Notes under the pieces: generated by a model | Seen by the model: only the letters and a program-made list of their open reading frames with translations | Told to the model about the DNA's origin: nothing | The model's database searches: none | NCBI GenBank assembly: GCA_036003705.1 | Contig: DASYSE010000102.1 | Coordinates: 4,965 to 68,964 of the forward strand | Source of the DNA: Actinomycetes bacterium | Lineage (GTDB): Bacteria; Actinomycetota; CALGFH01 | Direction of reading: 5' to 3' | Length of the DNA stretch: 64,000 bases | Position numbers and translations under genes: made by a program | In this document: positions 1 through 64,000 of the stretch, in pieces | How the letters are laid out: each line of letters opens with the position of its first letter | How positions within the stretch are numbered: the first letter of the stretch is position 1

Positions 1-1
1 C

Positions 2-1513
2 CCGACCCGTGCCTGGCTGACCGCCTTCGCCTCCCGGCTCGCCCCCTGGGCGCTGCCACTGCTCGCCGGGGCGGTCGGGGCCCTGCTGGCGGTCACCTTT
101 CTGGCCCGCCAGGAGGTCACGGTCGGCCCAGCCAGCCTGCGGCTGTCCGCCGGGCCGGCCCTGACCGGGACCAGCCGGCTGGCCGCGCCCCCGTTCGGAT
201 CGGTCTCGGCCCGCACCCACCGCGGCCCGCTGGCCTTCAGGGCCACCATCGACGACATCGACGTGCGCCGCCTCGGCCGGCTGCTGGAGGGCAGCCCCGG
301 TCCCGACCCCGGCGGCCCCCGGCTGGTCGAGCTGGAGGCCACCCTCGGCACGCTGGAGCGGCAGGCCCGGCGGGCGGCCATCGGATTCGTCCTCCAGATC
401 GCCGGCCTCGGCCTCGCCGGCGGGCTGGCCGCGGTGGTGGTGTTCCCAAGGCGGACACGGCGGCGGCTGGTGCGCTGCGGGATCGGCGGCGTCCTGACCA
501 CCGTGCTGCTGCTCGGGCCGGCCCTGCTCACCTACGACGTCGGCGCCTTCCGCGAGCCACACTACGAGGGCGCCCTCGAATACGCTCCCGCCCTGATCGG
601 CGACGTCCGGACCGGCCTCGACCGGCTGCGCACCCTGCGCGAGGAGATGGTGCTGATCGGGCGGAACCTTGACCGCGCCTACGCCGCCCTTGCCGACCCC
701 GTCGGCGATCTCGACAGCAACGGCGCCGTCCGGGTCCTGCACGTCTCCGACATGCACCTGAACCCGGCCGGGTTCGACCTGGCCGAGCGGCTGGCCGACC
801 AGTTCGACGTGGCCGCGGTGGTCGACACGGGCGACATGGGCACCTGGGGGCTGCCGAGGGAGCCGCAGATCGCCGCCAACATCTCCCGCTTCCAGGTCCC
901 CTACCTGTTCGTCAAGGGCAACCACGACGACGCCGACATGGTCAACGCCGTGGCCGCCAACAAGAACGCCCGCGTGCTGGATGGCACGGGGGTCGAGGTC
1001 AAGGGGATCCGGTTCTTCGGGGTCGCCGACCCGACCTTCACCCCGGGCAAGGGCGGGCAGGTGGAGCAGTTCGAACAGCTCAAGGTCCAGCGGAGCGTCG
1101 CCGTGGCCGACGCCATCGAACGCCAGGCCCTCCGACCGCACGTGTTGCTGGTCCACGACGGGCGGCTGGCCGCCTACGCCCGCGGCCACGTGGCCACCGT
1201 GCTCGAGGGCCACCTGCACCGCTTCGGCACCGAGGTGGTCAACGGCACCCGGACCCTGATCACCGGGACAACCGGCGCGGGCGGCCCCGACAACTTCCGG
1301 GCCGAGGATCCGCCTCCCTCCGACGCCCAGGTCCTCTACTTCGACGCCGAGACGCACCGGCCGGTCGCGGTGGACCGCATCACCGTCCACCTCCCCGAGT
1401 CGTCCTTCTCGGTCGAGCGCCTGCTGCTGCCCGAGGGCGATACCCCATTCGTGCCCGACCCGGTGAAGGTCCCGCCGGAGCTGCGGCAGGAGCCCGGCGC
1501 CCTGAACGGGTAG
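2..1513 (+). CDS. Membrane-anchored metallophosphoesterase (calcineurin-like phosphoesterase), 5'-partial. The frame is open from window position 2, so the N-terminus lies upstream of the window
   Basis: Frame 2 has no stop from nt 2 to 1513. Hydrophobic segments (AAIGFVLQIAGLGLAGGLAAVVVF, VLTTVLLLGPALL) are followed by phosphoesterase motifs VLHVSDMHLN, DTGDMGTWG and KGNHDD. The ORF track lists only the 263..1513 part. Confidence 0.6.
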   Translation, partial: PTRAWLTAFASRLAPWALPLLAGAVGALLAVTFLARQEVTVGPASLRLSAGPALTGTSRLAAPPFGSVSARTHRGPLAFRATIDDIDVRRLGRLLEGSPGPDPGGPRLVELEATLGTLERQARRAAIGFVLQIAGLGLAGGLAAVVVFPRRTRRRLVRCGIGGVLTTVLLLGPALLTYDVGAFREPHYEGALEYAPALIGDVRTGLDRLRTLREEMVLIGRNLDRAYAALADPVGDLDSNGAVRVLHVSDMHLNPAGFDLAERLADQFDVAAVVDTGDMGTWGLPREPQIAANISRFQVPYLFVKGNHDDADMVNAVAANKNARVLDGTGVEVKGIRFFGVADPTFTPGKGGQVEQFEQLKVQRSVAVADAIERQALRPHVLLVHDGRLAAYARGHVATVLEGHLHRFGTEVVNGTRTLITGTTGAGGPDNFRAEDPPPSDAQVLYFDAETHRPVAVDRITVHLPESSFSVERLLLPEGDTPFVPDPVKVPPELRQEPGALNG

Positions 1514-1625
1514 CCCGCGGGGTGGAGTGGAGTGGAGGGACGGCCTTCGTCCCTCGTGTCCGGCTTCGACGAGGCTGATCCCTATTTTCCCTGCTCAATG
1601 GCCCCTCTCCGTGGCTGTAGATGCA

Positions 1626-1667
1626 TTGACGGTGGGTAGAGGGTGGAGTAAAGTGGCGCCAAGTGGA
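1626..1667 (+). promoter_or_regulatory. Candidate dcw-cluster promoter with overlapping MraZ-box-like direct repeats. -35 TTGACG (1626-1631), 17-bp spacer, -10 TAAAGT (1649-1654). (A)AGTGG repeats at 1632, 1643, 1653 and 1663, with 10-11 bp spacing
   Basis: Seen directly: ttgacg-N17-taaagt, and GTGGG/GTGGA/GTGGC/GTGGA at ~10-bp intervals immediately upstream of the mraZ start. MraZ is known to bind arrays of short direct repeats spaced one helical turn apart in its own promoter. Confidence 0.5.
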
Positions 1668-1689
1668 GGGGCACGGGGAGGGAGTGGCG

Positions 1690-2133
1690 GTGTTCATCGG
1701 CACCTACGACCACTCCCTGGATCCAAAGGGCCGGGTGATCCTCCCGCGCAGATTCCGCGACGAGCTGGGGCAGGACATGGTCATCACCAAAGGTGTCGGC
1801 AAGGAGCGCTGCCTCTATGTCTTCCCGCAGGCCGAGTTCGAGGCCTTCGCGGCCAAGCTCCACAGCCAGCCCCTGACGGCCCGCTCGACCCGTGACTTCG
1901 CCCGCATGTTCGTCGCCGGGGCCAGCCCCGAGAGCGCCGACTCCCAGGGCCGGGTCGTGATCCCGCAGCCCCTCCGCGAGTTCGCCGGCCTCACCAAGGA
2001 CGTGGTCCTGCTCGGCCAGATCCGGCGGGTCGAGATCTGGGACAAGGCGGAGTGGGAGCGCTACCGGGCGGTCGCCGAGGCCGCCTACGCCGACGAGACC
2101 AACGCCGCCCACCTTGCCGAGCTGGGGATCTGA
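1690..2133 (+). CDS. mraZ: Transcriptional regulator MraZ
   Basis: VFIGTYDHSLDPKGRVILPRRFRDEL... shows the duplicated MraZ fold signature. GTG start at 1690 is preceded by the GGGAGGGAG RBS. The ORF track's upstream start (1663) lies inside the repeat array. The stop overlaps the rsmH ATG (ATGA-type overlap). Confidence 0.9.
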   Translation: MFIGTYDHSLDPKGRVILPRRFRDELGQDMVITKGVGKERCLYVFPQAEFEAFAAKLHSQPLTARSTRDFARMFVAGASPESADSQGRVVIPQPLREFAGLTKDVVLLGQIRRVEIWDKAEWERYRAVAEAAYADETNAAHLAELGI

Positions 2134-3116
2134 TGGTGTTGACGGCGCCAGCGCACCAGCCGGTCATGCTCGACCGGGTTGCCGAGCTGCTCCGGCCCCG
2201 TTCCGGGGGGGTCTACCTCGACGCCACCCTCGGCCTCGGCGGCCACGCCGAGCGGCTGCTGGAGGCCAGCGCCCCCGACGGCCGGGTCATCGGGCTGGAC
2301 CGGGACCCGGCCGCGCTGGCCCTTGCCCGTCAGCGCCTCGCCTGGGCGGGGGACCGGCTGACGGCCGTCGCCGCCTCCTTCGCCGACCTGGCCGAGGTGG
2401 CCGACCGCCTTGGGCTGGCCGCCGCCGACGGGGTCGTCTACGACCTCGGGGTGTCGTCGCTGCAGCTGGACGAGCCGGACCGCGGCTTCAGCTACCGGGC
2501 CGACGCCCCGCTGGACATGCGCATGGACCCCACCACCGGGATCACCGCGGCCGAGGTGCTCGCCACCTACCCGCGGGCCGAGCTCGCCCGCGTCCTGCGC
2601 GAGTACGGCGAGGAGCGGTTCGCGGGCCGCATCGCCCGCTTCGTCGACGAGGCACGCCGCCGTGCCCCCATCACCACCACCGGCCAGCTCGTCGAGCTGG
2701 TCAAGGCGGCTGTGCCCGCAGCCGCCCGGCGGACCGGTCCCCACCCGGCCCGCCGGGCCTTCCAGGCCCTGCGCATCGAGGTCAACCACGAGCTGGACGC
2801 ACTGGAGGCCTCCCTGCCGCAGGCCGTCGAGCTGCTCGCCCCCGGCGGGCGGCTGGTCGTGCTCGCCTACCACTCCCTCGAGGACCGCATCGTCAAGCGT
2901 GCCCTGGCCGACGCCGGCGGCCGCCCGGTCGAGGGGCCCCCACGCCTTCCCGTCGACCTTCCCGCCGCCAGGCCGGCCAGCGTGGCCATCCTGACCCGCC
3001 GGCCCGAGACCCCGACGCCGGCCGAGGTGGCGGCCAACCCGAGGGCCGAGAGCGCCAAGCTGCGCGCGGCCGAGAAGCTGCAGCCAAGCACCGAAGCCCG
3101 AGGGGGGCAGCCATGA
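2133..3116 (+). CDS. rsmH: 16S rRNA (cytosine1402-N4)-methyltransferase RsmH (MraW)
   Basis: MVLTAPAHQPVMLDRV...YLDATLGLGGHAE...GRVIGLDRDP...DGVVYDLGVSSLQLD matches the SAM-methyltransferase RsmH family. The ATG at 2133 overlaps the mraZ stop. Confidence 0.9.
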   Translation: MVLTAPAHQPVMLDRVAELLRPRSGGVYLDATLGLGGHAERLLEASAPDGRVIGLDRDPAALALARQRLAWAGDRLTAVAASFADLAEVADRLGLAAADGVVYDLGVSSLQLDEPDRGFSYRADAPLDMRMDPTTGITAAEVLATYPRAELARVLREYGEERFAGRIARFVDEARRRAPITTTGQLVELVKAAVPAAARRTGPHPARRAFQALRIEVNHELDALEASLPQAVELLAPGGRLVVLAYHSLEDRIVKRALADAGGRPVEGPPRLPVDLPAARPASVAILTRRPETPTPAEVAANPRAESAKLRAAEKLQPSTEARGGQP

Positions 3117-3610
3117 GCACAGCCACCGGTCCCGCGCGCTCGGCTCCACGCCAGGCGCTCCGCCCCCAGCTCCCGAGGCTGCGTGCCGTCGCCCCGATCA
3201 GCCGGGTCCCGCGGCTCCCGTTCCTGCTCCTCACCCTCGGCTTGATCGTCGCCGGCGTGTTCGGCCTGGTCGCGCTCAACGTCAGCGTCAACCAGCAGTC
3301 GTTCCAGATCAGCGAACTGCAGAAGGACAACCGGCTGGCCGAGGCCCGCTGGACCGCCCTGCAGGCCGACGTCGACCGGCTCAAGGCGCCCGCGCGCATC
3401 GCCAAGGCGGGCAAGGCCGCCCGGCTGGTCCCCGCCGGCCGGCCGCGGGTGGTCGCCTGGCCCGGCTCGACGTCGCGTGGCCGAGATGTGGCCTCCCCGG
3501 GGGCGGCGACTTCCCCCGCTGCCCCCGGGGCCGGCCTCGCCAGAGGCGACGACTCCGGCTGGACCGCCGGCGACCCGTTCCCGCTCAAGCGCTACCTGGC
3601 CGAACCCTAG
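3113..3610 (+). CDS. ftsL: FtsL-like cell-division membrane protein, with a single TM helix and an Ala/Pro-rich tail
   Basis: The position between rsmH and ftsI is conserved in dcw clusters. It has a TM segment LPFLLLTLGLIVAGVFGLVALNV followed by a coiled-coil-like QISELQKDNRLAEARWTALQADVDRLKAP. The ATG at 3113 overlaps the rsmH stop. Confidence 0.55.
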   Translation: MSTATGPARSAPRQALRPQLPRLRAVAPISRVPRLPFLLLTLGLIVAGVFGLVALNVSVNQQSFQISELQKDNRLAEARWTALQADVDRLKAPARIAKAGKAARLVPAGRPRVVAWPGSTSRGRDVASPGAATSPAAPGAGLARGDDSGWTAGDPFPLKRYLAEP

Positions 3611-3679
3611 TCCGCCGGTCCGACGGGGGATCCGGGGAACCCCGAAGGGTGCCCCGGTGAACCGAGAGGGGGGAAGCAC

Positions 3680-5449
3680 ATGCCGCAGCGCGGACGGAAG
3701 CGGCCGCCGCCACGCCGTCGGCCGCCGCCGCGGCCGCGGCGGCGGCGCCGGGTCAACGGCCGCCGCCGGCTGCTCGCCCTGCTGATCCTGAGCGTGCTCG
3801 CCTTCACGGCCATCTCCGGCCGGCTGATCGTGCTCCAGGTGCTGGACGCGGGCTCGCTCGACCAGGCGGCGGCCAGGCAGCGGACCACCGTCATCAAGCT
3901 CCCCGCCACCCGCGGACGCATCTTCGACCGCAACCTGGACGACCTGGCCCTCTCCGTCCCGGCAAGGGCCATCTACGCCGAGCCCCGCTTCATCCGTGAC
4001 AAGCGGCGCACCGCCGGCGAGCTGGCCAGGGTCCTTGGGATGTCACGGGCCGACATCGCCAGGCGGCTCGCCTCCGGCAGCTGGGTGTACGTCGCCAGGC
4101 GGGTCCCCAAGGCCAGGGGCGACGTCGTCCAGCGGATGAAGCTGCCGGGCATCGGCGTGATGGTCGACGTCGCCCGCCGCTACCCCTCCGGCAGCGTGGC
4201 CGCCCAGGTGCTGGGCTTCGTCGACGTCGAAGGCCGCGGCCAGGCAGGGATCGAGCAGCAGTACGACGGCCTGCTGCGCGGGCACCCGGGCAGGATCCAG
4301 CTCGAACGGGACCCGAAGGGCCGGGCCATCCCCCAGGGCCACCGCTCCCTCGAGCCTGCCGAGCCCGGCACCGACCTGGTCCTCACCATCGACCAGCACC
4401 TCCAGTACGTCGCCGAGCAGTCCCTGCAACGGGCCGTCCGCCAGCACAAGGCCAAGGCCGGCTCGGTGGTGGTGATGGTCCCGCGCACCGGCGAGGTGCT
4501 GGCCATGGCCAACATGCCGACCTTCGACCCCAACCGGGTCTCCCGCAGCAAGCCCGAGGCCCGCAAGAACCGCGCCGTCGCCGACGTCTTCGAGCCGGGC
4601 TCGACCAACAAGACCATCACCGCCGCGGCGGCGCTCCAGGACGGCGTGGTGACGCCGAGGACGGAGACGATCGTCCCCGACAACGTCCCGCTGTGCCCGG
4701 AGAAGACCTTCCGCGACTCCCACTCCCACGCCCCGGAGCTGATGACCTTCGCCGAGATCGTCGCCAAGTCCTCCAACGTCGGCACCATCATGACGGCCAG
4801 GCACCTCGGGCCCGAGCGGCTGTACAAGGCCGAGCTGGACTTCGGCTACGGGCGCAGGAGCGGCGTCGACCTGCCGGGGGAGTCGCCGGGCATCGTCCGC
4901 CCGGTGCAGAGCTGGTACTGCACCGACCTTGGGACCAACGCCATCGGCCAGGGCGTAGCCGTGACCGTGCTGCAGATGGCAAGCGTCTACGCCACCGTCG
5001 CCAACAACGGGGTGCTGCGGTCGCCGACCCTGCTGCGCGGCACGGTCGACGCCCGCGGCCACCTGGCCAAGGCCGAGCGCAAGCCGGGTCGCCGGGTGCT
5101 GTCGGTCCGCACCGCCCGCACGCTCTCCCGCATCCTGGAGGGCGTGGTCAAGGACGGCGGCACCGGCACGCTGGCCGCGCTGGAGGAGTGGCGGGTGGCC
5201 GGCAAGACCGGCACCGCCCGCAAGCCCGACACCCGGCGCGGCGGCTACCGGCAGGGCGCCTACGTCGGCAGCTTCATCGGCTACGCCCCCGCCGAACGGC
5301 CGGCCGTCGTGGTCGCGGTCGTGATCGACGAGCCGACCAGGGGCTACTACGGCGGGGCGGTGGCGGCGCCGGTGTTCAGGGAGGTCGCCGGCACCGCCCT
5401 GCGCCGCCTCGGCGTGACGCCGACCTTACCGGCCAAGGCGGTGCGCTGA
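3680..5449 (+). CDS. ftsI: Class B penicillin-binding protein, a septal peptidoglycan transpeptidase (FtsI/PBP3-like)
   Basis: N-terminal TM, then a transpeptidase domain with GSTNK (SxxK), SxN and KTGTA motifs. GAGAGGGGGGAAG RBS precedes the ATG at 3680. Confidence 0.9.
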   Translation: MPQRGRKRPPPRRRPPPRPRRRRRVNGRRRLLALLILSVLAFTAISGRLIVLQVLDAGSLDQAAARQRTTVIKLPATRGRIFDRNLDDLALSVPARAIYAEPRFIRDKRRTAGELARVLGMSRADIARRLASGSWVYVARRVPKARGDVVQRMKLPGIGVMVDVARRYPSGSVAAQVLGFVDVEGRGQAGIEQQYDGLLRGHPGRIQLERDPKGRAIPQGHRSLEPAEPGTDLVLTIDQHLQYVAEQSLQRAVRQHKAKAGSVVVMVPRTGEVLAMANMPTFDPNRVSRSKPEARKNRAVADVFEPGSTNKTITAAAALQDGVVTPRTETIVPDNVPLCPEKTFRDSHSHAPELMTFAEIVAKSSNVGTIMTARHLGPERLYKAELDFGYGRRSGVDLPGESPGIVRPVQSWYCTDLGTNAIGQGVAVTVLQMASVYATVANNGVLRSPTLLRGTVDARGHLAKAERKPGRRVLSVRTARTLSRILEGVVKDGGTGTLAALEEWRVAGKTGTARKPDTRRGGYRQGAYVGSFIGYAPAERPAVVVAVVIDEPTRGYYGGAVAAPVFREVAGTALRRLGVTPTLPAKAVR

Positions 5450-5485
5450 TGCTAGGCTTTCGCGGGCTGCCCCCCCTGCCAGGGA

Positions 5486-7063
5486 ATGGCGGTCGCTAGC
5501 GGTCGCCGGCGTTCCCGCCGCCGGCAGTCCGAGCCGACGATGCGGGCCTCGAAGTTCATGACCTTGACGTCCCGGCGCGTCCCGCTCGCCAGCCTCGCCC
5601 CGGCCGTCCAGGGCGAGGTCCGCGGCTACGCCGGGACGGTGGTCACCGAGGTCGTCCTCGACACCCGCAAGGTCGTCGCCGGCGCGCTGTTCTGCTGCGT
5701 GCCAGGGGCCAGGGTCGACGGTCACGACCTGGCCGGGAAGGCCCTGGATGCCGGCGCGGCCGCCCTGTGCGTGCAGCGGCCGCTCGACCTGGACGCCCCG
5801 CAGCTGCTCGTCGGCGAGGTCCGGGAGGTGCTCGCCCCGCTGGCCGACGCCTTCTTCGACCATCCCTCGCGCCGCCTCGACCTGGTCGGGGTGACCGGCA
5901 CCAACGGCAAGACCACCACCACCTTCATGCTGGAGGCGATCTTCCGGGAGGCCGGGCGCATCCCGGGCGTGCTCGGCACCGTCGAGGTCCGGGTCGGGGA
6001 CCAGCGCCGTCCGGCCGTCCACACCACCCCGGAGGCGCCCGATCTCCAGCGCCTGCTGGCCGAGATGGCCGACTCGGGCGTGGAGGCCGCCGCCATGGAG
6101 GTGTCCAGCCACGGGCTGGCCCTGCACCGGGTCGACGGCACCCGCTTCACCGCGGCCATCTTCACCAACCTCACCCAGGACCACCTCGACTTCCACGCCG
6201 ACCTGGACGACTACTTCCTGGCCAAGCGGCGCCTGTTCACCGCCGCGTTCACCCCGCTGGGGATCGTCAACCTCGACAGCCCCCATGGGCGCCTGCTCGC
6301 CGCACAGCGCGAGGTGGCCACGGTGACCACCGGCACCGCCGCCGACGCCGACTGGCGGGCCACCGACGTCGCCGCCTCGCTGGACGGCGCCAGCTTCCGG
6401 CTCCGGTCCCCGGCCGGGTCGCGGACGGTCCGGCTGCGGCTGGCCGGCCACTTCAACGTCGCCAACGCGCTCGGCGCCCTGGCCGCGGCCGACGCCGTCG
6501 GGATCGAGCTCGACACCGCCGTCGCCGGACTGGAGGCGCTGGCCGGCGTGCCCGGCCGCTTCGAGCGGGTGGACGCCGGCCAGCCGTTCACCGTGCTGGT
6601 CGACTACGCCCACACCCCGGACTCGCTGGACAACCTGCTCCGGGCGGCCAGGGCGGTCACCAGCGGGCGGCTGATCGTGGTCTTCGGCTGCGGCGGCGAC
6701 CGCGACCGGGCCAAGCGCCCGCTGATGGGAGAGATCGCCGGGCGGCTGGCCGATGTGGCCATCGTCACCTCCGACAACCCCCGCTCCGAGCCTCCCGAGG
6801 CGATCGTCGACCAGATCGCCGAGGGCGTGGCGCGCGGCGCCGGCGCTGGCGGGTTCCAGATCGAGGTCGACCGCCGGGCCGCCATCCGGGCCGCCCTGGC
6901 CATGGCCGGGCCGGGTGACGCCGTGCTGCTTGCCGGCAAGGGCCACGAGCAGGGCCAGGAGTTCGCCGGCGGCCGCAAGGTCCCCTTCGACGATCGGGTG
7001 GTCGCCGCCCAGGAGCTGCGGGCGCTGCAGGGAGCTCCCCGCCGGACCGGGGGGGAACGATGA
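5486..7063 (+). CDS. murE: UDP-N-acetylmuramoyl-L-alanyl-D-glutamate--2,6-diaminopimelate ligase MurE
   Basis: VTGTNGKTTTTFMLEAIF P-loop, a Mur ligase central and C-terminal domain, and DTRKVVAGALF. An alternative in-frame ATG at 5540 is possible. Confidence 0.9.
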   Translation: MAVASGRRRSRRRQSEPTMRASKFMTLTSRRVPLASLAPAVQGEVRGYAGTVVTEVVLDTRKVVAGALFCCVPGARVDGHDLAGKALDAGAAALCVQRPLDLDAPQLLVGEVREVLAPLADAFFDHPSRRLDLVGVTGTNGKTTTTFMLEAIFREAGRIPGVLGTVEVRVGDQRRPAVHTTPEAPDLQRLLAEMADSGVEAAAMEVSSHGLALHRVDGTRFTAAIFTNLTQDHLDFHADLDDYFLAKRRLFTAAFTPLGIVNLDSPHGRLLAAQREVATVTTGTAADADWRATDVAASLDGASFRLRSPAGSRTVRLRLAGHFNVANALGALAAADAVGIELDTAVAGLEALAGVPGRFERVDAGQPFTVLVDYAHTPDSLDNLLRAARAVTSGRLIVVFGCGGDRDRAKRPLMGEIAGRLADVAIVTSDNPRSEPPEAIVDQIAEGVARGAGAGGFQIEVDRRAAIRAALAMAGPGDAVLLAGKGHEQGQEFAGGRKVPFDDRVVAAQELRALQGAPRRTGGER

Positions 7064-8445
7064 TCCCGTTCACCCTGGACGAGATCGGCGGGGTGACGGG
7101 TGGGCGGCTGGTCGACGGCGACCCGACCGCGACCGTCACCGGGGTCGCGGTCGACTCCCGCGAGGTCCGGCCGGGCGACCTGTTCGTCGCCCTGCCGGGC
7201 AGCCGCACCGACGGCAGCCTGTTCGCGGTCGCCGCCGCGCAGGCCGGCGCGGTCGCCACCATGGCCCCGGCGGGCATGGTCTTCGCCGGGCCCCGGGTCG
7301 AGGTCGCCGACCCGCTGGCCGCCCTCGCCGCCCTCGGCACCGCCGTCAGGGACCGGTCGGCGGCGACGGTGGTGGCGGTCACCGGGTCCAACGGCAAGAC
7401 CACCACCAAGGACCTGCTGGCCGCCGCGCTGGCCACCCGCCTGCGGACGGTGGCCAACCGGGCGTCGTTCAACAACGAGGTCGGTCTGCCCCTGACGCTG
7501 GCCCGGATCGAGCCCGACACCCAGGCGGTGGTGGTCGAGATGGGCGCCCGCGGGCCCGGCCACATCGCCGCCCTGGCCCGCCTGGCCCGGCCCGGCGTCG
7601 GCGTCGTCCTCAACGTCGGCGAGTCCCACCTGGGGATGTTCGGGTCCAGGGGGGCGATCGCCAAGGCCAAGGCCGAGCTGGTCGAGGCCCTCCCGGCCGA
7701 CGGCACCGCCGTCCTGAACGCCGACGACCCCCAGGTGGCCGCCATGGCCGACCGGACCGTCGCCCAGGCGATCCTGTTCGGCCTCGGCCCGACCGCCACC
7801 GTGCGGGCCGACGGGGTCGAGCTTGACGGCGACGGCGCCGCCCGGTTCCTGCTCACCACGCCGGCCGGGACCGCCCCGACCGTCCTGCCCGCGCCCGGCG
7901 AGCACCTGGTCGGCTGCGCCCTGGCCGCGGCCGCCGTCGCGCACGTCCTCGGGGTCGGGCCGACCGACGCCGCCGCCGGGCTGGCAGGGGCCAAGCTCTC
8001 TCCGATGCGCATGCAGGTCCTGCGCCGGCCCGACGGGCTGACCATCGTCAACGACGCCTACAACGCCAACCCGTCGTCGATGGCGGCGGCCCTCAAGACC
8101 CTGGCCGCGCTCGGCCGGCCGGGCGGGCGCACCGTTGCCGTGCTCGGCGAGATGGCCGAGCTGGGGCCGAGCGCGGCCGACGAGCACGACCGCATCGGCC
8201 GGCTGGCCACCCGGCTGGGCATCGACCGCCTGGTCGGGGTGGGGGAGCTCGGCCGGGTGCTGGTCAACGCCGCCCGCATGGAAGGCATGTGGCCGGAGGA
8301 GGCCGAGGCGGTCACCGACCCCGAGGCCGCCGTCGCCCTGCTCACCCCGACCCTCGGCCCGGTCGACGTCGTCCTGGTCAAGGCGAGCCGGGTGGTCGCC
8401 CTCGACATGGTCGCCGACGCCCTCCTGCAGCCACGGGGGGCATGA
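7060..8445 (+). CDS. murF: UDP-N-acetylmuramoyl-tripeptide--D-alanyl-D-alanine ligase MurF
   Basis: VTGSNGKTTTKDLLAAAL and Mur ligase domains. The ATG overlaps the murE stop. Confidence 0.9.
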   Translation: MIPFTLDEIGGVTGGRLVDGDPTATVTGVAVDSREVRPGDLFVALPGSRTDGSLFAVAAAQAGAVATMAPAGMVFAGPRVEVADPLAALAALGTAVRDRSAATVVAVTGSNGKTTTKDLLAAALATRLRTVANRASFNNEVGLPLTLARIEPDTQAVVVEMGARGPGHIAALARLARPGVGVVLNVGESHLGMFGSRGAIAKAKAELVEALPADGTAVLNADDPQVAAMADRTVAQAILFGLGPTATVRADGVELDGDGAARFLLTTPAGTAPTVLPAPGEHLVGCALAAAAVAHVLGVGPTDAAAGLAGAKLSPMRMQVLRRPDGLTIVNDAYNANPSSMAAALKTLAALGRPGGRTVAVLGEMAELGPSAADEHDRIGRLATRLGIDRLVGVGELGRVLVNAARMEGMWPEEAEAVTDPEAAVALLTPTLGPVDVVLVKASRVVALDMVADALLQPRGA

Positions 8446-8446
8446 G

Positions 8447-9520
8447 GTGGTCGGCATCCTGATCGCGGCCGCCGTCGCCCTCGCGCTCGGGCTGGTGGGG
8501 ACCCCGCTGGCCATCCGGACCTTCCGTCGCCGCGGCCTCGGGCAGCTGATCCAGATCGACCTGCCCGACGCCCACCAGACCAAGCGTGGGACCCCGACCA
8601 TGGGCGGGGCGGTGATCATCTTCGGCGCGGTCGCCGGCTACCTGGTCGTCCACCTGTTCAGCCGCGGCCGGGTCCCGTTCACCCCGGCCGGCGTGCTGGT
8701 GGTGCTCACCATGGTGCTGCTCGGCACCGTCGGCTTCGTCGACGACTACCTGAAGATCCGCAACCAGCGCAGCCTCGGCCTGACCAAGACGGCCAAGTTC
8801 GCCGGCCAGGCGCTGGCCGCGATCATCCTCGGCGTCGGCGCCTGGTACTGGGCCGACGCCTTCAGGGGCATCTCCTTCATCCGCCCCCTCGGTGGCACCG
8901 AGCTGCACCTGCTGCTGTTCCTGATCTGGGTGTTCCTGCTGGTGTCGGCCACCTCCAACGGGGTCAACCTGACCGACGGCATGGACGGGCTCGCCTCGGG
9001 GTCGACGGTGCTGGTGGTCAGCGCCTACGTGGTGATCGGGTTCTGGCAGTTCCGCCACCTGTGCGGGATGCCGCTGGACACCCCCGGCTGCTACCGCTTC
9101 CCGGCCGGCGAGTCGCCCCAGGACCTGGCCATCGTCGCCGCCGCCATGATGGGCGCGACCGCCGGGTTCCTGTGGTGGAACGCCCCCCCGGCCCGCATCT
9201 TCATGGGCGACACCGGCTCGCTGGCTCTCGGCGGCACGCTGGCCGCCCTTGCCCTGTTCACCAACACCCAGCTGCTGCTGGCCGTGCTCGGGGGGCTGTA
9301 CGTGGTCGAGACCCTCTCGGTCATCCTCCAGGTGGCCTCGTTCCGGGTGCTCCACCGGCGGGTGTTCAAGATGGCCCCGATCCACCTGCACTTCGAGCTG
9401 TCGGAATGGCCGGAGTTCACCGTGATCGTGCGGTTCTGGATCCTGGCCGGGCTGGCGGTCGCCTTCGGGCTCGGGCTGTTCTACGCCGAGTTCCTCGCCG
9501 CCGGAGGCACCGGTGGCTAG
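8447..9520 (+). CDS. mraY: Phospho-N-acetylmuramoyl-pentapeptide transferase MraY
   Basis: Polytopic membrane protein with MraY motifs (DDYLKIRN, NGVNLTDGMDGLA, FMGDTGSLALGG). In-frame GTG at 8447, directly after the murF stop. The ORF track's 8135 start overlaps murF. Confidence 0.9.
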   Translation: MVGILIAAAVALALGLVGTPLAIRTFRRRGLGQLIQIDLPDAHQTKRGTPTMGGAVIIFGAVAGYLVVHLFSRGRVPFTPAGVLVVLTMVLLGTVGFVDDYLKIRNQRSLGLTKTAKFAGQALAAIILGVGAWYWADAFRGISFIRPLGGTELHLLLFLIWVFLLVSATSNGVNLTDGMDGLASGSTVLVVSAYVVIGFWQFRHLCGMPLDTPGCYRFPAGESPQDLAIVAAAMMGATAGFLWWNAPPARIFMGDTGSLALGGTLAALALFTNTQLLLAVLGGLYVVETLSVILQVASFRVLHRRVFKMAPIHLHFELSEWPEFTVIVRFWILAGLAVAFGLGLFYAEFLAAGGTGG

Positions 9521-10943
9521 CCACGGGCCTCCGTCGGCCTGGCCGCTGCGCTGCCGGCCGGAATGGTTCGCCGGGCTGCCCGTGCTGGTCGCCGGGCTCG
9601 GCCGCTCCGGACGGTCGGCCGCCCGCCAGCTCGCCGAGGCCGGGGCCGACGTGCTCGCCTGCGACGACGCACCCGAGGTGGACGCCGGCGAGCTGGCCGC
9701 CTTCGGGGTCAAGACCTACCTCGGGCCGGGCGGCCCCGAGCTGCTCGACGGCCGCGCCCTGCTGGTCGTTGCCCCCGGCCTGCCCGAGGCCCACCCGCTC
9801 ATCAAGGCAGCGCTGGCGTCCGGGGTCCCGGTCTGGAGCGAGATCGAGCTGGCGGCAAGGGTCGCGACCATGCCGCTGGTCGGGGTCACCGGCACCAACG
9901 GCAAGACCACCACCACCGAGCTGGCCGCGGCCATGCTGACCGCGTCGGGCCTGCACGCCGTGGCCGCCGGCAACGTCGGGCTCCCCCTGATCGAGGCCGT
10001 GCTGGATCGCCACCCGCCCGAGGCGGCGGTGGTCGAGCTGTCCAGCTTCCAGCTCCGCTTCACCTGGACCCTGCACCTGCACGCCGGGGCCTGGCTCAAC
10101 TTCGCCGCCGACCACCTCGACTGGCATCCCGACCTGGCCGCCTACGAGGAGGCCAAGGCCACCATCTGGGCCAACCAGGGACCAGACGACTGGTCGCTGT
10201 ACGCCGCCGACGACCCGGTGGTCGCCGCCAACGCGCAGCGCGCCCCCGGCACCGGGGTGCCGTTCACCGTCGGGCACCCCGCCCCGGGCGGGCTCGGCCT
10301 GGAGGCCGGCGTCGCCGTGTCCCGCATCCCCGGCCACGAGGGCGGGCTGTGGCGGGCGGCCGCCCTGCGCCTCCCAGGACGCCACAACCTGGCCAACGCC
10401 ATCGCCGCCTCGGGGGTCGCCCTCGCCCTCGGCGCCCACCCGGCCGGCATGGCCAGGGCGGTGGCCGCCTTCCGGGCCGGGCCGCACCGGCTGGCACCGG
10501 TCGGCGAGGTCCGCGGGGTCGCGTTCGTGAACGACTCCAAGGCCACCAACCCGCACGCCGCCGCCCGTGCCCTGGCCGCCTTCCCGCGGGTCGTCTGGGT
10601 CGCCGGCGGTCGCAACAAGGGCCTGAGCTTCGACGAGCTGGTCGACGGCGCCCTCGACCGGCTGGTCGGGGTGGTGCTGGTCGGCGAGGCGGCCGACGAG
10701 CTGGCCGCCGCCCTCGAGCTGGCCGGCTACCCGGGGCCGGTGGTGCGGGCCGCCTCGATCGGGGAGGCGGTGACGGTCGGGTTCGGCCTGGCCGACCCGG
10801 GCGACACCGTGCTGCTCGCCCCGGCCTGCGCCAGCCACGACATGTTCTCCGGCTACGCCGAACGGGGGCTGGCGTTCGAGGCCGCCGTCGGGCGTCTCGC
10901 CGCCCGCCACGACCCGCAGGGCGGTGGCCATGGCGGCGCGTGA
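9513..10943 (+). CDS. murD: UDP-N-acetylmuramoylalanine--D-glutamate ligase MurD
   Basis: VGVTGTNGKTTTTELAAAML and Mur ligase domains, at the conserved dcw position. Confidence 0.9.
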   Translation: MASHGPPSAWPLRCRPEWFAGLPVLVAGLGRSGRSAARQLAEAGADVLACDDAPEVDAGELAAFGVKTYLGPGGPELLDGRALLVVAPGLPEAHPLIKAALASGVPVWSEIELAARVATMPLVGVTGTNGKTTTTELAAAMLTASGLHAVAAGNVGLPLIEAVLDRHPPEAAVVELSSFQLRFTWTLHLHAGAWLNFAADHLDWHPDLAAYEEAKATIWANQGPDDWSLYAADDPVVAANAQRAPGTGVPFTVGHPAPGGLGLEAGVAVSRIPGHEGGLWRAAALRLPGRHNLANAIAASGVALALGAHPAGMARAVAAFRAGPHRLAPVGEVRGVAFVNDSKATNPHAAARALAAFPRVVWVAGGRNKGLSFDELVDGALDRLVGVVLVGEAADELAAALELAGYPGPVVRAASIGEAVTVGFGLADPGDTVLLAPACASHDMFSGYAERGLAFEAAVGRLAARHDPQGGGHGGA

Positions 10944-12300
10944 CGCCCGCCGGCCGGCCAGGGCGGCCAGGCCGCTGCTGGGCGCCGGCTCCACCTACTG
11001 GCTGCTGCTCGCGGTCGCCGTCGCGCTGCTGGTGATCGGGATGGTCATGGTGCTGTCGGCCTCCTCGGTGGCCGCCTTCGCCAAGCACAACGACTCCTAC
11101 GCCTACTTCAAGCGCCAGCTGCTGTGGGTGGTCGGCGGGGTGGTGGTGATGCTGGTGGTCAGCCGGATCAGCTACCGGTTCTGGCGCCGGCTGGGCACGC
11201 CGCTGCTGGTGCTCGCCACCGCCGGCCTGGTGCTCGTGCTCATCCACCCAGGGGCGGTGTCGGCCTACGGGTCCACCCGCTGGATCTCGGTCGGCGCCGG
11301 CATCAGCGTCCAGCCGGCCGAGCTCGCCAAGCTCGCCCTGCTGCTGTTCTCGGCCGACGTGCTCACCCGCAAGGCTCCCCTGCTCGGCGATGTCCGCCAC
11401 CTGCTGGTGCCGGTGCTGCCGCTGACCATGCTGCTGGCCGCCCTGGTGATGCTGGAGCCCGACCTCGGCACCACCCTGCTGCTGTGCTCGATCGCCTTCG
11501 GGATGCTGTTCGTGGCCGGCGCCCCGCTGCTGCTGCTCGGCGGGGTCGGGTCGCTCGGTCTGGCCGCCGGCATGGGCCTGATCATGAGCGCCGACTACCG
11601 GCGGTCGCGGTTCCTGTCGTTCATGGACCCTGCCGCCGACCCGCAGAACGGCGGCTACCAGTTCATCCAGGGGCGCCTGGCCCTCGGCTCGGGCGGCCTG
11701 CTGGGGGTCGGCCTTGGGGCGGGACGGCAGAAGTGGTCCTATGTGCCCAACGCCCACACCGACTTCATCTTCGCCATCATCGGGGAGGAGCTCGGCCTGC
11801 TCGGCACCCTCTCGATCCTGCTGCTGTTCGTCGCCTTCGCCTATGGCGGGGTGCGGGTCGCCCAGCGCGCCCCCGACCCGTTCGGCCGCTACCTGGCCGG
11901 CGGCATCACCGTCTGGATCGTGGTCCAGGCCCTGGTCAACATCGGCGCGGTGGTCGGCGTGCTGCCGATCACCGGGGTGCCGCTGCCGCTGGTCTCCTTC
12001 GGCGGGTCCAGCATGCTGGTGCTGCTGGCCGCCACCGGGATGCTGCTCAACGTGGCCAGGCACGAGGTCTGGTCGGTGCGCCCCGCGGTGATCGCGACCA
12101 CGGCCGCGGCCGAGCGCCGGGGGCGGCGGGCCGCCGGTCGCGCCCCGTCCCGCCCGGCCAGGGGACGCCCGGCCGCCGTGACCACCACCCGCGGCGGCGG
12201 CCACCGCCAGACCCCGGCCCAGAAGGCCAAGGCCGACGCCGAACGGGCCGGGAGGGGGGGCAGGCCTCCGACCCGCACCCAAGGAAAGGAACCACGATGA
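10924..12300 (+). CDS. ftsW: Lipid II flippase / peptidoglycan glycosyltransferase FtsW (SEDS family)
   Basis: Polytopic protein with FtsW/RodA motifs (GSGGLLGVGLGAGRQKWSYVPNAHTDFIFAIIGEELG), at the conserved position between murD and murG. Confidence 0.9.
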   Translation: MAMAARDARRPARAARPLLGAGSTYWLLLAVAVALLVIGMVMVLSASSVAAFAKHNDSYAYFKRQLLWVVGGVVVMLVVSRISYRFWRRLGTPLLVLATAGLVLVLIHPGAVSAYGSTRWISVGAGISVQPAELAKLALLLFSADVLTRKAPLLGDVRHLLVPVLPLTMLLAALVMLEPDLGTTLLLCSIAFGMLFVAGAPLLLLGGVGSLGLAAGMGLIMSADYRRSRFLSFMDPAADPQNGGYQFIQGRLALGSGGLLGVGLGAGRQKWSYVPNAHTDFIFAIIGEELGLLGTLSILLLFVAFAYGGVRVAQRAPDPFGRYLAGGITVWIVVQALVNIGAVVGVLPITGVPLPLVSFGGSSMLVLLAATGMLLNVARHEVWSVRPAVIATTAAAERRGRRAAGRAPSRPARGRPAAVTTTRGGGHRQTPAQKAKADAERAGRGGRPPTRTQGKEPR

Positions 12301-13748
12301 ACGCCGCCACCCCGCGGCCGGGCGCCAGCCCCGAGACCGCCGCCCCCGAGCCGGGGACGGGCGGTCTGCCGGCGCCCGAGGACCGGCCCGGCCTCTCGCT
12401 GCTGGTGGCCGCCGGCGGGACCGGAGGGCACGTGTTCCCCGGCCTGGCCCTCGCCCGCACCATCGTCCGGCACGACCCGAACGCGACCGTGCGGTTCGCG
12501 GGCACCACCAGAGGCATCGAGACCAGGGCGGTGCCGGAGGCCGGCTTCGCCCTCGACCTGCTGCCGATCCTGCCCCTGTCACGCCGGCTGGCCCGCGAGA
12601 CCCTGCTCGCCCCGTTCGCGGCCGTCAACGGCACCCTCGCCGCCCGCCGGCTGCTGCGCCGCCATCGCTTCGACGTGGTCTGCGGCATGGGCGGCTACGT
12701 CACCCTCCCGGTCGCCATGGCCGCCCGGCTGGAGGGCGTGCCGGTGGTGCTCCACGAGCAGAACGCCGTGCCCGGGATCGCCAACCGGCTGGCGGCAAGG
12801 GTGGCCAGGCGGATCGCCGTCGGCGTGGCCGCCGCGGCCGCCGCCTTCCCGCCCGACCGCACGGTCGTGGTCGGCAACCCGGTCCGGCCCGAGCTGGCCA
12901 GGCTCGACCGGCAGCGCCTGCACGACGAGGCGGTCGCCGCCTTCGGCCTCGACCCGGACCGGCGCACCCTGTTCGTGTTCGGGGGCAGCCAGGGTTCCCG
13001 CCGCATCAACCAGGCGGTGGTCGCGGCCACCGCGCGCTGGCCGGCGCCCGAGCGCATCCAGGTGCTGCACGCCTGCGGCCGGCGCGACGAGGCCGAGGTG
13101 CGGGCCGGCTGGGCCGAGGCCGACCCCGACGGGCGCGGGCTGCTGATCAAGGTGGTCCCGTTCGTCGACCGCATGGACCTGGCCTACGCCGCCGCCGACC
13201 TGGCCCTGACCAGGGCGGGCGCGATCACCATGGCCGAGCTGACCGCGGCGGGGATGCCGGCCGTGATGGTCCCGCTGCCCCACGCGACCGCCGACCACCA
13301 GGCGGCCAACGCGCGGACGGTCGCCGCGGCCGGCGGCGCCGTGGTGGTCGACGACGCCACCCTCGACGGCCCGGCGGTCGTCGCCGCCGCCGCCCCGCTG
13401 CTGGCCGACCCCGACCGGCTGGCCGGCATGGCCGCGGCCATGCACGAGCTTGCCCACCCGGCCGCCGCCGAGGAGCTGGCCGCCCTGGTCGTGGAGGCCT
13501 CCGGCCGTGCCACCCGGGAGGAGTTCCTGGCCGCGGTGGCCGCGGCCGCGGCCCCGGTCGACCGGGAGGCCTCCGGCTGGTTCGAGTCGGCCGCCGCCCC
13601 GGCCGGCGGTCCCACCGTGCAGCGCCGGGTCGACCGGCGCACCAAGCGCATGGAGGCCTACCCGCCGATCGACCGCACCGCCCCTTCCGGCGCCGGGTCC
13701 CCCGGCGCCGCCGGCGAGTCCCCTGGCGATCAGGAAGCAGGGCCATGA
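12297..13748 (+). CDS. murG: UDP-N-acetylglucosamine--N-acetylmuramyl-(pentapeptide) pyrophosphoryl-undecaprenol GlcNAc transferase MurG, with a ~100-aa Ala/Pro-rich C-terminal extension
   Basis: LLVAAGGTGGHVFPGLALA N-terminal GT28 motif. The ATG overlaps the ftsW stop. The track's 11124 start is a frame fusion over ftsW. Confidence 0.85.
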   Translation: MNAATPRPGASPETAAPEPGTGGLPAPEDRPGLSLLVAAGGTGGHVFPGLALARTIVRHDPNATVRFAGTTRGIETRAVPEAGFALDLLPILPLSRRLARETLLAPFAAVNGTLAARRLLRRHRFDVVCGMGGYVTLPVAMAARLEGVPVVLHEQNAVPGIANRLAARVARRIAVGVAAAAAAFPPDRTVVVGNPVRPELARLDRQRLHDEAVAAFGLDPDRRTLFVFGGSQGSRRINQAVVAATARWPAPERIQVLHACGRRDEAEVRAGWAEADPDGRGLLIKVVPFVDRMDLAYAAADLALTRAGAITMAELTAAGMPAVMVPLPHATADHQAANARTVAAAGGAVVVDDATLDGPAVVAAAAPLLADPDRLAGMAAAMHELAHPAAAEELAALVVEASGRATREEFLAAVAAAAAPVDREASGWFESAAAPAGGPTVQRRVDRRTKRMEAYPPIDRTAPSGAGSPGAAGESPGDQEAGP

Positions 13749-15253
13749 GCGGACCGGGGCCGGCCGGGGGGGCCGCCGGTGGGACGCCCGCCGGGCGGGG
13801 CCTGCCGGCGGGTCCGCGGCCGCCGACCGGCGCCGGCATCGACCTCGGCTCCGGGCGCCGGACCGTGCACCTGGTCGGGGCCGGCGGGGCCGGCATGAGC
13901 GGCCTTGCCCGGCTGCTGCTGGCCGCCGGCCATCGTGTCACCGGCTCCGACCGCAGCGGGTCGGCCACCCTTGACGCGCTGCGGGCGCTCGGCGCCGACG
14001 TCTGGGCCGGCCACGACGCGGCCCGGCTGGGGCGGCCCGACCTGGTCGTCGCCTCGACCGCGATCCGGGCCACCAACCCCGAGCTGGTCGCGGCCCGTCT
14101 GCTCGACGTCCCCGTGCTCGGCCGGGCCCAGCTGCTGGCCCTGCTGATGGCGGGCAAGGTCGGCATCGCGGTCGCCGGCACCCACGGCAAGACCACCACC
14201 ACCGGGATGGTGGTCGCCATCCTGGAGGCGGCCGGGCTCGACCCGTCGTTCGCGGTCGGGGGCGACTTCAAGGCCACCGGGATCAACGCCGCCGCCGGCC
14301 GCGGCCCACACTTCGTCGCCGAGGCCGACGAGTCGGACGGGTCGTTCCTGGAGCTGGCGCCCACCGTGGCCGTCGTCACCAACGTCGAGGCCGATCACCT
14401 GGACCACTGGGGCGACCTGGAGGCCGTCCGGGCCGCCTTTCGGGCGTTCGTCGGCCGGCTCCCGGCCGGCGGCGCGGCCGTCCTCTGCGCCGACGATCCC
14501 GGCGCGCTCGACCTGGCCGGCGCCGCCGCCTGCCAGGTGGTGACCTACGGGCTGTCGGCCGGCGCCGAGGTCGGGGGCGAGCTGCTGGCGCTGGACGGCC
14601 GCGGCGCCCGCTTCGCCGTTGTCGCCGGCGGCGAGCGGCTCGGCGAGGTCGCCCTCGCCGTCCCCGGGCGCCACAACGTGGTCAACGCGCTGGGGGCGAT
14701 CGCCGCGGCCCTGCCCGCCGGGGCGTCGTTCAAGGCCGCGGTCGCCGGTCTCGCCCGGTTCACGGGCGCGGCCAGGCGCTTCCACCTCCGGGCCGAGGCC
14801 GGCGGGGTCACCGTGGTCGACGACTACGCCCACCATCCCACCGAGGTCGCGGCCAGCCTGGCCGCGGCCAGGCTCGGCGCCTGGAAGCGGGTGGTGGCCG
14901 TGTTCCAGCCCCACCTGTACTCCCGCACCCGGCTGTTCGCCGACGAGTTCGGGCGGGCCCTGGCCGCCGGCGCGGACCTGGTGGTGGTCGCCGACGTCTA
15001 CGCGGCCAGGGAGGACCCCGAGCCAGGGGTGGACGGCGCCCTGGTCGCCGGGGCCGCCATCCGAGCCCGACCCGACCTCGACTGCGTCTACGAACCCGAC
15101 CGGGCCGCACTGGCCGCCCGGGTGGCCACCCTGGTCCAGCCCGGCGACCTGGTCCTCACCCTGGGCGCCGGCGACATCACCACCCTGGCCGACGAGCTCG
15201 CCCCGCTGCTCTCGGCGGGCCACCGGACAACACCTCCGGAGGCGGCCTCGTGA
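13745..15253 (+). CDS. murC: UDP-N-acetylmuramate--L-alanine ligase MurC
   Basis: VHLVGAGGAGMSGLARLL and VAGTHGKTTTTGMVVAIL motifs. The ATG overlaps the murG stop. Confidence 0.9.
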   Translation: MSGPGPAGGAAGGTPAGRGLPAGPRPPTGAGIDLGSGRRTVHLVGAGGAGMSGLARLLLAAGHRVTGSDRSGSATLDALRALGADVWAGHDAARLGRPDLVVASTAIRATNPELVAARLLDVPVLGRAQLLALLMAGKVGIAVAGTHGKTTTTGMVVAILEAAGLDPSFAVGGDFKATGINAAAGRGPHFVAEADESDGSFLELAPTVAVVTNVEADHLDHWGDLEAVRAAFRAFVGRLPAGGAAVLCADDPGALDLAGAAACQVVTYGLSAGAEVGGELLALDGRGARFAVVAGGERLGEVALAVPGRHNVVNALGAIAAALPAGASFKAAVAGLARFTGAARRFHLRAEAGGVTVVDDYAHHPTEVAASLAAARLGAWKRVVAVFQPHLYSRTRLFADEFGRALAAGADLVVVADVYAAREDPEPGVDGALVAGAAIRARPDLDCVYEPDRAALAARVATLVQPGDLVLTLGAGDITTLADELAPLLSAGHRTTPPEAAS

Positions 15254-16245
15254 GCGGGAGCTGGCCACCGATGCCGACCCCGGTCGGGCCGGTCGACGCC
15301 GCCGTCCTCGAGGCGGCCGCGGCCGAGCTGGCCGCCCGCTGCCCCGGCCGGGTCAGCCGCGACCTGCCGCTGGCCCCGCTGACCACCTTCCGGCTCGGCG
15401 GACCGGCGGCGCTGTTCCTGCGGGCCGAGACGGTCGACGACCTCGCCGCCCTGGCCGGCGTGCTCGAGGCCGGCCGGCTGCCCCTGCTGATCATCGGGCG
15501 CGGGTCCAACATGCTGGTCGCCGACACCGGCTGGCCGGGGGTGGTGCTCCACCTCGGCCAGCACTTCCGCCGGGTCGAGGTCGACGGCGCCCAGCTGGAG
15601 GCCGGGGCGGCAACGCCCCTGCCCGCCCTGGCCGCCCGCTCGGCCAGGGCCGCCCTTGGCGGGATCGCGTTCGCGGTGGCGATCCCGGGCAGCGTCGGCG
15701 GCGGGGTGCGCATGAACGCCGGCGCCCACGGCGGCGAGCTGGCCGACCGCCTGGTGTGGGCCGACGTGTTCCACCTGACCGGCGATCCCGCCGGCCGTCC
15801 GGTGCGCATGAAACCGGACGAGCTCGGCTTCGGCTACCGGCGCTCGGCCCTGCCGGCCGGGGCGGTGGTGACCGCGGCCAGGTTCGCGCTCACCCCGGCC
15901 CCCGAGGCCTCCGTCCGCGCCGAGATCGACGAGGCCCGCCGCTGGCGGCGCGACAACCAGCCGGTGAACCAGCCCAACTGCGGCAGCGTGTTCGCCAACC
16001 CGCCGGAGATGGCCGCCGGCCGGGTGGTCGAGCTGCTCGGCATGAAGGGGGAGGGCCGCGGCGGGGCCAGGGTCAGCGAGGTCCACGCCAACTTCATCGT
16101 CGCCGCCGACGGGGCCAGGTCGGCCGACGTGCTCGCCCTCGTCCGGCGGGCGATGCGCCGGGCCCGCGACGAGCTCGGCATCACCCTGCGCACCGAGGTG
16201 CAGCTCGTCGGGGCCTTCGATCCTGACGGGGAGGAACCCCGATGA
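15250..16245 (+). CDS. murB: UDP-N-acetylenolpyruvoylglucosamine reductase MurB
   Basis: FAD-binding PCMH-type domain (LAPLTTFRLGGPA...IIGRGSNMLV) and a MurB C-terminal domain, at the conserved position. Confidence 0.85.
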   Translation: MSGSWPPMPTPVGPVDAAVLEAAAAELAARCPGRVSRDLPLAPLTTFRLGGPAALFLRAETVDDLAALAGVLEAGRLPLLIIGRGSNMLVADTGWPGVVLHLGQHFRRVEVDGAQLEAGAATPLPALAARSARAALGGIAFAVAIPGSVGGGVRMNAGAHGGELADRLVWADVFHLTGDPAGRPVRMKPDELGFGYRRSALPAGAVVTAARFALTPAPEASVRAEIDEARRWRRDNQPVNQPNCGSVFANPPEMAAGRVVELLGMKGEGRGGARVSEVHANFIVAADGARSADVLALVRRAMRRARDELGITLRTEVQLVGAFDPDGEEPR

Positions 16246-17096
16246 CCCGGCGGACCAGCCCGAGCGGGCGCGCCACCGGGGGAGCGGGACCGGCGCCCGC
16301 GCGACGCCCACGGGCCGACCGCCGGATCGCCGAGCGGCGCAAGGCCATCCTGGCGGCCAGGGTGCAGCGCCGGCGCCGCCTGCTCGGCTGGGCGCTTGCC
16401 GGCATCGCCCTCGCCGCCGGCGTCGCCTACCTGGTCAGGACGCCCCTGTTCGGCCTCAGTGCCGTACGCGTCGAGGGCACCCAGGCCCTCGAGCGCTCCC
16501 AGGTCCTCGCCGCCAGCAAGGTCCGCCTCGGCGAACCCTACCTGGGGCTCGACCTGGCCGCCATCGGCGGCCGGGTCGCGGCCATCCCGCGCGTCGCCGC
16601 CGTCCGCGTGACCCGCGACTACCCGTCCAGCCTGCGCATCACCGTCACCGAGCGGCCGCCGGTGGCCAGCGTCTCCCAGGACGGCGTCTACTGGCTGATC
16701 GCCGCCGACGGCACCGTGCTCGACGCCGCCGCCGACCACCCGCCCGGGCTGCCGTATGTTGCCCGGGTCCCGCTGCCCGCCGAGGTGGCGGCGGGCAGCC
16801 GCCTGCCGCCGGGCAACGAGCTGGCCAACGCCCTCACCGCGCTCGGCGGCCTGCGCCCGGAGCTGAAGCGCCAGGTCGTCGGCGTCAAGGCCCGGACCCT
16901 TGACGGCCTGGAGTTCACCCTCCGGGACGGGGCCAGGATCCTCTACGGCCTTGCCGTGGACCAGCCGGCCAAGGACGCCGCCGTGCTGCTGGTGCGGCGG
17001 GAGCTCGAACGAGAGGGAAGGGAGGCGCAGCGAATCGACGTCCGCAACCCGTCGGCCCCGACGGTCCAGGCGGCGCCAACGAATAACAATCAATGA
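16242..17096 (+). CDS. ftsQ: Cell division protein FtsQ (POTRA domain)
   Basis: Single TM (LLGWALAGIALAAGVAYLV) followed by a POTRA-like region VRVEGTQALERSQVLAASKVRLGEPYLGLDLAAIGGRVAAIPRVAAVRVTRDYPSSLRITVTER, at the position just upstream of ftsZ. Confidence 0.75.
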   Translation: MTRRTSPSGRATGGAGPAPARRPRADRRIAERRKAILAARVQRRRRLLGWALAGIALAAGVAYLVRTPLFGLSAVRVEGTQALERSQVLAASKVRLGEPYLGLDLAAIGGRVAAIPRVAAVRVTRDYPSSLRITVTERPPVASVSQDGVYWLIAADGTVLDAAADHPPGLPYVARVPLPAEVAAGSRLPPGNELANALTALGGLRPELKRQVVGVKARTLDGLEFTLRDGARILYGLAVDQPAKDAAVLLVRRELEREGREAQRIDVRNPSAPTVQAAPTNNNQ

Positions 17097-17099
17097 AAT

Positions 17100-17256
17100 T
17101 ACACCAGGGTAGTTGACCAGGTCAGGGGCTCCTTGTACCATCCCCGACAGCTTGAGGTTGACATAATTTGAACCTCAACTTGAGGCTCAACTTCCCCCGC
17201 TTCCCTGGCCCTCGTGCTGGGCGACGACTGTCCGTGAAACGGGCGAAGGAGGTTGG
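17100..17256 (+). promoter_or_regulatory. ftsQ-ftsZ intergenic region, AT-richer than its surroundings, holding candidate ftsZ promoters and inverted/direct repeat elements
   Basis: TTGACC(17113)-N17-TACCAT(17136). Extended -10-like TGACATAAT (17158-17166). Direct repeats CTTGAGGTTGAC / CTTGAGGCTCAAC 30 bp apart, with the inverted repeat TTGAGGTT ... AACCTCAA. RBS GAAGGAGG lies 8 nt before the ftsZ ATG. Confidence 0.4.
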
Positions 17257-17260
17257 TTGG

Positions 17261-18457
17261 ATGATGGCGGCGCCGCAGAACTACCTGGCCGTGATCAAGG
17301 TGGTCGGGATCGGCGGCGGCGGTGTCAACGCCGTCAACCGCATGATCGAGGCGAACCTGAAGGGCGTGGAGTTCATCGCCGTGAACACCGACGCCCAGGC
17401 CCTGCTGGCCTCCGACGCCGACGTCAAGCTGGACGTGGGCCGGGAGCTCACTCGCGGCCTGGGAGCCGGCTCCAACCCCGACGTCGGACGCCAGGCCGCC
17501 GAAGACCACGCCGAGGAGCTGGAGGAGGTCCTCAAGGGCGCCGACATGGTGTTCGTCACCGCCGGCGAGGGTGGCGGCACCGGCACCGGCGGCGCTCCGG
17601 TGGTCGCCCGCATCGCCAAGGCCCAGGGGGCGCTCACCATCGGGGTGGTGACCAGGCCGTTCGCCTTCGAGGGCAAGCGCCGCTCCGCCCAGGCCGACAA
17701 GGGCATCGACAGCCTCAAGCAGGAGGTCGACACCCTGATCATCATCCCCAACGACCGCCTGCTCCAGGTGGCCGAGCGCACCACCTCGATGCTGGACGCG
17801 TTCAAGCTGGCCGACCAGGTGCTGCTCCAGGGCGTCCAGGGGATCACCGACCTGATCACCATCCCCGGCCTGATCAACCTCGACTTCGCCGACGTGCGCG
17901 CGACCATGCGCGAGGCCGGCACCGCGCTCATGGGGATCGGCCAGGCCCGTGGCGAGGACCGGGCCGTTGCCGCGGCCAAGGAGGCCATCTCCTCGCCGCT
18001 GCTCGAGGCCTCGGTGGACGGGGCCAGGGGCGTCCTGCTCAACATCTCGGGCGGCTCCGACCTCGGCCTGTTCGAGGTCAACGAGGCCGCCGAGGTGATC
18101 GCCTCGGCCGCGCACCTGGACGCCAACATCATCTTCGGTGCGGTGATCGACGACGCCCTCGGGGACGAGGTCCGGGTCACGGTGATCGCGGCCGGCTTCG
18201 ACCGGACCGCCGAGCAGGCGCCCGCCGAGCCCACCCGCCCCCAGGCCGTCAGATCGGCCGACGACGAGTCGGTCTGGCCGACCCCGAGCCAGCGGCGCCC
18301 GGCCGAGAGCCGCGTCTCCCGCCCAAGCCCGGCGCCGGGCCCGGCGGAGGGCCGCGAGCCCGAGCACCGCGACCCGGACCGGCGGGAGCCAGAGCGCCGC
18401 GGGCGCTTCGACGGCGATGACGACGAGCTGGACATCCCCTCCTTCCTCAAGCGCTGA
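17261..18457 (+). CDS. ftsZ: Cell division GTPase FtsZ
   Basis: [17 protein letters not shown], the tubulin signature GGGTGTG, and a conserved C-terminal peptide [12 protein letters not shown]. The ATG at 17261 is preceded by the GAAGGAGG RBS. Confidence 0.95.
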
Positions 18458-18521
18458 CCAGCCGCCGCCGGAAGGATCGGGCCGGAGCGCCCGGCTGGCC
18501 ACGCCGCCAGGCGATGGCCTG

Positions 18522-19358
18522 GTGAGCCTGGTCTGGCGGCCGGCGCCGCCGACCGCGGCGCGGACCGCGCCGGTGTGGCCGCCACTGCTGGTGGCGGAAG
18601 ACCTGCTGGAGACCGGGGTCGTGGCCGCGTTCACCGGCAGGGTGGGGGGCGCCTCGGGCCCGCCCCACGCGACCCTCAACCTCGGGCTGCGAGTCGGCGA
18701 CGACCTGCGGCGGGTGCTCTCCAACCGACGGCGGGTGGCCACCGTCCTCGGCCTGGCCGGGCTCCCGTGGGCGGTCGCCAGGCAGGTCCACTCGGCGGTC
18801 GTGCTCCGCGTGGAGCAGGCCCGGCTCGGGCAGGGACCGCCGGAGGCAAGGCCGCCGGTGGGGGACGGGGACGGGCTGGTCACCACCGACCCGGGGGTGG
18901 TGCTGGCGGTGCTGACCGCCGACTGCGCCCCGGTGCTGCTGGCCGACCCGGCCGCCGGGGTCGTGGGCGCGGTCCATGCCGGCTGGCGAGGGCTGGCGGA
19001 TGGCGTGGTCGAGGCCGCGGCGGCGGCCATGGCCGAGCTCGGCGCCGACCCGGCGGCCACCGTCGGGCTGATCGGCCCGGCCGTCGGCGGCTGCTGCTAC
19101 GAGGTCGGGCCCGACGTCCGGGCCGCGGTCGGCGACCGCTACCCGGCCGCCCTGGCCACCACCAGGGCCGGCCGCCCCGCCCTCGACCCCGCCGCCGGGG
19201 TCGCCCAGGCGCTCGAGAGAGCCGGGGTCGGCCAGGTCCGGGTCGCCGGGGAGTGCACCGTCGACCTGGAGGAGCGGTACTTCTCCCACCGCCGCGACCA
19301 CGGCCACACCGGCCGCCAGGCCGGCCTGATCGCCCTGCTCCCCGGGGGCGGCCGGTGA
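18522..19358 (+). CDS. pgeF: YfiH/PgeF-family laccase-domain protein (DUF152 purine nucleoside phosphorylase / peptidoglycan editing factor)
   Basis: VVAAFTGRVGG...LNLG...LTADCAPVLL...VHAGWRG...CCYEVG...YFSHRRD motifs. The start is uncertain: GTG at 18522 gives a typical length, whereas the ORF track's start at 18417 overlaps ftsZ by 41 nt. Confidence 0.75.
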   Translation: MSLVWRPAPPTAARTAPVWPPLLVAEDLLETGVVAAFTGRVGGASGPPHATLNLGLRVGDDLRRVLSNRRRVATVLGLAGLPWAVARQVHSAVVLRVEQARLGQGPPEARPPVGDGDGLVTTDPGVVLAVLTADCAPVLLADPAAGVVGAVHAGWRGLADGVVEAAAAAMAELGADPAATVGLIGPAVGGCCYEVGPDVRAAVGDRYPAALATTRAGRPALDPAAGVAQALERAGVGQVRVAGECTVDLEERYFSHRRDHGHTGRQAGLIALLPGGGR

Positions 19359-19414
19359 ACCGGGGCCCGGACACGGCCGGCCTGATCGCCCTGCTCCCCG
19401 GAGGCGGCCGGTGA
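19318..19414 (+). repeat. ~40-bp direct duplication (2 copies separated by 16 bp) spanning the yfiH stop / ylmE start junction
   Basis: GGCCGGCCTGATCGCCCTGCTCCCCGG(G/A)GGCGGCCGGTGA occurs at 19318-19358 and again at 19375-19414. Copy 1 supplies the yfiH stop and copy 2 supplies the ylmE GTG start. Confidence 0.8.
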
Positions 19415-20148
19415 CGGCGACCATCGACCCGGTGGTGGTTGCGGCCAACGTGGCCTCGGTGCGGGAGCGGGTCGCGGCCGCCGCCGGCCGGGCCGGGCGC
19501 GACCCGGGCTCGGTCACCCTGGTCGCGGTGGCCAAGCTGTTCCCGCCGTCCGCGGTCCGGGCCGTGCTGGAGGCCGGCGTGCCCGACGTCGGCGAGAACT
19601 ACGCCAAGGACCTCGAGCGCAAGGCGGCCGAGGTCCCCGGCGTGCGCTGGCACTTCGTCGGCCGCCTGCAGCGCAACAAGGCCGGCACGCTGGTTCGGGT
19701 CGGCGCCCTGGTGCACTCGCTGGACTCCCTGGCCGGGGCCCGGGCCCTCGGGCGCCGGGCGGTGGCCGCCGGCACCACCGCCCGCGCCCTGGTCCAGGTC
19801 GAGGTCGACGACCGCGAGGCGGCCCATGGGATCAGGCCAGCCGAGCTGGCGGCGTTCCTCGACGCCTGCCGCGCGGAGGACGGCCTGGAGGTCGACGGGC
19901 TGATGGTCATGCCCGCCCCGGCCGACGACCCGGAGGCGACCCGCCCGGCGTTCCGGCGGACCGCCGAGCTGGCCGCCCGCCTGGGCCTGGTCCAGCTGTC
20001 GATGGGGATGACGGCCGACTTCGAGGTGGCCGTCGAGGAGGGGGCGACCCTGATCCGGGTCGGCACCGCCCTGTTCGGCCCCCGACCCGTCAAGGGGGCG
20101 GCCGCGGCCCGGAACCCTCCCAGGCCCGTCGGGGGGAGCGGCCCATGA
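19411..20148 (+). CDS. yggS: YggS/YlmE-family PLP-binding protein (PLP homeostasis protein)
   Basis: Alanine-racemase-N-like fold motifs (LVAVAKLFPPSAVRAVLEAGVPDVGENYAKDL, HFVGRLQRNKA, LSMGMTADF), at the conserved position after yfiH. Confidence 0.8.
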   Translation: MTATIDPVVVAANVASVRERVAAAAGRAGRDPGSVTLVAVAKLFPPSAVRAVLEAGVPDVGENYAKDLERKAAEVPGVRWHFVGRLQRNKAGTLVRVGALVHSLDSLAGARALGRRAVAAGTTARALVQVEVDDREAAHGIRPAELAAFLDACRAEDGLEVDGLMVMPAPADDPEATRPAFRRTAELAARLGLVQLSMGMTADFEVAVEEGATLIRVGTALFGPRPVKGAAAARNPPRPVGGSGP

Positions 20149-20343
20149 GCCGCCGACCCGCTACCCCAACGATTCGGTCATGGTCGCCGATCAGGACTTC
20201 TGAAATCAGACAAAGGGACGTTCCCGGTGGCTGTGTCGTGACTTCTGTGGCGACTATCGCCATAGTGTTTCCGGCGCCGCCCAAGGCGGACGTCCTCAGG
20301 TGCTTGGACAGTTGTCGACATGGTGAAAGGTAGGTGACGTTAG

Positions 20344-20841
20344 GTGGCTGGGGCGTTCAAGAAGAGCCTTGTGTGGTTGGGGCTGGTCGAGCCTGAGGAC
20401 GAGGAGGAGCTGGCCGACGTGGCCGAGTCGGCCGGGCGATCACCGGCCGATCGGGCTTCCATCCGCCGGGTGCGCGACGACGACGTCTACGGGCGCCGTC
20501 GTGAGGGGGGGCGCCTGGAGGAGTCAACCGAGGCGGTGATCCACCCGATCCCGTCCGCAGCCGCCGGCAAGGTCCACCTGATCGAGCCGTCCGGCTTCAA
20601 CGACGCCGAGGAGATCGGTGAGAAGTTCAAGGCCGACATCCCGGTGATCGTCAACCTCCAGGCATTGGAGCCGGAAACCGCCAAGCGTCTGATCGACTTC
20701 GCCGCCGGGCTCACCTTCGGGCTGGACGGGCGGATCCAGCGTGTTGCCGACAAGGTGTTCCTACTTACCCCTAGAAACGTTGAGGTCTCGGCCGAGGAGC
20801 GGCGGCGGCTCCAAGAGCGAGGCTTCTTCAACCAGGCATGA
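20344..20841 (+). CDS. sepF: Cell division protein SepF
   Basis: MAGAFKKSLVWLGLVEPEDEE N-terminus and a conserved SepF C-terminal domain (VIHPIPSAAAGKVHLIEPSGFNDAEEIGEKFKADIPVIVNLQ). GTG start after an AAAGGTAGGTGA RBS. Confidence 0.85.
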   Translation: MAGAFKKSLVWLGLVEPEDEEELADVAESAGRSPADRASIRRVRDDDVYGRRREGGRLEESTEAVIHPIPSAAAGKVHLIEPSGFNDAEEIGEKFKADIPVIVNLQALEPETAKRLIDFAAGLTFGLDGRIQRVADKVFLLTPRNVEVSAEERRRLQERGFFNQA

Positions 20842-20854
20842 CCGGTGTCCAGCT

Positions 20855-21124
20855 GTGTGGATTCTCTCCCTTCTGCTGAGCTTGTACTGGCTGATCCTTC
20901 TCGGCCGGATCGTGATGGATCTGATCCTGAGCCTGACCGGTGGCCGGGGACTGGCCGGTTTGGCGATCCTGTATGGAATACTGTATGACTTGACCGAACC
21001 CGTCCTCCGACCCATCAGGCGACTCCTTCCCCCCTTGCGAGTCGGCGCTGTGGCCCTAGATCTCTCCCCCCTCATCGTGTTCGTACTGATCGCCCTGTTG
21101 AGACAGGTGGTGAGTACCAGCTAG
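20855..21124 (+). CDS. yggT: YggT/YlmG-family small membrane protein
   Basis: 90-aa two-TM protein (VWILSLLLSLYWLILLGRIVMDLI...) at the conserved position between sepF and divIVA. In-frame GTG 14 nt after the sepF stop. Confidence 0.7.
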   Translation: MWILSLLLSLYWLILLGRIVMDLILSLTGGRGLAGLAILYGILYDLTEPVLRPIRRLLPPLRVGAVALDLSPLIVFVLIALLRQVVSTS

Positions 21125-21195
21125 CCGGCCCAACGCGAACGCTCGAGTGGTGCTCGGGTACAATCGCCCATCCACTTGCAGGTTAAGGAGCGCAG

Positions 21196-22128
21196 ATGCC
21201 GCCACTGACGCCGCTGGACATCCAACACAAAGAATTCACCAAGGCCATGCGCGGGTACGCCATGCACGAGGTGGACACCTTCCTCGATCAGGTCACCGAG
21301 GAGTTCACTCGGATGCAGGACGAGATCGCCCGCCTCCGGGAGCAGGCTTCCAGCACGACGCCGTCGCAGCCCGCCCCGGTGCAGGTGCAGCAGGCCCCGC
21401 CGCCTCCGCCCCCGCAGCCGGTGGCCGCCGAGCCGCGCAGTGCCGGTGGCGAGGAGGCGATCGCCCGGGCCCTGGTCATGGCCCAGCGGATGGCCGACCA
21501 GACGGTCGAGGAGGCCAAGGTCAAGGCCAAGTCGATGGTCGCCGAGGCCGAGGCGCGCGCCAAGAACATGACCGAGCAGGCGCAGATGCGCGCCCGCGAG
21601 GTCACCGAGGCCGCCCAGATGCGCGCCCGCGAGGTCACCGAGGCCGCTCAGATGCGCGCCCGCGAGGTCACCGAGGCCGCCCAGGCCAGGGCCCGCGAGC
21701 TCACCGAGGGCCTGGAGACCCGCTACAAGGAGCGGATCCAGTCGGCCGAGGCCCGCGCCCGCGTTGCCGAGGAGCAGGCCCGCATGCAGATCGCCCAGGC
21801 GACCGAGCAGGTGGCCAGGCGCCGTCAGGAGCTCGAGAGCTCCATCGAGGCACTGCGTGCGTTCGAGCGCGACTACCGCGCCCGGCTCCGCGGCTTCGTC
21901 GAGGGCCAGCTCAAGGCGCTCGAGGACGCGGCCCCGTCCGGGCCGGTCGCCCCACCGCAGCCGCCAGGCCTCGGCGGGAACTCGCGGCCCCTGCCCGGCG
22001 CCGACGACCTGCCGGCCCTGTCGACCGGGGCGCGCCAGAGCTCCTACTCGGCCCTGCGCGACTCGACCTCCGACCAGCTCGGCCACAACGGTCGCGACCG
22101 CGTCGACCGGCTGCGTCACGACGACTGA
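21196..22128 (+). CDS. divIVA: DivIVA/Wag31-family coiled-coil cell-pole/septum protein
   Basis: MPPLTPLDIQHKEFTKAMRGYAMHEVDTFLDQV is the lipid-binding DivIVA N-domain. It is followed by long coiled-coil regions. Confidence 0.9.
   Translation: MPPLTPLDIQHKEFTKAMRGYAMHEVDTFLDQVTEEFTRMQDEIARLREQASSTTPSQPAPVQVQQAPPPPPPQPVAAEPRSAGGEEAIARALVMAQRMADQTVEEAKVKAKSMVAEAEARAKNMTEQAQMRAREVTEAAQMRAREVTEAAQMRAREVTEAAQARARELTEGLETRYKERIQSAEARARVAEEQARMQIAQATEQVARRRQELESSIEALRAFERDYRARLRGFVEGQLKALEDAAPSGPVAPPQPPGLGGNSRPLPGADDLPALSTGARQSSYSALRDSTSDQLGHNGRDRVDRLRHDD
21580..21711 (+). repeat. 33-bp in-frame tandem repeat (3 near-perfect copies plus 1 degenerate) inside divIVA, encoding AQMRAREVTEA x3
   Basis: gcgcagatgcgcgcccgcgaggtcaccgaggcc repeated head-to-tail. 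Confidence 0.8.
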
Positions 22129-22161
22129 CGGTCACGGTCGGGCGTTCCACCAGCCATCCGG

Positions 22162-22320
22162 GTGGTCGCCGGCGCCCTGCTCGCCTTGGCCGTGGCCATG
22201 GGCCTGCTGGTTGCCTCGCTGTTCCGCGCCGACGGCCTGAGCTTCGTGTGGGCTTCGCTGGCAGTTGACGCGATCGCGGTCACGCTGCTGGTGGCGGCCC
22301 TTCGCCGGCGGGCCCGCTAG
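22162..22320 (+). CDS. Possible small hydrophobic protein (52 aa, 2 predicted TM segments). Speculative
   Basis: GTG-initiated ORF VVAGALLALAVAMGLLVASLFRADGLSFVWASLAVDAIAVTLLVAALRRRAR lies 33 nt after the divIVA stop. It is not in the ORF track (no ATG) and has no clear RBS. Confidence 0.25.
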   Translation: MVAGALLALAVAMGLLVASLFRADGLSFVWASLAVDAIAVTLLVAALRRRAR

Positions 22321-22478
22321 GCGCGCGGCCGTAGGCGCGCGCGGCCGGCGAAGTCGCCCTTGGCTGGCGAAGTCGTCCGGTCGGCCGGCCGGACCGAGGT
22401 CAAGGTGCCGTCGGTCGCGGCCACCTTGATCCCGAGCTTGCGGTGCAGCGGCGTCGCCGAGTCGTCGCGGTCCGCCAT
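22317..22478 (-). CDS. Small ORF (53 aa) translationally coupled to the upstream HExxH ORF (ATGA overlap). Its N-terminus (TPLHRKLGIK) resembles DUF3052-type proteins, so it may be a gene remnant
   Basis: ATG at 22478-22476 overlaps the TGA of the 22478..22933 ORF. The similarity call is from memory only. Confidence 0.3.
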   Translation of the reverse strand: MADRDDSATPLHRKLGIKVAATDGTLTSVRPADRTTSPAKGDFAGRARLRPRA

Positions 22479-22933
22479 CAGCCTCCCTCGGGCCGGTGGT
22501 CGCGCTCGTTGAGGGCGTCCTGGACGGCCGCGGCCGCCAGCGAGGCGGCCCGCTCGAACGGGTTGCGCCGATACCCTCGTATGCTGCCCAGCAGGTAGGC
22601 GGGGTAGTAGAACGGGCCCCAGCGCTCGTGCTGGGCGACGTGCTCCAGCTCGTGGGCGAGCAGGCGGTCGTCCAGGTGCCGGTTGGCCACGATCACGTGG
22701 CCGAGCGTGATGGCCTTGAACCCGCGCCAGCCGAGCAACCGGGCCAGCCCGCCGCGGCCGCCCTCGAACAGCAGCACCCCCCGCCAGCGCACCGGCCGCG
22801 TCCGGGTGGTGAGCGCCCCGACCAGCCCGACCAGGCTGTTCGGCCCGGCCCACAGATACCCCCACACCGACCGGGCCGCCGGCAGCAGGTCCCCCAGGTC
22901 GTCGACGCGCACCGGCCGTGCCCGCCCGGTCAC
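22478..22933 (-). CDS. 151-aa protein with an HExxH motif (putative zincin-like metallopeptidase/hydrolase). The start overlaps the ileS stop
   Basis: AHELEHVAQHERWGPFYYPAYLL. Its GTG start codon (22933-22931) overlaps the ileS stop codon (22932-22930), so it is probably co-transcribed and co-translated with ileS. Confidence 0.5.
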   Translation of the reverse strand: MTGRARPVRVDDLGDLLPAARSVWGYLWAGPNSLVGLVGALTTRTRPVRWRGVLLFEGGRGGLARLLGWRGFKAITLGHVIVANRHLDDRLLAHELEHVAQHERWGPFYYPAYLLGSIRGYRRNPFERAASLAAAAVQDALNERDHRPEGG

Positions 22934-25900
22934 CGCTCCTCGGTCACCGGGCGCAGCCAGAGGCGGACCGGCTGGCCGTCCAGGTCGACCCGGGCGTCAT
23001 GACCGTCGCCCTGGGGGGCGCGGTGCAGGCTGGTCGCGAGGGTCTCGCCGAGCAGGTAGTCGCGGTGGGCGTCGACCGCGGCCGCGACCTCGCCGTCGGC
23101 CCTGACGGCCAGCTCGATCCGGTCGTCCACCGCCAGCCCGGCCGCCTTGCGGAGGTCCTGCACGGCCCGGACCAGGTCCCTGGCCAGTCCCTCGAGGCGC
23201 AGCTCGGGCGAGACCTCCAGGTCGAGGGCGACCGCGGTGGCGCCGTCGCGGACCACCCGCCAGCCGGTCACCGGCTCCTCGACCACCGCGACCTCCTCCG
23301 GGGCGAGCTCGACCACGCCCAGTCCCTCCACGACCAGCTCGACCCGCTGGCCGGCCCGCAGCCTCGGGGCCAGCCGGCCCGCCAGCTCGGCCGGCGCCTG
23401 GCGCATCGCGGCGGCCACCGCCTGGGCGTCGCGCCCGAAGCGGGGGCCAAGGGCCCGGAAGTTCGGCGCCAGCCGGTAGGCGACCAGCCCGACCTCGCCC
23501 TGCGCGAACCCGACCTGCTTGACGTTGAGCTCGGCCGCGACCAGGTCGAGCAGCCCGGCCACCCCCTCCCTGACCCGGTCGGGCACGCTGATCAGCGCCC
23601 TGGCCAGGGGCTGGCGTACCTTGAGCCTGGCCTCGGTGCGGGCCTGGCGGCCAAGGCCGACCAGCCGCCTGACCTCGGTCATGGCGGCGCTCAGCGCCGG
23701 GTCGGCCGCGGCCCGGTCGGGCTCCGGCCAGTCGACCAGGTGGACCGAGTCCGCCGCCTCCGGGTCGACCGAGACCACCAGCCCCTGCCACAGCGCCTCG
23801 GCGGTGAACGGCGCATACGGCGCCAGCAGCAACGAGACCGTCCGCAGGCAGGTCCACAGGGTTCGGAAGGCGGCGTCGGCGTCGCTGCCGGTACCCCGCC
23901 AGAACCGCCGCCGCGACAGCCGCACGTACCAGTTGGAGAGGTCGTCGACGAACCCGGCCAGCCGCCGGGCGGCGCTGGTGGCGTCGTAGTCGTCCAGGTT
24001 CCGGGTGACCTGCTCCACCGTGTCGGCCAGCTCGGCCAGCACCCACCGATCGAGCGCCGAGGTCGGGGCTCCGGCGGCGGAGCGGGTGGGGTCGAACTCT
24101 TCCAGACGGGCGTACAGCGCGAAGAAGCTGTAGGTGTTCCACAAGGTGAGGAAGAACGACCTGGTGACGTCCTCGATGGCCTCGGGGAACAGGCGCCGCG
24201 ACACCCACGGCGACCCGGTGGCCAGCATGAACCAGCGCATCGGGTCGGCACCGTAGCGGTCCAGCAGCTGGATTGGGTCGAGCACGTTGCCGAGGCTCTT
24301 CGACATCTTGCGGCCGTCGCGGTCGACGATGTGCCCCAGGCAGACCACGTTCCGGTAGGACGTCTGGTCGAACAGCAGCGTGCTCACCGCCAGCAGGGAG
24401 TAGAACCACCCGCGGGTCTGGTCGATGGCCTCGGAGATGAAGTCGGCCGGGAACGCGCGCTCGAAGGCGGCCCGGCTGTCCGGGGCGTGCGGGTAGCCCC
24501 ACTGGGCGAACGGCATCGACCCGGAGTCGAACCAGGCGTCGAGCACGTCGGGGACCCGGCGGGCCTCCTGCCCGCAGTCCGGGCAGGCCAAGCGCACCTC
24601 GTCCACGAACGGCCGGTGCGGGTCGAGGCCGGACAGGTCGCGGCCGGCCTTCGCCGACAGGTCGGCCAGGCTCTCGACCACGGTCACGTGCCCGTCCGCG
24701 CAGCGCCACAACGGCAGCGGGGTGCCCCAGTAGCGGGCCCTGGACAGCGCCCAGTCGACGTTGTTGGCCAGCCAGTCGCCGAAGCGGCCGTCGCGGATGT
24801 GCTCGGGGCGCCAGCCGATGCGGGCGTTCTCGTCCAGCAGCCGGTCCTTGACCGCCGTCGTCCTGGCGTACCAGGAGGTCAGCGCGTAGTAGATCAGCGG
24901 GGTCGAGCAGCGCCAGCAGAACGGGTAGGCGTGCCGGTGGGTCTCGGCCCGCCACAGCAGCCCCCGCCGGCGCAGGTCCTCGACCAGGTCCGGGTCGGCG
25001 TCCTTGACGAACCTGCCGGCCAGCCAGCCGCTCTCCGGGCCGAAGCGGCCGTCGAGGCCGACCGGGTGGAGCACCGGGGTGTTGTAGCGCTGGCCCACGG
25101 CCAGGTCCTCGGCGCCGTAGGCCGGCGAGGTCTGGACCAGGCCCGACCCGTCGCTGGTGGTGACGTAGTCGTCGGCCACCACCGTCCAGCCCCGGGCCGC
25201 CTCCTCGTCGGTCACCGGGACCAGGTCGAAGGCGCGCCGGTAGCGGGTGCCGAGCAGCTCCTGGAGGGGCACCGGCCGCAGCACCCGGGCGTCCTCGCCG
25301 ACCGCCTTGGCGACCAGGTCCCTGGCCACCACCAGCTTGCGGGCCCTCCCGTCCTGGCCGGTCGCCTCCACCAGGACGTACTGGATATGGGGGCCGACCA
25401 CCACCGACACGTTGGGGACCAGCGTCCACGGCTGGGTCGTCCAGACCAGCAGGGCCGCGCCCTCCTCGGCCAGGGTGCCGGTGGTCGCCGGCAGGGCGAC
25501 GTAGGCGGTGAGGTCCTCGACCTCCTCGTAGCCCATCGCCACCTCGGCGTCCGACAGCGTCGTCTCGCAGCGAGGGCAGTAGGGAGAGACCTTGTAGTCC
25601 TCGACCAGCAGGCCGCGGCGGTACAGCTCGGCCAGGGCCCACCAGACGCTCTCGACGTAGGAGGTGTCCATCGTCCGGTAGGCCTGGCTGGTGTCGATCC
25701 AGAAGCCGATCCGCTCGGTGAGGCGCTCGAAGGCGTCGACGTAGCGCTCGACCGACTCGCGGCAGCGGGCGTTGAACGCCTCCACCCCGAACGCCTCGAT
25801 CGCGCGCTTGTCCTGGAGGCCGAGTTCCTTCTCGACCTCCAGCTCGACCGGCAGGCCGTGGCAGTCCCAGCCGCCCTTGCGGTCGACCCGGTAGCCGCGC

Positions 25901-26127
25901 ATCGTCTTGAAGCGCGGGAACAGGTCCTTGAAGACCCGCGCCTCCACGTGGTGCACGCCGGGCCGGCCGTTGGCGGTCGGCGGCCCCTCGTAGAAGACGA
26001 ACGGCTCGGCCCCGACCCGCTGATCGACGGAGCGCTGGAACACCTTCCGGTCGCGCCACAGCTCCAGCATCCTGGCGTCGAGCGCTGGGAGGTCGAGGTT
26101 GGGGTCGACCTCGGGGAACCGGCCCAT
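22930..26127 (-). CDS. ileS: Isoleucine--tRNA ligase (type 2, eukaryote/actinobacterial-like, no C-terminal zinc finger)
   Basis: HIGH-class motif PGVHHV, KMSKS motif KMSKSLGN, and CP1 editing domain. ATG at 26127 with GAAGGAG RBS. The track's 26241 start extends into the leader. Confidence 0.95.
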   Translation of the reverse strand: MGRFPEVDPNLDLPALDARMLELWRDRKVFQRSVDQRVGAEPFVFYEGPPTANGRPGVHHVEARVFKDLFPRFKTMRGYRVDRKGGWDCHGLPVELEVEKELGLQDKRAIEAFGVEAFNARCRESVERYVDAFERLTERIGFWIDTSQAYRTMDTSYVESVWWALAELYRRGLLVEDYKVSPYCPRCETTLSDAEVAMGYEEVEDLTAYVALPATTGTLAEEGAALLVWTTQPWTLVPNVSVVVGPHIQYVLVEATGQDGRARKLVVARDLVAKAVGEDARVLRPVPLQELLGTRYRRAFDLVPVTDEEAARGWTVVADDYVTTSDGSGLVQTSPAYGAEDLAVGQRYNTPVLHPVGLDGRFGPESGWLAGRFVKDADPDLVEDLRRRGLLWRAETHRHAYPFCWRCSTPLIYYALTSWYARTTAVKDRLLDENARIGWRPEHIRDGRFGDWLANNVDWALSRARYWGTPLPLWRCADGHVTVVESLADLSAKAGRDLSGLDPHRPFVDEVRLACPDCGQEARRVPDVLDAWFDSGSMPFAQWGYPHAPDSRAAFERAFPADFISEAIDQTRGWFYSLLAVSTLLFDQTSYRNVVCLGHIVDRDGRKMSKSLGNVLDPIQLLDRYGADPMRWFMLATGSPWVSRRLFPEAIEDVTRSFFLTLWNTYSFFALYARLEEFDPTRSAAGAPTSALDRWVLAELADTVEQVTRNLDDYDATSAARRLAGFVDDLSNWYVRLSRRRFWRGTGSDADAAFRTLWTCLRTVSLLLAPYAPFTAEALWQGLVVSVDPEAADSVHLVDWPEPDRAAADPALSAAMTEVRRLVGLGRQARTEARLKVRQPLARALISVPDRVREGVAGLLDLVAAELNVKQVGFAQGEVGLVAYRLAPNFRALGPRFGRDAQAVAAAMRQAPAELAGRLAPRLRAGQRVELVVEGLGVVELAPEEVAVVEEPVTGWRVVRDGATAVALDLEVSPELRLEGLARDLVRAVQDLRKAAGLAVDDRIELAVRADGEVAAAVDAHRDYLLGETLATSLHRAPQGDGHDARVDLDGQPVRLWLRPVTEER

Positions 26128-26485
26128 CTGCTGATCGTCTCCTTCGCGCGACGTTGCCCTGGCGAAGGGACGAGGCCATGAGCCCCGCGGTACCACCCCT
26201 CGTGCCGGCAGCCTCGCGACCACCGACCGCTCGCCGGCCACCGGGTTGCAGTGGTCCGTCAGCTGTCACGGGCTGACCCGGCTGCGTCTACTGGGCGGTG
26301 GCCCGCCGTTCGGGCAGCGGCTCGGGGAGGATGTTCGAGAGGCGCCGTGCCACCGGGCTTCCACCATCCCCGGCTCGCTGGCGGCCGTGCCGCCCCCTAC
26401 TCGTTCCCGTCATCGCCTGTACCCCGAGTCTACCTCGCCCCCGCAATCGGTTTGGCTATGATGCCAATGCAGCTGCCGCCTTCCG
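26128..26485 (-). promoter_or_regulatory. T-box riboswitch leader of ileS (Ile specifier), with an ultrashort Stem I and an SD-sequestering expression platform
   Basis: The reverse-strand RNA contains the T-box motif GGGUGGUACCGCGG (complement of 26185-26198). Upstream is a hairpin UUGGC-AUCAUA-GCCAA whose loop carries AUC (Ile codon) followed by a purine (complement of ~26449-26469). The segment CUCGUCCCUUCGCC can pair with CGAAGGAGACG, which covers the ileS SD. Confidence 0.75.
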
Positions 26486-26557
26486 TGCGCCGGACTTGTG
26501 AGGGTGGCCGCCCAGGTACCGCCATCCTCGCCGGCTGGGCCGTTGTCGGAGGACGCC

Positions 26558-26995
26558 ATGGCACGCAAGAAGACCGCTGGGACCGGGGCCGAGCCGGCGC
26601 CGCGCCGGCGCGGCCACCGCTCGCTGGTCACCAAACGAGACCTCGCTTCCTACCGCAGACGGCTGGAGGCCGAGCTGGCCGAGCTGAACGGCCAGCGGGC
26701 CGACCTGGAGGAGTCGACCGGCGCGAGCATGGCCGACGCCACCGGCGAGGTCGGCTTCGACGAGGAGTACGCCGACGCCGGCAGCTTCACCTTCGAACGC
26801 GAGCGCGACCTGTCGCTGGTCGACAACGTCAAGGACCTGATCGACAAGGTCGAGCGCGCGCTGACCCGGATCGGCGACGGCAGCTACGGCCGCTGCGAGG
26901 CCTGCGGCGACGCCATCGAGGCCGAACGGCTGGACGCCCTGCCCTACACCACCCTGTGCCTGGCCGACGCCCGCCGGCGGGTCCGCCCGCGGTGA
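26558..26995 (+). CDS. DksA/TraR-family zinc-finger protein (C4-type, here CxxC-x17-C-x2-D)
   Basis: Coiled-coil N-region plus CEACGDAIEAERLDALPYTTLCLAD. Divergent from ileS. The same position is occupied by a DksA-like gene in Streptomyces-type gene order. Confidence 0.7.
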   Translation: MARKKTAGTGAEPAPRRRGHRSLVTKRDLASYRRRLEAELAELNGQRADLEESTGASMADATGEVGFDEEYADAGSFTFERERDLSLVDNVKDLIDKVERALTRIGDGSYGRCEACGDAIEAERLDALPYTTLCLADARRRVRPR

Positions 26996-27519
26996 GCGGC
27001 GCTCCACGAGCCAGGCGTGTGCTGGCCGTGTACGGCACCGCCGTTGCCGTGCTCGCGGTGGACCAGCTCATCAAGCACCTGGTGGTCAGCAACCTGGCCG
27101 GCCGCCCGCCGGTCGGCGTGATCGGCACCTTCGTCGAGCTGCGCTACACCACCAACTCCGGCGGCGCCTTCTCGCTGCTCACCGGCGCCCCGCTGTTCTT
27201 CGGAGTGATGGCCATCGTGATCATCGGCGGGATCGTCTACGCCTCCCGCCGCACCCAGCCGCTGTCGATGCTGATGGTCCTCGGGCTGATCCTGGGCGGG
27301 GCGCTCGGCAACCTGGCCGACCGGCTGTTCCGGGGCGATGGCCTGCTCCGCGGCGAGGTGGTCGACTTCGTCAAGGTCGGCATCTGGCCGGTGTTCAACC
27401 TCGCCGACTCCTGCATCGTGGTCGGCGGCCTGCTCCTGGCCATCTTCCTCGGCCGTGCCGAACGCCAGCACGACCAGACCCCGGTCGACACCTCCCCCCG
27501 CCCGCTCGACCCCCCGTGA
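26992..27519 (+). CDS. lspA: Lipoprotein signal peptidase (signal peptidase II)
   Basis: Four TM segments and LspA motifs (FVELRYTTNSGGAFSLL, LGNLADRL, VVDFV, FNLADSCIVVG). The GTG at 26992 overlaps the upstream stop (GTGA). The track ORF 26251..27519 is a frame fusion. Confidence 0.85.
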   Translation: MSGAPRARRVLAVYGTAVAVLAVDQLIKHLVVSNLAGRPPVGVIGTFVELRYTTNSGGAFSLLTGAPLFFGVMAIVIIGGIVYASRRTQPLSMLMVLGLILGGALGNLADRLFRGDGLLRGEVVDFVKVGIWPVFNLADSCIVVGGLLLAIFLGRAERQHDQTPVDTSPRPLDPP

Positions 27520-28466
27520 GCTCACCACCCACCCCGGACGCCGGCGAGGCGGTGGCCGGGACGGAGGTGGCCGGGCGGCGGTTGGACGAGGTGGTGGCCG
27601 AGCTGGCAGGGGTGTCGCGGGCGCGGGCGGCCCGCTGGGCCGAGGAGGGGCTGGTGGAGGTGGACGCTCGGCCCCGCCCCAAGTCGTACCGGCTGCGGGG
27701 AGGCGAGCGGCTGGCCTGGGCCCCGCCGACGGCCCCGCCACCCGGCGGCCCGGTCCCCGAGGACCTGCCGCTGGCCGTCCGCTACGAGGACGACCGGCTG
27801 CTGGTGGTGGCCAAGCCGGCCGGCCTGGTCGTCCACCCCGGCCCCGGGCACCCGACCGGCACCCTGGTCAACGCCCTGCTCGGCCGCGTGGGGACCCGCC
27901 TGCCGGCCGGCGGCACCGCCGACCGCCCAGGGATCGTCCATCGCCTGGACAAGGACACCTCCGGCCTGCTGCTGGTGGCCAAGGACGACGGCGCCCACCT
28001 GGCCCTGTCCCGCGACCTGGCCGCCCACCGGGTGGAGCGCCGCTATCTGGCCCTCGTCCAGGGACGCCTGCCCACCGAGACCGGCACCGTCGACGCGCCC
28101 GTCGGCCGCCACCCCCGCGACCGCAAGCGCATGGCCGTGGTCGCCAAGGGCGGCCGCCGCGCGGTCACCCACTGGCGGGTGCTGGAGACCTTCCCGGCCG
28201 TCCAGCTGGCCGAGGCGAGCCTGGAGACCGGCCGCACCCACCAGGTCCGGGTCCATCTGGCCTCCCTGCGCCACCCCCTGGTCGGCGACCGCACCTACGG
28301 CGCCGATCCCGTCCTGGCCGCCCGGCTGGGCGTCGCCCGCCCCTTCCTCCACGCCTGGCGCCTCGGCTTCCGCCACCCCACCGACGGCCACCAGGTCGAG
28401 CTCACCGACCCCCTCCCCGACGACCTCCAGCCGGTCCTGGACCGGCTCCGCGGCCCGACCGGCTAG
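27516..28466 (+). CDS. rluD: RluA-family 23S rRNA pseudouridine synthase (RluD-like), with an S4 domain
   Basis: An S4 RNA-binding N-domain, then HRLDKDTSGLLLVAKD (catalytic Asp motif) and HQVRVHLASLRHPLVGDRTYG. The GTG overlaps the lspA stop. Confidence 0.85.
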   Translation: MSSPPTPDAGEAVAGTEVAGRRLDEVVAELAGVSRARAARWAEEGLVEVDARPRPKSYRLRGGERLAWAPPTAPPPGGPVPEDLPLAVRYEDDRLLVVAKPAGLVVHPGPGHPTGTLVNALLGRVGTRLPAGGTADRPGIVHRLDKDTSGLLLVAKDDGAHLALSRDLAAHRVERRYLALVQGRLPTETGTVDAPVGRHPRDRKRMAVVAKGGRRAVTHWRVLETFPAVQLAEASLETGRTHQVRVHLASLRHPLVGDRTYGADPVLAARLGVARPFLHAWRLGFRHPTDGHQVELTDPLPDDLQPVLDRLRGPTG

Positions 28467-28681
28467 CAGGATCGGGGGCTCCCCGGCCACAAGCGCCTGA
28501 ACTGGCGATTCCCTCTGAAACCGTTGTGCCGTAACGATTTCGGACTTGCGGAGGTCGTTGCCTCCGACCCCGGTGGGGTGTAGGCTCCGACCGGAATTAC
28601 AGCCGTGTCATTTGTCCACAGGCTGTGGGAAACTCCGGTCCAGCGGGGTCAGAACCAAGCGGTAGGAGAGCAGCAGCAGTC

Positions 28682-31600
28682 ATGCCGGGCAGCTTCGCGC
28701 ACCTCCACGTGCACACCGAGTACTCGATGCTCGACGGGGCCGCCCGGGTCGACGACCTGTTCGCCGAGGCGGCCGGCATGGGCATGCCGGCGCTGGCCAT
28801 GACCGACCACGGCCAGCTGTTCGGGGCCGTCGACTTCTACCTCGCCGGCCAGAAGCACGGCGTCAAGCCCATCATCGGCATCGAGGCGTACCTGGCTCCC
28901 GGGTCCCGGTTCGAGAAGCAACGCCGCGACACCGCCGAGCCCTACAGCCACCTGACCCTGCTGGCCGAGAACCAGACCGGCTACGCCAACCTGCTGCGGC
29001 TGGTGTCGGCCGCCTCCCTCGAGGGCCACTTCTACAAGCCCCGCATGGACCGGGAGCTGTTCGAGCGCTACCACGATGGCCTGATCGCCACCTCCGGGTG
29101 CCTGGGCTCCGAGGTCAACCAGCGCCTGCTCAAGGGCGACCGGAAGGGGGCGGCCGCGACCCTTGCCGAGTTCCGCGACCTGTTCGGGGCCGGCAGCTAC
29201 TATGTCGAGCTGCACGACCACGGCCTGCCGGAGCAGCGCCGGGTCAACCCCGGCCTGATCGCGCTGGCTCGCGACCTCGACCTGCCGCTGCTGGCCGCCA
29301 ACGACCTGCACTACACCCGCAGGTCCGACGCCGCCCCCCACGAGGTGCTGCTCTGCATCCAGACCGGGGCGGTGCTGGCCGACCCCAAGCGGTTCAAGTT
29401 CGAGACCGAGGAGTTCTACCTCAAGTCCCCGGCCGAGATGCGCGCCCTGTTCGCCGACCATCCCGAGGCCTGCGACCACACCCTGGAGGTGGCCGAGCGC
29501 TGCAACGTGCAGCTCCGCTTCGGCGAGAACCTCCTGCCCCACTTCGACGTGCCGTCGGGCCACACCCTGGAGTCGTGGCTGCGGGCCGAGGTCGAGCGGG
29601 GCGCGGCCGAGCGCTACGGCGACTCGCCGGCGCCTGCGGTCCGCGACCGCCTCGACTACGAGCTGCGGGTCATCTCCGAGCTTGGCTTCGCCGGCTACTT
29701 CCTGATCGTGGCCGACCTGTGCCGCCACGCCCGCGAGCACGGCATCCGGGTCGGGCCGGGGCGGGGGAGCGCGGCCGGGTCATGCGTCTCCTACTGCCTG
29801 CGCGTCACCGACCTCGACCCGATCGCCTACGGGCTGATGTTCGAGCGGTTCCTCAATCCGGGCCGCAACGAGATGCCCGACATCGACCTGGACTTCGACG
29901 AGCGCCGGCGCGGCGACATGATCCGCTACGCCACCGAGAAGTACGGCGCCGACCACGTCGCCCAGATCGTCACCTTCTCCACCATCAAGGCCAAGCAGGC
30001 GATCCGCGACTCGGCCAGGGTGCTCGGGCTCCCCTACAAGCTCGGCGACGACCTGGCCAAGGCGATGCCGCCGCCGGTGCTCGGCAAGGAGCGCCCGCTC
30101 GGCGAGGCCTTCAAGCTCTCGGCCGAGCTGCGCGCGGCCCGCGACAACGACCCCGACGCCCGCCGGGTGCTGGACACCGCCGCCGGCCTGGAGGGTCTGC
30201 GGCGCCAGTGGGGGGTGCACGCGGCCGCGGTGGTGATCTCCCGCGACCCGCTGGTCGAGCAGGTCCCGATCATGAAGCGGGAAGCCGACGGGGCGATCAT
30301 CACCCAGTACGAGATGAACGGGGTGGCCAAGCTCGGGCTGCTCAAGATGGACTTCCTGGGCCTGCGCAACCTCACCGTGCTGGACGACACCCTGGTCCAT
30401 CTGCGGGCCAGGGGGGTCGACCTGGACCTTTCGGCGCTGCCCACCGACGACCAGGCGACCTTCAGGATGCTGCAGGCCGGCGACTCCGACGGCGTCTTCC
30501 AGATGGAGTCGGAGGGCATGCGGCGGCTGCTGCGCCAGCTCCGCCCCGACCGCTTCGAGGACATCGTCGCCCTGATCGCCCTGTACCGGCCTGGCCCCAT
30601 GGAGGAGATCCCCAACTACATCGCGGGCAAGCGCGACCCCAGCAAGGTCGCCCACCTGCACCCGCTGATGGAGGAGATCACCGCCGACACCAACGGGGTG
30701 CTGGTCTACCAGGAGCAGATCATCACCCTGCTGCAGAAGGTCGCCGGCTACACCGCCGGCGAGGCCGACCTGGTCCGCAAGGCGATCGGCAAGAAGATCG
30801 AGTCGCTGATGCGCAAGGAGGAGCCGCGCTTCCTGGCCGGCTGCCGCGAGAAGGGCCTGAGCCAGGACCAGGCCCAGACTCTGTGGCGGCTGATCCAGCC
30901 GTTCGCCGGCTACTCCTTCAACCGCGCCCACGCCGCCGGCTACGGCCTGGTCGCCTGGCAGACCGCCTACCTCAAGGCCCACCACCCGATCGAGTACATG
31001 GCGGCCCTGCTCACCAGCGTCAAGGACGACAAGGACGCCCGCCCCAAGTACCTCGGCAGCTGCCGGCGGATGGCCATCACCGTGCTGCCCCCCGACGTCA
31101 ACGAGTCGGACTCGGACTTCACCCCAGCCCTCCGGGGGCCCAGCGGGAACGGCGCCCCGGAGCGGCAGTCCAGCGGCGAGCGGGCAATCCGCTATGGCCT
31201 CAGCGCGGTGCGCAACGTCGGTGAGCAGGTGGTCGAGGCCATCATCGCGGCCAGGCGGGAGAAGGGCCGGTTCGTCGATTTCTTCGACTTCTGTGACAAG
31301 GTCGACATCGCGGTGCTCAACAAGCGGGTGATCGAGTCGCTGATCAAGGCCGGCGCGTTCGACTCGCTCGGCCTGCCACGGCGCGGCCTGTTCGAGGTCC
31401 ACGAGGTCGCCGTCGACCGGGTCACGGTCCGCAAGCGGGCCGAGGCGGCCGGCCAGTTCTCCCTGTTCGGGGGCCTGGCCGACGGCGAGGAGGCGGTGGT
31501 CGAGCCGCTGCCGGCGGTCGGCCGCGAGGAGTGGGACAAGTCCCAGCGGCTGGCGTTCGAGAAGGAGATGCTCGGCCAGTATGTCTCCGACCACCCGCTG

Positions 31601-32161
31601 CTCGGCCTGGAGCACGTGCTCCAGGCGACCGCCGACACCCAGCTGTCGTCGCTCGCCGAACGGTCCGACGGCGCGGTGGTGACGGTTGCCGGCATCCTGG
31701 CCAAGCTGACCAGGAAGTTCACCAAGCGGGGCGAGATCTACATCGTCGCCGACCTCGAGGATCTCGACGGCGGGGCCGAGTGCATCTTCTTCCCCCAGGT
31801 CTACCAGCAGCATCAGGGCATCCTGGTGCAGGACGCGGTGGTCGTCGTCAAGGCAAGGGTCGACGGCCGCGACGAGACCCCCAAGCTGATCGCCCTTGAG
31901 GTCAAGCCCCCCAACCTGGCCGACCCAGGCACCGCCCCGGTGGTGCTGAACCTCGAGGCCCGCTCCTGCAACGACGGCGTCGTCACCCGCATCAAGCACA
32001 TCCTCGGCTCCCACCGCGGCAAGTCGCCGGTCCACCTCCAGATCCGCGGCGCCCGCTCCACCATGGTCGTCCGCCTCGGCGACGAGTTCCGGGTCGACCC
32101 CCGCAACGGCCTCTACGCCGAGATCAAGGCCGAGCTGGGCCCCGACGCGCTCCTTACCTGA
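28682..32161 (+). CDS. dnaE: DNA polymerase III alpha subunit (DnaE1)
   Basis: PHP domain (FAHLHVHTEYSMLDGA), a polymerase core, and an OB-fold. ATG at 28682 after the GGTAGGAGAG RBS. Confidence 0.95.
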   Translation: MPGSFAHLHVHTEYSMLDGAARVDDLFAEAAGMGMPALAMTDHGQLFGAVDFYLAGQKHGVKPIIGIEAYLAPGSRFEKQRRDTAEPYSHLTLLAENQTGYANLLRLVSAASLEGHFYKPRMDRELFERYHDGLIATSGCLGSEVNQRLLKGDRKGAAATLAEFRDLFGAGSYYVELHDHGLPEQRRVNPGLIALARDLDLPLLAANDLHYTRRSDAAPHEVLLCIQTGAVLADPKRFKFETEEFYLKSPAEMRALFADHPEACDHTLEVAERCNVQLRFGENLLPHFDVPSGHTLESWLRAEVERGAAERYGDSPAPAVRDRLDYELRVISELGFAGYFLIVADLCRHAREHGIRVGPGRGSAAGSCVSYCLRVTDLDPIAYGLMFERFLNPGRNEMPDIDLDFDERRRGDMIRYATEKYGADHVAQIVTFSTIKAKQAIRDSARVLGLPYKLGDDLAKAMPPPVLGKERPLGEAFKLSAELRAARDNDPDARRVLDTAAGLEGLRRQWGVHAAAVVISRDPLVEQVPIMKREADGAIITQYEMNGVAKLGLLKMDFLGLRNLTVLDDTLVHLRARGVDLDLSALPTDDQATFRMLQAGDSDGVFQMESEGMRRLLRQLRPDRFEDIVALIALYRPGPMEEIPNYIAGKRDPSKVAHLHPLMEEITADTNGVLVYQEQIITLLQKVAGYTAGEADLVRKAIGKKIESLMRKEEPRFLAGCREKGLSQDQAQTLWRLIQPFAGYSFNRAHAAGYGLVAWQTAYLKAHHPIEYMAALLTSVKDDKDARPKYLGSCRRMAITVLPPDVNESDSDFTPALRGPSGNGAPERQSSGERAIRYGLSAVRNVGEQVVEAIIAARREKGRFVDFFDFCDKVDIAVLNKRVIESLIKAGAFDSLGLPRRGLFEVHEVAVDRVTVRKRAEAAGQFSLFGGLADGEEAVVEPLPAVGREEWDKSQRLAFEKEMLGQYVSDHPLLGLEHVLQATADTQLSSLAERSDGAVVTVAGILAKLTRKFTKRGEIYIVADLEDLDGGAECIFFPQVYQQHQGILVQDAVVVVKARVDGRDETPKLIALEVKPPNLADPGTAPVVLNLEARSCNDGVVTRIKHILGSHRGKSPVHLQIRGARSTMVVRLGDEFRVDPRNGLYAEIKAELGPDALLT

Positions 32162-32273
32162 GACTGTTCACCGCGGCCATGGCACAGGCGCTCCCGAGGC
32201 GGAACCCTGCTGTCGGCCGCGATCGGCATCGGCGCGTCCCGAGCGACCGTGTGCCGTTGCGGCCGCCCCATGC

Positions 32274-32915
32274 TCAGTTGAGGCTGAAGGGCGTGGTCAT
32301 GGGGGCCGGGCCGGCGACCCGCAGGTGCTCGAGCAGGACGAGCTCGCGGCGGAGGAGGGTCGCCTCGGCGGCCAGCCGCTCGGCGGCCGACGGGATCGTC
32401 AGCAGCCGCTGCTTGTCGGCCAGGTCGACCTGGAGGCCGGCGGCGACCAGGTACGAGGCGGCGACCGGGTCGTCCGGGATGTCGATGGACTCGACCTGCT
32501 CGCCGGCCATGCGCATCAGGGCGGCGACGTAGCGGGTGAACAGCCGGCCGGCCTTGAGGGTGCGTTGCTCGGCCGCCTCCCCGGTCGTCTCGGGCAGGGT
32601 TCGCACCTCGGCGACGATGTACGGGGCGGCCTGCACGACCCCGTCGATCTCGAACCGGTCCTGGCCGCGGGCGACGACGTCGAGGCGGCCGTCGGCGTGG
32701 CGCTGGACCTTGCCGACCTCGGCGACGCAGCCGACCGGGTGGTAGGTGGCGGTGGTGTCGACCTCGACGCCCCTGACGATCGCGACCACCCCGAAGCGTC
32801 GCTCGCCGTCCAGGATCCGCGCGAACATCTCGCGGTAGCGGTCCTCGAACACGTGCAACGGGATCGGCAGGCCCGGGTAGAGCACGGTCTGCAAGGGGAA
32901 CAGCGGCAGCTCCAC
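32274..32915 (-). CDS. Stand-alone LON N-terminal (substrate-binding) domain protein
   Basis: ELPLFPLQTVLYPGLPIPLHVFEDRYREMF is characteristic of the Lon N-domain. GTG start with GACGAGG RBS. Confidence 0.7.
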   Translation of the reverse strand: MELPLFPLQTVLYPGLPIPLHVFEDRYREMFARILDGERRFGVVAIVRGVEVDTTATYHPVGCVAEVGKVQRHADGRLDVVARGQDRFEIDGVVQAAPYIVAEVRTLPETTGEAAEQRTLKAGRLFTRYVAALMRMAGEQVESIDIPDDPVAASYLVAAGLQVDLADKQRLLTIPSAAERLAAEATLLRRELVLLEHLRVAGPAPMTTPFSLN

Positions 32916-32958
32916 GGCAACCTCGTCGGTCTGGTCAGGGCGGCTCCCATGGTAGGCC

Positions 32959-33102
32959 CAGGCGTCCCGGCTCGCGTCCGTGCGGCCGCCGCGCGGGAGG
33001 TGCCGCGGATCACCCGCCTGGGGGTGCGGACCGCCGGGCTCGCGTCCGTGCGGCCGCCGCGTGGGAGGGGCCGCGGATCAGCCGCCTGGGGGTGCTGACC
33101 GC
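32959..33102 (+). repeat. 68-bp tandem repeat (~2.1 copies, ~93% identical) in the divergent intergenic region between the Lon-N gene and hisD
   Basis: GGCTCGCGTCCGTGCGGCCGCCGCG(C/T)GGGAGG(T/G)GCCGCGGATCA(C/G)CCGCCTGGGGGTGC(G/T)GACCGCC occurs at 32959-33026 and 33027-33094, with a partial third start at 33095. Confidence 0.75.
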
Positions 33103-33250
33103 CCGGCTCGCCGGACGGCACGGTGCGCAGGCGTCATCCCAGCAGCTTCGCCGTGGCGGTGGGCGCGCCGGTCGCCGGCCGCCAGGGGGCTGCGGTAGGG
33201 TGAATCCCGACCCCGACGTCCGTCCTCTGCTGTCCATGGAGTGAGTTGCC

Positions 33251-34564
33251 GTGCTGCCCGTCGTCGACCTGCGAGGCTCGGACCGCGACCCGGCGGAGCT
33301 GCTGCCGCGCGCCCCGGCGGGCGCCGTGGAGGCGGCCGTGGCCGGCGTCCGGGAGCTGGTCGCCGCCGTCGCCGCCCGCGGTGACGCCGCCGTCGCCGAG
33401 GCGGCCAGCCGCTTCGACGGGGTCGACGCCCCCCCGGTCGCCTGGCGGGCGACCCCCGAGGAGCTGTCCGCCGCCAAGCGCGCCCTCCACCCGGCCCTGC
33501 GCGCCGCCCTGCTCGACGCGGCCGAGCGGGCCCGCGCCTTCCACCAGGCGCAACGCCCGGCCGACCTGACCTGGTCGGACCGGCCAGGGGTCCGCCTGGT
33601 CCAGCGGTTCGTGCCCCTGCGCCGGGCCGGCGTGTACGCGCCTGGCGGCCTCGCCGCCTACCCGTCCAGCGTGGTCATGAACGTCGTCCCCGCGCAGGCG
33701 GCCGGGGTCGAGCAGGTCGCCCTGGCCACCCCGCCCGGTCGTGGCGGCCGCGGCCACCCGGCCATCCTCGGGGCCGCGGCCCTGCTCGGCGTCGGCGAGG
33801 TGTGGCTGCTGGGCGGAGCCCAGGCGGTGGCCGCGCTGGCCTGCGGCACCGAGACGGTCCCGGCGGTCGACTCGGTGACCGGGCCGGGCAGGCTCCACGT
33901 GGCGCTGGCCAAGCGGGAGGTGGCCGGCCGCGTCCGAACCGACGGCTTCGCCGGCCCGACCGAGGTCGCGGTGCTCGCCGACGCCACCGCCGACCCGCTG
34001 CTGGTCGCGGTCGACCTGGTCGCCCAGGCCGAGCACGACCCGCTCGCCGCCTGCCTGCTGGTCACCGACGACGCCGACCTGTGGAAGGCGGTGGAGCCGC
34101 TGCTCGCCGGGGAGGTGGCGGCGACCACCCACCGCGACCGGGTCGAGGCCGCCTTCGCCGGCCAGTCGGCGGTGGTGCTCTGCGACGACCGGGCGGCCAT
34201 GCTCCGGGTGGCCGAAGCATTCGCCCCCGAGCACCTGGAGCTGCTGGTCAGCGAGCCCGGTGAGCTGGCCATCCGGGTCCGCAATGCCGGGGCGGTGTTC
34301 GTGGGGCCGTGGACGCCGGTCGCCCTCGGCGACTACGCGGCCGGGACCAACCACGTGCTCCCGACCGCCGGGACGGCCCGGTTCGCCTCCGGGCTGTCGA
34401 CCTTCGACTTCCTCCGCACGGTCCAGGTGGCCGAGTTCGACCGGGAGGCGCTGGCCGCGGCCGCGCCGACCGTCTCCGCGCTCAGCCGGGCCGAGGGCCT
34501 GCCCGCCCACGGCCGCGCCGTCGCCGCCCGGCTCCCACGGGATGCGGCGGGGGAGGGCGCGTGA
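33251..34564 (+). CDS. hisD: Histidinol dehydrogenase
   Basis: HisD motifs (YAPGGLAAYPSSVVMNVVPAQAAGV, GPTEVAV, QAEHDP). GTG start with GGAG RBS. Confidence 0.9.
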   Translation: MLPVVDLRGSDRDPAELLPRAPAGAVEAAVAGVRELVAAVAARGDAAVAEAASRFDGVDAPPVAWRATPEELSAAKRALHPALRAALLDAAERARAFHQAQRPADLTWSDRPGVRLVQRFVPLRRAGVYAPGGLAAYPSSVVMNVVPAQAAGVEQVALATPPGRGGRGHPAILGAAALLGVGEVWLLGGAQAVAALACGTETVPAVDSVTGPGRLHVALAKREVAGRVRTDGFAGPTEVAVLADATADPLLVAVDLVAQAEHDPLAACLLVTDDADLWKAVEPLLAGEVAATTHRDRVEAAFAGQSAVVLCDDRAAMLRVAEAFAPEHLELLVSEPGELAIRVRNAGAVFVGPWTPVALGDYAAGTNHVLPTAGTARFASGLSTFDFLRTVQVAEFDREALAAAAPTVSALSRAEGLPAHGRAVAARLPRDAAGEGA

Positions 34565-35646
34565 GCGCCTCGGCGCCCGGGATGGCCGGGCGGGTCAGGG
34601 TCAGGGACGACCTGGCCGGGATGGTGCCGTACGGGGCGCCGCAGCTCGACGTGCCGGTCCGGCTCAACACCAACGAGACCCCCTACCCGGTGCCCGAGGC
34701 GGTCCTCGACGACCTGGCCGAGGCGGTCCGGCGCCTGGAGCTGCACCGCTACCCGGACCGGGAGGCGACCGAGCTGCGCGAGGCCCTGGCCCTGCACGCC
34801 GGCCACGGGTTCGAGGGCACCTGGGCGGCCAACGGGTCCAACGAGATCCTGCAGCAGCTGCTCCTCGCCTTCGCCGGCCCTGGCCGGTCGGCGCTGGTCG
34901 TCGAGCCGACCTACGCGATGCACTCGCTGCTGGCCAGGGCCACCGGCACCCGGCTGGCGACCAGGGTCCAGCCGCGCGACCAGCCGCTCGACCCGACCGC
35001 CGCCGCCGACCTGGTCGCCGAGGCGGCCGCCGACCTGACCTTCTGGTGCTCGCCCAACAACCCGACCGGCGAGGCGACCAGCCCCGACGTCCTCGCCGCC
35101 GTCTGCGCGGCCGCCCCCGGCCTGGTCGTGGTCGACGAGGCCTACGGCGAGTTCGGCACCTCGCACGCCGCCGGGCTGCTGTCCCGCGCGCCCAACCTGG
35201 TCGTCACCCGCACCTTCTCCAAGGCGTTCCGCATGGCCGGCGTGCGGCTCGGCTACCTGCTCGCCGACCCGGCGGTGGTCGACGGCGTCCGCCTGGTCCG
35301 CCTGCCCTACCACCTGTCCGCGCTCACCCAGGCGGTCGGGCTGCGGGCCCTGCACCACAAGGGCGCCCTGATGTCCCACATCGTCGCCATCGAACGGGAG
35401 CGGGAACGGGTGGCGGCCGCCCTGGTCCGCCTGCCCGGGGCCGGGGTCCTGCCCAGCGACGCCAACTTCCTCTGCTTCACCACCCCGCTCGACCCGCGGC
35501 GGGTGTGGCGCGGCCTGCTCGACCGCGGTGTCCTGATCCGCGACGTGTCCCACTACCCGACCCTCGAGCAGTATCTGCGGGTCACCATCGGCACCCCGGC
35601 CGAGGACGACGCCTTCCTGGCCGCGCTCACCGAGGAGCTCGCCTGA
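34561..35646 (+). CDS. hisC: Histidinol-phosphate aminotransferase
   Basis: Class-II aminotransferase, with a PLP-lysine region TFSKAFRMAGVRLGY. The GTG overlaps the hisD stop. Confidence 0.9.
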   Translation: MSASAPGMAGRVRVRDDLAGMVPYGAPQLDVPVRLNTNETPYPVPEAVLDDLAEAVRRLELHRYPDREATELREALALHAGHGFEGTWAANGSNEILQQLLLAFAGPGRSALVVEPTYAMHSLLARATGTRLATRVQPRDQPLDPTAAADLVAEAAADLTFWCSPNNPTGEATSPDVLAAVCAAAPGLVVVDEAYGEFGTSHAAGLLSRAPNLVVTRTFSKAFRMAGVRLGYLLADPAVVDGVRLVRLPYHLSALTQAVGLRALHHKGALMSHIVAIERERERVAAALVRLPGAGVLPSDANFLCFTTPLDPRRVWRGLLDRGVLIRDVSHYPTLEQYLRVTIGTPAEDDAFLAALTEELA

Positions 35647-36245
35647 TGGCCGGGCCGCGGACCGCCCGGGTCGAGCGGCGCACCGCCGAGGTCTCGGTCA
35701 CCGTCCAGCTCGACCTGGACGGCACCGGGGCCGGCGGCTCCGACACCGGGGTCCCGTTCCTGGACCACATGCTCGCCCAGCTGGGCAGGCACGCCCGCTT
35801 CGACCTCCGGGTCGACGCCAAGGGCGACCTGGAGATCGACGCCCACCACACCGTGGAGGACACCGGCATCGCCATCGGCCAGGCGCTGGCCGAGGCCCTC
35901 GGCGACAAGGCCGGCGTCCGCCGCTTCGGCGACGCGGTCGTGCCCCTCGACGAGGCCAGGGCGACGGCGGCGGTCGACCTGTCCGGCCGCCCGTACCTGG
36001 TCTGGGACGTCGAGGTCGACGCCGCCCCCGGGGAGCTGGGCAGCTTCGACCCCCGCCAGGCCCGCCACCTGCTGGAGGCCCTGGTCGCCAACGCCCGCTG
36101 CACCATCCACATCCGGCTCGAGGCCGGCGACCTGCCCCACCACGGGCTCGAGGCCTGCTTCAAGGCCCTGGCCCGCGCCCTTGGCGACGCCTGCGCCCCC
36201 GACCCCCGCGCCGGGGTCGGCAGCACCAAGGGGGTGTTGGGATGA
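35646..36245 (+). CDS. hisB: Imidazoleglycerol-phosphate dehydratase
   Basis: [17 protein letters not shown]...[14 protein letters not shown]...[15 protein letters not shown]. The ATG overlaps the hisC stop. Confidence 0.9.
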
Positions 36246-36865
36246 GCCGCCGGCCACCGGTCGCGGTGCTGGACTACGGGGTCGGCAACCTCCACTCGGC
36301 GGCCAAGGCGCTCGACCGCGCCGGGGCCGACGTGCGGGTGGTGCCGACGGTGGCCGCGGCGGCCGGCGCGGCCGGGCTGGTCGTGCCAGGGGTCGGCGCC
36401 TACGGGGCCTGCCTGGACGGCCTGGGGAGCGCCGGCGGCGCGGCCGCGGTGGCCGGGTGGCTCGACGGCGGCCGGCCGCTGCTCGGCATCTGCGTCGGCA
36501 TGCAGCTGCTGTTCGAGGCCAGCGAGGAGGGCCCGGTCGCCGACGGCGTCGGCGTCCTCCCCGGCAAGATCAGGCGCCTGACCGGCCCGGTCAAGATCCC
36601 GCACATCGGCTGGGACGAGGTCGTCGTGCGACCGGGCAGCCGCCTGTTCGCCGGCCTGGGGGACGGGACCCGGTTCTACTTCGTCCACTCCTACGCCCCC
36701 GAACCGGACGGGGACGCGGTCGCCGCCGTCTGCGACTACGGTGGCCGCTTCGCCGCCGCCGTCGAGCACGGCAACCTGTTCGGCACCCAGTTCCATCCCG
36801 AGAAGTCTGGCCGGGGCGGCCTCGCCCTGCTGGCCAACTTCGTCGCCGAGGTCCGGTGGGCGTGA
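36242..36865 (+). CDS. hisH: Imidazole glycerol phosphate synthase, glutamine amidotransferase subunit
   Basis: Class-I GATase triad (GICVGMQLL, FHPEKS). Confidence 0.9.
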   Translation: MSRRPPVAVLDYGVGNLHSAAKALDRAGADVRVVPTVAAAAGAAGLVVPGVGAYGACLDGLGSAGGAAAVAGWLDGGRPLLGICVGMQLLFEASEEGPVADGVGVLPGKIRRLTGPVKIPHIGWDEVVVRPGSRLFAGLGDGTRFYFVHSYAPEPDGDAVAAVCDYGGRFAAAVEHGNLFGTQFHPEKSGRGGLALLANFVAEVRWA

Positions 36866-37620
36866 CCCTCGAGCTGCTCCCGGCGGTCGACCTGCTCGAC
36901 GGGAAGGCGGCCCGGCTCGTGCAGGGCGTCGCCGGAACCCAGACCGCCTACGGCGACCCGGTCGAGGCCGCGACCGCCTTCGCCGCCGAGGGCGCCCGCT
37001 GGCTGCACGTGGTCGACCTGGACGCCGCCTTCGGCCGCGGGCCCCGCAACCGCGAGCAGCTCGGACACATCGTCGCCGCGGTCGCCCCGGTGCGGGTCGA
37101 GGCCTCCGGCGGGGTGCGCACCCCGGCCGACCTGCACGCCCTGCTCGACCTCGGCGCGGCCAGGGTGGTGATCGGCACCGCGGCCCTGGAGGACCCGGAG
37201 TGGGTCGCCGAGGCGTGCGCCAGCCACGGCGAGGCGGTCGCGGTCGGCCTGGACGCCCGCGGCCGGACCCTGCAGGCCCGCGGCTGGACGACCAGCGGCG
37301 GCGACCTGTTCGAGGTCCTGCACCGGCTGGAGGCCGCCGGCTGCCGGCGGTTCGTCCACACCGAGGTGGCCAGGGACGGCATGCTCTCGGGCCCGGCGAT
37401 CGAGCGCCTCCGTGAGGTCCTGGCCGCCACCAGCCGCCCGGTGATCGCCTCCGGCGGCGTCTCCAGCCTCGACGACCTCCGCGCCCTGGCGGTCCTGGAA
37501 CCCGGCGGCCTGGAGGGCGCGATCGTCGGCAAGGCGCTGTACACGGGTCGCCTCACCGTCGCCGGCGCCATCGCCGCCCTCGCCGACGCCGCCCGGGTCC
37601 CCGATGGGAGGGGGCTGTGA
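36862..37620 (+). CDS. hisA: Phosphoribosyl isomerase HisA. Probably the actinobacterial PriA type with dual HisA/TrpF activity, since no trpF is present in the adjacent trp cluster
   Basis: (beta/alpha)8 HisA motifs ([36 protein letters not shown]). The GTG overlaps the hisH stop. Confidence 0.85.
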
Positions 37621-38378
37621 CCCTGGCCAGACGGGTGATCCCGTGCCTGGACGTGGCGGCTGGGCGGGTGGTGAAGGGCGTCTCGTTCGTCGACCTGGTC
37701 GACGCCGGCGACCCGGCCGAGCTGGCCCGGATCTACGATGCCGAGGGCGCCGACGAGCTGGTCTTCCTCGACATCACCGCCACCGTCGAGGCCCGCGCCA
37801 CCTTGTTCGAGGCGGTCGCCCGGACCGCGGAGCAGGTGTTCATCCCGCTCACGGTGGGCGGCGGGGTCCGCACCGTCGAGGACGTCCGGCGCCTGCTGCG
37901 GGCCGGCGCCGACAAGGTGTCGGTCAACTCGGCCGCCGTCCGCGACCCGGAGCTGCTGTCGGCCGGGGCCGGCACCTACGGGGTCCAGTGCATGGTCCTG
38001 GCCATCGACGCCCGCCGCCGTCCCGACGGCCACGGCTGGGAGGTGGTGGTCGACGGCGGCCGCACCCCCACCGGACGCGACGCCGTCGCCTGGGCCGAGG
38101 AGGCCGCCGACCGGGGCGCCGGGGAGCTCCTGGTCACCAGCATGGACGCCGACGGCCAGCGGACCGGCTACGATCTCGAGCTGGTCCGCGCCATGACCAC
38201 CGCCGTCGACCTCCCCGTCATCGCCAGCGGCGGCGCCGGCCAGGTCGAGCACTTCGCCGCCGCCGCCAAGGCGGGCGCCGACGCCGTCCTGGCCGCCAGC
38301 GTCTTCCATTTCGGCCAGCTGTCCATCAGCGAGGTCAAGGCGGGCCTGGCCGCCGCCGGCCTCCCCGTCCGAGCCTGA
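37617..38378 (+). CDS. hisF: Imidazole glycerol phosphate synthase, cyclase subunit
   Basis: [17 protein letters not shown]...FLDITAT...PLTVGGGVR...IASGGAG. Confidence 0.9.
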
Positions 38379-38414
38379 GCGCCGGGCGGCCCCGGGACCG
38401 GTGAGCCTGGTGGC

Positions 38415-41400
38415 TCACCCGGCCGCCGGGGCGCCGGCGGTGGCGGCGATGCCGGCCTCGCTCAGGTTGCGGATCTCGCGTAGGGCGACCGACAGCATGG
38501 CGATGTCGAGCTTGTCGGCCTCCTTGAGGTCGGAGAGGATCGAGTTGGCCCGCTCCACCGCGGCCCGGTTCTCCTCGAGCCAGCCGTCGATCAGGGCGTC
38601 GGCGTCCCGGTCCCCGGTCCCCGGCTTCAGCACCTCCGCGGTCAGCTCGCGCTGCTCGGAGTAGAGGTCGTCGCGGAGCGCGCCCTGGGCGAGCGTCTGC
38701 CAGTGGGTCTCGGCCGGCAGCCGGGCGATCTGGTCGCGCAGCCAGTGCAGCTCCAGCTTGTAGCCGAGGGCGAAGTAGATGGCGGCGACCGCCTCGACCG
38801 TCTCGCCGCAGCTGGTGGCCACCTCGATCACGTTCAGGCCCGAGAACAACGCATCCAGGCTGGCCACCCGGGTGGCCAGCTCGGCCGGCACGCCCGCGGC
38901 GGTGAACCGCTCGGCCAGCCGGTCCAGCGACTCGGAGTCGGCCGGGGCGAGCAGCTTGGGCAGCTCCTGGCCGAGCGAGGCGATCCCGGGGGCGAAATGG
39001 GAGACGGTGGCGGCGATGTCCAGCGGCTGGCGCCGGTTGCGCAGGAACCACAGGGCCGACCGCTCGATCATCTTGCGCCCCTCGGCCTGCAGCTCGAGCT
39101 GGACGTCGGCCGGGACCACGTTGTCCAGCGTCGCCAGGTCCTTCCAGAGCCGGCGGATGTCGAACACCTCGCGGGCGACCGTGTAGGCCCGCGCGACGTC
39201 CGGCGGGCTGGCCCCGGTCTCGTCGTGCAGCCGGTTGGCGAAGGTGCTCCCGGCCCGGTTGACCATGCTGTTGGTGACGTAGGTGGCGATGATGTGGCGG
39301 CGCAGCGGGTGGCTGCGCAGCTGGCGGCGGAACCTCTCCCGCAGCTTCGGCGGCATGTAGCGCTCCAGGTCGTCGGCCAGGTAGTCGTCCTCGGGCACGT
39401 CGGAGGCGACCAGCTGGTCCTGGAGAGCGATCTTGGAGTAGGCCAGCAGCACCGCCAGCTCCGGACGGGTCAGGCCGAGGCCGGCCGCCCGGCGCTCCGC
39501 CAGCTCCTCGTTGTCGGGCAGGAACTCCAGCCGCCGGTCCAGCCGGTTGGACAGCTCCAGGCTGCGCATCAGGCGGTCGTGCTCGTCCAGCAGCTGCGGC
39601 GCCTGCGCCTCGGTGACGCTGATCGCCTGCACCTGACGGTAGTTGTCCTGCAGGACCGCGGTGGCGACGTCACCGGTCATGTCGGCCAGCAGCCTGTCGC
39701 GCTGCTTGCGGGTCATGTCGCCCTCGTTGACCACCTGGCTCAGCAGGATCTTGATGTTGACCTCGTGGTCGGAGCAGTCGACCCCGCCGGAGTTGTCGAT
39801 GAAGTCGGTGTTGATCCGGCCGCCCGCCAGGGCGTACTCGATCCGCCCGAGCTGGGTGAAGCCGAGGTTGCCGCCCTCGCCGACGACCTTGGCGCGCAGC
39901 TCGGCCCCGTCCACCCGGACGCCGTCGTTGGTGCGGTCGCCGACGTCGGCGTTGGTCTCGCGGGCGGCCTTCACGTAGGTGCCGATGCCGGCGCTCCACA
40001 GCAGGTCGACCGGTGCCTTGAGCATGGCGCTGATCAGCTCGTTGGGGGGCAGCGCCTCGGCCCGGAGGTCGAGCAGCCGGCGGACCTCGGCCGACAGCGG
40101 GATCGACTTGGCCGAGCGCGGCCAGACCCCGCCGCCCTTCGAGATGCGGCCGGTGTCGTAGTCGGACCAGGAGGAGCGGGGCAGCCCGAACAGGCGCCCG
40201 CGCTCGACGAAGCTGGCCTCCGGGTCGGGGTCGGGGTCGAGGAACACGTGCAGGTGGTTGAACGCCCCGACCAGCTTGATGTGGCGGCTGAGCAGCATGC
40301 CGTTGCCGAACACGTCGCCGGACATGTCGCCGATGCCGACGACGGTGAAGTCGGTGGTCTGGGTGTCGAGGTCCAGCTCCCGGAACAGCTGCTTGACCGA
40401 CTCCCAGGCACCCCTCGCCGTGATCCCCATCTTCTTGTGGTCGTAGCCGGCCGACCCGCCGGAGGCGAAGGCGTCGTCCAGCCAGAAGCCGTAGTCCTGG
40501 GCGATCGAGTTGGCCAGGTCGGAGAAGGTCGCCGTCCCCTTGTCGGCCGCCACCACCAGGTAGGGGTCGTCCCCGTCATAGCGCACCACGTCCGGCGGGG
40601 GGACGACCTTGCCCTCGACCCGGTTGTCGGTGATGTCCAGCAGCCCGCGCATCATCGTCGAATAGCAGGCCACCACCTCGTCCATCAGCGCCTCGCGGCC
40701 GCCCTCGACGGGTGGTCTCTTGACCACGAAGCCGCCCTTGGCCCCGACCGGCACGATGACGGCGTTCTTGACCATCTGCGCCTTCATCAGACCCAGGATC
40801 TCGGTGCGGAAGTCCTCCCGCCGGTCCGACCAGCGGATGCCGCCCCTGGCCACCCTGCCGCCGCGCAGGTGGACGGCCTCGGTCCGCGGCGAGTACACGA
40901 ACACCTCGAACATCGGCCGCGGCTTGGGCAGCGACGGCACCCTGCTCGGGTCCAGCTTGACCGACAGGTACGGCTTGGCCTGGCCGCCCTCGCCGGTCTG
41001 GTAGTGGTTGGTCCGCAGGGTGGCCTCGACCATGTCGAGGAAGCTGCGCAGGATCCGGTCCTCGTCCAGGTTGGCGACCCGGTCGATGGCCGCGGCCAGC
41101 TGCTCCCGCAGCCCCTCCTCCCGCGCCTCCATGCCCTGCGGCTGGGTCGGGTCGAAGCGGGTCTGGAACAGCTCGACCAGCAGGCGGGCGATCTCCGGGT
41201 GGCCGGCAAGGGCCTGCTCCATGTACTCCTGGCTGAAGGTCGGCCGGGTCTGTCGCAGGTACTTGCAGTAGGCGCGCAGGACCACGATCTGCCGCCAGGT
41301 GAGCCGCGCCCGCAGCACCAGCCGGTTGAAGCCGTCGCTCTCGGCCTCGCCGCGCAGGATGGCGGCGAACGCGTCCTGGAACACGTCGCGGACCCGGCTC

Positions 41401-43280
41401 AGGTCGAGGTCATTCTCGGTGCCGCCATAGGTCATGCCGAAGTCGTGGATCCAGACCGGGCCGTGGCCGGGCCGGTTGAGCGCGTAGGGCCGCTCGTCGA
41501 CGACCTCGACCCCCATGTCCTCGAGCATCGGCACCGCGGCCGACAGCGGCAGCGGCCGGTCGGTCCAGAACAGCTTGAACCGTAGCGTCCCCGTCGGCGC
41601 CTCCAGCGGCCGGTACAGGTTCATGTTCAGCCCGCCGCGGCTCTCCAGATCCTCCATCCGCTGGATGTCGTACACCGCGTTGCGGGCCGGGAAGTCGTCG
41701 AGGTAGGCGGCCGGGAACGCCTCGCCGTACCGGCTGAACAGCTCGTTGCCCTCCTCTTCGCCGTGCAGCTCCAGCAGCAGGGAGTGCAGCTCGTCGGACC
41801 AGGAGCGGGTCACCGTGGCCAGCTTGGCCTCCAGCTCCCTGGCGTCGTAGGAGGGCATCCGCCCGGGCGGCACCCGGATGATGAAGTGCAGCCGGGCCAG
41901 CACCGACTCCGACAGCCACACCTGGAAGTCGAAGCTCGCCCCAGGGAAGGTGTCGTGGAGCACCACCTCGATGCGCCGGCGCACGGTGGTGGTGTAGCGG
42001 TCGCGGGGCACGTAGACCAGGCAGGAGACGAAGCGGCCGTAGTTGTCGTGCCACATGAACAGGCGCACCCGGCGGCGTTCCTCCAGCCGCAGGATGCCCA
42101 TGGCCGTCTCGAACAGCTGGTCGTCGGAGATCTGGAACAGCTCGTCGCGCGGGAACGTCTCCAGGATGTTGAGCAGCGACTTCCAGTCGTGGCTGTACCT
42201 GGGCAGGCCGGCCCGTTCCAGCACCTTGGCCACCTTGCGGCGCAGCACCGGGATGTCGCGCGGGTTCCGGTTGTAGGCGGCCGAGGTGTACAGGCCGAGG
42301 AAGCGCCACTCGCCGACGACCTCGCCCTGCTCGTCGAAACGCTTGACCCCGATGTAGTCGAGGTAGGACGGCCGGTGCACGGTGGAGTGCGAGTTGGCCT
42401 TGGTGAGCACCAGCACGTGCGGTTCGCGGGCCAGCCGCCTGGCCTCCGGCGGGAGCTTGGCGAAGCTGCCCGACTCCGGCTTGGTCTGTCCCTGGCGCAG
42501 GATGCCGAGGCCGGTGCCCCTGACCGGCCGCAGCATGTCCTCGCCGTCCTCCTCCACCAGGTCATAGGCCCGGTAGCCGAGGAAGGTGAAGTGGTGGTCG
42601 TCGGTCCACTCCAGCAGCGCCCTGGCCTCGGCCAGCTCGGCCTCGTCGACCGGGGGCGGCCGCTCGGCGAACTCTCCGAGGATCCGCTGGACCTGCTCAC
42701 GCACGGCCGGCCAGTCCTCGACCGCGTTGCGAACGTCGACCAGGATCTTCTCGACCCCGCCCCTGAGCCGGTCGAGCACCTCGGGCTCGCTCTGCCGGTC
42801 GACCTCGAAATGCAGGAACGACTCGCGGATGCCGTCGTCGGCGTCGGGCGGCAGCACCTCGACCAGCTCGCCGGCCTGGTCGCGCCGGACGGCGATCACC
42901 GGGTGGATGGGCAGGTGGATGACCAGCCCGTGCCGGTTCAGCTCCATCGCCACCGAGTCGACCAGGAACGGCATGTCGTCGGTGACGATCTCGACGATGG
43001 AGTGCCTGGACCGCCAGCCGTGCTCCTCGAACCGGGGGCTGTACACCCTGACCTTGGCCTCGCCGGGCTGGCGACGCTGGGCCAGGCGCCAGTGGGCCAG
43101 GGCGGCGCCGTACAGGTCTTCGATCTCGAGCTCGACCAGGTCCTCGGGGGCCAGCCGGTGGTAGTACTGGCTGGCGAACGACTCCACCTGGTCGCGTCGC
43201 TTCTCGGGCACCTTCTCGTGGATGGTGGCGACGATCTGCTGCAGGATCTCCGCTTTCGCCCGCTCTGGCTGCGTCGACAT
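38415..43280 (-). CDS. gdhB: NAD-specific glutamate dehydrogenase (large, ~180 kDa GDH family)
   Basis: 1621 aa with the characteristic N-terminus MSTQPERAKAEILQQ... and a central ELFV-dehydrogenase catalytic domain (KGGIRW, VPVGAKGGFV). GAGGGAG RBS lies 7 nt before the ATG. It is convergent with and antisense to the his operon. Confidence 0.9.
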   Translation of the reverse strand: MSTQPERAKAEILQQIVATIHEKVPEKRRDQVESFASQYYHRLAPEDLVELEIEDLYGAALAHWRLAQRRQPGEAKVRVYSPRFEEHGWRSRHSIVEIVTDDMPFLVDSVAMELNRHGLVIHLPIHPVIAVRRDQAGELVEVLPPDADDGIRESFLHFEVDRQSEPEVLDRLRGGVEKILVDVRNAVEDWPAVREQVQRILGEFAERPPPVDEAELAEARALLEWTDDHHFTFLGYRAYDLVEEDGEDMLRPVRGTGLGILRQGQTKPESGSFAKLPPEARRLAREPHVLVLTKANSHSTVHRPSYLDYIGVKRFDEQGEVVGEWRFLGLYTSAAYNRNPRDIPVLRRKVAKVLERAGLPRYSHDWKSLLNILETFPRDELFQISDDQLFETAMGILRLEERRRVRLFMWHDNYGRFVSCLVYVPRDRYTTTVRRRIEVVLHDTFPGASFDFQVWLSESVLARLHFIIRVPPGRMPSYDARELEAKLATVTRSWSDELHSLLLELHGEEEGNELFSRYGEAFPAAYLDDFPARNAVYDIQRMEDLESRGGLNMNLYRPLEAPTGTLRFKLFWTDRPLPLSAAVPMLEDMGVEVVDERPYALNRPGHGPVWIHDFGMTYGGTENDLDLSRVRDVFQDAFAAILRGEAESDGFNRLVLRARLTWRQIVVLRAYCKYLRQTRPTFSQEYMEQALAGHPEIARLLVELFQTRFDPTQPQGMEAREEGLREQLAAAIDRVANLDEDRILRSFLDMVEATLRTNHYQTGEGGQAKPYLSVKLDPSRVPSLPKPRPMFEVFVYSPRTEAVHLRGGRVARGGIRWSDRREDFRTEILGLMKAQMVKNAVIVPVGAKGGFVVKRPPVEGGREALMDEVVACYSTMMRGLLDITDNRVEGKVVPPPDVVRYDGDDPYLVVAADKGTATFSDLANSIAQDYGFWLDDAFASGGSAGYDHKKMGITARGAWESVKQLFRELDLDTQTTDFTVVGIGDMSGDVFGNGMLLSRHIKLVGAFNHLHVFLDPDPDPEASFVERGRLFGLPRSSWSDYDTGRISKGGGVWPRSAKSIPLSAEVRRLLDLRAEALPPNELISAMLKAPVDLLWSAGIGTYVKAARETNADVGDRTNDGVRVDGAELRAKVVGEGGNLGFTQLGRIEYALAGGRINTDFIDNSGGVDCSDHEVNIKILLSQVVNEGDMTRKQRDRLLADMTGDVATAVLQDNYRQVQAISVTEAQAPQLLDEHDRLMRSLELSNRLDRRLEFLPDNEELAERRAAGLGLTRPELAVLLAYSKIALQDQLVASDVPEDDYLADDLERYMPPKLRERFRRQLRSHPLRRHIIATYVTNSMVNRAGSTFANRLHDETGASPPDVARAYTVAREVFDIRRLWKDLATLDNVVPADVQLELQAEGRKMIERSALWFLRNRRQPLDIAATVSHFAPGIASLGQELPKLLAPADSESLDRLAERFTAAGVPAELATRVASLDALFSGLNVIEVATSCGETVEAVAAIYFALGYKLELHWLRDQIARLPAETHWQTLAQGALRDDLYSEQRELTAEVLKPGTGDRDADALIDGWLEENRAAVERANSILSDLKEADKLDIAMLSVALREIRNLSEAGIAATAGAPAAG

Positions 43281-43358
43281 GACAGCTCCCTCGTGTGTCC
43301 GCCCTGCCCTTCAACCATGGCAGATCGGCCGGCCCGGCGGTAGCGATAGCATGGCCCC

Positions 43359-43811
43359 ATGTCCGAGCTCTCGACCGGGGCTGTCGACGACGCCGTCGCC
43401 GGCCTCGCCTTCGACGCCGCCGGCCTGCTCCCGGCGGTTGTCCAGGACGACACCGACGGCGCCGTCCTGATGGTCGCCTGGATGGACGCGGAGGCGGTCC
43501 GGCGCACCCTCACCACCGGCCGTACCTGGTTCTGGAGTCGTTCCCGCCGCCGCTACTGGCAGAAGGGGGAGACCTCCGGCAACGTCCAGCAGGTCCGTTC
43601 GGTGACCGCCGACTGCGACCGCGACTGTCTCCTCGTTCGGGTGGAGCAGGTTGGGCCGGCGTGCCACACCGGCACGCGAAGCTGTTTCAGCGACACGCTG
43701 GTGATCGCCGATGGTGCGCGGCTCGGGGATGTGACCTCGGGCCCGGTTCACCGGGGCGGCGACCCCGAGGCCCCCCAGGCGGACCCCGAGCGGGCGGGGG
43801 CCGGCTCGTGA
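43359..43811 (+). CDS. hisI: Phosphoribosyl-AMP cyclohydrolase
   Basis: [26 protein letters not shown]...[23 protein letters not shown]...CDRDCLL...CHTG. Confidence 0.85.
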
Positions 43812-45358
43812 CCGCCGCGCCTGGCGGCGTCCTGCCGGGGATCGAGGAGTTCGTGCGCCTGGCAGGGGAGCACTCGGTGGTGCCGGTCTGGCGGGAGCTG
43901 CTCGGCGACCTGGAGACGCCGGTTGGGGCGTTCCGCAAGCTCGGCGACCAGGACGGCTCGGTGCTGCTGGAGAGCGTCGAGCACGGCGAGCGCTGGGGCC
44001 GGTACTCGTTCATCGGCACCGACCCGTTCGCCACCCTGACCATCAGCGGCGGGCGGGCGTCGTGGACCGGCCGCCCCCCGGCCGGCCTGTCCGACGGGCC
44101 GCCGCTGGCGGTGCTCCGCGAGGCGCTGCGCCGGCTGCGCTCGCCGTCCCTGCCCGGGCTGCCGCCGCTGTTCGCCGGCGCCGTCGGCTACCTCGGCTAC
44201 GACCTGGTCCGCGAGCTGGAGCGCCTGCCCGACCAGACCGAGGACGATCTCCGGTTGCCCGACGGGGTGCTGGTCTTCCCCCGCTCGGTGGTCGTCTTCG
44301 ACCACCTCGGGCAGCGCCTGGTGCTGGTGGCCAACGTGGTCGTCAACCAGGCGACCGACCTGGACGCCGCCTTTGCCGACGCCTGCAGGCGCCTGGACGC
44401 CCTGGCCGCGCGGTTGTCGGTGCCGGTGGGGACGGTGCCGACCCCCCTGCCGGCGGCCGGCCCGCCGGCGGCCGCCTCCAGCGACCTGGCGCCGGGCCGC
44501 TACCAGGAGATGGTTCGGATCGCCAAGGAGCACATCCGGGCCGGCGACATCTTCCAGGTGGTCCCGTCGCAGCGGTTCTCGGTGCCGACCACCGCCGACC
44601 CGTTCGACGTCTACCGGGTCCTGCGGGTGGTCAACCCCTCCCCGTACATGTACTTCCTGCGCCTGCCGGGCGTGACCATCGCCGGCTCGTCGCCGGAGGT
44701 GCTGGTCACCGTCCAGGGTCGCCGGGCCACCATGCGGCCGATCGCCGGCACCCGGCCGCGTGGCGTCGACCAGGAGGCCGACCTGGCGCTGGAGGCCGAG
44801 CTCCAGGCCGACCAGAAGGAGCGGGCCGAGCACGTCATGCTGGTCGACCTGGCCCGCAACGACCTCGGCCGGGTCTGCCGGCCGGGCACCGTCAAGGTCG
44901 ACGACTTCATGCGGGTCGAGCGCTACTCCCACGTCATGCACCTGGTCTCCGACGTGACCGGGGAGCTGGCCGACGGGGTGGCGGCGTTCGACGTGCTGGC
45001 GGCCTGCTTCCCGGCGGGCACGGTGTCCGGGGCTCCCAAGGTCCGGGCGATGGAGATCATCGACGACCTGGAGCGCCACCGCCGCGGGCCCTACGCCGGC
45101 TGCGTCGGCTACTTCGACTTCTCCGGCAACCTCGACACCTGCATCACCATCCGGACGTTCGTGTTCGTGGACGGCGTCGCCTACTGCCAGGCCGGCGCCG
45201 GGGTGGTGGCCGACTCGGTTCCCGAGCGCGAGGAGCGCGAGACCGAAGCCAAGGCCGGCGCCCTGCTGGCCGCCGTCGCCGCCGCCCAGGCCCTCTCCGA
45301 CGCTCCATCGGCCCCCCGCGACGGCCATCGGCCGGCCGCCGCCCATGCCGGTGGCTGA
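43808..45358 (+). CDS. trpE: Anthranilate synthase component I
   Basis: Chorismate-binding enzyme motifs ([52 protein letters not shown]). The GTG overlaps the hisI stop. Confidence 0.9.
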
Positions 45359-46118
45359 CAACGGCCCCGCCGGCAGGGCGGACGGTCCAGCACCGGCCGG
45401 TCGGGGGGCCCCCCTGCGCGGCTCGGCTGGCAGGGCGGACGGTCCAGCACCGGCCGGTCGGGGGGCTCCCCCGCGCGGCTCGGCCGGCAGGGCGGACGGT
45501 CCAGCACCGGCCGGTCGGGGGGCTCCTCTGGGCGGCCCGGCGCCGCCGGCCCCCGAGCGGCGGTCGCTGCAGCTGGCCCTCGTGGCGGCGGTGGTCGGGG
45601 TGGGGCTGGCCGTGACCGGGGCAGGCCGGCCGTGGGCGACGGTCAGCGCCAACGTCGAGCTGCCCGGGCTCGGCTCGGCCCGGCTCGGCGCCGCCGAGGT
45701 CACCGGCAACGACCTGCTGCCCCTCGGCGGGCTCGCCCTGCTCGGGCTGGTGCTGCTGGTCGGGGTGGCCGTGACCAGGGGGCACGGCCGCTGGGCGGTG
45801 GGGCTGGCCCTGCTCGCCCTGGGCGGCGCCCTGGCCGTTGGAGCCGTGGTGGGCGGGAACCGGGTCGGCGCCGAGGCCGCCGAACGGGCCGAGCTCGGGC
45901 TGCTGGAGGGGGTGCCCGGCGGGACCGGCGTCCAGGTCGCCACCCCGAGGGCCGGCCCGGTCCTGGTCGTGGCCGGCGGCCTGCTGCTGGCCCTGGCCGG
46001 CCTGGAGGCGCTCCGGCGCGGGCCGCGCTGGCCGGCGCTCGGCGACGCCTTCCGGGCTCCGCCCGACCGCGTCCAGCCGGTCGCCGACCCCGGCGAGCCG
46101 CCCTGGGAAGGTGACTGA
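45345..46118 (+). CDS. Trp-cluster-associated polytopic membrane protein (TrpX-like, Rv1610-type), with a repetitive Pro/Gly/Ala-rich N-terminus
   Basis: Four hydrophobic helices. The position between trpE and trpC matches the conserved actinobacterial 'Trp region membrane protein'. It overlaps the trpE end by 14 nt. Confidence 0.5.
   Translation: MPVADNGPAGRADGPAPAGRGAPLRGSAGRADGPAPAGRGAPPRGSAGRADGPAPAGRGAPLGGPAPPAPERRSLQLALVAAVVGVGLAVTGAGRPWATVSANVELPGLGSARLGAAEVTGNDLLPLGGLALLGLVLLVGVAVTRGHGRWAVGLALLALGGALAVGAVVGGNRVGAEAAERAELGLLEGVPGGTGVQVATPRAGPVLVVAGGLLLALAGLEALRRGPRWPALGDAFRAPPDRVQPVADPGEPPWEGD
45372..45542 (+). repeat. 57-bp in-frame tandem repeat x3, encoding GRADGPAPAGRGAP(L/P)RGSA, within the trpX-like N-terminus
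   Basis: ggcagggcggacggtccagcaccggccggtcggggggc(c/t)cccctgcgcggctcggc(t/c) repeated three times. Confidence 0.8.
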
Positions 46119-46211
46119 CCAGGGACCTTACCGCCCTCGAACGAGGCGACCAGCGTCCCCGAACCTGCTCGGGCGATGCTACGGTCGGCCCAACGGCGGA
46201 AAGGGGACTGG

Positions 46212-46979
46212 TTGACGCCCGAGCACCCCTCCAAGGGGACCGTGCTGCTGGTCGAGGACGAGGAGTCCATCGCCGACCTGGTCCGGCTGTACCTGGAGCG
46301 CGATGGCTTCCAGGTGGTGTGGCGCACCGACGGCCCGTCCGGCCTGGCCGCGGTCGACGCCGAGCGTCCCCGGCTGGTGCTGCTGGACCTGATGCTGCCC
46401 GGCATGGACGGGTTCGAGGTGACCAGGGCGCTGCGCGAGCGGGGCGGCCGGGTGCCGATCATCGTGGTGACGGCCAGGGAGGAGGAGGCCGACCGGGTGC
46501 TCGGCCTCGAGCTCGGCGCCGACGACTACGTGACCAAGCCGTTCTCGCCCCGCGAGCTGGTGGCCCGCGTCAAGGCGGTGCTGCGCCGCGCCGAGCCCGA
46601 GCCGAGGGCCGGTCTGGAGCCGCCGCTGCACCTCGGCAGCCTCACCGTCGACCCGGCCCGCCACGAGGTCGTGTTCGAGGGCCGCCCGGTGCAGCTCACC
46701 GCCCGCGAGTTCGAGCTGCTCTGCTACCTGGTCCGCAACCGGGGCCTGGTCCTGACCCGGGACCAGATCCTCGAGCGCGTCTGGGGCTACTCGTTCCCGG
46801 CCGACACCCGGACCGTCGACGTCCACATCCGCCAGCTTCGCGCCAAGCTGGGTGAGCGCGCCCCCATCGCCACCATCCGCGGCGTCGGCTACAAGGCAGA
46901 GGACCGCGGGAGCGTCCCAGGCGCCCAAGGGGGGCCATCCATGGGGCCCGGCCCCCGGCCCGGGTCGGAGCAGGGCTGA
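46212..46979 (+). CDS. OmpR/PhoB-family two-component response regulator
   Basis: Receiver domain (LLVEDEE...DGFQVV...LVLLDLMLPGMDG...GADDYVTKPF) plus a winged-helix DNA-binding domain (LTAREFELLCYLVRNRGLVLTRDQILERVWGY...RTVDVHIRQLRAKL). Probable TTG start at 46212 after an AAAGGGGA RBS. The track's ATG at 46176 is an alternative. Confidence 0.85.
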   Translation: MTPEHPSKGTVLLVEDEESIADLVRLYLERDGFQVVWRTDGPSGLAAVDAERPRLVLLDLMLPGMDGFEVTRALRERGGRVPIIVVTAREEEADRVLGLELGADDYVTKPFSPRELVARVKAVLRRAEPEPRAGLEPPLHLGSLTVDPARHEVVFEGRPVQLTAREFELLCYLVRNRGLVLTRDQILERVWGYSFPADTRTVDVHIRQLRAKLGERAPIATIRGVGYKAEDRGSVPGAQGGPSMGPGPRPGSEQG

Positions 46980-48481
46980 TGGGGCGGGGCGGGGGGTCGT
47001 TGCGGGGACGGCTGGTGCTGGCGTTCGTGGCCGTCGCCGTCCTGGCCGCCGTGCTGATCGGGGTCATCACCCTGTCCCTGGTCCGCCTGGTGCCCGAGCG
47101 CGGCCTGGAGCGGCAGCTCGCCGACCAGGCGGTGGCCGTCACCGAGGCGGCCAACGGCCCGCCCCCTGCCCGAGGGGTGTGCGCGTTCGTCCGCGCCCTC
47201 CGGGTCGGCGACACCGAGGCGTACAGACTGGGCCGCAACGACCGGACGACCACGCCGCTCGCGGTCGCCTGCCAGCCACCCGGCCGCCGGCGCGGGATCC
47301 CCCTGGCCCCGGTCCCCGACATCGACCTGGCCGCCACCCTGGCCCGAGGCGAGGTCGTCAGCGGCACCAGCGACGGGCTGGCCTGGGCGGTCGCCCCGGC
47401 CGAGCGGGCCGTCCGCGGCGGCCGCGGCGGCGTGCTGCTGGTCCACGAGGTCCGCCGCCTCGGCGTCAGCCTGTTCCCGGTCGTCGCCTGGCGGCTGCTG
47501 CTGGCGACCGCCCTGGCCGTCGTGGTGGCGGCGCTGGTCGCCTGGCTGCTGGCCGGCCGGCTCACCGCGCCGCTCGGCCGGCTGGTCGCGGCCGCCCGCC
47601 GTGTCGGCGGCGGTGACCTGTCGACAAGGGTGCAAGTCGACGGCGACGACGAGGCTGCCGAGGTGGCCTCGGCCTTCAACGACATGGCCGCCGGCCTGGA
47701 GCGCGCCCAGGGCGAGCAGCGCGCGTTCCTGGCCAGCGTTGGCCACGAGCTCAAGACCCCCCTCACCACCATCCAGGGCTACACCGAGGCGCTGCTGGAC
47801 GGCACCGTCGAGGACCCGGCCGAGCGCCGCCGCTCGCTGGTCCGGGTCCACGCCGAGACCGTCCGCCTGGCCCGCCTCATCCAGGACCTGCTCGACCTGG
47901 CCCGCCTCGGCCGCGGCCAGTTCGCCGTCAGCACCGTCGACGCCGATGTCGGCGCCGTGCTGCGGGAGGCGGTGGCGGCGGCCACCGAACGGGCATCCCG
48001 GCGCGAGGTCACCGTCACCACCCGCCTCGCCCGCGTCCTCCACGCCCACGTGGACCCTGGCCGGCTCCGCCAGGTGCTGGACAACCTGCTCGACAACGCC
48101 ACCCGCTCCAGCCCCCCCGGCCGCCAGGTGCTGGTCGCGGCCAGGCCGCTGGACGGTGGCGGGGTTGAGGCGGCCGTGGTCGACCAGGGCCCCGGCATCT
48201 CGGCCGAGGACCTGCCCCACGCCTTCGACCGCGGCCATCTGTGGTCCCGCTACCGAGGCACCCGCGAGGTCGGTTCCGGTCTCGGCCTGGCGATCGTCAA
48301 AGCCCTCTGCGACGCCATGGGCGTCGCCATCCGCGCCGAGTCCGGGAACGGCGGCGGCACCGCCTTCCGCCTCATCCTCCCCCCGGCCCGCACCGCGCCG
48401 CCCAGCGGCGGCCCACCGATCGGCCCGACCACCCCGACCGAGCTTCCCACCCGCCCGCTGCCCCGAGCCCGCGGCCGATGA
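46979..48481 (+). CDS. Sensor histidine kinase (HAMP-HisKA-HATPase), partner of the upstream regulator
   Basis: Two TM segments, HAMP, H-box SVGHELKTPLTTIQGY, N-box LDNLLDNATRSS, and G-boxes DQGPGI / GSGLGLAIV. The ATG overlaps the regulator stop. Confidence 0.85.
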   Translation: MGRGGGSLRGRLVLAFVAVAVLAAVLIGVITLSLVRLVPERGLERQLADQAVAVTEAANGPPPARGVCAFVRALRVGDTEAYRLGRNDRTTTPLAVACQPPGRRRGIPLAPVPDIDLAATLARGEVVSGTSDGLAWAVAPAERAVRGGRGGVLLVHEVRRLGVSLFPVVAWRLLLATALAVVVAALVAWLLAGRLTAPLGRLVAAARRVGGGDLSTRVQVDGDDEAAEVASAFNDMAAGLERAQGEQRAFLASVGHELKTPLTTIQGYTEALLDGTVEDPAERRRSLVRVHAETVRLARLIQDLLDLARLGRGQFAVSTVDADVGAVLREAVAAATERASRREVTVTTRLARVLHAHVDPGRLRQVLDNLLDNATRSSPPGRQVLVAARPLDGGGVEAAVVDQGPGISAEDLPHAFDRGHLWSRYRGTREVGSGLGLAIVKALCDAMGVAIRAESGNGGGTAFRLILPPARTAPPSGGPPIGPTTPTELPTRPLPRARGR

Positions 48482-48547
48482 GGGACGAGCGTTGCTGAGG
48501 GGCGCTGGCTGCGAGCAGGCGGATCGGACGGACTAGAATCATCGCCT

Positions 48548-49411
48548 GTGACCTCGACCGGTTCCTTCCTTGCCCGGGCGGTGGCCGACGCCAGGTCGGA
48601 CGCCGAGCGCCGGGCGGCACGCCTGCCCCCTGCCGCGGTGCGGGCTGCCGCGGCGACCGCCCCGACCGCACGGGGGCTGCGGGCCGCTGTCGGTCGCGGG
48701 CCGGAGGGGCCCCGAGTGATCGCCGAGGTCAAACGCCGTTCGCCATCCAAGGGCGACATCCGCATCGACCTCGACCCGGCCGCCCTGGCCGCCGCCTACG
48801 CCGCCGGCGGCGCCTGCGCGATCAGCGTCCTGACCGAGCCGCGCCATTTCGCCGGCAGCCCCGCCGACCTGCTGGCGGCGCGGGCCGCGGTCGAGCTGCC
48901 GGTGCTCCGCAAGGACTTCGTCACCACCCCCTACCAGGTGTGGGAGGCGCGCGCCTGGGGCGCCGACGCGGTCCTGCTGATCGTGGCCGCGCTCCGGCCC
49001 GCCGAGCTCCGCGCCCTGCTCGACGAGACCGCCGAGGCGGGCCTGGACGCGCTGGTCGAGGTCCACACGGTGGCCGAGGCGGAGGCGGCCGCCTCCGCCG
49101 GCGCCAACCTGGTCGGGGTGAACGCCCGCGACCTGGCCACCCTCCAGGTCGACCCCGGCCGCTTCGCCGACGTCCGCCAGGCCCTGCCCGGCGGGACGAT
49201 CCTGGTCGCCGAGAGCGGCATCCGCGACCGCGCCGACGTGCAGGCGGCCGGCGACGCCGGCGCCGACGCCGTCCTGGTCGGCGAGGCCCTGGTCCGCGCC
49301 GACGATCCGACGAAGGCCGTCCGCGAGCTTCTTGCGTCGTCGGATCGTCGGGATGCGATGGACCGGCAGGGCGCAAGCGCTGCCACCGAGCCCGTTCCTG
49401 CTGAGCAATAG
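48548..49411 (+). CDS. trpC: Indole-3-glycerol phosphate synthase
   Basis: [52 protein letters not shown]. Confidence 0.85.
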
Positions 49412-49419
49412 GAGGACAG

Positions 49420-50727
49420 ATGGCCGCGCCCCGCAAGATCCTGCTCGGTGAGGACGAGCTGCCGACCGCCTGGTTCAACATCGTGCCCTCGATGCCGACC
49501 AAGCCCGATCCCTACCTGCACCCGCAGACCCGCGAGCCGGTCGGGCCGGACGCGCTGGCGCCGCTGTTCCCCATGGCCCTGATCGGCCAGGAGGTCTCCA
49601 CCGACCAGTGGGTCGACATCCCCGGTCCGGTGCTCGACACCTACAAGCTGTGGCGGCCGACCCCGCTGGTCCGCGCGCTCGACCTCGAGCGCGCGCTGGG
49701 CACCCCGGCCCGCATCTACTACAAATACGAGGGCGGGTCGCCGGCCGGCTCCCACAAGCCCAACACCGCCGTCGCGCAGGCGTTCTACAACAAGGCCGAG
49801 GGTATCGCCCGGCTCAGCACCGAGACCGGGGCCGGCCAGTGGGGCAGCGCCCTGGCGTTCGCCTGCGCCCGGTTCGGCCTGGAGTGCAAGGTCTACATGG
49901 TGCGGGCCTCCTACGACGGCAAGCCCTACCGGCGCTCGCTCATGGAGACCTGGGGGGCCAGCGTCATCCCGTCGCCGTCGCCGGAGACCAACGCCGGCCG
50001 GGCCGTCCTCGGCCAGCACCCCGACTCGCCCGGGTCGCTCGGCATCGCCATCTCCGAGGCGGTCGAGGACGCCGCCCTGCGCGAGGACACCCACTACGCG
50101 CTCGGCAGCGTGCTCAACCACGTGCTGCTCCACCAGACCGTCATCGGCCTCGAGCTGAAGGCGCAGCTCGAGCAGGCCGGCGTCGAGCCCGACGTGCTGG
50201 TGGCCTGCGTCGGCGGCGGGTCCAACTTCGGCGGCTTCACCTTCCCGCTGCTGGCCGAGAAGCTGGCCGGCCGCAGGAGCACCAGGGTCGTCGCGGTCGA
50301 ACCGACCGCGGCCCCGACCCTCACCGAGGGCCGGTTCGAGTACGACCTCGGCGACCAGGCCGGCATGACCCCGCTGCTGCCCATGTACACGCTGGGGGCC
50401 GACTTCATCCCAGCCCCGATCCACGCCGGCGGGCTGCGCTACCACGGCGACTCGCCGCTGGTGTCGCTGCTGCGCAAGGAGGACCACATCGAGGCCGTCG
50501 CCTACCCGCAGTCCAAGGTCTTCGAGGCGGCCGTGCAGTTCGCCCGCACCGAGGGCATCCTGCCGGCCCCCGAGCCGGCGCACGCGATCCGGGCCGTGAT
50601 CGACGAGGCCCTGCGCTGCAAGGAGGAGGGTCGCGAGGAGACCATCGTGTTCAACCTCTGCGGCCACGGCCACTTCGACCTCAAGGCCTACGAGGATTAC
50701 CTGTCCGGGAACCTCCTGGATGTCTGA
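49420..50727 (+). CDS. trpB2: TrpB2-type tryptophan synthase beta-like PLP enzyme (TrpB paralog)
   Basis: Long N-terminus [17 protein letters not shown]..., [29 protein letters not shown] (PLP lysine), [14 protein letters not shown]. Perfect AGGAGGA RBS. Its stop overlaps the next gene's ATG. Confidence 0.8.
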
Positions 50728-52066
50728 CCACGGCCCAGCCGGCATGGGGCACGGTCCGTCGGCGGCCGCCGGGCTGCAGGCCGACGACGGCCCAGCCGGC
50801 TTGGGGCACGCTCCGTCACCGGCCGCCGGGGTGGGCACGGCGGAGGTATTGCACCGGCCGGACCCGCTCGGGCACTTCGGCGCCTGGGGCGGGCGTTTCG
50901 TCCCAGAGGTGCTGATGGCCGCCCTCGACCAGCTCACCGACGCCTTCGAAGAGGCCATCGCCGACCCGGAGTTCGTGGCCGAGCTGGAGGCGTTGCGGCG
51001 CGACTACGCCGGCCGGCCGACCCCGCTGTTCCCGGCCAGGCGGCTGTCGCGGGAGCTGGGACTGCGGCTGTGGCTCAAGCGCGAGGACCTGCTCCACACC
51101 GGCGCCCACAAGCTCAACAACTCCCTCGGCCAGCACCTGCTCACCCGCAGGATGGGCAAGCCGCGGGTGATCGCCGAGACCGGTGCCGGCCAGCACGGCG
51201 TCGCCACCGCCACCGCGGCCGCCCTGCTCGGTCAGGAGTGCGTCGTCTACATGGGCGAGGAGGACACCCGACGCCAGCACCTCAACGTCGTGCGCATGCG
51301 GCTGCTCGGCACCGAGGTGCGGACGGTGGCCACCGGCACCGCGACCCTCAAGGACGCCATCAACGAGGCCCTGCGGGACTGGGTCGAGTCGGTCGGGTCG
51401 ACCCACTACGCCATCGGCTCGGTCGTCGGCCCCCACCCGTTCCCCCTCATGGTCAGGGAGTTCCAGCGGGTGATCGGGGACGAGGCCCGCGGCCAGATCC
51501 TGGCCGCCGAGGGGCGGCTGCCCGACCTGGCCGTGGCCTGCGTCGGCGGCGGGTCGAACGCGGCCGGGCTGTTCGCCGCCTTCATCGACGACGAGCCGGT
51601 TCGCCTGGTCGGGGTCGAGGCCGGCGGCCGCGGGCCCCAGCCGGGCCACCATGGGGCCTCGCTCGGCCTCGGCGAGGCCGGCGTGCTCCACGGCGCCCGC
51701 TCCTACCTGCTCCAGGACGCCGACGGCCAGGTCCTGCCCACCCACTCTGTCTCGGCCGGTCTCGACTACCCGGGGGTCGGCCCGGAGCACGCCTTCTGGA
51801 AGGACGCCGGTCGGGTCTGCTACGAGCGCGCCCTCGACACCCTCGCCCTCGACGGGTTCCGCCTCCTCGCCCGCACCGAGGGCCTGCTTCCCGCCCTCGA
51901 GCCGGCCCACGCGGTCGGCTGGCTCGCTCAGGCCGCCCGCGACGGCCGGGTCGCCCCCGGCTCCCTGGTCGTCCTCAACCTCTCCGGCCGCGGCGACAAG
52001 GACGTCGAGACCGTCTCCGCCCTGCTGGCCGACCCCGACCCTCCACCCGACCCTGCCGATGCCTGA
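50720..52066 (+). CDS. trpB: Tryptophan synthase beta chain (canonical TrpB1), with a repetitive ~40-aa N-terminal extension
   Basis: [38 protein letters not shown] (PLP lysine), [23 protein letters not shown]. The ATG at 50720 overlaps the trpB2 stop. Confidence 0.9.
50726..50839 (+). repeat. 57-bp in-frame tandem repeat x2 ([19 protein letters not shown] / [19 protein letters not shown]) at the trpB N-terminus
   Basis: gaccacggcccagccggcatggggcacggtccgtcggcggccgccgggctgcaggcc followed by a ~75% identical second copy. Confidence 0.75.
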
Positions 52067-52256
52067 CCCCGGACCGCCTGCACCCGCCCCCGGAGCCCCC
52101 GGCGGTCCGGCCGGGTTGGTCGACCAGGGCCCCCCATCCCCCGGTTCCGACCCCGGTGCCGTTGGTGACCCTGCCGGCTCGATGGCGGCGGCCTCCACAT
52201 CCCTGGGATCCCCCGGTTCCGCGGCGGCGGGGACCCGGCTGGGCGTGGCGGCCAGC

Positions 52257-53066
52257 ATGCCGGCGCCGCTGGAGCGGCTGGAGGGGCGGCTGGACCAGCT
52301 GCGGCGGGACGGGACGGCGGCCCTGATCGCCTACGGGGTCGCCGGGTACCCGGACCTGGACGGGTCGCTGGCGGCCTTCCGGGCGATGGCCCAAGCGGGC
52401 GCCGACGTGCTCGAGGTCGGCCCGCCCTACTCCGACCCGCTGATCGACGGGCCGGTCATCCAGCGGGCGGTCACCGCGGCGCTCGACGCCGGGACCCGCC
52501 TGGACGACGTCCTCGGCCTGGTCGACGAGCTGACCGCCAGCGTGGATGCGCCCGTGGTGCTGCTCGTCTACTACAACCTGGTGGCCCACCGCGGCCCCAG
52601 GCGGTTCGCGGCCGAGCTGGCCGCCGCCGGGGCCTGCGGCGCGGTCGTGCCCGACCTGCCGCCCGAGGAGGCGGGGGAGTGGCTGGACGCGGCCCGGGTG
52701 GCCGGGGTCGCCCCGGTGTTCCTGGCCGCCCCGACCTCCAGCGACGCCCGCCTGGCCGCGGTCGCCCGCTCCGGCCGGGGCTTCGTCTACGCCCAGGCGT
52801 CGCTGGGCGTGACCGGCCTGCGGGCCTCGCTGGCCGCCGGCATCGAGGACCTGGTCGGCCGGGTCCGCGCCCACACCGACCTCCCCGTCTGCGCCGGCAT
52901 CGGCGTCTCCACCGCCGAGCAGGCCGCCGAGGTGGCCAGGTTCGCCGACGGCGCCATCGTCGGCACCGCCCTGGTCCGCCGCCTCGGCGACGGCGGCCTC
53001 GACGGCCTGCGGACCCTCACCGCCGAGCTCGCCGACGCCGTCCACACCGCCCGCAGCCGTCGGTGA
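52257..53066 (+). CDS. trpA: Tryptophan synthase alpha chain
   Basis: ALIAYGVAGYPD, LEVGPPYSDPLIDGPVIQ, VLLVYYN, GAVVPDLPPEE, GFVYAQASLGVTG. The start is uncertain, with in-frame ATGs at 52182 and 52257. The track's 51651 start is a frame fusion over trpB. Confidence 0.85.
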   Translation: MPAPLERLEGRLDQLRRDGTAALIAYGVAGYPDLDGSLAAFRAMAQAGADVLEVGPPYSDPLIDGPVIQRAVTAALDAGTRLDDVLGLVDELTASVDAPVVLLVYYNLVAHRGPRRFAAELAAAGACGAVVPDLPPEEAGEWLDAARVAGVAPVFLAAPTSSDARLAAVARSGRGFVYAQASLGVTGLRASLAAGIEDLVGRVRAHTDLPVCAGIGVSTAEQAAEVARFADGAIVGTALVRRLGDGGLDGLRTLTAELADAVHTARSRR

Positions 53067-53091
53067 CCGCCGCGCGACCAGCCGCGAGCGC

Positions 53092-53280
53092 ATGGCATAC
53101 TGCCGGCGGCGGCGCGACGAGGAGGTCACCCGGCTGCTCGGGCTCGGGGCCACCCTGGTGGCCGACCGGCGGCAGCCCGACGGGACCGGTTGGGCCGTGC
53201 TGGCCGACCCCGAGGGCAACGAGTTCTGCGTTGAGCGCAGCGCCGCCGAACGGACCGCCGGTCCAGCCACCACCGGCTGA
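53092..53280 (+). pseudogene. C-terminal fragment (~60 aa) of a glyoxalase/VOC-family protein. Likely a gene remnant
   Basis: LLGLGATLVADRRQPDGTGWAVLADPEGNEFCV is the typical C-terminal beta-strand/loop of VOC proteins. No matching N-terminal part exists upstream, because the frame runs into trpA. Confidence 0.4.
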
Positions 53281-53308
53281 CGGCAACGCCGAATCCAGGC
53301 GTCCCCCC

Positions 53309-55357
53309 TCAGCCCAGGTCCAGGCCGACCTGAGCGGCGAGGAAGGTGAGGATGTCGGCGTGGAGCTCGACGGTGCGGCGGACCGAGCGGGCGCCGTGGC
53401 CGGCCTGGCGCTCGCGGCGGAACAGGACCGGACGGCCGGAGGTGGTGGCGGCCTGCAGGGCGGCGCACATCTTGCGGGCGTGCAGCGGGTCGACCCGGGT
53501 GTCGGAGTCGAAGACCGTGAACAGCACCGCCGGGTAGGCGGTCCCCTGGACGACCTTGTGGTACGGCGAGTAGCCGATCAGCCAGCCCAGCTCGGTCGGG
53601 TCGGCGGCCCGCCCGTACTCGTCGTTCCAGGTCTCGCCGAGGCCGAAGCGCTCGTAGCGGACCATGTCGAGCAGGGGGGCGCTGCAGGCCACGGCCGCGA
53701 ACAGCTCCGGCCGCTGGGTGAGGGCGGCCCCGACCAGCAGCCCGCCGTTGGACCCGCCGGCGATGGCCAGCCGCTCCGGTGAGGTCCAGCCGCCGGCGAT
53801 CAGGTGCTCGGCGGCGGCGGCGAAGTCGTCGAACACGTGCTGTTTGTTGGCCCGCATCCCGTCCCGGTGCCAGGCCTCGCCCTCCTCGCTGCCGCCGCGC
53901 AGGTTGGCGATCGCGTACACCCCGCCCTGCTCGACCCAGGCGGCCGTGACCGCGCTCCAGGCCGGTGTCTGCGAGATGTTGAAGCCGCCGTAGCCATACA
54001 GGATCGTCGGCCGGGACCCGTCCGGGGTCGACCCGTCCCGGTGCAGCACGAACAGCCGCACCTCGGTGCCGTCCATGGAGCGGTAGGTCTCCTGCCGGGT
54101 GGTCACCCCGCCCAGCAGGTCGACCTGGCCGGGGGCGTCCATCCACAGCTCGAGGCGAGCGTCGGGGACCCGGTAGCGGTACACGCGGGGCGGGGTGATG
54201 AAGTCGGTGTAGCCGAGGAAGACCTCGTCGCCGCCGTCGGGTCGGGCGGAGACGCCGAGCACCGACCCGGGCCCGGGCAGGTCGACCCCCGCCCGCACAG
54301 CCCCGGTCTGCCGGTCGTGCACCACCGCCCGTCCCACCGCGTGCCGGCTGGACGCCACCACCAGAGCGTCGTCGGTGAGGGCGAACCCTTCGAGCACGTC
54401 GCCGGACTCCGGCACCAGGTCGCGCCACGCCGCCGGCTCCGGCCGGGTCGGGTCGGCGACCACGATCCGGAAGCGGGGCGCATCCAGGTTGGTGTGGAGG
54501 TACAGCCGGCCGTCGACCCCGACCCGGCCGTCGGTCTCCGCGTCGACGCCCTCCTGGACGGTACGCAGGGCCCCGTCGCCGGCCAGGTCGGCGATGTACA
54601 GGTCGTTGCGGGGCGCGGTCCCGGCCGCGGACCCGACCAGCAGCCAGCGGCCGTCGAGGGAGATCCGCAGCGAGTGGTACTCGGTCTTCTCCCGGCCCTC
54701 GCCGAACACCAGCTCGTCGCCGTCCGGGTCGGTCCCCACGCGGTGGCGCCACACCCGCCGGTGGAAGGCCGCCTCTCCCTGGGGCACCGCGTCGGCGGGC
54801 AGCCGGCGGCCGTAGTAGTAGGTGTCGCCGCCGGGCAGCCAGGCCAGCGGGCAGTAGCGGGTACGGTCGATCGGGCCCTCGACGACCTGGCCGCCGGACA
54901 CGTCCATGATCCAGAGCGAGGCCTCCTCGTCGCCGCCCTGGGACAGGAAGTAGGCCAGCCGTTCGCCCTCCAGCGACGGCACCCAGCCGTCGAGGGTGAT
55001 GGTGTCGTCGTCGGCCAGGGCGCTCGGGTCGATCAGGACCCGCTCGGTCCCGTCGGCCTCCCGAACCAGCAGCACCGGGTGCTGCTGGTCGCCGCGGCGG
55101 CGCTGGAGGAACGCCCTGCCACCCCGCAGCACCGGCACCGTGACCAGCCCGGCCCCAAGCAGCCGCTCCAGCCGGTCCCGCACCGCCGCCCGGCCCGGCC
55201 TGCCCTCCATCCACCCGGCCAGCAGCTCGTCCTGGGCCTTGCTCCACGCCTCGGTGTCGTCGGCGTCGGCCTCCTCCAGCCACCGGTAGGGGTCGGCAAC
55301 CCGGAAGCCGTGCAGCTCCTCGACCAGGTCGAGCCGTCGGGCGGGCGGGTACCGCAT
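53309..55357 (-). CDS. Prolyl oligopeptidase (S9A family, prolyl endopeptidase)
   Basis: N-terminal beta-propeller plus a C-terminal alpha/beta-hydrolase domain with GGSNGGLLVGAAL (catalytic Ser), DTRVDPLHARKM and HGARS. ATG at 55357 with GGAGG RBS. Confidence 0.85.
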   Translation of the reverse strand: MRYPPARRLDLVEELHGFRVADPYRWLEEADADDTEAWSKAQDELLAGWMEGRPGRAAVRDRLERLLGAGLVTVPVLRGGRAFLQRRRGDQQHPVLLVREADGTERVLIDPSALADDDTITLDGWVPSLEGERLAYFLSQGGDEEASLWIMDVSGGQVVEGPIDRTRYCPLAWLPGGDTYYYGRRLPADAVPQGEAAFHRRVWRHRVGTDPDGDELVFGEGREKTEYHSLRISLDGRWLLVGSAAGTAPRNDLYIADLAGDGALRTVQEGVDAETDGRVGVDGRLYLHTNLDAPRFRIVVADPTRPEPAAWRDLVPESGDVLEGFALTDDALVVASSRHAVGRAVVHDRQTGAVRAGVDLPGPGSVLGVSARPDGGDEVFLGYTDFITPPRVYRYRVPDARLELWMDAPGQVDLLGGVTTRQETYRSMDGTEVRLFVLHRDGSTPDGSRPTILYGYGGFNISQTPAWSAVTAAWVEQGGVYAIANLRGGSEEGEAWHRDGMRANKQHVFDDFAAAAEHLIAGGWTSPERLAIAGGSNGGLLVGAALTQRPELFAAVACSAPLLDMVRYERFGLGETWNDEYGRAADPTELGWLIGYSPYHKVVQGTAYPAVLFTVFDSDTRVDPLHARKMCAALQAATTSGRPVLFRRERQAGHGARSVRRTVELHADILTFLAAQVGLDLG

Positions 55358-55488
55358 AGGTGAACCTCCGGTGGGTCGTCCAGGCGGAAGGGCATCGTAG
55401 CGGTGGCCACCGACCCTGCGGCGGCACCGTCCACAGATTCGCGCAAGCACTCGAACACGAGTTCGATGCACGTTAGATTCCTCGCGAG

Positions 55489-55576
55489 TGGTGCCCGAGG
55501 CGGGACTCGAACCCGCACGCCCTTTCGGGCAATCGCTTTTGAGGCGATCGCGGTTGCCGTAATTACGCCACTCGGG
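55489..55576 (-). tRNA. tRNA-Leu (anticodon CAA), type II with a long variable arm, CCA encoded
   Basis: Reverse complement: GCCCGAG-UG-GCG...CGC, anticodon stem AUCGC/GCGAU with loop CU-CAA-AA, a long variable arm, T-arm GGGUUCGAGUCCC, and acceptor CUCGGGC-A-CCA. 88 nt. Confidence 0.85.
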
Positions 55577-55598
55577 CTCGCCAGAGGAGGGTAGCGGA

Positions 55599-56348
55599 AT
55601 GCGGCCAGAGTGGGAAGTGACCCTGGTCCTGAGGCTTGTCGGGGCAGGCCTGAACGACTGCGTGATCGCGCGGCAGACCGGTATTCCTCGGGGTACGGTC
55701 CGCCAGTGGCGGATCGGCCGGGTGCCGAACTTCCGGCGTCAGTCCGGCACATGCGCCATATGCTCAGGCGACCCTCGAGCGCTCCCCCTGCCCGCTTACA
55801 CCTACCTCCTCGGCCTCTATCTCGGTGACGGGTGCCTCACGGCGTGTCCGCGGGACGTGTACAAGCTGCGGATCGCCTGCGCAGAGCGATATCCGGAACT
55901 CGTTCGGTACTGCGAGCTTGCGATGGCCGAGGTCCTTCCCAACAAGACCAACAAGGTCGGCCGGACCAGGAAGACGAACGAGCGCTGCTGGGAGGTCTAC
56001 TCCTTCTCCAAGCACTGGCCGTGTCTGTTCCCGCAGCATGGGCCCGGCAGGAAGCACGAGCGGAAGATCGAGCTGACCATGTGGCAGCAGGAACTGGTCG
56101 ACGCCGACCCGCGCCCGCTGGTGCGGGGGCTGCTGCACTCCGACGGCTGCCGGGTGCTGAACTGGGTGAACGGGACGCCGTACCCCAGATACCACTTCAG
56201 CAACGTGTCGGCGGACATCCGGGGGATCTTCGGGCGGGCCTGCGACCAGCTCGGGATCGAGTGGCGGCCGAACAATCCGTGGAGCCTCTCGGTGGCCAGG
56301 CGGGGAAGCGTCGCCCTGCTCGACGAGTTCGTGGGGCCAAAGCGGTGA
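55599..56348 (+). CDS. Hypothetical protein with an N-terminal HTH and two LAGLIDADG-like motifs (homing-endonuclease-like or DNA-binding). Atypical composition
   Basis: VIARQTGIPRGTVRQW (HTH), YLLGLYLGDGC and LVRGLLHSDGC (LAGLIDADG-like). GAGGAGGG RBS. Noticeably lower GC, with A/T-ending codons (TAT, ATT, GGT, CCT, GTT) that are rare elsewhere in the window. Confidence 0.5.
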   Translation: MRPEWEVTLVLRLVGAGLNDCVIARQTGIPRGTVRQWRIGRVPNFRRQSGTCAICSGDPRALPLPAYTYLLGLYLGDGCLTACPRDVYKLRIACAERYPELVRYCELAMAEVLPNKTNKVGRTRKTNERCWEVYSFSKHWPCLFPQHGPGRKHERKIELTMWQQELVDADPRPLVRGLLHSDGCRVLNWVNGTPYPRYHFSNVSADIRGIFGRACDQLGIEWRPNNPWSLSVARRGSVALLDEFVGPKR

Positions 56349-56385
56349 GGCCCGAGGATCGGCACGGGGTTGGCCGGGGTCGGCG

Positions 56386-57435
56386 CTACCTGACCCTGGC
56401 GGGGTCGATTCGCGCGATGGTGGTGCCGCTGGCGGCCCACACCGACCCGGCGCCGACGGCGAGACCCCGGACGTCCCGCAGGTGTCTGGTCGAGATTGCG
56501 ACCGCGGCCCGGCCCGCGTCGGGGTGGAGGAGGGCCAGGGCCCCTTCGTAGCCTTGCACCACCCACACGCCGGCGTCGTCGACGGCTACCCGGGTGGCGC
56601 CGGCGACCGGGATCCTGGCCACCGTCCGGGCGGTGGCGGGGTCGATTCGCAGGACGGTCGAGTTCCCAGGGTCGGCCAGCCAGACGCCGCCGTGGCCGAT
56701 GGCGATGGCCTGCGCCCCGCCGATCGGGCCACCGGCGGGGATCACCGCCACGACCCGGTTGGTGGCCCGGTCGATCTGCTCGGCGCGGCCTTGCATGGTG
56801 GCAATCCACACGGCCCGCTCGTCGGCCGCCACGGCCAGGGGATCGCCGGTGACGGCGATGCGGGCAACGACCCGGTTGCGCGCCGGGTCGATCCGGAGCA
56901 GCTTGCTGTCCCGATACCTCCCGGGCGCCGCGTTGGCGCAACAGACCAGCCAGACGGCGTCGTCCTGGGCGGCGACCCCGATCGGCTCGTAGAGGGACGA
57001 GCCGGTGTCGACCTTGCCCACCACCCGGTTGCCCGCCGGGTCGATGCGCCACACCATCCCGGCGGTGGCCGCCACCCAGACCGCGCCGGCGCCGACCGCG
57101 ATCGCCCGCGCCTGGCGGCCGGACCGCGGCAGCTGGATGATGGCCACCACCCGGTTGGTGGCCGGGTCGACCCTCGACACCGTCCCGTTGGTGTTGGTCA
57201 CCCACAGCGACCCGGCGCCGAACGCCAACTGCAACGGGATCCCGGCCATGCCGATCTCCGCCACGACCGGGGACGCCGCCAGCGTCCTGGTGCTCGGTTG
57301 GACGGTCGGCGGGGCCGGCTCCCGGGTGGCCGCCGGGGGCAGGCTGCCGGCGGTGACCCGCCCCACCGCGACCAGGGCGACCAGCAGCAGCCCGGCCGCC
57401 AGGGCAGCCGGTGGTACCCGCCTCGGCGCCGCCAT
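56386..57435 (-). CDS. Secreted or membrane-anchored YVTN-family beta-propeller repeat protein
   Basis: N-terminal signal/TM (MAAPRRVPPAALAAGLLLVALVAV), then ~7 repeats of the form xRIDPATNRVVAxI...AVGxGAVWVA. The track's start at 57903 adds 155 aa with no RBS logic, so the ATG at 57435 is preferred. Confidence 0.6.
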   Translation of the reverse strand: MAAPRRVPPAALAAGLLLVALVAVGRVTAGSLPPAATREPAPPTVQPSTRTLAASPVVAEIGMAGIPLQLAFGAGSLWVTNTNGTVSRVDPATNRVVAIIQLPRSGRQARAIAVGAGAVWVAATAGMVWRIDPAGNRVVGKVDTGSSLYEPIGVAAQDDAVWLVCCANAAPGRYRDSKLLRIDPARNRVVARIAVTGDPLAVAADERAVWIATMQGRAEQIDRATNRVVAVIPAGGPIGGAQAIAIGHGGVWLADPGNSTVLRIDPATARTVARIPVAGATRVAVDDAGVWVVQGYEGALALLHPDAGRAAVAISTRHLRDVRGLAVGAGSVWAASGTTIARIDPARVR

Positions 57436-57688
57436 GTTGCGGCCATGATTCCCGAACCTCCCGCCATCATGCTCGGCCACCGATCCGCCAGGCCACCCGC
57501 CGTAGTTTCGTGCGCCGTGTTGCGGTACAGTCCAGCCGTTGCGACCTGGCCCGAAGCTGCGGTGGGACGTCCGTCTGATGGTGGCTTGGGTCGCGGACGT
57601 TGGCTTTGCATCGGTCGACAGTCCCCGGGCGGTCGATGTCGTGAGGACCTCCGGGGCTAGCGACAGCAACGGGAAGGGAGGCAGTACC

Positions 57689-58909
57689 TTGAAGGCAGGC
57701 CACAGGCTCCTTCGTCTGGTCGCCGTGCTCGGGATCCTGGTCCTCCTGGCTGCGGGCTGCAGCCGGGAGAAGGAGTCGCCCTCCGCCGGCGGCGGCGGGA
57801 GCAAGACCGTGAAGATCGGCTTCGTGGGGCCGCTCACGGGGTCGCTGGCATCGCTCGGCCTCGGCATGAAGAACTCGATCGACCTGGCCGTCAAGCAGGC
57901 CAACGAGGCGAAGAAGATCGAGGGCTGGACGATCGTGTTTGATCCTCAGGACGACGCCGGAAAGCCCGAGACCGGCGCCAACGCCGCCAACAAGCTGGCC
58001 TCCGACCCCCAGATGGCCGGGGTGATCGGGACCCTGCAGTCCTCGATCTCCCAGCAGGTCGCTCCGGTGCTCTCGCGGGCCAACATCGCCCAGATCTCAC
58101 CCGCCAACACCAATGACACCCTGACCAGGGGCACCGACTTCGCGACCAGCCCGAAGCGGGTCTGGCCCACCTACTTCCGCCTGGCGACGCTCGACTCGCT
58201 CCAGGGCCCGTTCGCCGCGGACTACGCCTACAACCAGGCGGGCTTCAAGTCGGTGGCGACCGTCCACGACAAGCTGACCTACGGCCAGGGGCTGGTGTCG
58301 ACCTTCACCGGGCAGTGGAAGAAGGACGGCGGCACGGTCACCTCGGCCAACACCATCGCCGAGGGCGACCGCGACTTCGGCGCCCTGGTGACCAAGATCG
58401 TCAACGAGAAGCCGGACTTCGTGTACTACGGCGGCCAGTTCCCCGAGGCCGCCCCGCTGTCGGCCCAGCTCAAGGACCGCGGCTTCAAGGGTCCGGTGAT
58501 GGGCGGCGACGGCATGCAGGCTGACGACTTCATCAAGGGCGGCGGCTCCGACGGCGACCTCGGCACCCAGGTCGGCGCGCCGGTGGCCAAGCTGCCCGAA
58601 GCCGCCACCTTCACCAGCGCCTACGACGGCGGCGGGTACAAGGAGGAGTCGGGACCGTACGGGGCGCTCACCTACGACTCCGCCAACGTGCTGATCAACG
58701 CGCTGGCCACCGCGCTGCCCGGAAAGGACAGCGTCGAGGCGGCCAGACCGGATATCGTGAAGGCGGTGCAGGACACGAAGGACTTCAAGGGCATCACCGG
58801 AACCCATGGGTTCGATGAGTTCGGGGACACCTCGAACAAGGTCCTGACCGTCTACAAGGTTGAAGGCAAGAAGTGGAAGGATGCGTTCACGGGCCAGTTC
58901 GAGGGCTGA
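57689..58909 (+). CDS. livK: Branched-chain amino acid ABC transporter substrate-binding lipoprotein (LivK/LivJ family)
   Basis: TTG start after GGGAAGGGAGG RBS. Lipobox LLAAGCS. Periplasmic-binding-protein type I fold motifs (KIGFVGPLTGSLASLG, AGVIGTLQSSIS). Confidence 0.8.
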   Translation: MKAGHRLLRLVAVLGILVLLAAGCSREKESPSAGGGGSKTVKIGFVGPLTGSLASLGLGMKNSIDLAVKQANEAKKIEGWTIVFDPQDDAGKPETGANAANKLASDPQMAGVIGTLQSSISQQVAPVLSRANIAQISPANTNDTLTRGTDFATSPKRVWPTYFRLATLDSLQGPFAADYAYNQAGFKSVATVHDKLTYGQGLVSTFTGQWKKDGGTVTSANTIAEGDRDFGALVTKIVNEKPDFVYYGGQFPEAAPLSAQLKDRGFKGPVMGGDGMQADDFIKGGGSDGDLGTQVGAPVAKLPEAATFTSAYDGGGYKEESGPYGALTYDSANVLINALATALPGKDSVEAARPDIVKAVQDTKDFKGITGTHGFDEFGDTSNKVLTVYKVEGKKWKDAFTGQFEG

Positions 58910-58936
58910 CCGCGGTCGCTCCTAGCAGCATCGTAG

Positions 58937-58990
58937 CCGGGTGAGGGGGTTTGGCAGGCGGTCAGCGGCCGGCGTCGGCCCCCTCACCGG
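58937..58990 (+). promoter_or_regulatory. Long GC-rich stem-loop in the livK-livH intergenic region (candidate intercistronic processing or stabiliser/attenuator element)
   Basis: CCGGGUGAGGGGG ... CCCCCUCACCGG forms a 12-bp stem with a 29-nt loop. Confidence 0.5.
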
Positions 58991-59038
58991 ACTCGTGGCA
59001 CAAGGCTCAGGACCATTGGCGCGAACCGTGGAGTCCAA

Positions 59039-59941
59039 GTGGACGAACTCATCCAGCAGCTCGCCAACGGGATCACCAAGGGCTCGTACTACGCCCTGAT
59101 CGCCCTCGGCTACACGATGGTCTACGGCATCATCCAGCTCATCAACTTCGCCCATGGCGAGGTCTTCATGCTGGGTGCCTTCATCGGGCTGTGGACCTTC
59201 AACTTCGGGGCGTCGGCCTTCGGCTGGGGCTCGGGCTCCCTGGTCGCCCTGTTCCTCGTCCTGCTCGCCGCCATCCTGCTGACGCCGCTGGTCGGGCTCG
59301 GACTCGAGCGGTTCGCCTACCGGCCGCTGCGCAACGCGCCTCGGCTGGCGCCGCTGATCACCGCCCTCGGGGCGAGCTTCGCCCTCCAGCAGCTGGTGGC
59401 CGTCTTCTATACGAGAGGCTTCCCCGCCTATCCCAAGCTGTTCCCCGACGGCTCCATCATGATCGCCGGCGCCCAGATCAAGTACCTCTGGATCTTCATG
59501 GTCGGCCTGGCGCTGCTGCTCATGCTCGGGCTCGCCGCCTTCATCCGCACGACCCGGATGGGCAAGGCGATGCGGGCGACGGCCGAGGACCGCGACACCG
59601 CCCGCCTCATGGGCATCAACGTCGACATGACGATCGCGCTGACCTTCATCATCGGGTCGGCGCTGGCCGGCGTCGGCGGGGTGCTCGCCGGCCTGTACCT
59701 GGGCCAGGTCAACTTCTTCATGGGCTTCATCGCCGGCCTGAAGGCGTTCACCGCCGCGGTGCTCGGCGGTATCGGCAACATCGCCGGCGCCGTGCTCGGG
59801 GCGTTCCTGCTCGGCATCCTCGAGACGTTCGGCGCCCGGTACCTCGGGGGACAGTGGCAGAACGTGTTCGCCTTCGCGATCCTGATCCTCGTCCTGGTGT
59901 TCCGCCCGACCGGGCTGCTGGGTGAGAAGGTCGGTGCCTGA
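59039..59941 (+). CDS. livH: Branched-chain amino acid ABC transporter permease LivH
   Basis: LANGITKGSYYALIALGYTMVYGIIQLINFAHGEVFMLGAF is the typical LivH start, with 8-9 TM segments. Confidence 0.85.
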   Translation: MDELIQQLANGITKGSYYALIALGYTMVYGIIQLINFAHGEVFMLGAFIGLWTFNFGASAFGWGSGSLVALFLVLLAAILLTPLVGLGLERFAYRPLRNAPRLAPLITALGASFALQQLVAVFYTRGFPAYPKLFPDGSIMIAGAQIKYLWIFMVGLALLLMLGLAAFIRTTRMGKAMRATAEDRDTARLMGINVDMTIALTFIIGSALAGVGGVLAGLYLGQVNFFMGFIAGLKAFTAAVLGGIGNIAGAVLGAFLLGILETFGARYLGGQWQNVFAFAILILVLVFRPTGLLGEKVGA

Positions 59942-61677
59942 TGACCACCACGGCAGCGTCGCAGGAGGCATCGGCTGGCGGCGCCTTGGCGCGCATCTGG
60001 TCCCGGGTCCGCCTGCCGCTGGTGGCCGCTCCCGCCGGCGGGATCGTCGCCGTCGCCGGGGCCTACCTGTTCTGGACGCTGCGGACGATCCAGGTCCGCG
60101 GCGTGCCGGTCGCCGGCGACCTGCGAAACTTCGGGTTCGGCGGGGTGCGGCTGTATGCGCTGCTGCTCGGGCTGGTGGCGATCGTGCAGGGTGCCCTGCT
60201 GCTCAGCCGGCCCAGCCTGCGGAACAGGGCGCAGGCGACCGCGCTCGGGCGCCTCGGCCTCGGCCTGGCCGCCGTCCCGATCGCCTGGATGTTCGTGCTG
60301 GTCGCCTTCAACGAGGTCCCGATGGCCGACATCGGACCTGGCGCGTGGGTCACGCTGGCCGGGGGCGTGCTGGTCTGGCTGAGTGCCCGGGGCCTGGTCG
60401 ACGCTCCGGCGGGACCCGTTCAGGGGGAGTGGCCGCGGCGATCGCTCCTGGCGGACGTCGGGGTCCTGCTGGTCGCCGAGGTGGCCGCGTTCCTGGTGTT
60501 CCTGCATGGTGTCGAGGTCGATGACCCCAGCGCCTTCCTCGGGTACTTCGTGGCCCTGGTTGGCCTGTCCTCGGCCCTGGCCAGCCTGGGGGTGTTCAAG
60601 GGGCTGGCCGGCCCGCTGCACCGGGTACGGCTCGTCGCGATCCTCATCATGGTGGCCCTGCTTCTGCTCTTCCCGCTGACCCAGTCGGGCAACACCTTCT
60701 GGGTGCGCGTCGCGGCGCAGGCCGGAGTGCTGGTCATCGCCGCCCTCGGGCTGAACATCGTGGTCGGCTCGGCCGGCCTGCTCGACCTCGGTTACGTCGC
60801 CTTCGTCGCCATCGGGGCCTATACGGCCGCCCTCACCGGGGAGGCGGCGCTCACCAGCCAGTTCGGGAACTCGCTCCCGCACATCCCGTTCCTGCTGGTG
60901 CTCTTCTTTGTCGCCCCGCTGGTGGCGGCGCTGTTCGGTGTGATGCTGGGCGCGCCGACGCTGCGTCTGCGCGGCGACTACCTGGCCATCGTCACCCTCG
61001 GCTTCGGCGAGATCGTGCGCATCACCTTCAACAACATCGACCCGGTGACGCGCGGCCCCAACGGCATCGCCTCGATCGGGGACCCGGGCCTCGGAGGCTG
61101 GAACATGTCCCAGGGCCTGTCCTTGGGCGGCACGTCGGTGACCGGCACCGCCGTCTATTTCTACCTGTGCCTTGGCATCATCGGGCTGGTGCTCGCCGTC
61201 ATCTACCGGATGAGCGCGTCGAGGATCGGGCGTGCCTGGATCGCGATCCGGGAGGACGAGGTCGCCGCGGCGGCGATGGGCATCAACACCACGCTGACCA
61301 AGCTGCTGGCCTTCGGCGCGGGTGCGTTCTTCGCCGGCATGGCGGGCACGGTCCTGGCCCACCTCGGAACCCAGGTGTCGCCCGACTCCTACACCTTCGA
61401 GATCTCGGTCCTGATCCTGGCCATGGTGGTGCTCGGCGGTATCGGGAACCCACCGGGCGTCGTGCTGGGGGCCATCATCCTCACGTTCCTGCCCGAGAAG
61501 CTGCGTGATTTCTCGGATATCCGCTTCCTGATCTTCGGCATCGCCCTGGTCCTGATCATGCGGTTCCGGCCGGAGGGGCTGCTGCCGTCGGCGCGCCGCC
61601 GCCGCGAGCTGCATGCCTCCGCCGACGAGGCGGCGGCCGAGGATCAACAGCTGTTCGACGTGAGGGCGGGCGCGTGA
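59941..61677 (+). CDS. livM: Branched-chain amino acid ABC transporter permease LivM, with a ~260-aa extra N-terminal polytopic region
   Basis: The conserved LivM core starts near aa 265 (LNIVVGSAGLLDLGYVAFVAIGAYTAAL). It is preceded by ~8 additional hydrophobic helices. Confidence 0.85.
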   Translation: MTTTAASQEASAGGALARIWSRVRLPLVAAPAGGIVAVAGAYLFWTLRTIQVRGVPVAGDLRNFGFGGVRLYALLLGLVAIVQGALLLSRPSLRNRAQATALGRLGLGLAAVPIAWMFVLVAFNEVPMADIGPGAWVTLAGGVLVWLSARGLVDAPAGPVQGEWPRRSLLADVGVLLVAEVAAFLVFLHGVEVDDPSAFLGYFVALVGLSSALASLGVFKGLAGPLHRVRLVAILIMVALLLLFPLTQSGNTFWVRVAAQAGVLVIAALGLNIVVGSAGLLDLGYVAFVAIGAYTAALTGEAALTSQFGNSLPHIPFLLVLFFVAPLVAALFGVMLGAPTLRLRGDYLAIVTLGFGEIVRITFNNIDPVTRGPNGIASIGDPGLGGWNMSQGLSLGGTSVTGTAVYFYLCLGIIGLVLAVIYRMSASRIGRAWIAIREDEVAAAAMGINTTLTKLLAFGAGAFFAGMAGTVLAHLGTQVSPDSYTFEISVLILAMVVLGGIGNPPGVVLGAIILTFLPEKLRDFSDIRFLIFGIALVLIMRFRPEGLLPSARRRRELHASADEAAAEDQQLFDVRAGA

Positions 61678-62477
61678 CCGCCGGCACCCCGGCCGCCGCC
61701 GGGCACGGCAACGGCGCCCTGCTGGAGGCCCGCAAGGTCACCCGCCGGTTCGGCGGTCTGGTCGCCGTGAAGGAGGTCGATCTGCGCGTCGACAAGGGCC
61801 AGATCGTCGGGTTGATCGGTCCCAACGGCGCCGGCAAGACCACCTTCTTCAACTGCATCACCGGCATCTACGCGCCGAGCGAGGGCGATGTGCTGTTCGA
61901 GGGGGAGCGCATCAACGGCCAGCCGCCCAACCGCATCACCGCCCGGGGCATCGCCCGCACGTTCCAGAATCTTCGCCTGTTCGGCAACATGACCGCCCTC
62001 GAGAACGTCCTCGTCGGGCGGCACTGCCGCACCCGGGAAGGCCTGCTGACCGCCATCCTGCGCACCCCGAAGTTCCGGCGCGAGGAGCAGGAGAGCCGCG
62101 ACCGCGCGATGGAGCTGCTGCAGTTCGTCGGCCTTGCCGGCAAGGAGGAAGAGCTGGCCCACAACCTGCCCTACGGCGACATGCGCCGGCTCGAGATTGC
62201 CCGGGCGCTGGCCACCGAGCCCAAGCTCGTGCTGCTCGACGAGCCCACCGCCGGGATGAACCCGCAGGAGACGGCCAGGGCGGCCGAGCTGGTCGAGCGG
62301 ACGCGCTCCCAGGGCCTGGCCATCGTGGTGATCGAGCACGACATGAAGTTCCTGATGCGTATCTCCGACCGCGTGACCGTCCTCGACCATGGCGAGAGGC
62401 TCGCCGAGGGCCGGCCCCAGGAGGTCCAGCGGGACCCGAAGGTCATCGAGGCCTATCTCGGGAAGGCGGCGTCGTAG
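61674..62477 (+). CDS. livG: Branched-chain amino acid ABC transporter ATP-binding protein LivG
   Basis: Walker A GPNGAGKTT, signature LPYGDMRRLEIARAL, Walker B LVLLDEPTAGM. Confidence 0.9.
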   Translation: MTAGTPAAAGHGNGALLEARKVTRRFGGLVAVKEVDLRVDKGQIVGLIGPNGAGKTTFFNCITGIYAPSEGDVLFEGERINGQPPNRITARGIARTFQNLRLFGNMTALENVLVGRHCRTREGLLTAILRTPKFRREEQESRDRAMELLQFVGLAGKEEELAHNLPYGDMRRLEIARALATEPKLVLLDEPTAGMNPQETARAAELVERTRSQGLAIVVIEHDMKFLMRISDRVTVLDHGERLAEGRPQEVQRDPKVIEAYLGKAAS

Positions 62478-63194
<717 letters not shown>

Positions 63195-63435
63195 CAGCGG
63201 GCGAGGGCGCAACGCCGGATGCCGACCGCTGTCCTGGGAGCTGTCCGGCGAGGACCCGAGAGCCTTTGGCTCCGTTCGCGCACCTTCCCCGAGTGCGCGC
63301 GTTCTCTACTCGGTCCTCGGACCCTCGCGCCGGACGGACCTCGGGGTCCCCGTGGGGACCCCGATTGGGGGCACGCTAACAGCCGGCCGGGTGGAGGGTC
63401 AACCGCGCCAATCCCTTGTGCCGCAACGGTTCCAG

Positions 63436-63464
63436 CATCGTTGCAGGTGGCACCTGCAACGATG
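63436..63464 (+). promoter_or_regulatory. Perfect 29-bp palindrome (14-bp arms), a candidate operator, in the structured intergenic region between livF and the downstream anti-sigma-factor-like gene
   Basis: CATCGTTGCAGGTG-G-CACCTGCAACGATG. Also nearby are CGGGGTCCCC-GT-GGGGACCCCG (63341-63362) and GCGCAC-N9-GTGCGC (63286-63306). Confidence 0.4.
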
Positions 63465-63658
63465 GATCCTGGCCGTCGCGGCGGTTTCCCCCCACCTAGC
63501 TCACCTGGGTGATGTCCGGGCCGCACGGTACCTAGTCCACTCCGCAGGCTTCCCGATCCGGACGAGATCCTCGCGATCCACGGTTTGAGGCTGTCGGCGG
63601 GCGGGGTAGGAGTGGACCGTCCCGACCAGAGCATCTCCCATGATCCACGGCGGACTCG

Positions 63659-64000
63659 GTGAACCTGACCCTCCCACCAGCGTCCAGCTGCCTTCCCGAC
63701 GTCCGGCGCACGGTCGCCCGGGCCCTCTCGGGTGTGGACGACGACGTGGTCGCCGACGTGCTCCTGGCCCTGGACGAGGCGATCAGCAATGCCATCCGCC
63801 ACGGCTCCCGCGCGGGCGGGCGGGTGCTGGTGTCGCTGGAGCGCGACGGGGAGTGGATCGAGATGACGATCCGCGATGGCGGGCCGACCCCCCGCCTGCC
63901 CCGCCTGCCGGCTGCGGCGCCGCCGGCCCTCGACACCGGCGGCCGCGGGCTCTGGCTGATCCTGCAGCTGGTCGACGAGGTACGCCTGCGGCGGGTGGGG
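63659..64000 (+). CDS. Anti-sigma regulatory factor-like protein (HATPase_c, RsbW/SpoIIAB-type Ser kinase), 3'-partial
   Basis: VADVLLALDEAISNAIRHGS...RVLVSLERDGEWIEMTIRDGGPTP...DTGGRGLWLILQLVDEVRL is the typical anti-sigma factor / partner-switching kinase fold. The frame is open to the window end. Confidence 0.6.
   Translation, partial: MNLTLPPASSCLPDVRRTVARALSGVDDDVVADVLLALDEAISNAIRHGSRAGGRVLVSLERDGEWIEMTIRDGGPTPRLPRLPAAAPPALDTGGRGLWLILQLVDEVRLRRVG

Follow-up and report, generated by a model that had tools for sequence, protein, structure and literature searches.

What are the two small open reading frames (ORFs) that follow the T-box-controlled ileS gene of an uncultured actinobacterium, and does the overlap between their start codons and the preceding stop codons tie them to the synthesis of IleRS? 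The window, meaning the whole stretch of 64,000 nucleotides that was analysed, comes from a metagenome-assembled genome (MAG) contig labelled "Actinomycetes bacterium", the source being an uncultured soil actinobacterium. The first of the two ORFs encodes a protein with an HExxH motif and the second encodes only 53 residues. The explanation that fits best, and which we consider likely, is that a gene of minimal zinc-metallopeptidase type is coupled to ileS behind its T-box, and that the remnant of a DUF3052-family gene stands behind it. The evidence for the HExxH gene and for its coupling to ileS is solid; the most intriguing evidence, which concerns catalytically dead paralogues of IleRS, lies outside the window.

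The HExxH gene and its linkage to ileS

The T-box, ileS, the HExxH ORF and the 53-aa ORF all lie on the minus strand. From the leader to the end of the HExxH gene, the features are as follows:

26163..26422, minus strand: T-box leader of ileS (Rfam RF00230, 49.1 bits, E = 1e-8, full model 1–219)
26125..26145, minus strand: ribosome-binding site GAAGGAG and ATG of ileS, with a predicted sequestrator helix between this site and the T-box 3′ strand
22930..26127, minus strand: ileS, 1065 aa, IleRS2 type, with its ATG at 26127
22930..22941, minus strand: ileS/HExxH junction GAGGAGCGGTGA, a Shine–Dalgarno-like GAGGAG and then a GTG that overlaps the ileS TGA
22478..22933, minus strand: HExxH gene, 151 aa, zincin-like and distantly related to DUF4157/eCIS_core (PGAP VGS14_10245)

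A reading made from the DNA sequence only had placed the stop codon of ileS over the GTG of a 151-aa HExxH ORF, and this arrangement was confirmed as a GTGA at 22930–22933, in which the ileS TGA occupies 22932..22930 and the GTG 22933..22931. The ORF contains AHELEHVAQHERWGPFYYPAYLL, and its GC3 of 0.95 is similar to that of ileS. A scan of 21900–23300 detected no promoter-like or terminator-like site on either strand, and so none between ileS and the small ORFs. PGAP labels all three small ORFs of the region (VGS14_10245, VGS14_10240 and VGS14_10235) "hypothetical protein". The window DNA is 74% G+C, and long spurious ORFs are common in all six frames. The 151-aa ORF is nonetheless a genuine conserved gene: the conservation in related genomes on which the earlier proposal depended was found, with hundreds of homologues and an overlap with ileS in about 40 loci.

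Relatives were scanned with one genome per species, which returned 54 loci, and neighbours were called by tblastn of the window's proteins against all of them. The scan was based on a nine-sequence alignment and used only two peptide patterns, so divergent members of the family will be missed. An ileS or ileS-like gene stands directly upstream of the HExxH gene in about 40 Actinomycetota loci. Wherever upstream DNA is visible in an Actinomycetota locus, ileS is immediately upstream, with one exception, a Euzebya MAG in which the HExxH gene lies beside rluD and there is no ileS. The linkage reaches the Nitriliruptoria (Egibacter, Nitriliruptoraceae), where the HExxH proteins are 40–50% identical and IleRS about 55% identical to those of the window. 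Overlapping or abutting stop and start codons, a trait of coupled cistrons, are conserved among the relatives. Most junctions are overlapping codons (GTGA, ATGA, TTGA, TAGTG and ATGCCTAG); the overlap measures 1–28 nt in the large majority of the roughly 40 loci, with a few of 22–28 nt, and gaps between ileS and the HExxH gene are rare and no longer than 27 nt.

In the window, the locus is flanked by ftsZ-ylmD-ylmE-sepF-yggT-divIVA on one side and by a dksA-like gene, lspA, rluD and dnaE on the other. The whole neighbourhood is shared by close soil-metagenome relatives: dnaE-rluD-lspA-dksA-like occupy one strand and ileS-HExxH the opposite one, followed by a convergent 52-aa ORF-divIVA-yggT-sepF-ylmE. 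Outside Actinomycetota, the family occurs in Burkholderiales, other Proteobacteria, Planctomycetes, Gemmatimonadota and Chloroflexi; there its genes lie away from ileS and have unrelated upstream neighbours: a gene for an SBP_bac_5 peptide-binding protein in four Burkholderiales, MraY in two Planctomycetes, and RecQ, RibD_C, GST or LprI in others. For two distant representatives, P0132 and P0149, the visible context is limited to contigs of 1.1–1.6 kb. Two cultured actinomycetes were sampled, Acidothermus cellulolyticus and Nocardia brasiliensis, and neither has an HExxH gene behind ileS. A 166-aa gene behind the Acidothermus ileS was considered as an equivalent and rejected, its translation, read by eye, containing neither HExxH nor a visible resemblance to the DUF3052 N-terminus. 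The conserved feature is the linkage of the HExxH gene to ileS.

The leader of ileS is a T-box of translational type. Its RF00230 score of 49.1 bits is below the gathering score of 93, yet it aligns to the model from end to end. It has the core GGGUGGUACCGCG at 26186–26198, a matching specifier, AUC (Ile), at about 26330–26332, and a 3′ alternative helix; every close relative has the core too, 70–85 nt ahead of ileS. In the minimum free energy fold, for which the z-score is not significant, CUCGUCCCUUCGC is paired with GCGAAGGAGACGA. Actinobacterial ileS T-boxes of the translational kind have this relationship between the 3′ strand and the ribosome-binding site (PMC11297988). In the synthetase itself, GVHH (GXHH) replaces HIGH, KMSKS starts at residue 607 and DUF5915 is C-terminal; the Pfam matches of the enzyme are tRNA-synt_1 (382 bits), Anticodon_1 and DUF5915.

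Neither the core pattern nor Rfam reveals a T-box in the Nitriliruptoria loci, and at E ≤ 0.01 Rfam reports none in five Nitriliruptoria or dead-IleRS loci. The coupling is therefore older and broader than the association with the T-box, since the overlap occurs in Nitriliruptoria and other lineages in which no T-box was found. The sequence-only reading had taken the coupling to imply co-expression with IleRS under Ile-tRNA sensing. In part this survives, in that the T-box is a plausible co-regulator of the HExxH gene in this clade. Ile-tRNA sensing does not, however, account for the tie to ileS in general, because the overlap persists where no T-box is found, and also behind catalytically dead IleRS.

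The dead paralogues come from one lineage of uncultured Actinomycetota. At two loci (L024 and L025), the product of the upstream "ileS" is only 32–34% identical to the window's IleRS and scores 30–48 bits with tRNA-synt_1, compared to 382 for the latter. Twelve clusters of such proteins, 799–949 aa long and all from uncultured Actinomycetota, were aligned. They lack the PPTANG-GXHH and KMSKS motifs as well as the WTTxPWT and GTGxVH motifs of CP1 editing; the anticodon-binding domain is kept in all twelve, and DUF5915 is detected in only about half. Their genes occupy the ancestral position, between lspA-rluD and divIVA, and in five of five loci examined the HExxH gene follows with a 4-nt overlap. 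The version of the HExxH protein encoded there has an N-terminal hydrophobic helix, and it is 58% identical to that of the window, while the IleRS-like protein is 32–34% identical. Retention of the zincin gene behind a dead IleRS is in keeping with a connection of the zincin to the IleRS scaffold; retention of the dead ORF for other reasons is also compatible with these loci. They hint at a non-canonical use of an aminoacyl-tRNA synthetase scaffold.

As one alternative, the HExxH protein could be a partner dedicated to IleRS, acting for example in its binding, processing or quality control, and the overlap would serve to make both proteins together, beyond a mere sharing of regulation. The overlap is kept across Actinomycetota classes with or without a T-box, and at five loci it persists, at 4 nt, behind an intact ORF of 800–950 aa that encodes a paralogue devoid of the GXHH, KMSKS and CP1 motifs, with the zincin better conserved (58%) than the IleRS-like protein (32–34%). 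Against this, the members from outside Actinomycetota (Burkholderiales, other Proteobacteria, Planctomycetes, Gemmatimonadota, Chloroflexi) do not adjoin ileS, the Euzebya MAG carries the gene without ileS, and many versions have an N-terminal membrane helix, which one would hardly expect of a protein that pairs with a soluble synthetase. A dedicated partnership is, on this evidence, unlikely. It is rather doubtful, too, that the zincin is a companion of the IleRS polypeptide, not simply carried along in its operon, and that the IleRS body has a second, non-catalytic role, although such a partnership, if real, would explain why a whole lineage keeps a dead IleRS of 800–950 aa at the ancestral position of ileS.

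Family, fold and predicted active site of the HExxH protein

A word-indexed search with the HExxH protein returned 434 homologues; the best 120 of these are at least 74% identical to it and are of metagenome or MAG origin throughout. An exhaustive search of representatives gave 745 clusters at E ≤ 1e-3, of which 117 reach E ≤ 1e-10. The matched proteins are about 120–250 aa long, and the aligned part corresponds to residues 20–135 or thereabouts. Two short segments of the protein are of particular relevance to its predicted activity:

22640..22654, minus strand: HELEH, comprising H94, E95 and H98, the predicted zinc-binding and catalytic motif, within helix 89–117
22553..22564, minus strand: NPFE, containing E127, at the start of predicted helix 125–146, a candidate third zinc ligand of gluzincin type

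In an alignment of 55 sequences, W28, P31, G36, A74, G78, H94, E95, H98, Q101, E103, G106, Y113, Y121, E127 and A130 are near-invariant, with H94, E95 and H98 conserved in at least 90% of sequences and Q101 invariant. The HExxH motif is present in 145 of 150 family representatives, and most or all of the remaining five appear to be fragments, three of them clearly N-terminal partials. Among the 145, a [NH]P[FLMIW][ED] motif follows 26–33 residues past HExxH in 98.

The sole Pfam match is to eCIS_core/DUF4157 (PF13699). It scores 22.7 bits (E = 1.2e-4), where the cut-off is 22, and it spans only positions 39–78 of the 79 in the profile, that is, its C-terminal half. PF13699 is reached at E ≤ 0.01 by 14 of the 55 family members. 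The protein does have the HExxHxxQ after a β-strand that is typical of DUF4157 (TLGHVIV...LLAHELEHVAQ). NCBIfam gave no match for any of the three small proteins, and a PDB sequence search with the HExxH protein found nothing. Membership of the M48/M56 minigluzincins (HtpX, BlaR1, Ste24-like) was considered and failed on sequence (Peptidase_M48/M56).

An AlphaFold2 model made with the family alignment as input is confident (pLDDT 91, pTM 0.85). It consists of N-terminal helices, two β-hairpins, a long helix (89–117) carrying HExxH and a further helix (125–146) that starts from NPFE. Foldseek against the PDB gave no match below E = 1; the closest structure to the model is the VgrG2b metallopeptidase, and the fold is a zincin fold like that of the VgrG2b C-terminal domain. 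VgrG2b is a DUF4157-annotated gluzincin with H935, E936 and H939, and with E983 at the top of a helix (PMC6899460). By analogy with E983, E127 is the likely third zinc ligand, E103 being an alternative candidate. The modelled fold agrees with the earlier view of the motif as zincin-like. The family of this protein is uncharacterised and lies on the margin of the DUF4157/eCIS_core (VgrG2b-like) superfamily; the protein can be described as a divergent, standalone branch of the DUF4157-like zincins.

Many relatives, namely those with an N-terminal extension, have a hydrophobic or membrane helix at the N-terminus. The window's version is not called transmembrane, because its best 19-residue Kyte–Doolittle window reaches only 1.09, and a membrane-protein reading of it was rejected. 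Nei–Gojobori estimates of dN/dS (0.3–0.7) are uninformative, since dS is lowered by a GC3 near 95% and the tails are variable.

The 53-aa ORF and its DUF3052-family relatives

The sequence-only reading had also suggested, from its N-terminus, that the 53-aa ORF might be a remnant of a DUF3052 protein. The features on which this depends are the following:

22317..22478, minus strand: 53-aa ORF, by alignment an internally deleted pseudogene of a 144-aa DUF3052-family paralogue (VGS14_10240)
22476..22489, minus strand: HExxH/53-aa junction GAGGGAGGCTGATG, a Shine–Dalgarno sequence and then a TGA and an ATG sharing one base
22421..22436, minus strand: deletion junction, CTCGGGAT joined to CAAGGTGG, with 98 codons missing relative to L001 and L002
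22343..22375, minus strand: 19-nt imperfect tandem duplication, CGACTTCGCCAGCCAAGGG and CGACTTCGCCGGCC, absent from L006, which shifts the C-terminal frame

The junction differs from the ATGA overlap first described: it reads TGATG, with the HExxH TGA at 22480..22478, the ATG of the 53-aa ORF at 22478..22476, one base shared and a GGGAGG 5 nt upstream. Three relatives whose HExxH proteins are 94% identical (L001, L002 and L007) have an intact 144-aa gene at the same place, behind the same TGATG. When the window is aligned with the DNA of L001 and L002, 294 nt, or 98 of the 144 codons, are gone, in frame. The deletion falls between KLGI and KVAA, where the intact gene is flanked by an imperfect repeat (CAGGGAGG / CAAGGTGG), and the DNA alignment reveals further scrambling at the 3′ end of the ORF. 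By tblastn of the full-length protein, only residues 1–28 and 116–141 are found in the window.

The same deletion junction occurs on an independent JGI contig (L006), whose HExxH protein is 99% identical. This contig lacks the duplicated 19-nt unit at 22357..22375, so that the last third of the ORF is in another frame; the C-terminal part of the 53-aa ORF is consequently unconstrained, since L006 reads a different frame there. At 90% identity, the 53-aa protein forms a cluster with a single member.

Pfam gave no match for the 53-aa ORF, as expected with 98 codons missing, so the profile searches that had been proposed for both ORFs yielded the marginal PF13699 match for the HExxH protein and nothing for its neighbour. 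The intact relatives are more informative. PF11253 (DUF3052) is the best Pfam match in all seven intact proteins tested (the 144-aa protein and six orthologues), with E values from 3.8e-5 to 0.075, only L018 scoring above the cut-off (24.1 bits against 22.7). The 144-aa protein has 6359 homologues, some of which are named "DUF3052 domain-containing protein" by NCBI. A PDB match of the 144-aa protein to EutN (E 0.5) was set aside as due to chance. Together, the alignment to the 144-aa relatives, the in-frame deletion and the PF11253 matches uphold the earlier guess of a DUF3052 remnant.

The canonical context of the DUF3052 actinobacterial signature protein is beside AhpC/TSA (PMC4255298). The ileS-linked copy is not in this context and follows the HExxH gene, whereas a homologue 67% identical to the 144-aa protein (P0506, at L067) adjoins an AhpC/TSA gene. 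The ileS-linked 144-aa gene is thus an extra paralogue, since the 67%-identical homologue holds the canonical position. Its distribution is patchy: a DUF3052-like gene is present at nine loci (L001, L002, L007, L015, L017–L020 and L022) and absent from the others compared (L003–L005, L008–L014, L016, L021 and L023). On the question of whether the pair always stands behind ileS, the answer is therefore divided: the HExxH gene is kept there, while the DUF3052-like gene is present, absent or decaying. The two ORFs are not a conserved pair, the second being a dispensable paralogue that has become a pseudogene in the window. As judged from the alignments, the 53-aa ORF is a remnant rather than a functional partner, with its loss in progress. 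It is probably still translated, because its Shine–Dalgarno sequence and ATG are intact, and it serves as a caution for annotation: listed as a hypothetical protein, it is in fact the stump of a gene being lost.

These observations bear on the possibility that the two ORFs constitute an effector/immunity module, in which a toxic DUF4157-type metallopeptidase resembling VgrG2b would be held in check by a DUF3052-like inhibitor. The best structural match is indeed the VgrG2b toxin domain, the downstream gene is coupled by TGATG, and a small immunity ORF typically lies behind VgrG2b-family genes (PMC6899460). The locus, however, has no contractile-injection or T6SS genes, and the 144-aa gene is 67% identical to P0506, which is in the canonical housekeeping context of DUF3052 beside AhpC/TSA. 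Moreover, the putative immunity gene has been lost or broken repeatedly while the HExxH gene was kept, which would be lethal with a self-toxic enzyme. Such a module is very improbable. Equally hard to credit is the notion that the 53-aa ORF encodes a micro-protein with a function of its own. Its ATG is intact, its Shine–Dalgarno sequence is strong, it is coupled to the upstream gene, its GC3 is 0.94, and its exact sequence is found on two contigs; but it is a fusion of residues 1–17 and about 116–128 of the 144-aa protein with scrambled sequence, the 19-nt indel in L006 shifts the frame of its last third, many relatives have nothing at this position, and its 90% cluster has only one member. 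Finally, the chance that both are accidental open frames in 74% G+C DNA, where long spurious ORFs abound in six frames, is negligible, as the hundreds of homologues, conserved motifs and confident fold exclude it for the HExxH ORF, and homology to a real gene marks the 53-aa ORF as a remnant.

Proposed mechanism and comparison with known systems

The preferred explanation is a coupled metallopeptidase-like gene followed by a gene remnant. Behind ileS, the HExxH gene has no room for a promoter of its own or for a terminator. The overlapping GTG, or else the GTG of codon 8, is the most likely point at which ribosomes that finish ileS at its TGA would begin again, and reinitiation at the former may be aided by the GAGGAG just upstream. 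If terminating ribosomes restart in this way, synthesis of the HExxH protein would follow the translation of IleRS and its output would track it. In this clade, uncharged tRNA-Ile would free the ribosome-binding site of ileS, and levels of both IleRS and the HExxH protein would rise. The codon overlap would provide the route to the second cistron, because a translational T-box acts on initiation and not on transcription.

The protein is predicted to hold zinc via H94, H98 and E127, and to hydrolyse peptide bonds in the manner of gluzincins with E95 as the base. As a working view, it may be a housekeeping peptidase of the cytoplasm or the membrane face; action near the membrane is suggested by the N-terminal membrane helix that many relatives carry. 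The 53-aa ORF would be what was left by the 294-nt in-frame deletion, and by further indels, in a redundant DUF3052-family paralogue.

We know of no function for any standalone DUF4157-like zincin. In this subfamily the start codon has remained joined, across actinobacterial classes, to the stop codon of ileS, an essential gene for an aminoacyl-tRNA synthetase, and this gives a concrete handle on the function of these proteins. Co-production of the HExxH protein with IleRS is predicted, as is its induction, for this clade, by uncharged tRNA-Ile. The locus would also be a testable case of a translational T-box that regulates two cistrons, the signal reaching the second only by coupling. In a full-text search of the literature, no paper was found that combines DUF4157 with a tRNA synthetase.

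In E. coli and other Proteobacteria, a small peptidase gene, lspA, lies directly behind ileS in one transcription unit. LspA is the aspartyl signal peptidase II (Peptidase_A8), whose fold is unrelated to that of zincins. The arrangement in the window differs from the ileS-lspA operon in that lspA is on the other side of ileS and on the opposite strand.

DUF4157 itself is a core domain of extracellular contractile injection systems, where its function is unexplained (PMC8213781), and the solved example is the C-terminal effector domain of VgrG2b from P. aeruginosa (PDB 6h56). Unlike these, the HExxH protein is standalone, of a kind about 130–220 aa long, being neither the N-terminal domain of a toxin nor an extension of a spike. 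The family has its own conserved N-terminal helix with W-x-x-P as well as the NPFE helix, and its context here is a housekeeping one, made up of ileS and the end of the dcw cluster. The protein is associated with no eCIS or T6SS locus and does not occupy the N-terminal position of a polymorphic toxin; on this genomic context, it is not a component of either system.

The closest analogy in kind is with the Rv2189c-type proteins, standalone DUF4157 proteins whose genes lie downstream of ripC in mycobacteria (PMC12067865). Compared by description, these too are small actinobacterial HExxH proteins of DUF4157 kind with a housekeeping neighbour and no injection system, but they are 227–281 aa long and their partner is ripC, which encodes an NlpC/P60 endopeptidase, where the window has ileS. 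The DUF3052-like gene shares its family with SCO2370 and ML1649 (PF11253), the ileS-linked copy differing as an extra paralogue in a non-canonical place from which it is often lost. The T-box has the same AUC specifier, core and 3′ strand capable of sequestering the ribosome-binding site as the translational ileS T-box of M. tuberculosis and other actinobacteria. As a riboswitch it is ordinary; what is new is the second cistron that a codon overlap joins to the gene it controls.

Isoleucyl-tRNA synthetases preceding the HExxH gene

In the IleRS encoded in the window, GVHH replaces the HIGH motif of class I synthetases (residues 57–60; window 25950–25961). It represents the GXHH variant of IleRS2, for which a link to mupirocin hyper-resistance has been reported (PMC10485003). 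In an uncultured lineage of Actinomycetota the position of ileS is occupied by intact IleRS paralogues of 800–950 aa, which form 12 protein clusters and from which the GXHH and KMSKS signature motifs have gone, together with the motifs of the CP1 editing domain; the anticodon-binding domain is retained. In all loci examined, a GTGA or ATGA overlap joins the paralogue to the downstream gene for the zincin-like HExxH protein. Four related loci with a paralogue at the ileS position are listed here.

IleRS paralogues at the ileS position of related loci
L024, 3134–5839: IleRS paralogue
L025, about 3020–5818: IleRS paralogue
L063, 3603–6212: IleRS paralogue
L064, 4001–6724: IleRS paralogue

At two loci from close relatives of the window, L001 and L007, the junction between the ileS stop and the HExxH start is tandemly duplicated over 12 nt (GAGGAGCAGTGA twice; 5981–6004 in L001, and at the same position in L007). 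The duplication creates two candidate HExxH starts, the second of which does not overlap ileS, being separated from it by a gap of 8 nt.

DivIVA and a small hydrophobic ORF

Two features of the window lie in or beside divIVA.

Features in and beside divIVA
21583–21709, + strand: tandem repeat inside divIVA, 33-nt unit, 3.8 copies, 91% match
22162–22320, + strand: very hydrophobic 52-aa ORF directly after divIVA

The repeat is translated as repeats of QMRAREVTEAA, and DivIVA ranges from 301 to 311 aa across relatives. The 52-aa ORF overlaps the 53-aa remnant of the DUF3052-family paralogue by 4 nt at their 3' ends. It is conserved, with 47 members in its 90% cluster and matches of 69–97% identity in relatives (tblastn), and probably encodes a genuine membrane protein of small size.

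Homologues in other gene neighbourhoods

Only one actinobacterial locus was seen without ileS upstream of the HExxH gene. In this locus, from a Euzebya MAG (L035), the HExxH gene (1721–2350, 209 aa) and an rluD-like gene are divergently oriented, and ileS is missing from the space that separates them; downstream of the HExxH gene comes a gene for a CWB2 cell-wall-binding protein. In four loci from Burkholderiales MAGs (L034, L040, L044 and L048) a 525-aa ORF lies immediately upstream of the HExxH homologue; in L034 its product was identified as an SBP_bac_5 solute/peptide-binding protein, and a PEP-CTERM protein is encoded farther upstream. The other three share with L034 a layout of 525-aa and 240-aa ORFs. 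In two Planctomycetes loci the homologue is preceded by mraY. These neighbourhoods may hint at peptide or cell-envelope substrates.

A homologue of the 144-aa DUF3052-like gene, 67% identical, is found at the related locus L067 (6001–6420), where it is divergent from a gene for an AhpC/TSA peroxiredoxin. This arrangement reproduces the linkage to an AhpC/TSA gene reported for the DUF3052 signature protein (PMC4255298).

Follow-up and report, generated by a model that had tools for sequence, protein, structure and literature searches.

The ileS locus

The window analysed here, which is the whole stretch of DNA with its length of 64 kb, carries an isoleucyl-tRNA synthetase gene on the minus strand, with the following coordinates.

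22930 to 26127, minus strand: ileS coding sequence, 1065 aa, ATG at 26127-26125 (from translation)

The encoded protein contains the Pfam domains tRNA-synt_1 (5.5e-114), Anticodon_1 and DUF5915, corresponding to a class I tRNA-synthetase with an anticodon-binding domain. Over its first 213 aa, the protein shares 85% identity with the product of ileS in an Actinomycetota MAG from pasture soil (locus L001), and 60–67% identity with the products of many other actinobacterial ileS genes. Divergently transcribed from ileS is a DksA/TraR zinc-finger gene on the plus strand, with its start at 26558, so the two genes are separated by an intergenic region of 430 nt. The ileS leader extends from 26416 to 26135 (minus strand), upstream of the ATG at 26127. 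The sole tRNA identified in the window by the Rfam scan was Leu-CAA (55492-55577), and no tRNA-Ile gene was found within the 64 kb. The right-end sequence of the TnpB element was looked for across the window and was absent, and the search of the window for extra copies of the palindromic motif of the promoter region yielded only codon-biased matches with one mismatch.

Identification of the T-box leader

The Rfam T-box model (RF00230) matched the region upstream of ileS end to end (model positions 1–219 over 26422-26163, minus strand; 49.1 bits and an E-value of 1e-9 in a search of 701 nt), and every conserved T-box box was matched over the full length of the model. However, this score falls short of the gathering score of RF00230 (93), with a composition bias of 29.1 bits, and the model search proposed as a check in the preliminary description thus gave an ambiguous answer: significant by E-value but below the gathering score. 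A scan of the whole window with Rfam at the gathering threshold returned the tRNA alone, and the T-box surfaced only under an E-value threshold. When the relatives were scanned with RF00230, T-box matches were obtained in 11 of 19 loci and these also scored 35–62 bits. The sub-threshold score is therefore a property of the model and of G+C-rich leaders (73% G+C in the window leader), rather than a sign of decay. The folding energies of single pieces of the leader were no better than those of shuffled sequences (z −0.9 to +1.1); such z-scores are uninformative at this G+C content, so the structural support for the leader is comparative and not thermodynamic.

The E-value obtained with RF00230, together with conservation and covariation in relatives, places the T-box as a whole far beyond chance. 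The initial proposal that ileS is preceded by a T-box leader was therefore borne out by the end-to-end alignment, the conserved boxes and the covariation. The T-box consensus was located on the minus strand, as proposed (GGGUGGUACCGCGG at 26198-26185, with a UGGU bulge), and all the strings quoted in the preliminary description were found on that strand, including CUCGUCCCUUCGCC at 26174-26161. Judging from the sequence, we consider the leader upstream of ileS to be a genuine tRNA-Ile T-box.

Stem I and the specifier codon

The alignment with RF00230 placed a complete set of Stem I elements upstream of Stem II.

26320 to 26416, minus strand: long Stem I (RF00230 model positions 7–103)
26416 to 26410 with 26324 to 26320, minus strand: Stem I K-turn, GCGAUGA with CGAGC (model alignment)
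26336 to 26329, minus strand: 3' side of the specifier loop, GAACAUCC (GAA-C-AUC-C), with AGUA on the 5' side (model alignment)
26330 to 26332, minus strand: specifier AUC (Ile), exactly at the RF00230 specifier positions
26379 to 26375, minus strand: AG bulge, AGCGA (model alignment)
26368 to 26358, minus strand: distal loop GAUGGUGGAAG, GGUG distal loop (model alignment)

The preliminary description had suggested an ultrashort Stem I. Instead, a full long Stem I (26416-26320) was aligned together with its distal motifs. This Stem I has a predicted K-turn and a specifier codon that matches the downstream gene (Ile), and the AG bulge and the distal loop, which match the motifs of the model, are predicted to form the platform for the tRNA elbow.

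Comparative data supported this assignment. We took 80 ileS loci from reference genomes, and about 41 of these had GGTGGNACCGCG upstream of ileS; most of these reference leaders presented the same long Stem I, with GAA-N-AUC-A. The specifier ATC was invariant in the diverse long-Stem-I leaders (29 of 29) and in all 78 readable close relatives, each of which had the sequence GAA-N-AUC-C. In the set of 29 diverse leaders, compensatory changes were found in 12 of the 18 pairs predicted by RNAalifold, and 93.9% of the Stem I cells were paired, versus 81.1% in shuffles and 36–55% when the partners were slid. None of 500 shuffles reached the observed values for Stem I pairing, for pairs changed on both sides or for the covariation score, and the columns of the AG bulge and distal loop were invariant in the 29 leaders.

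The base following the specifier departs from the T-box family, in which it is a purine: the window leader has C26329 in this position. A C was found at the same site in 4 of the 29 diverse leaders and in all 78 close-lineage leaders that could be read. In glyQS leaders, this purine is reported to be critical (PMC7583486). However, in an ileS T-box with Stem II, the requirement is relaxed and a pyrimidine in this position lowers binding just 2.4-fold (PMC7583486); given this small cost where Stem II is present, C26329 is plausible and not disabling. The presence of C throughout the lineage agrees with this biochemical evidence that Stem II relaxes the need for a purine. The 3' flank of Stem III also deviates from the described motif, AA: the window leader and about half of the lineage have AC, and the remainder have AA.

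Stem II, pseudoknot, Stem III and T-box bulge

The region between Stem I and the start codon contains the other canonical elements of a T-box leader.

26281 to 26318, minus strand: Stem II with S-turn; lower helix GCUGC/GCAGC, internal loop CCGAAC and CAGUAGAC, upper helix GGCGG/CCGCC
26259 to 26280, minus strand: Stem IIA/B pseudoknot and F-box; IIA CGGG/CCCG, F-box CCCGUGA at 26272-26266
26276 to 26273 with 26262 to 26259, minus strand: IIB pairing, loop UCAG with CUGA (from covariation)
26204 to 26232, minus strand: GAGCG purine motif and Stem III; Stem III at 26227-26204, loop GCGA
26166 to 26199, minus strand: T-box/antisequestrator; helix A1 GGGG/CCCU, helix A2 GCGGGGC/GCCUCGU, loop UCAUG (model positions 188–216)
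26195 to 26189, minus strand: 7-nt bulge UGGUACC, with UGGU at 26195-26192

The whole structure was subjected to a pairing test with 51 distinct full-length leaders from the close lineage. The structure of the antisequestrator state was 95.5% paired in these relatives, versus 41–55% with slid partners, and 59 cells were changed on both sides, versus 25 in shuffles, a value reached by none of the 500 shuffles. Compensatory changes were found in Stem I and Stem II, as well as in the IIA/B pseudoknot. For the two helices of Stem II, pairing was 100% (helix 6) and 90% (helix 7); four pairs had changed on both sides, and the apical part varied in length. In the pseudoknot, the central IIB pair (columns 210/223) was C-G in 26 of the 51 leaders and A-U in 25, with no mismatches, and the same IIB covariation was observed in a sister clade. 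The helices of the GAGCG/Stem III region (10–11) were 86–100% paired, with two pairs changed on both sides, and helices A1 and A2 (12–13) were 100% and 99.7% paired in the 51 relatives.

The conserved T-box stretch AGGGGUGGUACCGCGGGGC (26200-26182) has the 5'-UGGN-3' sequence in its bulge, and the canonical antisequestrator fold alone has a free energy of −14.3 kcal/mol. The preliminary description had made its case dependent on pairing between this bulge and the acceptor end of the tRNA, and such pairing can be constructed, as UGGU is complementary to the ACCA 3' end. An A73 discriminator is assumed for tRNA-Ile.

Probable sequestration of the Shine-Dalgarno sequence

Two further features lie between the T-box and the ileS start codon.

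26135 to 26173, minus strand: sequestrator helix, UCGUCCCUUCGC (26173-26162) with GCGAAGG-A-GACGA (26147-26135)
26138 to 26145, minus strand: Shine-Dalgarno (SD) sequence GAAGGAGA, core GGAG at 26142-26139

The 5' arm of the sequestrator includes the 3' strands of A2 and A1, which also make up the 3' side of the antisequestrator, so the two pairings are mutually exclusive. The minimum-free-energy fold contains the helix formed by CGUCCCUUCGC and GCGAAGG-A-GACG (12 bp, with one bulged A), and the sequestrator was recovered in the minimum-free-energy and centroid folds of both the discriminator region and the whole leader. Apart from the bulged A, the SD nucleotides are paired with a probability of about 1.0 in the ensemble, and the best fold with a free SD is less favourable by 7.8 kcal/mol. 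The gap of 11 nt from GGAG to the AUG is on the long side, and the SD is kept as GCGAAGGAGAC in relatives. No U-run is present in the sequence just 3' of the helix (GAUCAGCAGAUG), and the terminator scan of the leader returned no terminator-like site. The pairing of the antisequestrator 3' strand with CGAAGGAGACG (26146-26136, which includes the SD) and the lack of a U-tract terminator after the helix, both put forward in the preliminary description, were thus recovered, in the minimum-free-energy fold and by the empty terminator scan, respectively. An SD placed in an alternative helix, formed with the antisequestrator 3' strand and not followed by a U-tract, corresponds to the arrangement of translational (class II) T-boxes, and this combination fits translational control.

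The sequestrator was 96.9% paired in the 51 close relatives. Its arms are nearly invariant within the close lineage and the helix therefore yields no covariation of its own; they are also constrained by T-box helices A1/A2 and by ribosome binding. In most of the 41 divergent leaders, the bases 3' of the T-box core are complementary to a purine-rich element preceding the start codon, despite differences in sequence (UCCGUCAGG/CCUGAUGGA, UCGAGUC/GACUCGA and UCAAC/GUUGA, for example). In 35 distinct divergent leaders, the arm extension had a mean energy of −9.2 kcal/mol with its own pre-start region, versus −6.9 kcal/mol with those of the other leaders; none of 10000 permutations reached the observed value in this test, which was uncorrected for relatedness among loci. 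In the window leader, the helix is essentially the conserved core, and the arm extension adds nothing in this comparison.

Putative promoter region and the upstream AUC hairpin

Two features located upstream of the leader were considered.

26427 to 26432, minus strand: −10-like hexamer TAGACT, putative ileS promoter (from conservation)
26452 to 26467, minus strand: hairpin UUGGC[AUCAUA]GCCAA, judged to lie outside the riboswitch, in the promoter region

A metagenome exact-match scan with 33 nt of the distal part of Stem I returned 101 stretches, 80 of which were analysed as loci. Sequence conservation with the relatives starts just downstream of the −10-like hexamer. TAGACT, TACACT or a close variant was present in all 66 distinct upstream regions and, in 55 of these, it preceded the leader's conserved AGGC by 8–9 nt. 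The scan for a sigma-70 consensus found no promoter, so the promoter is assigned from conservation only, and ileS transcription would start at about 26421 ± 3.

The preliminary description had located the specifier in the terminal loop of the upstream hairpin. This hairpin exists at 26467-26452 and presents AUC followed by A, but we judge it not to be part of the riboswitch: it is not conserved, and the AUC aligned by the model (26332-26330) lies within the long Stem I. The hairpin lies 5' of the K-turn at a distance of 36 nt, upstream of the −10-like hexamer, and 134 nt separate it from Stem II. The closest genome relative, L001, is a near base-for-base match to the window over Stem I, Stem II and the T-box and has TACACT at the hexamer; upstream of the hexamer, it has nothing in common with the window and the hairpin is absent. 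No homologous hairpin was found among the other 65 distinct upstream regions from relatives. Many of these relatives have the start codon of their divergent gene where the window has the hairpin and the longer spacer. Of 2000 dinucleotide-shuffled versions of the intergenic region, 306 (15%) contained a hairpin with a stem of at least 5 bp and with AUC and a purine in the loop, and 38 of 200 shuffles folded as well as the hairpin itself (z −0.9). The upstream AUC hairpin is therefore not beyond chance, and its non-conservation, its chance-level frequency and its position upstream of the −10-like hexamer make it very unlikely to hold the specifier.

Proposed mechanism and alternative readings

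We propose, with a probability of about 0.8, that the leader is a tRNA-Ile-responsive T-box in which the full canonical sensing architecture is coupled to a translational expression platform. The leader and its relatives show the motifs and their conservation, covariation in the helices of the sensor, and two pairings that exclude each other, and from these we infer the binding of tRNA, the switch, the start of transcription and a translational rather than transcriptional level of control. Translational control by SD sequestration is likely. By analogy with the family, tRNA-Ile would pair through its GAU anticodon with the AUC at 26332-26330, its elbow would be contacted by stacking of the distal motifs of Stem I, and the S-turn of Stem II would support the codon-anticodon duplex. 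An uncharged tRNA would pair through its 3' ACCA with UGGU (26195-26192) and stabilise the antisequestrator (26199-26166), leaving GAAGGAGA free and allowing ileS to be translated. With charged tRNA, or with no tRNA, the more stable sequestrator (26173-26135) would form and the SD would be hidden. The proposed switch corresponds to the standard scheme for translational T-boxes (PMC7583486, PMC7778990).

A leader of the Mycobacterium type, with an ultrashort Stem I and the specifier AUC(A) in the loop of hairpin 26467-26452, is very improbable here. The hairpin does show AUC followed by A, and ultrashort Stem I leaders are real in actinobacterial ileS genes (fetched genomes; PMC7583486). The rule invoked in the preliminary description, that actinobacterial ileS leaders have an ultrashort Stem I, is true of Mycobacterium-type leaders, but it is not universal (PMC7583486). 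In the window, the space between the hairpin and Stem II is occupied by a complete long Stem I that has an AUC of its own, and the hairpin lacks K-turn flanks and is separated by 134 nt from Stem II, which genuine ultrashort hairpins abut. Furthermore, it is missing from L001, has no homologue in the other 65 distinct upstream regions, lies upstream of the conserved −10-like hexamer and has an equivalent in 15% of shuffles. It would also be highly surprising if the leader were a decayed, non-functional T-box remnant, as might be suspected from its score (49.1 bits versus a gathering score of 93), the C in place of the conserved purine and the AC in place of AA after Stem III. Every helix is kept, with compensatory changes, in the 51 close and 29 distant relatives, the 11 matches in relatives score in the same range (35–62 bits), and the C is fixed throughout the lineage, with a pyrimidine costing only 2.4-fold in the presence of Stem II (PMC7583486).

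The main alternative concerns the level of control: the same sensor could act mainly on transcription, or on both levels, with the sequestrator serving as an intrinsic terminator poor in U-tracts or as a pause site, and SD occlusion being secondary. We consider this unlikely, but we give it some weight because a long Stem I with elbow-binding motifs is typical of transcriptional T-boxes (PMC7583486) and because, in three sister leaders (L021, L028 and L034), the T-box 3' strand contributes to a perfect hairpin followed by a short U-run, with the SD outside. However, in the window leader, the sequence following the helix (GAUCAGCAGAUG) has no U-run, no terminator-like site was detected and the SD itself makes up the 3' arm. 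The hairpins of the sister leaders also fail the criterion of the terminator scan (L021 and L034 scanned), and a transcriptional reading of these two leaders is tentative. Sequestration of the SD in a translational T-box therefore remains our preferred reading for the window leader.

Implications

The main use of these results is for annotation, and correct coordinates for the specifier matter for predictions of tRNA pairing. The window leader and the leaders of all the relatives examined score below the gathering score, so they would be missed by pipelines applying it. The analysis adds a large soil-metagenome set, at least 60 distinct leaders, that joins a long Stem I to an apparently translational platform, a combination that is rare according to the literature. 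The understanding of the T-box mechanism is unchanged by the window leader. We see about an even chance that these leaders constitute a natural hybrid, in an abundant uncultured lineage of soil Actinomycetota, in which a full transcription-type sensor, with its long Stem I and elbow platform, is associated with an SD-sequestering platform and a fixed pyrimidine after the specifier, with sister leaders of the subfamily keeping a terminator-like hairpin. The expression platform would then have been exchanged recently without change in the sensor, and T-boxes that have Stem II would not need purine stacking in vivo.

Comparison with known T-box systems

Translational ileS T-box riboswitches from actinobacteria were reportedly the subject of work by Sherwood, Grundy and Henkin in 2015. 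The window leader resembles the ileS T-boxes of Mycobacterium tuberculosis and Nocardia farcinica (PMC7583486) in its downstream gene, AUC specifier and UGGU bulge, and it shares with them the S-turn of Stem II, the IIA/B pseudoknot and an antisequestrator/sequestrator switch that occludes the SD, in place of a U-tract terminator. However, in the M. tuberculosis and N. farcinica leaders, Stem I is short, its apical loop holds the specifier and the distal motifs that bind the elbow are missing, whereas Stem I of the window leader is full-length and comprises an internal specifier loop together with the AG bulge and the distal loop. Another difference is the base that follows the specifier, which is C in the window and A19 in the M. 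tuberculosis and N. farcinica T-boxes.

True ultrashort Stem I leaders upstream of ileS were identified in six of the fetched genomes, from Propionibacteriales and others (L017, L022, L031, L033, L046 and L076). Their Stem I, GAUGGGG[CCAUCA]CCCCGGAG, abuts Stem II, and there is no such form in the window, in which no apical-loop specifier adjoins Stem II. These six leaders and the window leader have the same T-box sequence, and several of the ultrashort leaders also have complementary arms containing the SD, most clearly L017, L031 and L033.

The whole sensing architecture of the window leader is like that of the Firmicutes leaders with a long Stem I and Stem II (RF00230; Bacillus tyrS/ileS type), with the K-turn, specifier loop, AG bulge, distal loop, Stem II, IIA/B with F-box, Stem III and T-box in the same order. 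Unlike the Firmicutes type, it has an SD-sequestering helix without a U-tract as its platform, rather than an intrinsic terminator, a G+C content of 73%, a score of only 49 bits and a pyrimidine in place of the purine after the specifier. Most translational T-boxes have an intermediate or ultrashort Stem I, but a few retain the canonical long Stem I (PMC7583486). The window leader falls into this long-Stem-I translational group and is an ordinary example of a class already described.

Specifier and start codon

On the 3' side of the specifier, where a purine is normally conserved, the ileS leader carries a C (C26329, reverse strand). This C is fixed throughout the close lineage (78 of the 78 readable leaders), and 4 members of a diverse set of 29 long-Stem-I ileS leaders share it. 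The minimum-free-energy fold pairs AUGGGCC (26121-26127, reverse strand), made up of the start codon and the four bases after it, with GGCUCAU (26178-26184, reverse strand), which comprises the 3' part of A2 and the loop of the antisequestrator. According to this model, the pairing would carry occlusion as far as the AUG. Comparison of the window with L001, the ileS locus of the closest genome relative, showed that the bases complementary to AUGGGCC are not conserved in the latter.

Promoter region and neighbouring features

The following features were annotated in the window:

26442-26456, reverse strand: conserved, often palindromic motif GGCAA-N5-TTGCC, in the form GCCAAACCGATTGCG, found at the equivalent position in the close-lineage soil-metagenome loci (L081-L160)
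26558-26995, forward strand: DksA/TraR C4 zinc-finger protein (3.8e-09), transcribed divergently from ileS
28625-32161, forward strand: DNA polymerase III alpha subunit, neighbour of ileS
55492-55577, reverse strand: tRNA with anticodon CAA (Leu) and a long variable arm (53.2 bits)

The motif lies upstream of the -10-like TAGACT and ends 8-9 nt from it, a position that places it across the -35 region. It may serve ileS and the divergent dksA/traR-like gene jointly, as an operator or as an unusual promoter element. The hairpin UUGGC[AUCAUA]GCCAA, in which the preliminary description had placed the specifier and which we judged to be outside the riboswitch, overlaps this motif with its 3' arm. 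The rest of the window contains no perfect copy of the palindromic motif. At the gathering threshold, the tRNA was the window's sole Rfam match, and no Pfam match was found for the ORFs at 27338-28534, 22317-22865 and 21121-22119.

Insertion between riboswitch and ileS in relatives

Eight related soil contigs from metagenomes have an insertion of about 1.39 kb (L114:2121-3506; L088, L097, L099, L108, L110, L132 and L155), the L099 copy being shorter (about 0.8 kb). In all eight, the junction falls exactly between the T-box-controlled Shine-Dalgarno (ending in GAAGGAGACGATCACCGG) and the ileS ATG. The insertion codes for a TnpB-like protein antisense to ileS (Pfam OrfB_IS605, 2.9e-23; Cas12f1-like_TNB, 4e-14). 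The ileS-side end brings a new Shine-Dalgarno-like GGAGAGGAAGCUAG immediately 5' of the ATG, so that in these eight genomes the riboswitch may no longer be coupled to ileS translation. The end downstream of the tnpB stop adjoins the sequestrator arm. The end sequence of the element was not found across the window.

Variation among related leaders

Three of the four ileS leaders from Nitriliruptor and Nitriliruptoraceae MAGs (L027, L038 and L071) have UGGG rather than UGGU in the T-box bulge, which would imply a different discriminator base in tRNA-Ile, or wobble pairing; the fourth (L008) keeps UGGU. The post-T-box hairpin includes no obvious Shine-Dalgarno in any of the four.

In three leaders from genome relatives belonging to the same T-box subfamily, the 3' strand of the T-box forms a perfect hairpin with a short U-run behind it (GUUUUCGCGUU in L021):

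L021:1440-1480
L028:1450-1490
L034:1445-1490

These hairpins were not called in a terminator scan of the sister leaders L021 and L034. The Shine-Dalgarno is located 3' of the hairpin, and thus outside it, in L021, L028 and L034, whereas it lies within the helix in the window, L001 and L003 (another relative's ileS locus). This difference suggests that a swap of expression platform took place inside a single T-box subfamily.

Follow-up and report, generated by a model that had tools for sequence, protein, structure and literature searches.

A gene of the tryptophan operon in an Actinomycetes bacterium, which encodes a predicted membrane protein of the PF09534 family, begins with three in-frame copies of a 57-bp segment, and we consider it probable that this array is a coding minisatellite (VNTR) produced by tandem duplication of a segment derived from a gene junction. 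Among close relatives, the array varies by whole units and keeps its reading frame, and a homologous element has been amplified separately at the start of trpB in the same operon. The DNA that was analyzed is a stretch of 64,000 nucleotides (hereafter the window), with a G+C content of 73.6%. The features discussed below are collected in Table 1.

Table 1. Location of genes, repeats, and predicted elements in the window, and the evidence used for each
Feature	Coordinates	Strand	Evidence
PF09534 (Trp_oprn_chp; TIGR02234-like) membrane protein gene, 257 aa	45345..46118	+	ORF list, Pfam, AlphaFold model
trpE stop TGA, within the PF09534 start region (ATG 45345, alternative GTG 45351)	45356..45358	+	Sequence, ORF list
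Predicted RNA hairpin; 5′ arm formed by the last trpE codons and the PF09534 start codon, 3′ arm by the junction element	45334..45387	+	MFE
Junction element copy 1 (TGACAACGGCCCCGCCGGCAGGGCGGACGGTCCAGCACC), homologous to the trpB 5′ element	45356..45394	+	DNA identity, profile match, pattern search
57-bp unit 1 (GRADGPAPAGRGAPLRGSA)	45372..45428	+	Sequence, Tandem Repeats Finder, translation
57-bp unit 2 (GRADGPAPAGRGAPPRGSA)	45429..45485	+	Sequence, Tandem Repeats Finder, translation
57-bp unit 3 (GRADGPAPAGRGAPLGGPA), most divergent of the three	45486..45542	+	Sequence, Tandem Repeats Finder, translation
Conserved RRSLQLAL motif at which the first membrane helix begins; 5′ of the NCBI start	45558..45581	+	Homologs, profile, model
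TrpB-like PLP enzyme gene (NF009057), stop overlaps the trpB start	49420..50727	+	ORF list, profile matches
trpB; ATG overlaps the TrpB-like stop (ATGTCTGA)	50720..52066	+	ORF list, profile matches
trpB 57-bp unit 1	50726..50782	+	Sequence, translation, lag-57 identity
trpB 57-bp unit 2	50783..50839	+	Sequence, translation, lag-57 identity
Two 40-nt copies, 56 nt apart; yfiH 3′ end and GGTGA stop/start overlap (yfiH/ylmE) duplicated	19319-19414		
33-bp × 3.8 array, mid-DivIVA (aa 130–171 of 310), in frame	21583-21709		Tandem Repeats Finder
68-bp × 2.1 array, intergenic, divergent region before hisD	32966-33111		

The 57-bp array and its host gene

Tandem Repeats Finder gave its maximum score for the window (304) to an array at 45362–45541, with a period of 57, 3.2 copies, and 91% matches. 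Read in the register that starts at 45372, the array consists of three 57-bp units (45372–45542) that follow the frame of the ATG at 45345 and are pairwise identical at 54/57, 52/57, and 52/57 positions. The corresponding peptides are GRADGPAPAGRGAP(L/P)RGSA, then GRADGPAPAGRGAPPRGSA, then GRADGPAPAGRGAPLGGPA, and every unit contains three Arg and one Asp, for a net charge of about +2. The original prediction was of a threefold, in-frame 57-bp repeat in this very interval, with which both the Tandem Repeats Finder run and the translation agree. When identity at a lag of 57 nt was computed along the 64 kb, the mean was 20.2 ± 4.1 matches per 57, and only the PF09534 and trpB arrays reached at least 40/57, which places array identity 6–8 standard deviations above the window mean. 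Judging from its sequence, which resembles the single-copy alleles of a sister lineage, unit 3 is probably the original copy.

The product of the host gene matches Pfam PF09534 over aa 80–244 with 60.6 bits (cutoff 29.6). Its match to TIGR02234 (NCBIfam) is 29.2 bits, below the cutoff of 71.15, with aa 72 aligned to profile position 1. An AlphaFold model (mean pLDDT of 75.8) contains helices at aa 70–94, 127–143, 149–183, and 203–228, from which we predict a protein with several membrane-spanning helices. Residues 1–66 are predicted by the same model to be disordered, with pLDDT values of 44–53 and no secondary structure.

The genes of the operon are arranged in the order trpE-PF09534-RR-HK-trpC-trpB2-trpB-trpA, which is repeated in two loci from relatives (L007 and L014). 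trpE ends at 45358, and the ATG of the PF09534 gene lies 11 nt upstream of the trpE stop; the GTGGCTGA stop/start overlap is also present in relatives. In Mycobacterium tuberculosis, the operon reads trpE-Rv1610-trpC-trpB-trpA, so that the PF09534 gene, directly after trpE, is found at the position of Rv1610 (PMC5573416). As a PF09534-bearing trp operon, the one in the window differs in the insertion of a TrpB-like gene and, between the PF09534 gene and trpC, of an MtrA-like two-component pair, a response regulator and a histidine kinase (46176–48481). We take Rv1610 to be a member of the PF09534/TIGR02234 family, and operon position together with general knowledge suggests that the gene in the window is its equivalent. 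The "TrpX-like" label under which the gene was originally described does not hold, since trpX (now trpM, SCO2038) is a small ORF of the Streptomyces trpCXBA locus (PMC5036795), for which fewer than 100 aa between trpC and trpB would be expected and not a 257-aa membrane protein directly after trpE. Pfam score, operon position, and predicted membrane helices are thus what the protein has in common with PF09534/TIGR02234 proteins, whereas it departs from them in its low TIGR02234 score and in a long, repeat-bearing tail without the GPPNREGSPTPEG motif, which most close homologs carry.

The trpB array, the junction element, and copy-number variation

TrpB, which is identical to HEV8425575.1 (MAG "Actinomycetes bacterium"), carries a 50-aa tail ahead of its TIGR00263 core. 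As the original prediction had it, the 5′ end of trpB contains two units of the same 57-bp period (50726–50839), in frame with the ATG at 50720; they are identical at 46/57 positions (81%), and this array is older than the one in the PF09534 gene. In relatives, TrpB starts with MS(D/S)DGPAGRADGPAAAGG and its N terminus reads MSDDGPAGRADGPAAAAG or MSSDGPAGRADGPAAAGG, a single copy of the motif that is nearly the start of the PF09534 protein of the window. The similarity extends to the DNA, where the trpB start of L007 (TGACGACGGCCCAGCCGGCAGGGCGGACGGTCCGGCGGC) and window positions 45356–45394 are identical at 34/39 nt, including the rare codons AGG and GGT. A profile built from the relatives' trpB starts alone recovered the PF09534 start of the window (E 1.2e-7). 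Reciprocally, a profile of the relatives' PF09534 starts, from which the window was left out, recovered the trpB start of the window (E 4.3e-6) and also matched the trpB starts of L007, L010, and L012. When a 26-nt pattern was searched with up to three mismatches, four sites were found, all within the two arrays, versus 0.00 expected. An initial similarity test within the window, in which single units were compared to 57-nt windows, was suggestive, with 12–19 of 6,664 windows scoring equally well.

The core that the trpB and PF09534 units share therefore reflects homology rather than Gly/Pro/Ala composition, as argued by the 34/39 identity and both profile matches, and the two arrays are homologous through it. 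Because reciprocal profiles, DNA identity, and pattern sites all concur, both arrays are amplifications of a single ~40-nt element that begins at the stop codon of the upstream gene. The first nucleotides of this junction element are the trpE TGA or, in front of trpB, the TGA/TAG of trpB2; translated, the element gives the N-terminal motif [DN]GPAG[RK]xDGPA.

Copy number of the PF09534 array is not invariant when relatives' contigs are compared. Over 2,326 nt, a contig from JGI sample 3300082035 (L022) matches the window at 99.40% identity, and the one gap in the alignment is exactly 57 nt, which leaves this contig with two units; L002 has three units of the window type. In a sister cluster (>90% amino acid identity; L001 is 96.1% identical to the window in DNA), PF09534 products of 219 (five sequences), 238, 257 (five sequences), and 276 aa correspond to one, two, three, and four units, respectively. 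Every allele with one to four units is open and in frame, the unit being 57 = 3 × 19 nt. Some of these differences could be assembly artifacts, since the relatives are all metagenome contigs and arrays of 114–228 bp are open to collapse or expansion by short-read assemblers. This doubt is weakened by the exact one-unit gap in L022 and by the existence of several independent contigs with one and with three units. The window and L002 differ at seven positions over the first 700 nt of the ORF, all of them inside the array and at positions that also differ between units, which is consistent with exchange between units. Two versus three units at 99.4% identity, and one to four units in the sister lineage, bear out the suggestion that the repeat is a length polymorphism compatible with slippage. 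They do not bear out the accompanying suggestion of phase variation: because all alleles stay in frame, with a unit worth exactly 19 codons, the array is a length polymorphism, and a change in copy number entails no on/off switching.

Duplication of the junction element has been recurrent. At least four arrays involve it: the window type, the L001 type, trpB of the window, and trpB of L010 (MAG CMU.bins.340). The L001 array also measures 3 × 57 bp, with a shifted unit boundary and the trpE stop/start overlap CCGGTGGCTGAC in each unit, and the L010 trpB array is a near-perfect 2 × 60 bp that represents a separate duplication. Since other lineages carry unrelated tandem duplications in their PF09534, TrpB, and TrpA tails, these tails are general duplication hot spots. 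The window-type unit is flanked by an imperfect direct repeat with a spacing of 57 nt, with CGGCCCCGCC preceding unit 1 and CGGCCCGGCG closing the last unit, a form of microhomology on which slippage can act. A period of 57 is common to the trpB array and to two PF09534 start duplications that differ in their boundaries and belong to lineages only ~4% apart, a coincidence that microhomology spacing and short tails explain only partly.

The coding VNTR explanation that we favor would run as follows. In the 5′ end of the PF09534 gene, tandem duplication of 57 bp (19 codons) would have produced three copies, likely by slipped-strand mispairing or by unequal recombination between imperfect direct repeats 57 nt apart. 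The duplicated segment would be the 3′ part of the ~40-nt junction element that starts at the trpE stop, and the homologous element at the 5′ end of trpB would have been duplicated separately within the clade (2 × 57 bp in the window and 2 × 60 bp in the other MAG). With each unit, the disordered tail that precedes the first membrane helix, and that by the positive-inside rule is probably cytoplasmic, would grow by 19 residues carrying a net charge of about +2. Since whole-unit changes never shift the frame, they would alter the length of the tail and not the expression state, and copy number presumably has little or no selective effect.

An nhmmer search of the 64 kb found it at the two trp junctions and at one partial site (26530–26547), and in ~156 kb of relatives' loci at trp junctions only. 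The partial site is an exact 18-nt copy of the core on the minus strand, upstream of the ileS T-box, where 0.01 occurrences of the pattern would be expected per window under a dinucleotide-shuffle null that understates the frequency of GC-rich codon strings. A DNA pattern scan of GTDB genomes returned one true relative (L010), and the matches in one Streptomyces and one Pseudarthrobacter genome, which lie inside long ORFs, look like chance. A scan of GTDB genomes seeded with the PF09534 protein gave no relative among the matches listed, which are probably mostly low-complexity peptide patterns, and a scan of metagenomes gave four loci only, none with the repeat. A profile of the doubled 20-aa N-terminal motif had no match among 5.8 billion proteins. 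The sole phmmer match of the 79-aa tail among 1.84 billion representatives (P0303) was rejected as a periodic low-complexity match to an unrelated protein with a 19-aa period.

The window also contains the 33-bp, 40-bp, and 68-bp repeats that had been named alongside the two trp arrays. All of them exist, with the corrections that the 33-bp array is not at the N terminus of DivIVA and that the "40-bp" repeat is a spaced junction duplication. Arrays in coding N termini are therefore limited to PF09534 and trpB, not three as had been stated. An unusual repeat density is not confirmed either: with a period of at least 10 and a score of at least 90, there are 4 arrays per 64 kb in the window versus ~6 per 64 kb in relatives' loci, a set of 156 kb that is trp-biased and partly redundant. 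Repeat density is thus typical of the clade, as measured against a comparison set biased towards trp regions.

Translation of the repeat, a predicted hairpin, and competing readings

The NCBI product for this gene (HEV8425570.1) is 178 aa long and starts at the GTG at 45582, which corresponds to V80, leaving the repeat intergenic. Several lines of evidence favor a start further upstream. The RRS(L/M)Q motif, in which R72, R73, S74, and Q76 hardly vary among 41 homologs, lies upstream of V80, and with a start at V80 the TIGR02234 match would be shortened by 11 profile positions and the first helix by 10 residues. Between 45351 and the RRSLQLAL motif, there is no in-frame ATG, GTG, or TTG in the window. 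Relative to the core, the overlapping start keeps the frame in five of the six independent PF09534 tail-length classes, and in all 11 trpB loci, which comprise 6–7 tail lengths. Among the differences between the tails of the window and L002, 5/7 fall at third codon positions. Given the conserved motif, the profile, the helix, the retention of frame, and the lack of an intervening start codon, translation of the repeat most likely begins at the ATG/GTG that overlaps the trpE stop. GC3 is 0.76 in the tail versus 0.96 in the gene core, which is unusual for sequence that is translated in this genome and could reflect either young sequence or constraint at the nucleotide level. Low tail GC3 and the NCBI start at V80 run against a coding reading.

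The RNA at the trpE-PF09534 junction is predicted to fold into a stable hairpin (45334–45387), with an MFE of −43.5 kcal/mol versus −27.1 ± 3.0 for shuffled sequences (z −5.3, with 0/300 shuffles equally stable). The start codon is inside the stem, its bases being paired with a probability of 0.99 in the predicted ensemble, and the trpE stop is close to the loop. An MFE structure of the same topology was obtained for L001, L018, L019, and L021, with weaker z values of −1.1 to −2.2, and this topology is the MFE structure in 6/7 element-bearing junctions. When the seven sequences were aligned, 84% of cells were paired, compared to 30–57% when partners were slid, and the inner 11-bp stem was invariant. 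This invariant stem overlaps the trpE coding sequence and the stop/start signals. Covariation in the seven sequences is weak, with two pairs that change on both sides and an observed score reached by 45/500 shuffles, and junctions outside the window type have z values of −0.9 to −2.2. The bulged hairpin was missed by a gapless inverted-repeat search, Rfam found no family in the trp region when run across the window, and a promoter and terminator scan of 44800–51200 revealed nothing relevant.

The hairpin raises the possibility, which we hold only tentatively, that the array is an RNA-level element. CGGCCCCGCCGGCAGGGCGGACGG would then supply the 3′ side of the hairpin in which the start codon is sequestered, ribosomes finishing trpE would open that hairpin, and the units might tune the coupling between the two genes. 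The RNA-unfolding model of translational coupling is established (PMC12548453), and the hairpin at 45334–45387 is compatible with it. Both the low tail GC3 and the conservation of rare codons would fit a constraint at the nucleotide level, and the predicted pairing of the 5′ arm with each repeat copy is nearly as stable as with copy 1 (−40.2 and −42.4 versus −44.4 kcal/mol). However, besides the weak covariation and the modest z values outside the window type, predicted masking is identical for alleles with one, two, three, or four units, in which the proximal copy always wins the pairing and the start stays 99% paired; copy number was thus rejected as a tuner of start-codon masking. At the trpB junction, moreover, the homologous element shows no significant structure (z −0.8 to +2.1), which leaves a coupling hairpin there unsupported. 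An RNA-level role is in any case compatible with a coding VNTR, rather than exclusive of it.

We consider it unlikely that the array is a non-coding, MIRU-like intercistronic VNTR lying between trpE and a PF09534 gene that starts at the GTG at 45582, as the 178-aa NCBI product and the low tail GC3 would have it. The position of the element, which starts at the upstream stop, speaks for this, as do the units of the sister lineage, which duplicate the GTGGCTGA overlap, the similar junction duplication at yfiH/ylmE in the window, and the description of MIRUs as inserting at start codons, with translational coupling (PMC12548453). Yet a V80 start would drop the RRSLQ motif together with the profile positions and helix residues mentioned above, and frame is retained across tail-length classes. 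In addition, in-frame start and stop codons are absent from the units in the window, in contrast to MIRU ORFs, and the element is not dispersed over the 64 kb and the ~156 kb of relatives' loci.

A broader, improbable proposal is that the ~40-nt element is a "junction cassette" that spreads among coupled gene starts in this uncultured Actinomycetes lineage and is amplified as a VNTR, in a MIRU-like manner. Its sites would be the starts of PF09534 and trpB and possibly a small ORF ahead of the ileS T-box, where it would provide both a masking arm and a common N-terminal peptide, and its copy number would modulate the output of the tryptophan pathway.

It is very unlikely that the repeats are DNA binding sites, i.e., operators or iterons recognized by a regulator of amino-acid genes such as the MtrA-like response regulator encoded just downstream, which would bind at the starts of PF09534 and trpB and upstream of ileS. 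The occurrence of the core at two trp junctions and, as an exact 18-nt copy (26530–26547, minus strand), upstream of the ileS T-box fits such sites, but no promoter-like sites were found, the elements lie within coding sequence, and their conservation follows the codon frame. To our knowledge, no binding motif has been described.

We give even less credence to a phase-variable contingency locus in which copy number would switch PF09534 (or trpB) on and off: although copy number does vary among close relatives, the 1–4-unit alleles are all open, no promoter-like site is nearby, predicted masking is independent of copy number, and a 57-bp unit contrasts with the short units of 1–9 bp that mutate at high rate. 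Finally, an assembly artifact or chance low-complexity similarity, conceivable for a metagenome-assembled sequence rich in Gly, Pro, and Ala codons, can be practically dismissed, since the array is found in independent assemblies from other samples (L002 and L022), its lag-57 identity is 6–8 standard deviations up, and the reciprocal profile matches are significant.

Relation to known repeats and significance

The nearest known kinds of repeat are coding VNTRs and, by position and behavior, MIRU-VNTRs. With coding VNTRs, the PF09534 array shares head-to-tail units that exceed 10 bp, are divisible by three in length, and keep the ORF, whole-unit copy differences between near-identical strains, and location in a low-complexity region that is predicted to be disordered. 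It differs in that its unit comes from a gene-junction element that is common to two genes of one operon and was amplified separately at both, and in that its host family has no known function. With MIRU-VNTRs, it shares an actinobacterial host, a tandem unit of ~50–80 bp in a single orientation, variable copy number, and a location at the junction of genes of one operon with overlapping stop and start, the L001 units each carrying GTGGCTGA. Here, in contrast, sites within 64 kb and ~156 kb of relatives amount to two trp junctions and one partial site, and the units of the window bring neither a start nor a stop codon with them and form, by read-through, the N terminus of the downstream protein.

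Known examples of coupling by RNA unfolding include the MS2 coat and lysis genes, genes VII–IX of phage f1, and rpmI-rplT. The predicted hairpin resembles such systems in that its 5′ arm belongs to the upstream ORF, the stem includes the start, the upstream stop is near the loop, and the structure is predicted to be stable. It differs in its weak covariation, in a 3′ arm that is coding and triplicated, in the lack of such a hairpin for the trpB element, and in resting on prediction.

Although these repeats leave the current understanding of tryptophan biosynthesis unchanged, they bear on how this operon is annotated and how it evolves. The NCBI start of the PF09534 gene probably removes the conserved beginning of the first helix and hides a translated repeat, and the N-terminal tails of trp-operon proteins in this clade merit re-examination. 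The two 57-bp arrays could be strain-level markers for an uncultured lineage of soil Actinomycetes. If the hairpin that masks the start codon is functional, trpE-PF09534 would be a clean natural test case for RNA unfolding in high-GC bacteria. More generally, the locus illustrates how junction sequence may be copied between genes of one operon and then amplified repeatedly.

Start and 3' end of the PF09534 gene

In the NCBI annotation, the gene for the Trp-associated membrane protein (PF09534) starts at window 45582 (V80; HEV8425570.1, 178 aa), inside the first predicted membrane helix, and with this start the conserved RRSLQLAL motif is lost from the protein. The V80 start has probably been mis-called. 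The window-type ATG at 45345 results from a synonymous change in trpE (CAC to CAT). Relatives display ACG at this position, and their PF09534 start must be the GTG two codons downstream.

When L002, a relative's locus with a window-type array, was compared to the window, the gene core was identical throughout, but the 3' end of the PF09534 gene and the next spacer were swapped for a different version (L002 776-930 versus window 46070-46218), which suggests a recombination breakpoint at this site. The replacement version (DRARPQPTGDGEPPWQGD) is also that of P0033. Most close PF09534 homologues (e.g., those in the relatives' loci L007, at 4366-4430, L003, and L004) exhibit a conserved tail motif, GPPNREGSPTPEG...HTP, which contains the rare codons AAT, GGT, and CCA and has GGGAGGG embedded in it. 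The window's PF09534 protein lacks this conserved sequence, which may serve as a peptide motif or as a signal for ribosome binding.

A partial element copy ahead of ileS and other repeats

The 5' half of the junction element that starts at the trpE stop has an 18-nt exact match (GACAACGGCCCAGCCGGC) at window 26530-26547 (-). This site was detected by nhmmer with an E value of 2.9e-5, using a model built from PF09534 junctions only, and the element pattern behind the match has a chance expectation of 0.01 per window. The 18-nt copy corresponds to codons 5-10 of a 49-codon ORF (26559..26410, -), the product of which begins MASSDNGPAGEDGG... The start of this ORF is back-to-back with the ATG of a dksA-like gene, and its end coincides with the beginning of a sub-threshold T-box leader (see table below).

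Repeats and RNA feature in the window and in relatives' loci
Feature	Location	Score or identity	Context
40-nt repeat, two copies 56 nt apart	window 19319-19414	98% identical	yfiH/ylmE junction
T-box leader RF00230	window 26422-26163	sub-threshold, 49 bits, E 1e-9	before ileS
68-bp x2.1 tandem repeat	window 32966-33111	92% matches	divergent intergenic region
57-bp-period array, 1.9 copies	L016 459-568, L017 404-513	77% matches	inside trpC, related MAG
24-bp x3.3 repeat	L012 9853-9932		within trpA tail of this relative's locus

In the 40-nt copies, the duplicated stretch comprises the 3' end of a yfiH-type gene (PF02578) and the GGTGA at which its stop overlaps the next start; the start of the ylmE-type gene (PF01168) is now the GTG in copy two. 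This site is a second junction duplication within the window. The genes on either side of the 68-bp array are hisD (33251-34564) and one for a protein with a LON substrate-binding domain (32274-32915, -).

Two-component pair and possible trpA tail in the trp operon

Within the trp operon, a two-component pair (window 46176-48481) lies between the PF09534 gene and trpC; its response regulator is MtrA-like and its histidine kinase is of the HAMP/HisKA type. The pair is found at the same place in four relatives' loci (L007, L014, L020, and L022). Further downstream, trpA has a potential start at an ATG that shares bases with the stop codon of trpB (ATGCCTGA). Translation from this ATG would give TrpA a 67-aa Pro/Gly/Ala-rich tail (window 52059-52259) before the Pfam core; trpA products in relatives are 270-322 aa.

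Follow-up and report, generated by a model that had tools for sequence, protein, structure and literature searches.

A probably autoregulated two-component system at the trpE-trpC junction of the tryptophan cluster in a clade of uncultured soil Actinomycetes

Organization of the trp cluster

The window analyzed here, a stretch of 64,000 nucleotides from an Actinomycetes bacterium, contains a set of tryptophan biosynthesis genes that all lie on the forward strand. The set begins with hisI (43359-43811), which encodes phosphoribosyl-AMP cyclohydrolase (PF01502 and NF000768 above cut-off), and is followed by trpE (43808-45358), which encodes anthranilate synthase I (PF04715 and PF00425, with TIGR00564 above cut-off) and has a GTG start overlapping the hisI stop codon (GTGA). 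The next gene (45345-46118), here called chp, overlaps the end of trpE by 14 nt and encodes an Rv1610-like membrane protein of the Trp_oprn_chp family (PF09534, 60.6 bits); the region encoding its N-terminus contains a 57-nt tandem repeat (45362-45541). Beyond chp lie the genes of an OmpR/PhoB-family response regulator (RR, 46212-46979; PF00072 and PF00486) and a sensor histidine kinase (HK, 46979-48481; HAMP, HisKA and HATPase_c domains in Pfam), followed by trpC (48548-49411; indole-3-glycerol-phosphate synthase, PF00218, 255.8 bits), a TrpB2-type gene for a TrpB-like PLP enzyme (trpB2, 49420-50727; NF009057, 711 bits against a cut-off of 366), the canonical tryptophan synthase beta gene trpB1 (50720-52066; TIGR00263, 562.6 bits) and the alpha gene trpA (52059-53066; PF00290, 253.9 bits). 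The N-terminal extension of trpB1 bears a 30-nt repeat (50738-50840). The trpB1 and trpA frames overlap by 8 nt, from the trpA ATG to the trpB1 stop, and the gene call for the related locus L038 has an identical overlap; this trpA start is uncertain, with an alternative at 52257. An Rfam scan of the window returned one tRNA only, with no riboswitch or attenuator.

The RR and HK genes are tightly linked. The RR stop codon TGA (46977-46979) and the HK start codon ATG (46979-46981) have one base in common (CTGATGG). The RR open reading frame (46176-46979) encodes 267 amino acids counted from its ATG, or 255 from the better-supported TTG at 46212, and the HK frame (46979-48481) encodes 500. The chp stop is separated from the RR ATG by 57 nt and from the TTG by 93 nt, and 66 nt lie between the HK stop and the GTG of trpC. 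The preliminary description of a translationally coupled, same-strand pair with spacers of 57 and 66 bp thus agrees with the open reading frames, the Pfam domains and the TGATG overlap. In GC and GC3 content the pair resembles the adjacent genes.

The backbone of the cluster, with Trp_oprn_chp after trpE, is that of the mycobacterial and streptomycete layout (hisI-trpE-Rv1610-trpC-trpB-trpA), and the gene order bears out the earlier view that the RR-HK pair is an insertion into an otherwise mycobacterial-type arrangement. The present clade differs from this layout by the RR-HK pair after chp and by the additional TrpB2 gene that separates trpC from trpB1. Downstream of trpA, an S9 peptidase gene takes the place of lgt, which follows trpA in mycobacteria and streptomycetes.

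The response regulator and the histidine kinase

All Pfam domains of the two proteins score above the gathering cut-offs. In the RR, the receiver domain (PF00072, 105 bits) has the acidic pocket E15/D16 together with D59, T87 and K109, so that the catalytic residues D59/T87/K109 are intact, and the C-terminal winged-helix domain (Trans_reg_C, PF00486, 94 bits) is present; the protein aligns over its full length to RegX3 and MtrA. The closest solved relative is RegX3 of Mycobacterium tuberculosis (218.9 bits over the full length), and MtrA scores 197 bits. The preliminary description had proposed for the RR a TTG start with a AAAGGGGA ribosome-binding site, different from the start of the open-reading-frame call, and this proposal is upheld by conservation. 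The relatives keep the TTG and an SD-like GAAAGGGG(A), and the ATG at 46176 is not conserved. In the window, a Shine-Dalgarno-like GAAAGGGGA (46199-46207) is located 4 nt 5' of the TTG within a purine-rich block conserved in the relatives, and the JGI gene call for the RR of L038 begins at the equivalent TTG. The ATG at 46176 falls within the putative -10 hexamer GATGCT described below.

The HK is composed of a first transmembrane helix (residues ~12-36), an extracytoplasmic domain (~37-164), a second transmembrane helix (~165-192), a HAMP domain (PF00672, 190-241), HisKA (PF00512, 68.8 bits) with the phosphoacceptor-position H256, HATPase_c (PF02518, 82.5 bits) and a proline-rich tail; the two helices correspond to hydropathy peaks at ~12-36 and 165-192. 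Its catalytic features are intact, including H256 and the N, G1 and G2 boxes (DNLLDNA, DQGPGI and GSGLGL). The extracytoplasmic domain shows a PDC/sCache-like (PAS-like) fold with a long N-terminal helix, a central antiparallel sheet and flanking helices, and it has two conserved cysteines, C68 and C98; residues 37-164 gave no match to a Cache/PDC family in Pfam. The sequence family of this sensor domain is restricted to the clade: a search of 1.84 billion representative sequences gave only 26 matches, all of them at clade level.

Several known systems resemble this pair in part. SenX3 has a cytoplasmic PAS domain and neither a HAMP domain nor a large extracytoplasmic domain, whereas the HK described here has two transmembrane helices, an extracytoplasmic PDC domain of ~125 residues and a HAMP domain, without a PAS match in Pfam. 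The RR has the same receiver and winged-helix architecture as RegX3 and is likewise an OmpR/PhoB-family regulator, whose probable binding site 5' of its target promoter consists of direct repeats that recur every ~10 bp. It was reported that the RegX3 site is GGTGCcaactGGTGA, with direct repeats of ~10-bp period (bioRxiv 10.1101/400960); the repeat sequence and the genomic context of the present pair are different. The HK follows the plan of MtrB, with two transmembrane helices, an extracytoplasmic loop, HAMP, HisKA and HATPase domains, but the sequence of the sensor loop is unrelated, and the 3' gene is trpC (or, in relatives, a VOC, ADH or TnpB gene) instead of lpqB. Among the NCBIfam equivalogs none reaches its cut-off with the RR: the best match, MtrA, scores 230.1 against 300, and PhoB (TIGR02154) 227 against 296.2. 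The HK scores 154.2 against 450 for MtrB and 156.6 against 334.2 for PhoR (TIGR02966). PhoR-PhoB differs further in its repeat sequence, and the neighborhood of the present pair contains no pst or pho genes.

Conservation of the locus and its predicted transcription units

The order hisI-trpE-chp-RR-HK-trpC-trpB2-trpB1-trpA is found in all 15 related metagenome or MAG loci that span the region, with HK identities that fall as low as 59%. The identities of RR and HK co-vary with those of trpE and TrpB2, which indicates vertical inheritance of the pair. The synteny comparison proposed in the preliminary description yields a pair that is consistently retained and narrowly distributed. In the related loci chp is the direct 5' neighbor of the RR gene on the same strand; in L008, 630 bp of unrelated DNA are inserted between the two. 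The close relative L040 has no RR-HK pair; its chp and trpC also carry frameshifting deletions, and it was set aside as unreliable, being either misassembled or in decay. The TrpB2 clusters of outgroup actinobacteria have other, unrelated genes (GCV_T-like, GH1 and DnaJ-like) between trpE and trpC. A two-component system (TCS) is close by in 3 of 50 outgroup loci, representing two lineages, which is not clearly above background. In these loci (L055, L080/L081), unrelated pairs adjoin trpB2 or trpC, one of them on the opposite strand. When they were compared with the window pair as possible orthologues, their sensor domains did not align, and their regulators shared 55-59% identity with the window RR, which looks about the level of RegX3 as estimated by eye; they were rejected as signs of an ancient TCS-trp linkage.

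The HK-trpC junction is variable. In five relatives (L002, L003, L041, L119 and L120) the two genes are separated by an opposite-strand VOC/glyoxalase gene, an IS605 TnpB gene or a Zn-ADH gene, so the unbroken same-strand order expected of one trp operon fails there. In four others (L009, L038, L007 and L121) the HK stop lies 0-34 nt from the trpC promoter or start, or overlaps it.

A scan of positions 43000-53600 (73-78% GC) for consensus sigma-70 promoters and terminators returned nothing useful. A putative -10 box, TAGCAT (43347-43352, + strand), is located 6 nt before the hisI ATG and is conserved in L038 and L002; it may represent a leaderless-type promoter of a hisI-trpE-chp unit. Before trpC, the -10 box TAGAAT (48534-48539, + strand) is located 8 nt upstream of the GTG. 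The pattern TA(G/C)AAT-N6-8-GTG/ATG is present at trpC in 17 of 17 loci with unconserved flanks, and it is constant whichever gene precedes (HK, VOC, TnpB, ADH or chp). We infer that this box is the own, leaderless internal promoter of trpC-trpB2-trpB1-trpA.

A third element precedes the RR gene. The sequence CTTACC-N4-TCGAAC-N16-CCGAAC (46127-46164, + strand) is conserved 5' of the RR and consists of direct repeats that form a putative RR binding site. Its core, TTxACx-N4-TCGAAC, occurs at the aligned position in the 10 loci inspected there and in three of four further loci scanned by regular expression (L119-L121). A separate regular-expression scan missed the elements of the window, L006 and L009 because their first hexamers deviate (CTTACC, TTCACG and CTTACC, respectively); L009 also lacks the third box, CCGAAC. 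Each locus with the element has a single copy, which invariably lies directly 5' of the RR gene, against a chance expectation of 0.04 per window, and in L008 it remains beside the RR gene despite the 630-bp insertion. Ten nucleotides past CCGAAC lies a putative -10 sequence of an RR-HK promoter, GATGCT, with an overlapping alternative TACGGT (46175-46185, + strand). A NANNNT hexamer is found at exactly this distance in all 12 loci that have the CCGAAC box (nine counted by eye and L119-L121 by regular expression; L009, which has no such box, is left out). This geometry, with 10 nt between the last repeat box and a -10-like hexamer, is of the PhoB type. The most likely target of the RR is the conserved set of direct repeats immediately 5' of its own gene, and the pair is probably autoregulated. 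The motif scan covered ~64 kb of the source genome and ~200 kb of the relatives' loci; apart from the RR promoter, only chance-level matches were detected in the window (with up to three mismatches) and in all clade loci, and no copy was found at the hisI and trpC promoters.

The folding of the HK-trpC spacer revealed no stable or terminator-like structure (z = -0.18). For the chp-RR spacer, a fold somewhat more stable than in shuffled sequences (z = -2.46) was obtained, with a short CCCG/CGGG hairpin; given such short pairing without testable covariation, the hairpin was not counted as a terminator. Separate units are favored over a single operon by the internal -10 boxes that are conserved at trpC (17/17) and at the RR gene, and the prediction is of three transcription units, of which two would be leaderless. 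The cluster accordingly does not look like a single operon, and the RR-HK pair appears to sit at the junction of two transcription units. In Streptomyces coelicolor, trpE and trpCXBA have been described as separate units (PMC5036795), and the division predicted here, with trpE in one unit and trpC to trpA in another, agrees with that description. Of the earlier proposal that the pair is embedded inside the operon, the position within the cluster stands; "operon" is too strong a word in view of the trpC box, the RR element, the interruptions between HK and trpC in five relatives and the missing RR motif at hisI and trpC. The proposal was to fall if the pair proved to be an independently transcribed unit with its own terminator and a regulon unrelated to trp. 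The evidence goes half of the way: it points to independent promoters, but no terminator was found after HK.

An autonomous module or an input to tryptophan synthesis

The explanation that we consider probable is that RR and HK form a functional, classical two-component system which is autonomous, probably autoregulated and passed on by vertical descent at a variable junction within the trp genes. The single PDC/sCache-like domain of the HK would receive an extracytoplasmic signal and pass it through the HAMP domain to the HisKA/HATPase core, where H256 would be phosphorylated; the HK would then phosphorylate D59 of the OmpR/PhoB-type, RegX3/MtrA-like RR, and the RR would bind the direct repeats 5' of its own gene to drive an autoregulated RR-HK transcript translated from the Shine-Dalgarno-led TTG. 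The pair may have been gained once by the ancestor of this clade of uncultured soil Actinomycetes and transmitted vertically since, at a junction that would divide hisI-trpE-chp from a leaderless trpC-trpB2-trpB1-trpA unit with a constitutive-type -10 promoter. Sequence ties between the TCS and the trp promoters were not found in the window or the clade loci, and the pair is best read as independent of Trp control. Between co-regulation with tryptophan synthesis and a regulator hitch-hiking in the cluster, both raised in the preliminary description, the trpC box in 17 of 17 loci, the RR's own element, the interruptions and the absence of the motif at hisI and trpC lean toward hitch-hiking. Some observations stand against the autonomous module. 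The place of the pair is strictly kept down to 59% HK identity although the flanking junctions were repeatedly rearranged, and this retention could reflect selection for linkage to the trp genes. The lack of a terminator-like structure after HK and the very short or overlapping HK-trpC junctions of L009, L038, L007 and L121 also count against it.

Coupling of the TCS to tryptophan synthesis through read-through is the strongest of the alternatives, though an unlikely one. Auto-induced RR-HK transcripts would run on into trpC-trpB2-trpB1-trpA and supplement the basal leaderless promoter, so that the late steps of Trp synthesis, or indole salvage by TrpB2, would follow the signal. RR-HK and trpC share a strand, and read-through is possible since there is no terminator after the HK, in the 66-nt spacer, and several relatives have no room for one; where the HK stop reaches to within 0-34 nt of trpC or overlaps it, RR-HK transcription must often enter trpC. 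The exact retention of place in 15 of 15 loci and the unrelated TCS pairs beside trpB2 or trpC in two other lineages point the same way. On the other hand, the five loci with a VOC, TnpB or ADH gene between HK and trpC keep the trpC promoter unchanged, which suggests that the coupling is dispensable, and the outgroup pairs are few, dissimilar in their sensor domains and in one case on the opposite strand. A more specific form, which we hold to be improbable, is that the TCS acts as a lineage-specific input to tryptophan metabolism, in which the clade-restricted PDC sensor would respond, for example, to indole, to some aromatic compound or, via the two conserved cysteines, to a signal from the envelope or of redox state, with read-through into trpC-trpB2-trpB1-trpA and possibly with participation of the Trp_oprn_chp membrane protein. 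If this is true, the signal would act on the last steps of Trp synthesis and on indole salvage by TrpB2, on top of expression from a constitutive leaderless promoter.

It is slightly less probable still that the TCS works with or regulates chp, for instance with the chp protein as an accessory or co-sensor of the HK, or that the RR controls hisI-trpE-chp directly. The chp gene is always the next gene upstream on the same strand, chp and HK are both membrane proteins, and accessory membrane proteins or lipoproteins are encoded beside other actinobacterial kinases, as in MtrB-LpqB and CseA-CseC. However, chp accompanies trpE in actinobacteria without a TCS at that place, as with mycobacterial Rv1610; the hisI promoter region has no copy of the RR motif; and L008 tolerates its insertion between chp and RR. 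A relocated clade orthologue of SenX3-RegX3 (phosphate sensing) or MtrAB is very improbable: the RR is nearest to RegX3 (about one residue in two identical, as judged by eye) and MtrA, the latter also its best NCBIfam match, but the equivalog cut-offs are widely missed, the periplasmic PDC plus HAMP arrangement is unlike SenX3, no lpqB lies downstream, and the repeats TTxACC/TCGAAC differ from the RegX3 site.

To our knowledge, actinomycetes have no TrpR, TRAP or T-box system for Trp biosynthesis, and their Trp regulation is poorly understood for this reason; for the same reason, a sensory input to the trp genes would deserve attention. A literature search on TCSs in or controlling actinobacterial trp clusters, and on Rv1610, found nothing relevant. 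The analysis corrects the RR start codon and provides a candidate operator for the RR, which is a directly testable prediction. It also calls for caution, as gene order alone can mislead on what is "inside the operon" in actinobacterial trp clusters. The comparison of the loci suggests a conserved yet autonomous signaling module parked in an insertion-tolerant junction.

Organization of the trp region

The window has a GC content of 70-80% and a backbone made up of a conserved actinobacterial gene set (dcw/ftsZ, ileS, dnaE, hisD, and others). The gene order of the region was read from the ORF listing and profile searches. On the forward strand, hisI (43359-43811) is followed by trpE (43808-45358), which starts at a GTGA overlapping the hisI stop, and by the gene of a Rv1610-like Trp_oprn_chp membrane protein (chp, PF09534, 45345-46118). 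Next come an OmpR/PhoB-type response regulator (RR, 46212-46979, TTG start, Response_reg and Trans_reg_C) and a histidine kinase (HK, 46979-48481, HAMP, HisKA and HATPase_c), with one base shared between stop and start (TGATG). The cluster continues with trpC (48548-49411), a TrpB2-type paralogue (49420-50727; NF009057, 711 bits), canonical trpB1 (50720-52066) and trpA (52059-53066). The RR-HK pair in the trp cluster, and its spacers of 57 nt before and 66 nt after, had been reported in the preliminary description; the ORFs, profile searches and intact residues showed the pair to be real and accurately described, and both spacers are correct, the 57 nt being counted to an ATG at 46176.

An S9 prolyl-oligopeptidase-type gene and tRNA-Leu(CAA) (53309-55577, reverse strand) lie convergently past trpA, a feature of the clade of uncultured soil actinomycetes that contains the window; in mycobacteria and streptomycetes, the gene after trpA is lgt. 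Divergent from hisI, a reverse-strand gene (38415-43280) encodes a 1,621-aa NAD-specific glutamate dehydrogenase (Bac_GDH family according to the annotation of the related locus L038), which keeps 87-89% identity in close relatives. The TrpB2-trpB1 tandem (49420-52066) lies between trpC and trpA, and the order trpC-trpB2-trpB1-trpA is common to the whole clade. In three more distant, high-GC loci (L055, L099, L105) trpC-trpB2 is kept with other genes ahead of trpB1, and at most other loci the TrpB2 gene is isolated. In the cytoplasmic N-terminus of the chp protein the segment PAGRADGPAPAGRGAPxRGS is repeated, encoded by a 57-nt tandem repeat (45362-45541, 3.2 copies, 91% match); the expansion is recent, since the chp genes of L038, L119 and L120 are short (181-183 aa) and lack it. 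The N-terminal extension of trpB1 carries a looser 30-nt repeat (50738-50840), and in L121 trpB1 and trpA are called as a single 728-aa gene (9797-11983, PALP and Trp_syntA), which may be a true fusion or an artefact of sequencing or gene calling.

The two proteins and their inheritance

The start of RR was judged from an alignment of the sequence ahead of the gene in seven relatives. Conservation extends to the TTG at 46212, which lies behind a purine-rich GAAAGGGG block, but not to the ATG at 46176, and this supports the TTG start proposed earlier; L007 has a nearby in-frame ATG instead, and the JGI gene call in L038 begins at the equivalent TTG. The resulting 255-aa protein has intact catalytic residues (D59, T87, K109), as does HK (H256; N, G1 and G2 boxes). 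About 125 extracytoplasmic residues of HK lie between two TM helices. A search of 1.84 billion 50%-identity representatives with the sensor sequence (residues 1-195) gave only 26 matches, nearly all in-clade, marking it as a clade-specific sensor. Within the sensor domain (47066-47470, residues about 37-164), 35 homologues show little or no variation at C68 and C98 (C44/C74 in alignment A1), which may pair in a disulphide of structural or redox function.

HK has over 1,000 close homologues, nearly all of them found in metagenomes or in soil MAGs labelled "Actinomycetes bacterium". The loci compared were nine species-level genome representatives (HK 59-93% identical), one 130-kb JGI contig, three TrpB2-ascertained contigs and four additional contigs. 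The order chp-RR-HK, then trpC-trpB2-trpB1-trpA, was found in every locus covering the region (16 counting the window), with the exception of L040. The identities of RR, HK, trpE, trpC and TrpB2 drop in step, locus by locus, and the GC and GC3 of RR-HK are like those of the adjoining genes. Together with the synteny, these observations indicate vertical inheritance from the clade ancestor, not recent acquisition, and the placement within the trp cluster is stably inherited in this clade. In L040, a 4-kb contig (1-4164), the ~2.45-kb RR-HK segment is cleanly missing, leaving ~30 nt between the chp stop and the trpC promoter; this locus was given no weight because of frameshifting deletions within chp and trpC. 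It is ~90% identical to L039, with a 17-nt sequence (GGGAGGGAGACTGAAGG) directly duplicated at the junction, and may represent either a mis-assembly or a trp locus in decay.

Putative promoters and transcription units

A TA(G/C)AAT hexamer lies 6-8 nt ahead of the trpC GTG/ATG in 17/17 loci, including L040 (TAGAAT-N8-GTG in the window, 48534-48550). Beyond it the sequence is unconserved, and the upstream gene may be HK, VOC/glyoxalase, IS605 TnpB, Zn-ADH or chp, which argues that trpC probably has its own promoter. A -10 hexamer so near to a start codon marks the leaderless transcripts of actinobacteria, as in mycobacterial and streptomycete TSS maps. The arrangement at hisI is similar (TAGCAT-N6-ATG, 43347-43361); both genes lack a Shine-Dalgarno sequence, whereas RR has a clear one, which suggests heavy use of leaderless mRNA in this organism.

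RR is preceded by TTYACC-N4-TCGAAC-N15/16-CCGAAC and, after exactly 10 nt, a NANNNT hexamer (46127-46180). Alignment places the core TTxACx-N4-TCGAAC at the corresponding position in all 10 loci inspected there, and a strict regex found it in three of four further loci (L119-L121; L122 missed). Slight variation in the first hexamer occurs in L006, L009 and the window, and the CCGAAC box is missing from L009. Each locus with the element has a single copy, always directly upstream of RR (chance expectation, 0.04 per window); L008 is no exception, although its chp and RR are separated by 630 bp of unrelated DNA.

The HK-trpC junction is occupied by a VOC gene on the opposite strand in L002 (11628-12056), L003 (3591-4058) and L120 (7427-7852), VOC and TnpB in L041 (1520-3208), and Zn-ADH and VOC in L119 (7636-9202); gaps of 300-500 nt occur in L004, L008 and L122. 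The VOC/glyoxalase gene is small; TnpB (IS605 family, OrfB_IS605 and a Cas12f1-like TNB domain) and the Zn-dependent alcohol dehydrogenase each occur in a single locus. Genes of quite other kinds, among them a GCV_T/YgfZ-like gene and genes for a GH1 glucosidase and a DnaJ-domain protein, lie between trpE and trpC in TrpB2-containing clusters of more distant actinobacteria, and S. coelicolor is described as having trpE and trpCXBA in separate units (PMC5036795); the junction is thus variable and insertion-tolerant. The trpC promoter, the RR element and the repeatedly broken HK-trpC junction argue that the cluster would not be one operon and that the two-component system would be a unit of its own.

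Relation to tryptophan biosynthesis

Between the co-regulation and hitch-hiking left open in the preliminary description, the putative separate promoters and the broken junction favour the latter, and RR-HK is probably an autonomous module. An extracytoplasmic signal would act on the PDC domain of HK and pass via HAMP to H256, from which a classical phosphorelay would lead to D59 of RR; phosphorylated RR would bind the direct repeats ahead of its gene and so autoregulate. The half-sites have a 10-bp period, with a third box two helical turns further along, ending 10 nt ahead of the -10 hexamer of a promoter without a -35. This putative site has the geometry of the PhoB pho box. The RegX3 site also consists of direct repeats (5-bp, with a 5-bp spacer), but the repeat sequence is not the same (bioRxiv 10.1101/400960).

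Against co-regulation, the RR motif was not found at the hisI or trpC promoter regions, elsewhere in the window or elsewhere in the clade loci. At trpC only the -10 box is retained while all upstream sequence changes, a pattern difficult to square with an activator site upstream. Coupling by read-through from RR-HK into the trp genes, an unlikely explanation overall, is the only route to Trp control that the sequence supports. The preliminary description held that an independent unit with its own terminator and a regulon unrelated to trp would contradict a trp role: conserved elements do precede RR and trpC, but the 66-nt spacer has no terminator-like structure. In L009, L007, L038 and L121 the distance from the HK stop to the trpC -10 box or start codon is 0-34 nt, or the two overlap, and read-through into trpC must occur in these genomes. 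Both points count against full independence of RR-HK, yet the route is dispensable in the five relatives that are interrupted between HK and trpC. A reading of the pair as acting through read-through or indole sensing is quite unlikely.

OmpR-type pairs lie near trpB2 or trpC in two other lineages, L055 (opposite strand) and L080/L081 (3/50 outgroup loci, not convincingly above background). Their sensor domains are unrelated to that of the window HK, and their RRs are 55-59% identical to the window RR, seemingly no closer than RegX3 (the RegX3 figure being by eye). A partnership with the neighbouring chp is very unlikely. A relocated system of RegX3 or MtrA type is most improbable: M. tuberculosis RegX3 is closest to RR (218.9 bits, identity near one half as judged by eye) and MtrA second, but RR falls below every NCBIfam equivalog cut-off (MtrA 230 vs 300, PhoB 227 vs 296), as does HK (MtrB 154 vs 450, PhoR 157 vs 334).

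Literature searches returned no precedent for, or study of, a two-component system in such a trp arrangement; the kind of system is itself already very well known. The evidence points to an RR-HK pair that resides at a permissive junction, where one trp transcription unit meets the next, rather than to an operon-internal Trp regulator.
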